Positions 1 through 34,111 of a DNA stretch of 34,111 nt are shown piece after piece. The translations under genes and the position numbers were made by a program. Numbering within the stretch: position 1 is the stretch's first letter; every line of letters begins with the position of its first letter. The stretch comes from Dimargaris cristalligena (lineage: Eukaryota). The stretch is taken from the NCBI GenBank assembly GCA_003614675.1, contig ML002397.1:1-34111 (forward strand), read 5' to 3'. The notes beneath the pieces were generated by a model. It saw only the letters and a list, made by a program, of their open reading frames with translations, made no database searches and was not told the origin of the DNA.

Positions 1-828
1 GTCTCGGTCTGGTGGAAAAACTAACTAACTAAGGAAAACACGCACTCGGCGGGGACGATTCTTATCTGATCTTCAGACAGGGATAACTAGGGCAACCGGG
101 GATCACACAGGGTTCCTTCTAGTGTACAGTAGATAAGGCACAATGAATGGGCTTGGGCCAAATTGACGACAGGGATAGAGCAAGACTGGTGGATCGAAAT
201 AACTAACTGGTAAACTATACTTGGTGTAAAAACGGCCTGTTTATTAGGAGAATACCCAATGGGTATTTATATGAAATGTAATAAAGAAGGCCGCCAACAT
301 TGGTGGCTCTGAGGGTACTAAGTCTGAGGATATGCCCCAGACTTCTATAACTAAAAGATCTTCGAGTTATGAATAAGAACTATGAATACTGAATATTGAA
401 TATTGAATACTGGAAAAACGGCCTAGCCATCGAAGGGCTTGTAACTGGGTGGGAAAAGATGAAGACTGATATTTGGTGATGTTCTTCATCTTTTCCAAAC
501 TAAAAATAGTTTGGCCGGGATATGCTATTAGGGATTAAACAAGCCCGGCCACAACAGCGTCGAACCAGCGTAGAGCTTGTTAGAAGATACCAATGAATGG
601 TAATATGTAGGATATCTAATCATCAATGGGTAGAAATAATAGGATAATATATGGAATAAATGAGTCAAGTGACGAGATTGTGACTAAAGGAATGTTATCC
701 TTCAACAAGGCCGAATTCCCGCGCCTTGTTGATGGAACTAGGCGATGATGGTGCTTAGTCCCCCATGATTTAGTCGGCATTTATCCTTATTGATCATTTA
801 GCACGGCAACCCAGGTCAGGTGTTGACA
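1..828 (-). mobile_element. Probable LTR (or other TE terminus) running off the window start
   Basis: Non-coding; right edge TGTTGACA (821-828) reads TGTCAACA on the minus strand, like a TG..CA LTR terminus; minus-strand TATAAATA (~265-272) followed ~25 nt later by AATAAA (~240-245), a typical LTR layout; several internal hairpins. The other end and any TSD are not visible. Confidence 0.4.
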
Positions 829-1122
829 ATAAAAATGGGGGTCTGATCAAAAGCCCATCAGGCATTGTCTTAATGGTTCAATGTGGACGTTGGTCTTTAC
901 GTATGTATCCTCATTTAAATAGGGGCGAGGTCGCCAGTTAGTAGCGTATTTTCGACTACGTATAATAACAAGTTTTGCTAAATCCACCATCGCACCATTC
1001 GATTTTTTTTAAATTATTATTATTGGTAAACGAAATACTGTTATCTAGTTTTTAGCGACTTGGTCCCAGCTCCTCAATTTTTCATTCTTCGCCATCCTCA
1101 AACAGTCCCCCCCACCCTACCT

Positions 1123-1580
1123 ATGATGTATTTCCACCCCCTCAATGGGAGATTCGAGAACCTGAAAGTAGACCGTAAGTGGGCCTAATAGTCCAGTATA
1201 AGACCCCCCCCCTCATTCTTTGCAAGAGACAAATATAGCTTCATTTTACATATATATATATATATATATGTCCCTCTTTCATTTGAAATTAAATTTTATA
1301 TATCCATACTCCAATTACGAGTTTCAACGCGACTAATTTCGATTCACCTCCCCCTTTATCCTCCTCCTCTTCCATTTTTCCAATAATGTAATCGTGCTTA
1401 GATTGGGTGCAGTATGCCGTATTGGGTAATCCTGGCATTCGATACAATGCTATGGTCGTGGATGTGAGGTTGGATACCTATTACCAGCTCGTGACATTGG
1501 CCGATGAACGCGGAAATGCGATGACCTTCGGTCCCTACGATATCGCGTTCCGCCACATTCGCGATCCCGCCTTATTTTAG
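1123..1580 (+). CDS. Two-exon micro-gene, 76-aa protein of unknown function (beta-rich, possibly SH3/KOW/Tudor-like); not in the ORF track
   Basis: Exon 1 1123-1174 (ATG...GAC C|GTAAGT), intron 1175-1401 (227 nt, ends GCTTAG), exon 2 1402-1580 (TAG). Phase-1 join is in frame: MMYFHPLNGRFENLKVDHWVQYAVLGNPGIRYNAMVVDVRLDTYYQLVTLADERGNAMTFGPYDIAFRHIRDPALF. GC-rich exons, AT-rich intron, AATAAA at 1673-1678. Confidence 0.7.
1250..1269. repeat. (AT)n microsatellite inside the micro-gene intron
   Basis: About ten AT repeats read directly. Confidence 0.9.
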
Positions 1581-2497
1581 TGACCATGTTGATCGGAGTT
1601 GCTAGCCGAAGCCCCTGAGCCCAGTGTGTGGCCCTCTGCGTTTGATTGTCTGGGTATACTGCACCATATACAAATAAATCCTAGTAAAGTACTGCTAGAA
1701 CCCAGCGTCTGTTTAAATATACTACCATTGTAGTTAGAATAATCATGAGCAGTTTGGGCGTAAATGAGATTGATAACTGCGACAGTTCTTGGTAATATAT
1801 TGATTAATTCAATATCTAAAACGGTTGCGATTATTGGGCCTAATTGTCGGCTAAAAGGTAGGTTTCATGGTGCCCTTTTAAAGACCAAGGGAAGGTAGGT
1901 CGTCTACTTCCTTAGCTACAACCGAATCACTCCAAGTAGAATAGTACTTATTGAATCGATAAGGCGGTGTCTAGGGTAATGCTTCGGCGAATTCAGAGAA
2001 AGTATAAACCCGCCGGATGCTCACAGATATTTATTCTTTGAAAAGAAACATCGTAGGCATAGTGGAAATAACTCGACCCATAGTATATATATATATGGGA
2101 ACGACCAATGGGTAGGCTATACTATTTAGTTGCCAGTAGCGAAGGTAGGGGGTATGTAAAAGGTATATTTGGCTAAAATACTGAATATATGATAGGTAAA
2201 TATGGGTAAGTAGGTAAGTAATTACGGTAGGGTATAATAAAACAGGTTAGGGTAGTGTAGCTGGGTGTTTGAAATAAGCAGGCGATAAAATAAAATAAAA
2301 AAGGTATGTAAGAGGGTGCATAAAAGGGGTGGCTGTGACATGTACTGGCAATGCCACAACCCCCCATCAAAGACAGTCAGGGTATTTTTTAAGAACGGTT
2401 CGCTGGATATAGAGGGGAAGAAGGGCCAAAGGGGGCGAGAGAAAGGGAGTGTAGATAGAGGGCGTGAGTCCATACTTCGACTGAAAAAATAGTAGTA

Positions 2498-4141
2498 TTA
2501 ATCGTCATTGGCAGATTGGTTGAATTTAGGCCGGAGGCGAGTTGATTTTTGGCGCCGGGTGTTGGGAGGGGCAAAAGGGCTCGCGCCCATTGGGTGCTGG
2601 TGGTGGTTATGGAAGGAGTTTAGGTGCGGCGGCTGATAGTAGTGCGGGGTTTGTGGCATGGGGGTCGACGGCGGGGCCAAATGACCCGATAGCATACTAC
2701 TATGGGATTGGGCAGACATGGGCTGTGGTGGTGGGTGGACCGTGGGGGCCGCCGCACTCACCGAACGGGTTCGAATGAAATGAAAGGCAAAATTAGACAG
2801 CACGATGGTACAAAAGAAGAGGATCGCGAAAAACGTCATAGTTTTATAGGATATCGGTTCGATGAAGCTGTTGATGATTTCGGCGAACGTTTCGGCTGAC
2901 ACTTTAGCGCGTCCCACGATTTTCGGGTCCCGGTTCATACAGGATTCCCAAATGGCACAGGCCTTCTGCATCGCGGGCACCCGGGTGTCGGGCGAACACC
3001 GGTTTTCGATGAAGTTTTTCGTGCAAATGGACATTTCCTGGAGGATCTCTTCGGAGTACTCGTCGACTTTGAGGTCCACGTCCCGTTGGATGGTCATGAT
3101 GAACTGGGTAACGACGTAGAGGATAACGCCCACGATAAAGAGGTTGAAGAACATTTGGATGTAGCCGCTGAGAATGAATGGGAGGTCGTGGTGCCGTTGT
3201 TGCCAGTTGTCGTTGGTGGCCGGTGGTGGTGGGGGGTAGCGGGTCGTCAGCTGACCGTTGCCGTAGGCTAAATGGGGCTGATAAAGCTGGTGGTTTTGTT
3301 GGAAAGGGTCTAGCTGACTGTTTTTACCGCTATTGTCGTCATCGTCGTCATCGTCCTCGGTGTCGCTGAGCTGGGAATCCGAGTCCGAAGCATCCTGGTA
3401 TCTCCGGTGCTGTTGGTTGAGGCGGGACCGGGCCTGGAGGGGGGTGTGGAATGTGTTGTGCGAGTGGTGTTGACTGGCATTGGCCCGGAAACGGTGGGCT
3501 AGGGACATGGCGCCGAACGTTGATTGCGGGGTATTATTCTCCTTGCGCTTACGTAGGGCCCGTTTCGCCGCGCTGTTTTGGATGGGACGCTCCGCATTAT
3601 CGCCTAGTGAGATCTTGGTTTGGGAGGTGGCCTTGGCCAGATCCTCTACAGGGTCGAATCGGCAATGCTGGGCCTTTTCTACTTTGCTGGTGGGACTGAA
3701 GAGAAACGGTGAGCCAAATTTGGGCCGTTCGCTCGGAGTCTTGTCGAGCTCCATGGTGGAATTGAAGGGACCTGTGTGTTTAGTAGCGGATCAAGGTATA
3801 TTAGGGAAGTATTCAAGGGATGAGTAATTTATAAATTGGTATTAGTACGTGGATCAGGGGATTTAGGTTGGTTATAGAGCAATCGCCAATGTATTTTGGA
3901 GATATATCCGGTCCAAGGACTCAAATTGCACGTATAATTGCGGGTAGACTATGTATTAATAGAAGGTGTGGAGATAGATTCCCACTCAGTATTTAGAAGA
4001 ATGGCTGAACTCACGTTTCCGGGGAATTGGGCTGTTGTCGAGAAAAGGATTGGGTAGGTGGGATCGGTCTTTTTCGTAGGTGAAGTCCATGGGTGCCTGG
4101 TTGCCCCGTTCAAACTCGGAGAAATTAAAAGGGGATGCCAT
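2498..4141 (-). CDS. BRL1: Brl1/Brr6 family nuclear envelope / NPC assembly protein, 466 aa, 2 exons
   Basis: Exon 1 4141-4015 (MASPFNFSEF...), intron 4014-3772 (GTGAGT...CTACTAA...CAG, phase 1, in frame), exon 2 3771-2498. Two TM segments flanking the four-Cys domain: YIQMFFNLF..TIQRDVDLK..CTKNFIENRC..RVPAMQKAC..WESCMNRDP..VGRAKVSAETFAEIINSFIEPISYKT. Confidence 0.92.
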
Positions 4142-4827
4142 TGTTGTCGAGTGGCGAGGCGCGAATAATAAGAATGAGAGCGAGTGTGAGAGTATTCTAA
4201 TACAGTGGGATGAATCAGCTGGTGGAATGTGATGGGCGGCTAATGCGATAAGGATGGAGTAAGCCGGTGGAGAGAAGGGGCAGTCAATGCCCCGGCGGAC
4301 TTTACTGTTCTGGACACGGGCAAAGTAAGTGGGTGGAATAGTAGTAATAAGGTTAAGGTGGAATAGGAGTGAACGAAAAGAAGGGGGAATCAAGGGAGAG
4401 AACAGACAGAGTCTTTCCTATTCTCAGTCAACAGTAAATAATAAGAAGAGGAAAAGGGTTCTTCAGACCACCGACCAAGTCAGAAACGGGAAAGTAATAA
4501 ATAGTATTGACAAGCACTTCTTGCAAGGAGACGTAAACAATAACAGCGGACCACCTATTACTTACTACTTGCTGTACTCTTCCCCCCAGGGGAGGGGTCC
4601 CAGCCCTTTTTTCGCAGGCCCAGGTTCTTTTCCAGCTCTCTATATGCGTATGCTACTTACGCAGCCCAAGTAACGTCTTATCAATAATAAGGCACTACTG
4701 CGTCCTTCTGGAACTCCTTGTTCCCCCCATTTCCCAACTCTTCCTCATCTGACTTCGACATTCCCCTACGCCAATTCTTATTTCGTGCGCGCTCGTTGAG
4801 ACGCCTGAACTACAGATTAGTCCCGAC
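4142..4827. promoter_or_regulatory. Divergent (bidirectional) promoter/5'UTR region between BRL1 and OCA1
   Basis: Head-to-head start codons 687 nt apart; purine-rich left half and pyrimidine-rich right half match 5' leaders on opposite strands. Confidence 0.6.
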
Positions 4828-5763
4828 ATGACCTACCAACGCTATGTACCTCCGTCGGTAAGCATACTCCTCCATCTCTAACCACCCTGCCAATCCACTC
4901 CTCGCACCGCCGCATATAAAATAATCCCCGGTCCGATCCAGACTTAAACCCAGGCAGACCAGCCACTTCCGACAAATTAATAGTATATGCAGGCGGTGCG
5001 ACCGGTTCCGGCAGCGGCCCCGGGTGTCGGCTAGGCATCCAGCAACCAGAGTTACCAACAGCGCATTCCTTTATATCCCCCACTCTTTTGAACCCACCAC
5101 CTATTCCACTTAGAACTTCGGCTACATTGAGGAAACTCTGTATCGCTCCGGCCAGCCTAATGAATTGAATTTCCCCTTTCTAGAGCGCCTCGGTCTCAAA
5201 CACATCATATGGCTCGCGCCCGAGGAACCCAACCAGGCATTGTAAGCTACTTTGATCAATGCCATGTATCCCTCCCGCAATCCTTAGCAGGCTTCCTCAA
5301 TGATCGAAATGACCCCTCTCGTGCTTCTTCAAACATGGTCTTGAGCCGCTCTTCCTAACCCATTTCCCAATCGGTATGATTGAAATCATTGTTATCCACA
5401 ACGTCCCCATTTTTTGCCAGCCTCAACTTCATCGATGACCAGGAAATCGAACTCCACCATTTGGGGGTATTCAACCCCGTCAATGCTTGGGAACCCGTCA
5501 CCGAAGACGTGGTTCTCGAGGCGCTAGAATTGGTGCTGGATCCGCGCAACCATCCCATGGCGGTCATGTGTAACCTAGGTCGCCATCGGACGGGGACGGT
5601 GGTGGGGTGTCTGCGCAAACTCCAGCGCTGGAATCTGGCCTCTATTTTCGAAGAGTATCGCCGCTATGCTGGCCAGAAAGTGCGACTGCTTAACGAGCAG
5701 TTCATTGAATTGTTTGATACGGATTTGGTGCGAATACCCGTCGACCAGCCCAAGTGGCTCTGA
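4828..5763 (+). CDS. OCA1: Oca1-like atypical dual-specificity/tyrosine phosphatase (Siw14/Y_phosphatase2 family), 166 aa, 3 exons
   Basis: Exons 4828-4857 ([10 protein letters not shown]), 5114-5241 ([39 protein letters not shown]), 5421-5763; introns GTAAGC..TAG and GTAAGC..CAG keep frame. CX5R motif [16 protein letters not shown] and [12 protein letters not shown] resemble yeast Oca1. Confidence 0.88.
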
Positions 5764-6954
5764 ATCCAATTCTGTCCGCCAGATCTAGTGGCCCAGCTGC
5801 CTTGGTTGCCCATACTCTAAATACTCCGACTTTCTTCGTATTTTGATTCGCATCCGTCTATCCCCATCTCTTGTAATACTATTCCATTTACCACCGCGAC
5901 ACTTCCCCAGTTCTTGGAAACTACGCCCGCCCCATGAATTGCATTAAAGTGGGCTTGGCCATCTTTCCAATAATCCCCGCCTAGCTAATGTCATCCGTAT
6001 ATATTCCCTCAGCTACTGAAGGCACCACCCCTCCTTTGACTTCGAAACCCCCTTCTTATGCCAATTGTATCCGCCTGCAGTCACCTTCTCCCAATATAAT
6101 ATAAGATTGGTCCGCCGTTATGGTCAAATGAATCGGAGGGAGCGGCAGTGTGTGTGGCTCTATTCCACTCCTTCACATGCTAGCCAGTAGGCAAGCTTCT
6201 TTTCCGTATCTCCCTTATCTTGTTTGCCCTCCCTCCCCCCACCCACTGAAAAAGCCCAGGTCGCTAGGATACTCCCCATGCCATGTCATGGGGTTGGCCA
6301 GACGGGCCTTTCTCCCAATTATGGCTCTTCTGTATATGCCAGTGCAGACGGATGTAAGCAGAGCGGACATTTTTCATACCTCGCACCCATCATATCTCCC
6401 CCCTTTTGGCAATGTAACTGGGTGGATGGAGGGGGTGCACTTGCAGGTGCAAATGTCAGTATGCATTAGTGACAGTGGCATGCCAGCGCGGGTTTGTTTA
6501 TTTAGGTCTACGTATCCCGCTGCTCCCTGTCCAGCAAGACGGTCTCCGCTAAGTACCAGATATATTTCTATTCCCTGGCTCCCTTTCTTGTTTTGCCGAC
6601 TGCTTTTCTTTAGTTTATCGTGGTATTCGCGTCTGTCTATTACTTTGCCCTGCTGAAACCCCTTGCCTATACGTCCCCCAGTGCTTGGCCCCGTATCTAA
6701 AACCATCGGGTATATAGTTGGTGGTGTACTGCTTCCAGCTGACTTGCCATTCACTCCTCCTACTCCATACTTTTATCCGCTTTTATATAGTTGAAAACCC
6801 GAGGATTCGTATTCATTCCCTGTCGTAGCTCCCTTATTTCCTTTTCTCCCTCCTCCCTTTACATATTCTCGTTTTCGTTCTCCCTTGACCTCACCCGTCC
6901 ATCCACCCCCATTGGCAGTCCAGAGAGCTCCATTACACTAGCCGCAGTGTAACC

Positions 6955-8205
6955 ATGACCGTTCCCGAAGAAAAGCCCAGGGGTGCCTCCACTACTTCAA
7001 CCGACTCGGCTGCCCCCGTGGGGAAACCTCGTACATCCACTCTGAACCGCCTCCGGTCCTTGGCTGGTTGGTCCCAAGGCGATATGGACCGGTTGTTTCT
7101 GCTTTTTCGTAGCTACCCCGCGCCGGTACTCGACCGGTTAACCCGGTTTCTTGCCTCCGCTTCAGGGTCTGACAAAGTGCTAATGGTTAGTACGCATATA
7201 TTCTAATACCCGTTCGGCCAGTCTCTAACCCCCACCCTGGTATGGCACTGCTCGTTCACGTTGGACAATATCTCGGTTACTCCCAGAATCCTTTTTGTGT
7301 TTGTATTGGGGGTGATAAGGTGCTGGGAATATCCTAAAGATAGAGTGATGCTGGATGATTGTGTTGGTATAAATGAGAACTATTTTCCCCAATGTTGAGG
7401 ACAATAAACTGTAAATGATCAACTATTTGTCAGTCTATACACAGTCCAACTATTCGTCTTTGGCATTACTAACCTTTATTACTGGCCCTATTTAATTCAC
7501 TATTTATTTATCATTTGTACATTCACCTTCCTATTTTCTCACCACCCCTCCCAACCGCAGATCATCCAATATTTCTCCAAAATTGTCATTTGGTACGCCC
7601 TGCGCAAGGGTAATGGCGGCCTGGCAGACCGTGTGCGCAACCTGGCCAATCCCGTTTCCGACTACCGAATCCTTTCTCGGTTCACAGGTCTCATCCCCCT
7701 CGTCCACTACATGCGGGCCATCGAACTCAACCCCCCGCCTACGCGTTACCTCCACCAGTTAGCTCGCCTCGAAAACCTCTGCAATTTCGTCTACTATCCG
7801 CTGGAACATGCCTATTGGCTGGGCGCCCATAACATTATCCCGTCCACGCTGTTATCCCCCGCCAAAATCGATACCATTGGTGTATGGTCCTGCCGATTCT
7901 GGGCCGGCTACGTGGTCCTGCATTTCCTAACCCTGCGCGAAGAGCACCGGCTGCTCCAGTCCCGCAAAGTCGAAATCCTGGCCGATAAGCACGAATCTTC
8001 TCCCGCGGCCTTCCAGGCTAAACTCGAGCAGTGGCATCGGCAACACCGCGATTGGTGGGTCCAGCTGGTCATCAATACCGCCTATTTCCCTCTCACGATT
8101 CACTGGTCTAACCCGAAGTCGAAATTCCCCGATGTGGGGGTCGGCATTTGCGGAACCATTGCTGCCCTGGCCCAACTTTACAGTGGTTGGAAGGCCACTG
8201 TCTAA
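6955..8205 (+). CDS. PEX11: Peroxisomal biogenesis factor 11 (PEX11) family protein, 291 aa, 2 exons
   Basis: Exon 1 6955-7185, intron 7186-7560 (GTTAGT...TACTAAC...CAG, phase 0), exon 2 7561-8205. Join gives RFLASASGSDKVLMIIQYFSK; also YYPLEHAYWL, WSCRFWAGYV, NTAYFPLTIHWS, GICGTIAA, typical of the fungal PEX11 family. Confidence 0.82.
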
Positions 8206-8370
8206 TTATGCTTCTTTGCGAGTCAATACCATAGCGTGAAGGCCACTTTTAAATAGACACCCTAATTTATTTTTGACTACATTCAGCGGACGGGTATGTT
8301 ATATGCATGTTTATGAATATTATTCTATCCTGGCTGTGTTGGTTCAGTCGAGCCTCCCTTACCCATTCCA

Positions 8371-8542
8371 TATATGGTTGGTTTCAGGACTAGGCCGAAG
8401 GATAGGCTAGGCGAGATTATTGATTGGGTCAACGAGGCTATTGTCGAATAATACTAATGAAGAACCTCGGTTTTATAGTCGATTCAGCCTCTATTTGGTC
8501 AGCCAGCGGCATGGCTGATTACCATTATATACCAACCATTTA
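8371..8542. mobile_element. MITE-like element with termini related to the ~150-bp family
   Basis: Inverted termini ATGGTTGGT (8374-8382) / ACCAACCAT (8531-8539) with TA just outside; left end TATATGGTTGG resembles TACATGGTTGG of the 13498 copy. Confidence 0.4.
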
Positions 8543-8596
8543 CTTCTAATACAAAACCATACCATGAGGGCTGTTTAATTTTTCAAAGGGAGTGCC

Positions 8597-9129
8597 TATA
8601 TTTGTTGGGCAGTGTATCCATTTGGAAGGATGTGAAAGATGTGGGACTCTCCTCCGCCCACCCTGGCTACCTTTTAGGCCCAGCCATCTCACCTAGTATA
8701 AAGAACCTAGCCCTCTATAAGCTGATCCGATTTGGAAAAGGCTTCATACTTAAGATTGCAGTAGTTGTACTGAAACTGAGCGCTACAGTATTAGAGAGTT
8801 GAAGAGAATATTTAGATACTGGGGTGCTCCTTGTCAAATAACGCGCTTCGTTTTCTAATGTACTTCTTGTTGGAAATATGAATTCAATAGTAAACGCAAG
8901 TGCCTTCAGATGCAACTAAAAAGGATTTAAAGAAGAGAGAAAGAACCGCAAGGGGCAAGGCTAGATGCCCGCGGTTGGTTTTATTGAATTGGATAATAGC
9001 ATTAATAACGATTAGAACGAAGTCTAAGGTGTAGAATGATATAGTAATGGCTAGAATATAGTCCCGAGTATAGGACGGGCCAATCATAGAGATGGAATCA
9101 GTGGGACGGGGGAAATGAATTTCCAACAC
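8597..9129 (-). pseudogene. Possible decayed two-TM membrane-protein gene
   Basis: ORF 8884-9129 has two hydrophobic stretches; the same frame continues past TGA as a basic segment (IHISNKKYIRKRS) with scattered TAA/TAG/TGA codons that could come from CAA/CAG/CGA. No family recognised. Confidence 0.25.
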
Positions 9130-9259
9130 TTCTTGTAATTTAAAAGGGGACTGTTCGGTAAAGTTGAGGAGCCACCTTATGTTTATTTAATCTCCAACTT
9201 TTCAATGATTCGCTTCTTAACAATAAGTCACTTACGCTGATATTTTAAAAGTATAGATT

Positions 9260-9400
9260 GGTATGGGTGGAGATCTAATTAACTGTATAACATAACAGCT
9301 GCAGGGTGCAACTGATTTGGCTGGTTAAAATTATTCGCATTGTCTATACACCCATATACATTACATACTAAACCCTAGAGTTGTCGATTTCACCCATATA
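9260..9400. mobile_element. MITE-like family copy 1 (~140 bp)
   Basis: TATGGGTGGAGATC..CTGTATA ... GATTTCACCCATATA inverted termini; internal CTGGTTAAAA shared with the 12798 copy. Confidence 0.55.
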
Positions 9401-10046
9401 TAATAAGTTATACCTCGCTGCCCAAAATCTATTGCGGTGGTAATCAAGCCCAATGTCCAATTAGAGTCCGCGGAAGTAGACCTCCTAAGGATACAGGACA
9501 TAGGATCTTTTTATTATGCACTCATTTGACACCAGGGTTTTGTCTATAACGACATAGCCAGCTTATTTATATAATCTTTTGAACTCTGCAATCGATTAAC
9601 TCCGCTAATGTAAAATTTAGTCAAATAATGAACCAAATAAAAATGTGTGTACCCTTATGAAAAACACTGGCTAGCTGTTCACTCCGAAATTTTTCCAGAA
9701 GAACAAACGAGAGGTTGGGTATAAATTTTTATTCCAAAAATAGATAATAATACATTAAGCATGCATTTCTCGACGCTGTGCGACGAATCTCTGAGTGGAA
9801 GCAGGTGACAAGCGAAATATATATATATTTATATAATAAGAACACTTGTCGAGCTAATCCGGTCACGGACATACACTGCCGATTTAGAGGTGAAAAGCCC
9901 CACGCCCCCCCCCTATCACCATAGTGATCCTCGGGGCCTGGTGTAGTGGAAGGCAACCTAAACCGACATCATGCAGCCCCTTGAACCTGGCGAAGGCTAC
10001 CGCCAAGTTTAGCCAATTAGCCGGAATGGGGAATGACCCTATTCGT

Positions 10047-10421
10047 TTATGGCTTATGAAGGGCGGCTTGAACCTTGCTGGCATCCTTGATGTTGGGCAG
10101 GTTGGGCTTGGCCGGGGGTTTAACCGAAACCGCCGCCGATTCAGCGTCGGGAATTTTACTGGTTAATCCATGCACGTTATTCAAAGTATCAATGGCATTC
10201 TTGGCGGCATTGTCAGGCTTAGGAGTCTTGGTTTGTTTGGCTGCGAATTGGGCTGAGCCGGTCCTAACGGTTCTGGCAAACGCGCGAAAAGCAGGCGTGC
10301 GGCGGTGAAGACGGGCGGCCGTGAAGGAGCCAGAGCTGAGGTCTTGGGGCAATGAGGCGCCGCTATTCATGAAGCATGTGGCCAGGGCCAACATGGCAGG
10401 GATAGAGTGAATGATGTACAT
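10047..10421 (-). CDS. Small secreted protein candidate, 124 aa
   Basis: CCACCATG start context; TATAAATAA on minus at 10605-10613; N-terminal hydrophobic signal (MYIIHSIPAMLALATCFMNSGAS/LP), Kex2-like LHRR site, Ala/Lys/Pro-rich tail. Confidence 0.6.
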   Translation of the reverse strand: MYIIHSIPAMLALATCFMNSGASLPQDLSSGSFTAARLHRRTPAFRAFARTVRTGSAQFAAKQTKTPKPDNAAKNAIDTLNNVHGLTSKIPDAESAAVSVKPPAKPNLPNIKDASKVQAALHKP

Positions 10422-11872
10422 GGTGGGGTGGTGGAATGGATGAGTAGGGAGGAGTAAGTGGGTGGCAGTTTGGTGCGGGGTTGGTTAGAATAGAAGAGTG
10501 GTGATAGTTGTGTTAAAATGCTTAAAAGGGTTTAGATAAGGGCTTAGAAGCTGTGCAATGATAGTTGAAGGATTGGTGAGTAATGTAGGAGGTGAAATGC
10601 AAGGTTATTTATACGGCATGTCAAAGTAAGAGTCGGTTAGATAGTAGCAGGAACCGGTTGAGTATCCTCAGGTTATTATCGCATTTCCCTCTTAGACCAG
10701 CTCCCACTTTCGGGGATTTAGAAGAGTGGCTGCATTAGTATTTCTGTGAGCCCGGAAATTGCTACTTGGGTGAGTAAATTGCAGATTGCCCTCTTCAAAT
10801 GGCGGGAACTTTGTTCTTTACTAATCCACCAACGACAAAGACGCCGCGGATGCGTTACAATGTTCAATTTTGCAAGATTGGCGATAAATCCATTGTTGGC
10901 GTTAAACAAGGCAAAGGTCACATTAGTTTTTATAACCCTTGCTCTATCCAAGCACCCGGTTACATTAAATTTACCTCTGGACTCGTTACTATTTCATTGT
11001 ATGAGGAAAGAGTTGGTAGATTACTGAATCGACATATGTAGCTCGCCTTACCCACCGGCTTCTCCGGCTCACAGTCAGACTAAATATTTTTCGTATGTAA
11101 AAGCTACTTGGTTTGATTTAACGTTGGAAAAACAGAGGGGAAGCAGTATAGGTAAATATTACAGAATGCACATAGGGCCAAATATGGGTTTATTTTTTGA
11201 ATGTGCATATATTAGAGATTTATTAGAATCCCGGTTTTGCCTCGGGCACCAAGTTGGCCAATTTCGACGTGCCATTTGGACCGCCCGGGCTACCGCAAGG
11301 GTAGTAGTGGATGAGGGGGGGAGGAATTGGTAGATTTAAAGAAAGGCGGCAACTTGGTAATTAATTGGTCGACGTGTCGGAAAAACTTAACGATAATCTA
11401 ATTATAGCGCACCCTTGAATAGAGGAGAAAAGGCGACTTTCAAGTGATTGTATAGTCAAGCGAGGGTTGCATTACCAGCTGTAGGAAAGCTTGGAATTAG
11501 GGGACATATCACTGATATTGGGGCCCTATGAAAACTAGTCCAATCACCATCTTTAATACAGCTCAAGATTACCCCTAACCTTTAATATGGGATTAGAGCG
11601 TTGGAGATCTACGGTCCGTTCCCTTAATTGATTTTCAAAACTATTGGTGCAATATTAGATTCAAAGAGCGACTTCACTCGATACCCAAGTATCGAATAGC
11701 TAGTACTGCCTAGCCTCCGAATACTTCGAGAAACTAAGGGAAGAGTTGGATAGTCTATATGCCCGAGTATTAACAAAGGGATCCGGTGTACTTACACTGT
11801 ATAATTCCACCACCTTCCCCCCCCCTGCACCAATCTATGGTACATGCACTTTAAAGCAAATGGCTTGGGGGA

Positions 11873-12301
11873 CTAACCTTGGCCACTTTGCGTATAGTAC
11901 CTGTGCCAAGTCAGGTATAAGCAGATTTGGGCCGAGAATGCAATGGTCGAAAGGCATTGTTGAATCCACCCCCCCTCCCTATCCTTTTGATAGAGACTGT
12001 AGTACGCCCCAGGGTAGCTGGAGGGGTACAACCTGCTACATGCAATTAACCCAGTGCTGTGTTTACATGTACATCCACTCTCAACACCAGACAAACTTAA
12101 AAGTAGTGGTGGTGTATTTGTAATTCCCCGCCCCGGGGATCCGGGAGGAGTGACGATTTGCCTGCCGGGTTGAGAAGACCCAGGGCGAGACACGGAAGTT
12201 GGCCCAGACCTTCGTAAATTTGGGGATTCAGGCCGAGAAGGTGACGGTGATGGCGGCATCTCCTGCGGGGAGACTGATTGATTACGACTGGAGCGAAACA
12301 T
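11873..12301 (-). CDS. Possible Ser/Pro/Arg-rich hypothetical protein (first exon; downstream structure unresolved)
   Basis: ATG at 12301 with TATATA ~60 nt upstream; GC-rich MFRSSRNQSVSPQEMPPSPSPSRPESP...; possible donor GTTAGT near 11877 and a GC-rich candidate exon near 11230-11290. Could not be joined convincingly. Confidence 0.3.
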   Translation of the reverse strand: MFRSSRNQSVSPQEMPPSPSPSRPESPNLRRSGPTSVSRPGSSQPGRQIVTPPGSPGRGITNTPPLLLSLSGVESGCTCKHSTGLIACSRLYPSSYPGAYYSLYQKDREGGWIQQCLSTIAFSAQICLYLTWHRYYTQSGQG

Positions 12302-12797
12302 ACTGCGAATTGTGGGTAACGTCGTAAGAGGATCAATGATTGTTATTAATATTTGAAATGTATATAAGAAGTCGTGGCTACTTGCTGCTTCACCCTCAAT
12401 GACTTCTTCAATACACAATGACTAGAAGAGTTTTTTTATTTTATAAATGCTTAAGGACCAAAATGAATAATATATGCTGCTAGGGTTTTTTGCTCCCCAA
12501 TTTAGGGAACAAAACTGGTGGGTTTAAATACTCCCATCCTCAAACTAAGAATGAGGATTTTTACAGCACTCAGTCGGGCAGCGGAAGGGGTTTGCCCCTT
12601 CTTGATGAGGTGCACTACTACTCCATGGTCAGCTCTGGGCACTAACTTCCTCCAGCAGCTACGACGGTAACAGCTAGCTCCCACAACGGCCCGATGAGGA
12701 TGCCTCCATTATATGAAACGGGAATATATTGAAACTGATAATGATTGATCCGGTTTGATAGGAGAAAAGGCTTCCCGAACCGCATAATATGTAACAC

Positions 12798-12942
12798 TAT
12801 ATGAGAGAAGTTCATTCAGGCTGTATAACGAAAAATCCATTGGATGAGACCAAGATTACTGGTTAAAAGCTATTCTTACATATATTCACTCGTGCATGTA
12901 TTATGTAAACCCTTATACAGCTGGTTTGAATTCCACCCATAT
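12798..12942. mobile_element. MITE-like family copy 2 (~145 bp)
   Basis: TATATGAGAGAAGTTCATTCAGGCTGTATA ... ATACAGCTGGTTTGAATTCCACCCATAT imperfect TIRs; internal AAATCCATTGGAT and ATTACTGGTTAAAAGCT. Confidence 0.62.
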
Positions 12943-13497
12943 GAACTAGGGGAGAATATCGGGAAGTATATAAACAAGTAAAAGGGATAACGAATAAACA
13001 TTCCCGATTCTGCACTTTGCAGCACTACATATTGATACATAAGAGACTGTAATAGTGGCGGAATATGCCCAGCAAAACTAGTTGATTATGCCTTGGGGAA
13101 TACATCGATACCATCATTACCCAGGCGACCAATTATTGTCGATTAATAGTGTAAATTAGTAAGGTGATTAAAAGACCGTGGAGTAGCCCCATTGCAGTCG
13201 GTCCCCACACCAGTCACTTAGTTTATAGTAGAAATACTATCTATTGCCTCGCTTAAAATTGTAGGGTTTCTTGGCTGGCAAACCAGTTGGTTAGGCAATC
13301 TCGAAGTACAGTACAGCGGTTGGGCTTAAGCTTTTTACACCCACTGCCCAGCGGCCATTCAGTTTCTTGTAGCAGTAGTGGTATCAAAGAAGGTGCAGGT
13401 CAATAGGCGAATACCTCAGTGGAGCCACGGGCTCGGGTGTTGGGGGCTTTGATTATATATAGTCCACCCAAAAGGGGATACTCCACCCTTGCTCTTG

Positions 13498-13653
13498 TAC
13501 ATGGTTGGCGTTCAACTCGACTGTATTGAGCACCATAAACAATTGATGGGTAGAGGAATGGGATGATGGGCGACATGCACAGCTTTAACCAGTAATACCT
13601 GAACTGCGAGCCATATACTCCGTCATAAATCCTAAGTGAAGCTTTCCCATGTA
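13498..13653. mobile_element. MITE-like family copy 3 (156 bp, inverted relative to copy 2)
   Basis: TACATGG...CCATGTA termini; AGCTTTAACCAGTAAT (13581-13596) is the reverse complement of copy 2's ATTACTGGTTAA(A)AGCT. Confidence 0.62.
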
Positions 13654-15063
13654 TAAAATAAGGCCTGTCATATATTTTTTACAGTGAAAATTACATCGGC
13701 CTTTGCAGTTTATAATAACTCTGCGGACCGCAGTCCACTTGGGTTATTGAGGCGTTGTCCATAATGGTATATGGTTCACTCGTTTACTACTTCCAGATCT
13801 CTGGCTGTATCACTTACCCACGTACCAAGCCACCAGTGGTACTATTCTACATATTATTCATTTGGGAGGTGAGGATGGGGGGTGCTGATAAATACCGGGA
13901 TGCTATTTATTTAAGGTGGAATGATTGCCTACGAGCAATCCGCCTGTTACTAAACCGGTTGAATCCCCAAGGGACTTTCTGGTGCCCATGCGAGTACTTT
14001 CGCAAATAATGACATACCAATAACGTATATTATGTATTAATGGATGTAAATATGAACCAGAGCCACATAAAATCTGGTATTAGGTTATTTAAATGGGGCG
14101 CGTATTGAAAGATACGGTGTAGAGATGTTATTGGCCGAAATCCGAGATACTGTATTTGCACATCTTAAATTGTAGCGGGGGCTCATGGTTTCATACAAAA
14201 AAAAAAGAGGAATGTCTTGAAACTATACACGCAGTGAAAACCCGACCATCCGAAGTTCAAACTCTATAACATATAGGTACAGTACTGGTTATGGCACAAG
14301 AGTAGCCTCGGATAAAAACATATGGTATTTAAAAACGGCCCCACCATGGCTGCTGGGAACCGATTGGCAACTGTTCCAACAAAACTGGCAATACGAGAGA
14401 GAGAGAGAGAGTATGTGTCTGCTGTGTTGGTAACATACTACGGTGGTGTGGAACCCTTTGATTATTTAGAGCGAGGCAAACGGATATCGGGGGAAGTTAG
14501 TTTATGTAAGGCCAAGCCAATTTTCCACAGAAATCTCGGCCATTTGTTTCTGGAAGTGAGTATACGGGGTCTTCCTAATCTTCAATGGTGTAGACCTGCC
14601 TTCCAATTTAAGGGCAAACGACTCATTCATACATCCATTTTCCACATATTCCATACGTATGGTAACAATGGTTTCACGGTGTTCGGTTTAGCCTCCTTTT
14701 ATATTTTATAGTGCAAGTCAACCCTGATACCCTCAGGCCTAGTTTAATATGCAATGCGCTCACCCTAAGTTTAGGAGCATGTTAATCCGGAGGAATATCC
14801 GCTCTACCCAACTATGGGCCATTTCGCTTGGGCCGAATATACGGTCTTCAACCGGGAAAAAATATATATCCCACGGAGAGGGCATGCGTAGCCTCCAACA
14901 AACCAACTCATTGTGCGACGTTTTAAGCGAGTGTTATGAGTCGCCAATATATATAAAGGACAGGTCTGCTATCTAAGGTTTGGCCTAATAATCGCTCTAA
15001 GCGTCAATATTTTATTGCCCTTTTTTTTTAATTGACCACCCCCCATTGACTTGATCCCTCATT

Positions 15064-15369
15064 ATGCATATCTCTCTGCTTACAACCTTCCTTCTTATGG
15101 CAACCCCCCTTGCCCTGGCCACTGGCTGTCAGTCTTCCCATCGTCAATGTGGCAGCCATGCTCACCTCCCGACTGGTGAATTACACACCAGCTCGCAGAG
15201 CATAGATACCCCAATGACCCCGACCGGTGGCACCCCCGATAAACAAGTTTCCAGGGAATATACTCAAACCACGGACACCGATGCCGATGAAGATATTAAT
15301 ACGTCGAATGAAGCAGACAATAACTACATCAAGTCGTTGGACTATACAGATGAGTGGTCCGATGAATAA
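15064..15369 (+). CDS. Small secreted acidic protein candidate, 101 aa (possibly truncated)
   Basis: TATATAAAG at ~14950; signal peptide MHISLLTTFLLMATPLALA; two Cys, His-rich segment, then Thr/Asp/Glu-rich tail. Confidence 0.6.
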   Translation: MHISLLTTFLLMATPLALATGCQSSHRQCGSHAHLPTGELHTSSQSIDTPMTPTGGTPDKQVSREYTQTTDTDADEDINTSNEADNNYIKSLDYTDEWSDE

Positions 15370-15493
15370 TACAATCTCTCTGTAATGAATCAATCGAGAT
15401 ACCAACCTTTGCAGCCAGGCCCCAACCCTTACAGCTCCGTAGCGCCCACACCCATTTATACTAAGGCCACTCAAAGTGGACTAGTTATTGCCG

Positions 15494-17896
15494 AGAGGAG
15501 TGTTAACTTATGACAAGCCTCCCAATATCAGAAGGGCCCCATCCTGATTGGTAGTTGTGTAATTAAAATTGCCTATCAAGGTGTAACATTGTTACTTAAG
15601 AGATGTATCCATACCATCTGATCTACTGTTGCCCTGCCCTTGGATTTCTTCAATCTCAAAAAATACTGCCAATATTATTACACTTTAATAAAATATTTTT
15701 TAATGGCACTTTAAATTATAGAAATTCTGTATAAGACAATTTGTTTTGTCATAGCCCTGGTTCACATTTGATTATGGATAACTATACTGAAACACATCTC
15801 CCAAAGTGGTATATGCTACTGTTGGCCCTCCTAATCTGACTTAACCTGGACTTAATGATTTTCCACCCTTATTAGGCCTGATAAGTGCCATACTAACCCT
15901 CCCATGGTTACCCCTGGTACTATAGGATCATCATTTATCATATAAACATTCTCCTTCCGGACCCCAGTGCTTCACACTAATCACCCAGCCTGCTAATCTG
16001 AAGACTCTCATGGGAACCAGAAGAGTCTTCTGGATATGAGGCCCATCTAGTCATCTATTTATCTATACCATAGTCTAGTAGTATCTCCCCTTGGGGTCTC
16101 CCTCTGGAGCTGCCCCACATATATATAACTGAGCCCTTGGGACTGGTTAGATTCTTTAGCTTATACTTACCCCCTAGTTTCCCACAATAAACCCTATATA
16201 CACTTACCCCTTCATACTGACCTGTAAGTGTGCCCACTGCAAATCCTTTACATAACCTCATTGCCTAGGCCTTTATTAGTTAGTACTGCACCCCATCCTA
16301 ATGCTAGTAGCACACTTGGCCAAGTCTAAGCCCTGCCTACTATTAGAAGCCTATCCCTGAGACTCTTAACAGACTAAGAGTAGTTAATTTGGGTGACAGC
16401 TATAACAGAGGTACTTTGGTAACATTCTGGAAGTCACTTGTAAAATTAATCACCTAGTCTTCTTCATTGATCTGAGAGTTATTCAAATGCTTCCAAAGTC
16501 TTTTAAACACTGTTGTAGTCCTTTTGGTATCCCTGTTACTTATTGGATTATCTAATCCACCTTAATCTGGCTGGCTTAGATGTCTAACTATATTAGACCT
16601 TATTATACCATATTAGCTTTACCATAGTTATACCTAGTACCATAGGATCATCTATTATTATATAACCTTTCCCCCACCCAGACTCTGCCTCTTTGCATTA
16701 ATCACTTAATTACTGATCCATTAGACTCTTCCAGTTAACCTCCAAGTTTTCTGGATACTAATGGCTGTCTGGTCATCCTATTTACCTATCCCCTAATCTT
16801 AGTAGTATCCTCCTCTTGGACCTCACTCTAGAGTTGCCACTATGTATATATAGCTAGGCCCCCTTTAGATAAGTTAGATTCCTCAGCTTATTATTCCCCC
16901 TATACTAATTAGTAAGGGTACCTCCTGCATATCCCTTGCATATCCCTCCCACTAAGCCTTTATTAGTTAGTACTATACCCTGTACCTGATACTAGTAACC
17001 TACTTAGTTAAGCTTAAGCCCCACTTACTATTAGAAGCCTATCCTCAGGACTCTTAATGGACTAAGATAGGTTAATATAGGATTATCTGGCCTACCACAA
17101 CTAGACCCCTTACTTTAGCTACTATTTGAATAAAAGAACTTGTAATTCTATAGGAACTTTTTCTATAGTAATAACTAGTGCCATGGACATGGTATAATTA
17201 ATTATCTGATTATCACTTGAAGATTATCAACATTGAATTTTCACCATTTCTCTGACTATTCCTTTGGTTTATACCATTGTATTACAAGTACCAGGCGGCT
17301 GCCATCCAGTGTTATCCCCATATTTAACTACACCCTTAGGCATCAGTATGTTGTTTCTCAATCAGTTCTGCCTACTTTCCTAATAAACTCCACTACACTT
17401 GTCCTGTTTATTACTCTACCCTTAGGTTTTTATGTACTGGTATCCCCTCCTTGCTTTTTATCAATAAATCCCAGCTAAGGTAACCCCTGATAATGTATTC
17501 CTAGGAAGACTACCCCATGGGCTATAGTACAGGGCTAAAATGGTTGACCAAGGTGACAGGAGAAATCTATATTAATTGGCCCTAGTTAACATGGCTAACC
17601 AGATATCAGAAGTTCTTTGGGGTGTAATGTTTATAAAAGTCTTAATGTCAAATAATAAGTATCAAATAGAATAGAAAGGAAGCCTCCAAGATCCATGGAG
17701 GGGAGTGGGGGATGAGGTACAAGTCCATTACAAGCCCCAGGCTGGATATCATAGTTGCCCCATAGGCTATTCCTATTGGCCGGTATAGAATATCACATAT
17801 ATAGAAGAATCTACCACTAGATAACTCAGTGCCTACTAAGGATGGTCAACATGACTGTAGCAGGGGAAACTATGAGAGGACTAGTGGGATCTACTG
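15494..17896. repeat. CpG-depleted, TpA-rich decayed repeat/TE block containing a diverged ~500-bp direct duplication
   Basis: Only three CpG found by eye in ~2.4 kb; copies ~15870-16388 and ~16591-17076 share ATAGGATCATC (15922/16642), GCCTTTATTAGTTAGTACT (16269/16956) and TACTATTAGAAGCCTATCC (16338/17026). Confidence 0.75.
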
Positions 17897-18313
17897 CGGT
17901 TTTAAACTTCATTTTAGCCACCTGGGCTATATATTTAGGTGCAGTCCGCAAATGAAATGAAATTAATTTGAGGTTGGAATGGTCTGTGATGCATTCTTTC
18001 AAATCTTCCCAGATAATTGAACCTGTTCGACTATTCCAATGTATTCCATTACTCCCTTGCTTTGCAAGGTATAGGGGGTTTCTTTTTATACATGAACTCC
18101 ATAAAAATAAATACCCGCAGTAATATATTGCGTTTCCATGCTGCAGCTTTTAAGCCCCCTTAACCCACCGGCCGCAGCACGGCAGGGTCGGTCAGGTGCG
18201 GTTATCCTATACCCATTCTTCAGCTCTTTTAACCTCCTCTTCGACTTCCCCTCCTCTGAATTTCTTTAAGACACTAACTGAATCCGAGGAACACTACTTG
18301 AGCGCTGTGAGAA

Positions 18314-21300
18314 ATGACGTCCACCGCCCCGCTACCCGAATGTCTAGCCCGATTCCGACGCCTATTCCAGCAGCTCAATACCACTTACACCTTCTACGCC
18401 TTTAAGGTGGGTGACTCGCTTGTGCCCATTGCCAAACTTCAGCCGAGTTTGGAATCAGCACTACAGGATGCACTGACCTTGGATGACTGGACGGCATTGG
18501 CCGGCATCGACGATTCCATTCAACTACATCTGCTGAACCTCATCGACTGTGAGCCCGCTTCGAGTGACGAACTCTATGTATTACCCGCCCAAGGGGGGCC
18601 CTCAGCCCAAACGCCGAAGGCCGTCGAGCCCGTCGTCTCTGGGCTCAGGCAGGTAGTGGCGGTTCAACTGACTTTAGCCAATGACTCTGGTCCCGTGAAT
18701 CGGCCGGCTAAGCGGCCCAGGTCCCGGAAAAACGGGAACTCCCAACCCCCTAAATCTATGGCCGACTTAACCCGCACTATCTTTCTACGGATGGCCCATT
18801 TTGAATTGCGCCTGGCAGAGCTGCAGAGTAAATACGCCGATTATGTAAGTCACCTGGGTTAGTACTCGGCCGGGGGTGGCCAAATTACTATTTATCATTG
18901 GGCGAATACCCTTCAGACCAAGAATTTTTCGTATGTTCTTAATTTTTACACACAATCACCTCTTTTACCTTTTCGACTAGACCCGAACTAACTTTTTGAT
19001 CCAGGGCAGGGCCGAGCGGCTTGTTTTCCCTCGCTGTATCCGTGTCATTTGAATTATCTCACCCCAGACTAATGATTTGGGTGACATATTAAAACAATTG
19101 GCCCGTTTTCATTTCGCCGAAATTTATACCCACTGGGATGCCCTACAAGCGATTATCAACCCGCCACAGTCCCTGATAATTCAAACCCCACCCACAATAA
19201 TCGATGAATCCGATTCAATGGACGACATTATCAATGAACTTCAGCAGCAATCGTTTTACGCTGATCAGATAGTGCCTCGGGGACACAAGACCCTAAGTCC
19301 TCGGCCTGCATTGTTCAGTGACCATCGGCCCCGGCTAGATGCCCGGGTGTACGAAGCACTCAAATCGGTCCAGGGTATTACCAACTTATACACCCACCAA
19401 TGTGAAGCCATTGAAGGGGTATTGAATGGTGGCCACATCATTATTTCGACGTCAACGGCTAGCGGTAAATCCATTGTCTACCAGCTCCCTATACTAAACA
19501 CTCTTCTAGCTGATCCCGATGCCTGCGCTCTCTGCGTGTTTCCCACCAAGGCCTTGTCGCAGGACCAGATCCAATCATTCCGGAATTTAATTAGTGCCTG
19601 TGCGGGGCTGACCGACATTCAAATCGGCGTCTACGACGGTGATACCCCCTACGAGGGCTCGGTCCGCAATACTATCCGCCAAACGTCCCGGGTTATCGTC
19701 ACCAACCCCGACATGCTCCATATGGCCATCCTGCCCCATCATAGTCGCTGGCAGCGGCTACTGCGCCATGTTCGATACATCGTTTTGGATGAGCTACACA
19801 CGTACCACGGTTCCTTCGGAGCTAACGTTGGCTTTATTCTTCGCCGTCTTCGTCGGTTGTGCGCCCAGCTAGGCAATACCCAAGTGCAGTTCATTGCCTG
19901 CAGCGCCACCTTGGCCCAGCCCATAGCCCATATGGAGGAACTATGTGGATTCGACTCACCCCCTTCCGCTGCAGCGATTGCCCATCCCCGGGTGCTCTCC
20001 ATTGACCAAGACGGTTCCCCCTGCGGATCCCGTGACTATATCCTATGGAACCCCCGGGGCGAAACGCAGCTATCAGACACCGAACAAATCATAGCCTATC
20101 TTATGCGAAAGGAGGTCAAATCCATGGTATTCTGTAAAAGTCGCCGGGTGTGCGAACTCCTGTTCCGCAAGACCCTCGATACTTTGAAAAAATACCCCAG
20201 CGATGCCAGCCTAGCCAACAAAGTGTTTGCCTATCGCGGGGGGGTACTGGCCGGAGGAACGTCGGCGAATCGAAGGTAAGCTATTTCGGGGTGAACTCAG
20301 TATGGTCATTACCACAAATGCCCTCGAATTGGGGATCAACGTGGGGAGTTTGGATGCGGTGGTCATGGTTGGGGCCCCTTCGAGTTTCGCATCGTTCCGG
20401 CAGCAGGCCGGCCGGGCCGGTCGGCGCAACCAAGGGGCTCTGGGCCTGGTGGTGTTAGACCCCGATGACCCACGTGACCAGCGCTTTGTCCACCATCCCG
20501 AGTACTTGCTGAACGCCCCCGTCAAGGACGAGTGGGAGCTGGACCTAACCGACCCCGGCATTAAAGTGCCCCATTTACAATGCGCTGCCTACGAAGCGAA
20601 ACTTCAAGACGAAACGGATACCCCTTATTTCGGGACTGATATGGAGAAACTGTGCGTCCAACATTTGCTGTCCGATGTGGACCAGGTAAGCATACATTTG
20701 CAACCGAGCAACTGCTACCGCACCAGAGACTTATGTAGTCGGGGAGGTTCGACTCACCAGTGTGACCATTTCCATGGTCGATTGTCCTGAGGACCCTTGC
20801 AACCGTTAATTTTAGCATTTACTAGATCTAATAATGCGGACGTTTGCCCGGCATCTGTACCGAACTATCCAATTAGAGCTTTATCTGTCACCCAACGTAC
20901 CGGCCCTATCCTGCGGCCTTAATTGACATCCGCGGGCCTCGCGAAGAGCAGTTCGGGGTAATTGACGTCAGTTCCTCGACTGACCGAGTACTGGAGGAAC
21001 TCGAAGCGTCGCGGGCCCAGTTTTCGCTCTACGAAGGCGGAATTTTCATTCACCAGGCGAAATTTTACCTCATGACCCGGGTCATTCCGGATAAACAGGC
21101 GGCATTTGTCAAACCGAGTCATTTGGCCTGGTATTCGACTCCCCATTCTTCCACTTTTATCGAAATTAAAAAGACGCTAAAATCGCTGGACCGGTCTGGT
21201 GATGGATTGGCCTTTGGTAGTGGACAGGTCGTAGGTAAGTGTGCGTCAGGGATAAAAACATGGAAGTCAAATTCCAGACATTTGGGACAATGGTTTGCCT

Positions 21301-22425
21301 TTCGCAGCGTCCGCTTGCATTCGGCCGTGGGCCTGTCGGTTAGGATCGATTCTGTAGTATTACGTCATCGATGGTCACGCTCGTCGCAATCCTATAGTCC
21401 AAATGCTAACTTATTACTCTCAACCTAACGTTGTCACTTTAAATTTTAAACATATATATATATATATTACATCATTGACACTGGGTCCTACTCTAGTCAC
21501 TGTCCGGACCACTGGGTTTTCCTGTATCGACTTCCATAAGGGTCAGGTAATCAATACAGTCGAAAAATGCTCCCCTGATATAGCCCGTGAGGCCTATGCC
21601 ATTTGGATTAATCTCCCCCCAAGAGTGTATCAACAGACGCATCAGGGTCCTTCACCATGGCTGGACTCCCTGCATGCCCTTTACCACCTCTTCTCCCGGA
21701 TAGCGCCGCGTTACTTGGTATTCAGTAACCATTCGTGCCAATACGAGATGATGCAGGTCGATAATAATTCCAGCCCTCCGCTAAGGTAAATTCCTCGAAT
21801 ATCCCTTATGGACCCTGTATTTCCCGAAACGATATTCCCACTTGTAAAATGCCCAATAATTACTCGAACATGAACGGTAGTGGGTTGGTTCCGGAAACCT
21901 GTAAAACAATATTACATTGGGTAAGTTCTTCTATATCTCCCACACCACTGACCTACCCACTCAACGAAAGTTTGACATTCCATCGTACACAGGTTACTTT
22001 GGTATTGCGGAACGCGGGCGATTCTCGGTCTCCTGGAACCACTGCGAGCAAAGTTCGGCGAAATACTGCTAGATTGTCTCCAACAGCTTGACCATTGCTC
22101 CTGTAAGCAGGGCTGTGACCAATGTAAGAAAACATTTTTGAGTTGCGACATTCAGTGAGAGGGGGGCCAACGTACTCCATATTCTGTGGAGGATTGATTC
22201 GATGCAGTCAGCTGCGTTTCCTTGGTTTCTACCTCTCACACAAAGTATGGTTCTAATGTTACATTATTGGCTGGCGCCTCACCGTTACCCTCCCTATGTC
22301 GTTGTGGTGGTGGTGGTTGCTGTATAGGCATACATAGGAAGGATTGCAAATTCCCACAGCAGCCAACATCCAAACCCGGTGCGGCAAGACTAGCCCGCAT
22401 TCTCCAACAAATGACGCTTTTGTAA
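18314..22425 (+). CDS. HRQ1: Hrq1 (RecQ4-like) DEAH-box helicase with C-terminal DUF1998 Zn motif; 6 exons; +1 frameshift at 20238-20244
   Basis: Exons 18314-18844, 19068-20685, 20877-21234, 21497-21785, 21993-22123, 22328-22425, all GT..AG with matching phases. Motifs LYTHQ, STSTASGKS, PTKALSQDQ, TNPDMLH, DELH, CSAT, AYRGG(Y), TNALELGI, QQAGRAGRR, HLQCAAYE, LYEGGIFIHQ, CSCKQGCDQC..C..SKPGA. Confidence 0.93.
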
Positions 22426-23256
22426 TACTCCGGCATGCAGGTACAGCTGAGAAAACCGCCTTGCACTATTGAATACGACCTATTCGTTTGTTGGGTCGGG
22501 ATTTTCCAGGTTGTTGACAGCAAAGCCCCTGTCCCTTTTCCACACTCGAGTGTTTTCCACAATCTTAAATGATTGGATTAGACTACCCCCATATATATTT
22601 TTGGGTGTCAATAATGTATCAAGAGATTGTCCATGGGATTTTTATACCTGACGGCGTATACACTAATATATATTTAACGTATCACGTTGCACAGTGTATT
22701 ATTCATCACTTGAGATTATGTGTATGTTCACAAATAGAGTCGATTACTGTGGTCCATCCCCGAGAAATTAATTAAAAATAAGCAGCGTCAGCTAATCAGA
22801 AACACCTTTATTTATTATTTAGAGTAGGATAGTATTTTCTTTTTTGGCGTATTTGTGGCATTTTAAAATGGAACATCGATTAATTTTAACTGATTTAATT
22901 GGTCTAGAGTACACTCAGGGTATTATACAGTATCGACTGTGGGGGACTGTTAAGTGGAGTGTAGATGAAAGGGTACCAGGGCGGTGGACTGAGACGATGT
23001 TACGGAATATAGCTTTGTATTTTACCACCAGGGGACTAGAAGTTTCCTCTTACCTTAACACATATACATAGATAGAGGGCGGGAGAGAGAGAGAGAGAGG
23101 GCGAAGATGCTGGAATAGGGTTTTTTCTGTTTTTAATATATATATCTATATCGGTTAGACATACGTGGCAGTTACATTGCGAGTGTCATAACCGAATGGT
23201 GTCAGCGAAATCTGGGCGAATACACCTTGGTAGTGTCGGCGCTTTTTACATAACCC

Positions 23257-23338
23257 CAAACTCCGCTCACATGAAATCCCACTTAGGCTCTTTTGGTATT
23301 TGGAAACCTTTTCCAATCCATTTGAGTAGCGGAGTTTG
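23257..23338. repeat. ~80-nt inverted repeat / hairpin
   Basis: CAAACTCCGCT (23257-23267) / AGCGGAGTTTG (23328-23338) perfect 11-bp stem, with an inner TTGGAAA..TTTCCAA hairpin. Confidence 0.6.
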
Positions 23339-25425
23339 AAACTTTTGAATGTTACTACTTATAGAGGGGTAGCTTCCCCAATTGGCTAAAGGGAGAGGGT
23401 TTTTAGAAGAAATTATTGCTAGTTCGACGGAATAAAGGAATTAATGAAGCCCAATTGATTCCCAGCCACTGTCCCAACCAGTGGAGAAAGGCAGGTAAAT
23501 TTGTTTGGGAGAAGGAGGGAAATGGCGGGAGGGGAGAGGATGGGGAGGGAGCTAACCACGGTTCGCCGACTCATACATGTGTCAAACACCCAATACTCGC
23601 ATAACGCACTTCAGGCAGTCGAGTACTAAAGCCCAGGGGGTGACGGGGGTGGGAAGGAGAAAAGGCCAATACCTATAGGAAGGCATTCGAATATTAGCAA
23701 TTCTCTGACTATATCCACTGGGAGACGCTGATTGCCTTATTGTTTATATTAGGCCTTGGGTGGTTTTGCATTACTGTCCACCTAGCGCAGTGATACCGCC
23801 GACCCGGCCAGATTAGGATATATTAGCCACCTGGAGACCCATTGGTGTGCGTATGGGGGAGGGGGGAAGGGTTAGCGTGTAGGAATTTCGACAGCCCCTA
23901 GGTTAAAAATCGGGTGTATCGAGGGCGGGATGGGGAGGAGAGGCGGTAATGGAGGGGGGAATAGTTACAGTCTAGTCGTGGGCTGCGGAACGAGTTCACC
24001 GGGTTGTTGAGACTATTTTTGTTACAACCGCCAAAACTGCACAGTAAACTATGAGTAAGGTCAATTTAAGCAAACCCTTTAGCATGACCTTGCCCGTAGA
24101 CTGCGGCACTGCGAAGTAGCTGGTCCGAAATGTTTTATAAAGGCGGGATAGGAAAGCCTCCGTTCCACCCGTCACAATCAGGGGCCCAGCGGCTTAAGCG
24201 TGGGTCCGGGGGACGGGGTTTACTTGAGCGGCTGAACGACAGGTGGGTTTGCCGCAGCCTATGAGGGTTTAGAGCATCCCTTTGCGAGGGTTCGTGCGAG
24301 GACCGCCGGCCTTGGCCGTTGCCCCCCAATCTATCCCCCAAACCCTTCGCACCCTCTTTGCACAGCTGTGGGGAGAAAAAGGGCAAGCCACCCAGCAGCA
24401 CCTACTTCTCCTTTCAGGCCTTCGATACTCTAAGCCACTTACTCATTGGGGCCCTGTGGAATTCGGTCTGTTTCATGTCAATTCAGAGCCGGAAATGGGG
24501 GGAGAGGGTGACATTGACCTCACCATTCGGTAGCGCTGGGGCACTTCACCAAACAGGGACCCCAAAGCCAATTTGAAGGGTGACGGTGCGACCATTTCAT
24601 TTATTTATCAGTCACACTTTGATCACACCGCTAACTACTCCGGTACATATTAAAGTTATGGCTTATGTATATATATATATACCTAGATATATATATAAAT
24701 CAACCCAACATCACCATGGCGGTTTAGAGAAATGGCGGCTATTAAAGGGATTAGTAAGTCGCTCGCCAATGTGACAAAAATATACGAATAGAAAATAGCA
24801 ATTCGGAAATCGCCTGTCCATTTGTGGCCGGGATCCTCCACTTCCATGGACAATGGTGTGGCTATAGAGAATGTCATGGGGCTGGGTTGATTAAAGATGT
24901 AGTAAGGGAGAACAATGTGAAAAAGGCAGATATATCAGCGATGTGCCTTGGGAGCCCATGGCTGAGTAGCCAGCGCCATTTCTCAATCGAAGGAATTGAG
25001 TGAGTGAGTGAGTGGGAGGAGAAGGGGGGAGGGGGTGGAGCGGGGAAGAAATGGTGAAAGGGGGGATCGCCGCCTCGGATTACCCCAAAAAAGGCACCAG
25101 GTTGATGAATCAGTTGAGCCGGTTTTCTTGACCTGGAATAGGCCCAAGGCGGCCTAGGCTTCCGGGGGTAGTCGAAGCGGTTTAGGAAAGAATCCATCGG
25201 CGAGATTACTGCTTCCCCCTCAGTCCGCCCCTTCAACCACTACATTCAGATATTCACCCCCTCATGGTCCGTTCTATACTTTTCCATCACTCATAATCCC
25301 CGGATCCGTGCGTAGTCCGCCGCCCACACTACCGGCGTGAAGTGTTTACCCAACACTGTCACTATCATGAATTCCTAAACATTCACGACTTTGATGCGTT
25401 TCAAGGCTATTAGTATTAGATAATA

Positions 25426-25451
25426 CAATTATATTATATTATATTATATTA
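25426..25451. repeat. (ATATT)n microsatellite
   Basis: ATTATATTATATTATATTATATTA read directly. Confidence 0.85.
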
Positions 25452-26029
25452 CATATATAATTTATAAAAGTTTATCCCGCGAGGATTCGGTGCTCGTTAT
25501 TCCTGATCGATTCTGCGTTGAGCAGTTAGACTGCAGGGGGAGGGGATCCAACCTATGACGGCTGTCTCAGGAAGAGGTAGGATTTTTAATCAGCAGCGAC
25601 TGCGGGATATAGGGGCCATATGTTCCCATGATCATGTGGAATATAACCCCCGGGTTTGGCCTGTGCCTTGGCTATGGGGTGCCTTTCTAAATCACCTAGG
25701 GGCCAAAGTGGCCGCTCAGTCCTGTCCCGCCTTAATTTCCGAGAAGCTGAACTGTCGGTGCGCAGCAACCCTTCCCAAACTCCCATCAGCATCCCCAGGC
25801 TGTCTATCCCAAAGCGACGGGCGAAAGAAAGACCATGAGTAATAGCGCTTAGCTACGAATACACCAGCTGATACCGTCGGCCCCGTCTTGTTCTGGACAT
25901 TGGTGGTCCAGACGGCAACCCCTACTATTATTCCTTTCTAAATAGCACTACTATTAATTCCTTCTCTCACTCCCAGCGCTTCACCAACAAGGCACCCCAA
26001 TTCTTTATTCAGGGCTAGCGGAGATTGCC

Positions 26030-26370
26030 ACCTTCCCCTGACGGTTCCAAGGCGTGGTTTAGGCTAGCTTCTGGAACCCGTGGCCCCTTATTTCGCCTGG
26101 CCCCTCGCATCTCCAGCGATTGTCTCAACAAAAAGAGCCAGCAGCAATCTCTTCCCCGTTGGGAAAAATGTGAAGGGCGAATTCATTTCGGTAGAGTAGA
26201 ATTTCCTCCTAGTGGACCGCAGCCTGAAAAAAATAAGGGAAAGCCCCTGCCACGCCGGGGCCAAACGTCTCGTCTTCCCAGCACCCCAGCTTCCTCTCTT
26301 CTCGGTGAGTGAATGGAAAGTATGAGCATGGAGTAACCTCCCCCCCCACAACATTCAGTATATATAGCAG
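26030..26370 (+). promoter_or_regulatory. Putative stress-responsive promoter of the small HSP gene
   Basis: TATATATA at 26359-26366; CCCCT (STRE-like) at 26035, 26084, 26101, 26244; TTCnnGAA partial HSE at 26069-26076. CCCCT is common in this C-rich DNA. Confidence 0.4.
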
Positions 26371-26532
26371 GCCCCTTTTCCCTGCTATCCAACTCAAACT
26401 CAACTCCCATCGCTTCAAAGCATTTGGCATTTTTCCCTATCTCCATTTTTCTGATACCCATTTCGCATTTAAACCCCACTACTATTGCTACTCGCCCCCC
26501 CTTGCTTCTTTCATCCACCACACTTCTCCACC

Positions 26533-27159
26533 ATGTCGGGCTTCTTCACTGACCGTTTCTACCAGAACACCTTCTTCCGCGAGACCCACCAGCACTCCTA
26601 CCCGGGGGCCAACCTGACTCAGCCCGAATACCAAGGTACCACGCAGCGGGCCGTGGGCTTCGGCGGCACCTCCACTGAAGTCACCACCTCCCCGGCCAGC
26701 CACAGCGGCAGCTACCTCGCCCAGTTCAACTCGCAGTTCGACTCCAACCGCCACCACTTCGTACCGGTCACCGTTACCGACAACTACGCCGAGTACAGCC
26801 GCTCCTCCGACCGGGCTATCCTCCCTGCGGAACACAGCCCCTTGGAAGAGGTCAACTCCGACACCCAGTATAAAGAGGACGGCATATACCTCACCATGCA
26901 CTGGCCCACCACCCAGCCCAAACGGGTGGTCCACCAAGCGGGTACTAACGAGGTCCAACTGGTCGCCACGGGCGAAGAGCGCTCGAAAATGAAGCAGGTC
27001 GTCATCCGCGAACAGGTTGAGCAGGACCTGCTGCACCGTTCCTTCAAGGTCCCCGACGGTTACGACACCTCCAAGATGCGGGTCGAATACAACGCCGGCG
27101 TTCTCAAGGCCCATATCCCCAAGAAGCGCAACCAGATGCTCTCAATGTTTTATTCATAA
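26533..27159 (+). CDS. Small heat-shock protein (HSP20/alpha-crystallin domain), 208 aa, intronless
   Basis: CCACCATG start at 26533; strong C-ending codon bias; C-terminal HRSFKVPDGYDTSKMRVEYNAGVLKAHIPK matches the ACD signature F.R.F.LP..VD...I.A.Y.NGVL.V.IPK; Phe-rich N-terminus. Confidence 0.8.
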   Translation: MSGFFTDRFYQNTFFRETHQHSYPGANLTQPEYQGTTQRAVGFGGTSTEVTTSPASHSGSYLAQFNSQFDSNRHHFVPVTVTDNYAEYSRSSDRAILPAEHSPLEEVNSDTQYKEDGIYLTMHWPTTQPKRVVHQAGTNEVQLVATGEERSKMKQVVIREQVEQDLLHRSFKVPDGYDTSKMRVEYNAGVLKAHIPKKRNQMLSMFYS

Positions 27160-30100
27160 GCACCTTTTCCCCTTCTAATCGGTTTGCACCCAGCGTGGCG
27201 GTAAGACGTTTAGCCTAAAGTTTTATTTATTGATTGCCGTTGCTTATTATATTAATTCTTGCCATTTTTGGTGCGGTGTTTTTTGTTTTTGTGTTGTTGT
27301 AATATGCTACTACTGTTCTTTTTTCCTTCGAATATTTTACCCTACTTTTCCCCTTTCCTTGTCTATCGAAAATGCCCTACAGCCCAGTTCGTTTCGGCGA
27401 CCCTGTTCCTATCCTTATCCTTCAAGCACATCGATATGTAAACTATATTTATTACATTGCTATCCAAGTTGCTCTGGGGGTCTCCCTTATTTGTAACTAA
27501 ATAAACTCATTTTCTATTCAAACTATGGTTCACCGTTAGGGAAGGTCAGGAAAGGAACGGGCCTAATAATTCGGTCCCCCGGGTAAATTGGCTATATTCA
27601 GTATTCTTGTACGTAGGGACTATACCAGACCAGGATTGGAAATTCCTAACTGGGATTGACCGTGCTTGTAAGTAAACCATACGAGGCGGAAAAACACAAC
27701 ACACCATTTGTTGAAGGGGGAAACTATACTCTTCGCCTATATAATATTTACATTGGGAGGAGGGGGTCCGTGAGCGTGAAGCTAGGTTCCCCTAATGCCC
27801 ACAACGTGAATATTCTAACTGCATTTAAGAAATATTGGTAAGGAGGGACAATACCAACCCCTAAGGCCAAGCGATAAAGATATTGGTCTTGGCGGCGGAA
27901 AAACTGCCATAATTCCTCGGCAAACGCGGCGGAGGCTTAACCTTTTGGCGATTGGTAGCCCATTTGTCTTTATCAAGCCATCGTGATTTCCACTTTGCAT
28001 GAAAGCAGTTACGGTGCCGAATTGGCCACTTCTACCGAGATTGACCCCTCCACCCCGGAAACCATTTTCCCGGGGACCACAGTACCCTTATTTACCATCT
28101 ATTAGTAAATCGGCGTCACGGAATATTCACCGCAATTGGGAATAGGCGGGATAATCATAATGTGACCAGTGTCGCTGCCTCGGCATGTGTCTGTTTAGCG
28201 AGGGTAGGTTGGGCCACCACCACTCCCTCCCCCACTATTGTCTGGTGCCCCTCCCCCCCCCCAAAAAAAAGAGAAAATATTGGGCCTTTGTGGAAAAAAG
28301 GGAGATTGCCAGGGTATGGTGACCTCACGATAAGGACTACTAATTTGGTGTAAGTCTGTGATGCGCATACTTTTTTTGGAGGGGGGAGGGGGATATAGTG
28401 TTATGTCGGTGGAAGCAAGCGATCCTATACTATCTTGGCTAATTTGCCTGATTTTCTGTAATTTCATAGGTCACTTACATTTTATCCAGAAAGCGCCAGT
28501 GCATACTCAGTATGCTGGGGGGAGAGGGAAAGAACGAGAGTGCCATGAAATTGATTTTAACCGCCACCATATCCTCCAACACCGTCGAGGGTCGGTGTTA
28601 TTAATAGGTTTGCACTTAATGATATAAATTTATATTAAAAGGATCTCCAAAAACCATTGGTGAACCCTGTGGTTCCATTTGGATGAATCAGTGTAGAATG
28701 AAGACACAGAGCTGAGTCTATATTTAGTCTGCATAATAAGTTCTATTTTATTGTCCTTATTTAAAGCCATTGGAATAACAATGCGCCATCGCTTATTTTA
28801 TTGCTTATGGTCATCTGGCTGATGATAATGGAGAGGGCTGTTTTTCAGGATTGAAGGGGAGGGGTGTTTTTAGGCAACCACCCGGCATTAGAGAACCGCT
28901 ATTGTACAAACTCTATCAAGAGCAATAGGAAGTCCGAGCTTGAATAGGGCATCAGTATGTAACGGGGGCCCCTGTTGAGTAACCCGTGCAGCCCAACGGC
29001 TAAAAATGCAGGCCCGCTGGAAATATCAACTGAAGATCCGGCTATCCATCAGGGTATGGCAATAGTAAGTAGCAGTAGCCCACCCTTTATGGCCATATTT
29101 ATTTTACTAGCACGACTAAACCATGTATAACCCCTTTAATTCTTACAGAAGTCATCCTGCAATACTAGGCCTGTTATGTCACCTTTTACAGCCCTGCTAA
29201 GGGATTGACTTACCTTCCGAACATCCCAAGTCCCTTCCAAAAGCAATAGTCCAGGGCTGTCGGTTATCAGCCGAGACCCAGGCCGGGGCTTCTCTCCCGG
29301 TCGCTCGTCTTACTGCATTTAGGGGGAGGGATGTTCCACATTTTGAACTCAAGTATCTTTGTGAAGCCTCCCCCACGGAAAGCCATGGCGCACCTATCTT
29401 TATTGGAGTACCATGTCGATCCAAAAAAGGCAACGGGATGCTAACCTGGTGCTCTTGACCCAAAAAGCCGCTGCTCGGGAGCCAATGGCCCCAGAAAAGG
29501 GGACTTGGTTTGGCTTACCTCATACCAACCCAAACCGAACATTATCTATCCCACCTTGTTTAATTATTTAACCCCCATTGGCCTGTACGATCCATACCCC
29601 ATAAGGCCACGTATATCAATGTTCATGGAATACCGATTGTCCAAGGCTGGATAATTGACTAGGCCAGATTTATCGCTAAAAATCATTTTCTATCCAATTA
29701 TATCGGTGAAAGACAACGCCAATGCTATATAAAAATAAAAGTATAACGAGGCCATTAGGAGGGAAAGTCGATGATTACCTTGCTCGACTTGGATAATGAG
29801 CGCCCCTTAGGAAATACCGGTAAATGACCCCCTCCATCCGTGAACAAGGCGGAGTTTTCTTAATGACGAAGGTATAGGTGGCGAAGGTGTATATCAGCCG
29901 CTTCGGTACTGGCTTCCGCTTTTGTTGGGAAAGAGTGGGAAGGTGGGTTGCTTCTTCAACCAAATAGCAATACATTTCCCTTGGTTATCAGCGGGTGGTG
30001 GCATTATATAGAGTGATAAAGACCAGAGGCAATGAAAGCGGCAAATAAAATAAAGCAGTTTAGGATGGTTAGGCGTAAATAAGGATACGGGGGTTGCATT

Positions 30101-30549
30101 GTTTTTCAGCGAATTATTCGTCATTCCACGGAAAGCCGGTATAAACCTTGAGGCTTTTAATAATATATCAGGCGGCTGATGCTCTAATTAGGAAGGTGGT
30201 GAGCAGAATGAGATGGGTAGGAAAAAGGAGGGGGAGGGGAAAAAGCTGTACCTTGTTAAAGATCCCTTTTCGAAAATCCCCCGACTGGATACTGCGCCAA
30301 AAAAAATATAGGTGAATCCATTTCTGGGTATTTAAACATTGGGCTGGGGCACCCTGAGATTCCATAAACCAAGCAACTCACCAACCATCCCAGTTGTACT
30401 TAGATTTGTGGCCTCCTTTACTACCCTTTATTCCCCTTTACTGACTATATCACATATTTGTAAAGTCAACGACTCTACACACCATACCCCATCCTGCTCT
30501 TTGCTAAACCTCGACTTCATATTACGCTACAAGTAAATATTTATTCAAA

Positions 30550-31506
30550 ATGTTCGACGACCGTTCCTTTTTCTCATCGTCTTTTTCAAGTAACCAAAAT
30601 GCAGTCTCCAACATCCAATTCGGCAGGTTTTTCGACCCGGTCCCCACCCCTTTCGTACCGCCAAGCATGAACGACTTTTTTGCTCCCCAGACACGGAGTA
30701 CAGCGATACCCTTCCGGGAATTTCACAGCCGGACCGAAACCAGTTGGACCGATTTGGAAGGCCAGCACTATGACTACCGCCGCGAGGAGTCGCTGACATC
30801 GAGTAACGATTTCGGCCCCCACTGGCGTTACCGTGGCCGGGTGGTCGAATCCCCCGATCGTCTAGGTCCGGAAGGCGGCTATATTCCCCCCCTTTCTATG
30901 CACCCGGGCGGTTCTCCAATCCGTGCGACTAGGGCCACCTCGGCAGCTGCCCCTCCTCCTGTCCAACAGACCCGTACCTATATAGTACCCACTAACATCA
31001 AGCTAGACCTTGTGGTCATAATGCCCCCGACGGCCACCCCTCCCCAGCAGCCCCCCGCCCAGCCGCCCACGAATAATCCAGCGGAGCCTAGCTACCAACC
31101 GGCCCCCGCCCAGCCGCCCACGAATAATCCAGCGGAGCCTAGCTACCAGCCGGCCCCACCGCAGGCGGCAGGTTGCAGCACCGGGTTTGTCACCCCACCC
31201 CCTTCAAACGATAACGCCTCCGTCGAAACACTGCCCGATCCGCACTTGGATATTAATATGGAAATCACGGATGCTGGTAACTTCCAGGTGATTGAGATTA
31301 CCTGGACGGGGCAAGGCGTTATTGCCGAACCGGCGTATAACCACGAGCAGCGGAAGTTGTCCTTTCTCCACGAACCCGAGGCGGGGAGTGGTCAAATTAA
31401 GACTAGATTCACCATTGATGCTCCCGTCCCACGCAGCACCGCATATACCCGAATTGTGCCTGGGCAAGGCCATAACAGATGGCTCCTGATATGCACCAAG
31501 ACTTAG
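30550..31506 (+). CDS. 318-aa Pro-rich hypothetical protein, possibly with a divergent HSP20/CS-like C-terminal domain
   Basis: Long GC-rich ORF with CAAAATG start; Phe/Ser-rich N-terminus, Pro/Gln-rich middle, ~90-aa beta-rich C-terminus. Confidence 0.75.
   Translation: MFDDRSFFSSSFSSNQNAVSNIQFGRFFDPVPTPFVPPSMNDFFAPQTRSTAIPFREFHSRTETSWTDLEGQHYDYRREESLTSSNDFGPHWRYRGRVVESPDRLGPEGGYIPPLSMHPGGSPIRATRATSAAAPPPVQQTRTYIVPTNIKLDLVVIMPPTATPPQQPPAQPPTNNPAEPSYQPAPAQPPTNNPAEPSYQPAPPQAAGCSTGFVTPPPSNDNASVETLPDPHLDINMEITDAGNFQVIEITWTGQGVIAEPAYNHEQRKLSFLHEPEAGSGQIKTRFTIDAPVPRSTAYTRIVPGQGHNRWLLICTKT
31052..31157 (+). repeat. In-frame 51-bp tandem duplication (PAQPPTNNPAEPSYQPA x2)
   Basis: Units 31052-31102 and 31103-31153 differ at one synonymous base (CAA/CAG). 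Confidence 0.95.
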
Positions 31507-31779
31507 CTGGACTAGCCATCTATGGAAACGCGGCCCTTCCCCTCCTCTGCCCGGCATTATATCACTTTATTTATATAGCTAGATTGCTACTATTTAAACC
31601 CCATCGGGCCATGCTCGTTAAATATAACCCCCCCCCCCCTCCAGTCCCCGTGAAACAGCCGCCCACTTATATATATATCCATTATATTAAGCCGTCCATG
31701 CCACATACTCATATTGCCTATAGTGCACACCACTACTATAACTATCCAGCTATCTCTTTAACCTGTCAAATAATAAATA

Positions 31780-31820
31780 TATATGGGAGAAATTCCTCCC
31801 AACAACTGTATATGGTTTTC
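31780..31820. mobile_element. Partial terminus of the MITE-like family
   Basis: TATATGGGAGAAATTCCTCCCAACAACTGTATA resembles the family TIR (reverse complement of 32368-32396: TATATGGGTGAAATTCTGCCCAGCTGTATA). Confidence 0.45.
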
Positions 31821-32248
31821 AGTTAAATCTGAATGTGGAAATTGGTAGGATATATTTTACTCTTTAGGATTCTAGGCTGATTAATAGGAGTGTTGTTAGG
31901 CCGGTGATACTAAGCATATCCTTTTTATACATTCTATCGTGTGGTAATATAGCGGGCTCTCAACTCGGGTTATGCTAATATCACATCAAAAAAAAGTACA
32001 AAAGTATCCTAATGACTATAGCAGGGACTTCGCATGTTACTGCTACTAAAACGTAGCCTAATTACCTGTAACTACTGCAACCGCCGGGCCAGGCCAACCA
32101 CTATGTGCCCAGGACATCACCGGTCCCGACCAATGGAAGCACTCAACCGAGTCCCCTTCTACTGCAGCCACCCCTCCTAAATAGGCAGCGAACAACTAGC
32201 TACATCCCTAATCTGCCATTACAAGAGATATGGGGTACGAAAAAAAAT

Positions 32249-32396
32249 AATACGGGAGAGGTTCAACCAAATTATAGAGCAATAAATCCACTGGATAAGG
32301 TAAAAATATTTCTGGCAAAAAATGAACCCCCCCCCCACATGTTTTCCCATATGTATACCAAATCCCTATACAGCTGGGCAGAATTTCACCCATATA
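32249..32396. mobile_element. MITE-like family copy 4 (~148 bp)
   Basis: TACGGGAGAGGTTCAACC ... ATACAGCTGGGCAGAATTTCACCCATATA; internal AAATCCACTGGAT matches copy 2 AAATCCATTGGAT. Confidence 0.62.
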
Positions 32397-32799
32397 TCTA
32401 TATAGTTTCCCACTTGGCATGATATCTATTTAAGCCCTGCTCAACCCTTTCACTACATCTATCTATCTATATTATAAAGCTGCTATTTTTCTTAAAAATG
32501 TATGGGGCTAACTCCTAGGTGTAACTCCTTTTTATTAGCATTTCCGGTCACCTGATCCCAAACTATCCTCAGTGTTTAATTGATTGGAACTGCTGCCCAA
32601 TTACTATTACTATTATTACCTATATCTATCCATATACTAAAGGAGGGTTAATACTAAACTGACTACAGTACCCAGTACTAACTAAATATATAGACCAGTA
32701 CCCATATATCCAGGGTAGAACCACCCTGGAGGATAAGAACCTGGCTTTGCAGCTAGAACCAACTCAGTATCATTTATACATAGTCTGCTATTGTATCTA

Positions 32800-33032
32800 T
32801 ACTTCCAGGCTACTAGCAATTTCATGTTTAAGCTGCCTTTACCATGACAATTAATAAGTCACAGGGCCAGACATTCTCCAGGGTAGTAGTATTCCTTAAT
32901 CAAAATATATTTTCTTATGGCCAACAATATGTGGCCCTTTCTAGAGTGGCTAACCCCTCCAATCTCTATGTGGCAACTCCAAATAGATGTAGGACTACCA
33001 GGAATGTGGTATATGGTAAGGCACTACAGTGA
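32800..33032 (+). mobile_element. Decayed Helitron PIF1-family helicase C-terminal fragment
   Basis: In-frame Y*QFHV*AAFTMTINKSQGQTFSRVVVFL...FSYGQQYVALSRV...TRNVVY matches the Helitron consensus RRQFPVR.AFAMTINKSQGQ..VG..L...VFSHGQLYVALSRV...T.NVVY; upstream part carries stops. Confidence 0.88.
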
Positions 33033-33302
33033 GGTGATGTAGAGTATAGGGTGTGGTAATAAAGTGAAAACATTCTATTTTTCTGTTAAAAACTGACCCT
33101 TATTTTATAACTATATAGAGGATACTTAAAAAATCACAGCACTTCCTACAGAGAGCACACCTGTACCATAAGTTGAAATGAAGGATCAGAGGGGAGTGTA
33201 CTCCCCAGATCTATTGCTTGTACTTTATATGAAGACATTATTATAACTTAAGCCAACCCATCTATCCATCTGGATCACTCTAAACCATGAAAGAGATAGG
33301 TG

Positions 33303-33869
33303 GTGCATTGACCCCCCTCCATGGTACCCATCAGGTATACAGGCAACCAATGCCTATAACTGCTCCAGGATAGGTCCTTTTTCAAGGCTCTAATGGTGAG
33401 AACCTTCTTTAGGGGAGTAAGGATTTATGTAGCCAAGGCCTGGGCCAAGGAGGCATTACTGCACCTAGGACATAATCAATTTATCTGTATTGAAGTGACT
33501 ATAGCACTATTGGTCAAGTTCAACAAACACCTCCAGTGAGCACTGAGTGGCTTTTGAAATTTCAATAACATCCAGAGTACCAATCTGGACAAAAGGTTGG
33601 ACAGCATTATAGAGGAGGTCCTAGCTGACCAGGTCCAACTTACAGTTATGCAAAACACCCCAGGATATAACAGTAACTGGCAGGAAACACCAAGGACACC
33701 ACCACCACCACCAAAGCACCATCTGGAGAGGAGTCTACACCCTAAGGAAATGGCCCAAGTCACATCCCAAGGATCAAGTTATGTGATGTCCAAGTCCAAG
33801 TGTAAATGTGAGAGGCAGTGGAAGGAAATCATGGAATTATGGGCCAAGATAGAGTCATATAAGCAATAG
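33303..33869 (+). pseudogene. Decayed ORF of unknown family inside the CpG-free block (TE gene or Helitron cargo)
   Basis: The frame of ORF 33597-33869 extends ~100 codons upstream with only four stops (TGA, TAA, TGA, TGA), each one C->T away from a sense codon; no CpG in the region. Confidence 0.5.
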
Positions 33870-34111
33870 GGAAGAGCATAGAGGTAGTGAAAAGATTTAG
33901 TGAGTTAGTTGTAGTGAGTATCAATAAACTGGTAGTGAACTCTACCCTTAATATTGCTAAAGTTGTATTGGCTATCCATAGAAGGCATTTGTGGTGAACT
34001 TACCACATTTTTACCTACTTTTATTTTTATCTATTTTTCGCACTTATTGGAAGTATGCCCCTGACGAGTGAATGAGCCCCTGCCCCTGCCCCTGATGAGT
34101 ATGGTCATTTT

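Follow-up and report, generated by a model that had tools for sequence, protein, structure and literature searches.

Repeat-confined loss of CpG in two islands of transposon debris in the early-diverging fungus Dimargaris cristalligena

A stretch of 34,111 nucleotides of the Dimargaris cristalligena genome (contig ML002397.1, assembly GCA_003614675.1; hereafter the window) ends in a segment from which the dinucleotide CpG has disappeared. A sequence-only reading of this DNA had interpreted the segment as a Helitron block bearing CG-to-TA double transitions, the signature of a defence akin to repeat-induced point mutation (RIP) that would act on CpG and CpA. The locus raises the question of what removed its CpGs, a mutator directed at repeats or a more ordinary decay.

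Extent of the CpG depletion and composition of the islands

Not one CpG occurs in the 1493-bp run 32546-34038, for which base composition predicts 60.3 (Poisson P 6.8e-27). The run is bounded by CpGs at 32545/6 and 34039/40, and 200 mononucleotide shuffles of the window produced no CpG-free run longer than 252 bp. The absence of CpG over ~1.5 kb, first noticed by eye, is thus real, but the limits then given (32547 to 34038) describe only the CpG-free run: the depleted zone already begins at 32255 and the run forms part of a larger island, block 2 (Table 1). In block 1 two CpGs are observed and 83.3 expected (P 2.3e-33). The ratio of observed to expected CpG (o/e) is 0.01-0.02 in both blocks and 0.80 in the window outside them (1341 CpG), so that the neighbouring DNA is CpG-normal; low-GC non-repeat control DNA gives 0.78 at a GC of 0.397. 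Depletion is limited to repeats, and genes and unique intergenic DNA are CpG-normal, the distribution that a methylation and deamination model expects. Three CpGs survive in the 4.07 kb of the two blocks, in the contexts CCGG, GCGG and CCGG, and the loss is not restricted to TpCpG. Block 1, the larger of the two, had escaped the earlier reading.

Table 1. Coordinates of the features discussed in the text
Feature	Position	Strand	Description
CpG-poor repeat island, block 1	15493..17780	.	2 CpG (15958, 17296) in 2288 bp
Repeat unit copy A, about 500-570 bp, many genomic copies	15870..16388	+	66% identity HSP to 16591-17076
Repeat unit copy A'	16591..17076	+	70.3% identical to copy A over 478 aligned columns
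CpG-poor repeat island, block 2	32255..34038	.	1 CpG (32545) in 1784 bp, o/e 0.01
36-bp motif	32360..32395	.	common to many contigs, loose ends both sides
TAC (Tyr) at Arg position, one firm CGC->TAC candidate	32811..32813	+	Arg in 40/42 relatives
Relic of C-terminal 72 codons, Helitron-type Pif1 helicase	32814..33023	+	motif ..QF.V..F.MTINKSQGQTF...FS.GQ.YVALSRV
Start of very abundant repeat	33990..34038	.	palindrome TGTGGT..ACCACA, then T-rich 16-bp tandem 34007-34038

The blocks have a GC of 0.39 and 0.396, equal to that of the low-GC control, and thus lack the AT enrichment of RIP. In block 2 the o/e of CpA (1.13) and TpG (1.08) is raised with respect to the control (0.96 and 0.95), an excess that conversion of CpG to TpG or CpA predicts. 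Block 1 is mixed (CA 0.83, TG 1.10), CT/AG and TA being raised more than CA/TG, so composition alone gives no clean balance between lost CpG and gained TpG or CpA. Some parts of the blocks have an elevated TpA o/e; it reaches 1.63 at 16501-17000, where (CpA+TpG)/(ApC+GpT) is 0.79. The classical RIP indices, calculated in 500-bp windows, were rejected as a discriminator, block-like values being found in ordinary parts of the window too (TpA/ApT 1.34 with 0.81 at 2001-2500 and 1.78 with 0.89 at 26501-27000).

Repeat content and the helicase relic

Contigs of sequencing runs aligned to the window identify blocks 1 and 2 as its only dispersed high-copy repeats, and the association of CpG loss with repeats that had been proposed therefore holds for both. 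In the organism-A runs X1, X3 and X4, 2612-2930 contig pieces per run match the window at 80% or more and concentrate on 15400-17271 and 32248-34111. Summed contig depth is 7e3 to 5.5e4 in the bins of the former interval and 1.7e3 to 1.6e5 in those of the latter, against about 97-180 in single-copy bins (X3, X4). The sole other bin of raised depth, 24136-24759, a possible control repeat with CpGs, was rejected for the (TA)n microsatellite inside it. Since contigs of two studies span the junctions between repeat and unique DNA (X3 record 13, 17172-28215; X4 record 20, 17038-31081; X4 record 21, 31119-32487), the islands are not an assembly artefact.

Block 1 is without recognisable coding content and has no ORF of at least 90 aa inside. 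Pfam gave no family for the ORFs at 33558-33869 and 15055-15369. Loose contig ends delimit copy A (near 15825/15846 and 16398, in many contigs), copy A' (17067/17075) and the 36-bp motif (32359/32360 'before' in 12-38 contigs, 32395 'behind' in 27-33), and BLAST finds short stretches resembling this motif at 12907-12942 and 31773-31819. Contig depth reaches 2e5 to 6e5 at 34007-34023, in the very abundant repeat, and several contig joints lead to 33989-33992 (32395>33989, 32397>33990, 16020>33990 and 16898>33992, with joint sides of 21-29 letters). Two inverted repeats of 23 nt (32440-32462 and 33878-33900, 83% complementary), taken with the joints at 32395/33989, hint at a composite or nested element. 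A search for transposon ends and class in block 1 and in 32396-33989 found only weak inverted repeats.

The Helitron identity proposed for the whole of the block stands for a small part of it, at about 32814-33023, and no Helitron homology is detectable in the rest. The relic found there matches a profile of 42 hits (hmmsearch E 5.6e-29, profile positions 252-323 of 325), with a tblastn match at 32817-33026 and weak matches to Herpes_Helicase and UvrD_C_2. It keeps 23 of 28 conserved helicase columns and the TINKSQGQT / GQLYVALSR signature of Pif1-like SF1B helicases, and Helitron_like_N (PF14214) is present in 13 of the 42 relatives aligned. Frame 1 from 32547 translates as ...PGY*QFHV*AAFTMTINKSQGQTF...FSYGQQYVALSRV, two in-frame stops lying immediately upstream of an open piece of 66 codons (32832-33032). 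The best relatives of the relic are 55-60% identical; close paralogues were sought in the protein collection, where the best reached about 58-63% identity and no intermediate Cys, His, Trp or Gln could be read at a former Arg. The relic resembles Helitrons, the rolling-circle elements with Rep and Pif1-type helicase, in its C-terminal helicase motifs and its multiple copies in the genome. It differs from them in what surrounds these motifs: the profile of 42 relatives, run over the six frames of 31501-34111 with stops as X, gave no helicase homology upstream of 32814, and neither a Rep (HUH) domain nor 5'-TC / CTRR-3' ends with a subterminal hairpin (ends judged by eye) were found. The copy is a fragment.

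Substitutions in the relic, the duplicate and the genomic copies

The codons that had suggested double transitions (TAC, TAG, TAA, ACC and TAT) do read as reported. In the alignment of 42 Pif1/Helitron helicases, however, only the first of the three supposed Arg sites is firm (Table 1), the other two being variable: relatives have R (17/42), L (13/42) or V (9/42) at the TAG position and R (16/42), K (10/42) or A (7/42) at the TAA position. A conserved Ala (36/42) reads ACC and a conserved His (42/42) reads TAT, G>A and C>T changes in TpG and CpA contexts. Transversions have struck conserved residues of the same stretch as well, namely a P (41/42) changed to H (CCT to CAT) and an L (40/42) changed to Q (CTA to CAA), and the 28 conserved codons together show 4 C>T/G>A steps and 2 transversions. 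For the single firm CG-to-TA codon, a second substitution at the rate at which transitions ordinarily accumulate in an old relic is explanation enough.

Copies A and A' of block 1 differ by 98 transitions and 44 transversions (ts/tv 2.2; 1.8 without CA/TG pairs). The commonest adjacent double difference between them is CA versus TG, with 10 observed and 2.4 expected (P 2e-4), against 3 for the mirror classes AC/GT and AT/GC. The 10 discordances therefore mark ancestral CpGs that were deaminated on opposite strands and lost independently in each copy; with the raised CA and TG of block 2, former CpGs read as TpG or CpA, as methylation followed by deamination would leave them. By estimate, the duplicated unit had about 15-20 ancestral CpGs (o/e about 1), which went after the duplication. 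At a K2P transition distance per lineage of 0.11, the absence of any surviving CpG from 30-40 site-copies needs no more than a ~10.5-12-fold excess of the CpG rate. Such an excess falls within mammalian methyl-CpG decay rates.

A second activity at CpA, which had been postulated to carry CG on to TA, is not borne out: in this one duplicate, a small sample, C/T differences fall on 23 of 117 YpA, 16 of 91 YpT and 8 of 59 YpC (Fisher P 0.52; chi-square P 0.60), with no CpA-to-TpA excess, an outcome that the earlier reading had itself named as speaking against its proposal. The ts/tv among genomic copies is 3.0 (X1), 3.4 (X3) and 3.7 (X4), and the single-copy strain differences listed stand at 10:4; neither the copies nor the duplicate (2.2) show the overwhelmingly transitional differences of RIP. 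Among the 21 transition variants listed in the repeat blocks, 8 are at CpA, 6 at CpT, 6 at CpC and 1 is CpG-related, context counts that rest on 40 of 526 variant places.

Explanations of the CpG loss and comparison with known systems

What is observed is a depletion limited to repeats, CpG loss that proceeded independently in each of two copies and, at non-CpG sites, an ordinary spectrum. The cause, judged from the sequence, is probably an old one: high-copy transposon debris subject to a putative CpG methylation confined to repeats, from which long deamination of 5-methylcytosine (5mC) would have removed the CpGs. The two intergenic islands would represent such debris, one with a helicase relic and the other with a decayed duplicated unit, and a presumed maintenance system of the DNMT1/UHRF1 kind would methylate CpG in repeats and not in genes. 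The 5-methylcytosine would deaminate spontaneously, and CpG would turn into TpG or CpA at least about ten times as fast as other transitions occur, until no CpG was left; non-CpG sites would decay with the ordinary substitution spectrum of the genome, and an occasional TA at a former CG would be a later, ordinary second substitution. CpG depletion of fungal transposons is usually less extreme than the total loss seen here. Total loss (0 of 60 and 2 of 83 expected) would suit an active process too.

Such a process could be a CpG-specific hypermutation directed at repeats, RIP- or MIP-like and premeiotic, driven by a DNMT-like enzyme whose deamination or methylation would reach all CpGs of duplicated DNA; loss would be rapid and complete, as in the TpCpG process of Pucciniomycotina but free of the requirement for a 5' T. 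We consider this rather unlikely. The saturating loss (0 against 60.3 and 2 against 83.3 expected) speaks for it, but the ~10-12-fold CpG excess already explains saturation at the 30% divergence of the duplicate. X4 record 18, a contig of single-copy depth (140), differs from the window at 16511-16512 (TG versus CA), and if the sites are orthologous, an ancestral CpG would have been struck on opposite strands in two strains that elsewhere differ by only 21 letters in 14042 (X4 record 20 versus the window); the difference, however, comes from one short repeat contig, for which paralogue mix-up, gene conversion and graph chimeras are likely sources. The repeat sequence in X4 contigs of single-copy depth (1845 bp) has 6 differences and record 20 has 21 in 14042, and the excess in the repeats is not significant (P 0.06). 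That an active mutator, guided by homology or repetition, removes every CpG from the repeated DNA of Dimargaritales, with strains ~0.15% apart in unique DNA already differing as TG and CA at orthologous 16511-16512, is a conjecture to which we give little credence; if true, the mutator would be a counterpart of RIP that acts on CpG only and belongs to fungi outside Dikarya.

Hypermutation on CpG and CpA, the RIP-like system by which repeats would acquire CG-to-TA double transitions, appears very improbable. The residues at the conserved Arg (40/42, TAC), Ala (36/42, ACC) and His (42/42, TAT), the TpA o/e of up to 1.63 at 16501-17000 and a host that is not of the Pezizomycotina favour it. The signature as a whole did not hold up, with an ordinary ts/tv (duplicate 2.2, genomic copies 3.0-3.7, listed single-copy differences 10:4), an unchanged GC and one firm CG-to-TA codon. 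The conserved codons pair only 4 C>T/G>A steps with 2 transversions, the two other 'Arg' stops occupy variable positions, and CpA is preferred neither in the duplicate nor among the listed variants. GC is not below that of the control, CpA and TpG of block 2 are above it and the indices are similar in ordinary parts of the window; by a rough estimate, at most about 10% of the 15-20 ancestral CpGs per copy became TA. A kingdom-wide k-mer screen, in its available part, reports RIP-like signatures in Ascomycota only (PMC12543289). As for families that had no CpG by the time of their amplification, whether from intrinsic composition, long decay of source copies elsewhere or a CpG-poor donor, it is doubtful that inheritance from them accounts for the state seen here with no host process acting at this locus. 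Many contig pieces (in X1 1011 of 2659, 291+720) are at least 95% alike to the window copy, yet only 1 of 26 listed repeat-block variants would create a CpG, and therefore part of the depletion may derive from source elements that were already CpG-poor; a related high-depth repeat also occurs in run X6, labelled another organism (record 25, depth 134.8, 40 differences in 254 nt). Against inheritance, the duplicate lost about 15-20 CpGs independently after duplication, CpG-poor DNA reaches the lower-copy flanks 15493-15825 and 17076-17780, and CpG-decayed source copies would still require the same CpG-specific process upstream.

The host is, as had been supposed, early-diverging among fungi: its BRL1 has the best homologues in Tieghemiomyces parasiticus (50%), Dimargaris xerosporica (44%), D. 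verticillata (43%) and Dispira parvispora (42%), which place it in the Dimargaritales (Kickxellomycotina), and ordinary Pezizomycotina RIP is therefore not the explanation. In the accessible part of PMC10538959 (supplementary file 1), two Kickxellales, Coemansia reversa and Linderina pennispora, have entries for DNMT1, UHRF1 and a class II zf-4CXXC_R1 protein, and 5mC is marked 'Y' for Linderina; Smittium, of the same subphylum, is listed ND for DNMT1, and no Dimargaritales row was found in that part of the DNMT table. A literature search yielded no publication that treats cytosine methylation or the control of transposons in Dimargaritales and, for Zoopagomycota as a whole, only gene-presence tables. 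The clean contrast at this locus of CpG-free repeats with CpG-normal genes is indirect evidence that in this lineage of mycoparasites transposons are marked by methylation of CpG. Methylation and deamination would extend a known fungal pattern of repeat methylation to another early-diverging order, and the CpG o/e of repeats could serve as a cheap predictor of 5mC retention in Zoopagomycota that needs the sequence only. The locus gives no pointer to a novel mechanism of genome defence.

Among known systems, the RID-dependent RIP of Neurospora and other Pezizomycotina shares with the islands C-to-T and G-to-A changes, in-frame stops and the alteration of both duplicate copies. Unlike in RIP, there is here no CpA preference, an ordinary ts/tv and no drop in GC, the exhausted target is CpG and not CpA, and the host lies outside Ascomycota. 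The TpCpG hypermutation of Pucciniomycotina, as far as its description in Horns et al. (2012, PMC3318451) extends, is likewise a repeat-associated, CpG-centred C-to-T process of non-ascomycetes; here CpG is lost in every 5' context, and the loss is compatible with slow decay as well as with hypermutation. Fungi with DNMT1-class enzymes, i.e. basidiomycetes and Tuber with their CpG signature, differ in that their depletion is partial and the present one complete, and in that 5mC and DNMTs are here only what we infer; the host order, Dimargaritales (Zoopagomycota), also falls outside the coverage of the available parts of the study and review concerned (Amselem et al. 2015, PMC4352252; PMC7862722). 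They share with the islands, in the same parts of these sources, a CpG-centred C-to-T loss in transposons that leaves genes untouched and brings no strong AT enrichment.

Extent of the CpG loss and nature of the islands

The absence of CpG over about 1.5 kb noticed in the sequence-only reading is real and highly non-random: 32546-34038 contains no CpG against 60.3 expected from base composition (Poisson P 6.8e-27), and 200 shuffles of the window gave no CpG-free run above 252 bp. In the CpG listing, the CpG-poor zone (block 2) begins at 32255, and over its 1784 bp the only CpG is the one at 32545. A second and larger zone, block 1 (15493-17780), absent from that reading, contains 2 CpGs against 83.3 expected (P 2.3e-33). 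Outside both blocks the CpG observed/expected ratio (o/e) is 0.80, and no CpG-free run above 300 bp occurs elsewhere in the window.

Contigs of four public sequencing runs, three of them (X1, X3, X4) from the window's organism, were matched to 15400-34111 at a likeness of at least 80%. Each of these three runs provided 2612-2930 matching contig pieces, nearly all on 15400-17271 and 32248-34111, where the summed contig depth is 1.7e3 to 1.6e5, compared with ~97-180 in single-copy bins (X3, X4). The sole further bin of raised depth within 15400-34111 holds a (TA)n microsatellite. The repeat/unique junctions are spanned by contigs from two different studies (X3 record 13; X4 records 20 and 21), so the islands are real genome features. 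The CpG-poor zones and the dispersed-repeat islands of the window, two of each, are one and the same, and CpG loss is a property of these islands rather than of a Helitron as such.

Coverage of the X1 library is very uneven (depth 0 to ~4100 over single-copy DNA at 17896-20391 and 28504-32247); that of X3 and X4 is flat. At 28730 the window carries T and the contigs of all three runs carry G; the T is either specific to the window or an error of assembly. In the fourth run (X6, labelled organism B) the window's unique DNA reaches a depth of only 3-6, and a 1924-nt contig (record 25, depth 134.8) is ~84% like the block 1 unit at 16134-16387, which points either to a mixed culture or to another organism with a related repeat family.

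The genes recognised in the window are ordinary fungal ones. The closest named homologues of its Brl1 all belong to Dimargaritales (Tieghemiomyces parasiticus, 50%; Dimargaris xerosporica, 44%; D. verticillata, 43%; Dispira parvispora, 42%), the match with more distant fungi being restricted to the conserved domain. Dimargaritales are an order of Kickxellomycotina, in Zoopagomycota; the host is thus the early-diverging fungus that had been supposed, so that ordinary RIP of Pezizomycotina does not explain the loss.

Features located in the window
Feature	Position	Strand	Basis or remark
Brr6/Brl1 protein	2498-3790	-	Pfam
Y_phosphatase2 protein	5380-5763		Pfam
PEX11	7408-8205		Pfam
Repeat unit of block 1, ~500-570 bp, two copies	15870-16388 and 16591-17076		70.3% identity over 478 aligned columns
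HRQ1 helicase	19053-20790, possibly on to 21428		Pfam; last ORF (20877-21428) without Pfam match
HSP20 protein	26473-27159		Pfam
332-codon ORF	30508-31506
51-bp tandem repeat, 2.1 copies	31052-31157		98% matches; CpG-rich; inside the 332-codon ORF; encodes a duplicated proline/glutamine-rich segment
23-nt inverted repeat pair	32440-32462 and 33878-33900		83% complementary; 1415 nt apart; flanks the helicase relic
100-codon frame	33476-33778	-
103-codon stop-free frame	33558-33869	+	Proline-rich in the middle; without Pfam match; within the CpG-free block

The helicase relic of block 2

Frame 1 from 32547 reads ...PGY*QFHV*AAFTMTINKSQGQTFSRVVVFLNQNIFSYGQQYVALSRV..., and its 11 stops in 164 codons are, by our own estimate, about what is expected for non-coding DNA at 60% A+T. 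An open 65-residue piece of block 2 shows up to ~60% identity with Pif1/Helitron helicases. Among the relatives, 42 have sufficient length for alignment; 13 of them carry Helitron_like_N (counted from match listings), and a profile built from all 42 matches the window at E 5.6e-29 over profile positions 252-323 of 325 (window 32814-33023). Because the match stops there and neither profile nor translated searches detect helicase homology upstream of 32814 in any frame, the Helitron part is a 72-codon C-terminal relic. The remaining ~1.5 kb of block 2 is without recognisable coding content. A 36-bp motif ending at 32395 is joined straight to sequence from ~33990 onwards (32395/33989, 32397/33990) by two or three contigs per run in X1, X3 and X4, with matching sides of only 21-24 letters, which suggests that 32396-33989, relic included, has inserted into another repeat. 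The inverted repeats that flank the relic may be the termini of a composite element.

Among the codons read earlier as CG-to-TA double transitions, one is firm: the position of TAC is Arg in 40/42 relatives, so that CGC -> TAC is fairly deduced. The positions of TAG (R 17/42, L 13/42, V 9/42) and TAA (R 16/42, K 10/42, A 7/42) are variable. The window retains 23 of the 28 columns conserved in at least 75% of relatives, and the five changed ones comprise four C-to-T/G-to-A steps (R, CGC -> TAC, in two steps; A, GCC -> ACC; H, CAT -> TAT) and two transversions (P, CCT -> CAT; L, CTA -> CAA). Judged from this alignment, the codon changes are general decay, which has brought transversions to invariant residues too, and not a directed signature.

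Origin of the CpG loss

A RIP-like system acting on both CpG and CpA, as first proposed, is very improbable. The GC content of the blocks (0.39 and 0.396) matches that of the window's low-GC non-repeat DNA (0.397). Compared with this control, block 2 is raised in o/e for CpA (1.13 vs 0.96) and TpG (1.08 vs 0.95), and only slightly for TpA (1.15 vs 1.06); block 1 is mixed (CA 0.83, TG 1.10, TA 1.30), CT and AG being raised even more, and classical RIP indices in 500-bp windows give block values overlapping those of ordinary window parts. The two copies of the block 1 unit differ by 98 transitions and 44 transversions (ts/tv 2.2), and their C/T differences (23/117 YpA, 16/91 YpT, 8/59 YpC, 1/12 YpG) do not favour CpA (Fisher P 0.52; chi-square P 0.60). 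Where genomic copies differ from the window, transitions outnumber transversions by 235 to 78 in X1, 283 to 84 in X3 and 321 to 88 in X4, in near-equal directions (e.g. in X1, 125 from window C/G to T/A and 110 from window T/A to C/G). Contexts were read from a sample of 40 of 526 variant places: 14 single-copy differences of X4 gave 10 transitions and 4 transversions, and 26 repeat-block variants gave 21 transitions, by hand count 8 CpA, 6 CpT, 6 CpC and 1 CpG-related. Transition excess, CpA preference and AT enrichment, the defining features of RIP, are thus seen neither in composition, nor in the duplicate, nor in the genomic copies. From the duplicate counts we estimate that TA conversion of more than ~10% of former CpGs per copy would require an ancestral CpG o/e above 1.4. 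Just outside block 1, at 17863-17864, GG in the window faces AA in X4, a tandem double transition between strains.

The CpG-free islands would rather derive, with fair probability, from long-term decay of methylated CpGs in the repeats of a Dimargaritales fungus: the repeats would have been methylated at CpG, and 5mC would then have deaminated over a long time. The commonest adjacent double difference between the two copies is CA vs TG (10 observed, 2.4 expected, P 2e-4), against 3 for the mirror classes AC/GT and AT/GC. Such an excess is what independent deamination on either strand of ancestral CpGs would give, and implies that the ancestral unit had ~15-20 CpGs (o/e ~1), all lost since. With zero survivors among 30-40 site-copies, and each lineage at a transition distance of 0.11, a CpG rate ~10.5-12 times the average transition rate suffices. 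The excess decay rate of methylated CpGs in mammals encompasses this value, so no special mutator is needed. An active CpG-specific mutator is unlikely, although the total depletion would fit a CpG-directed process too. At 16511-16512, X4 record 18 (depth 140, single-copy, 3 differences in 225 nt) has CA where the window has TG, the pattern of an ancestral CpG deaminated on opposite strands in two strains, which, if the sites are orthologous, would mean very fast CpG loss; but the contig is single, short and within a repeat, a paralogue or an artefact of the assembly graph could explain the difference equally well, and the higher frequency of strain differences within repeats (6 in 1845 vs 21 in 14042) is not significant (P 0.06). 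Part of the CpG-free state may also come by inheritance from source copies that were CpG-poor already, since many contig pieces are at least 95% like the window copy and only 1 of the 26 sampled repeat-block variants recreates a CpG.

The literature on Dimargaris, Kickxellomycotina and Zoopagomycota yielded no paper that treats 5mC or RIP in Dimargaritales. In the available part of supplementary file 1 of PMC10538959, which yielded no row for Dimargaritales, DNMT1, UHRF1 and a class II zf-4CXXC_R1 protein are listed for the Kickxellales Coemansia reversa and Linderina pennispora, 5mC is marked 'Y' for Linderina and DNMT1 'ND' for Smittium mucronatum. A kingdom-wide screen reports RIP-like k-mer signatures from Ascomycota only (PMC12543289). 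CpG-type and TpCpG-type signatures have been described in other fungi (PMC4352252, PMC3318451), and the CpG depletion of repeats described here is of a kind already known.
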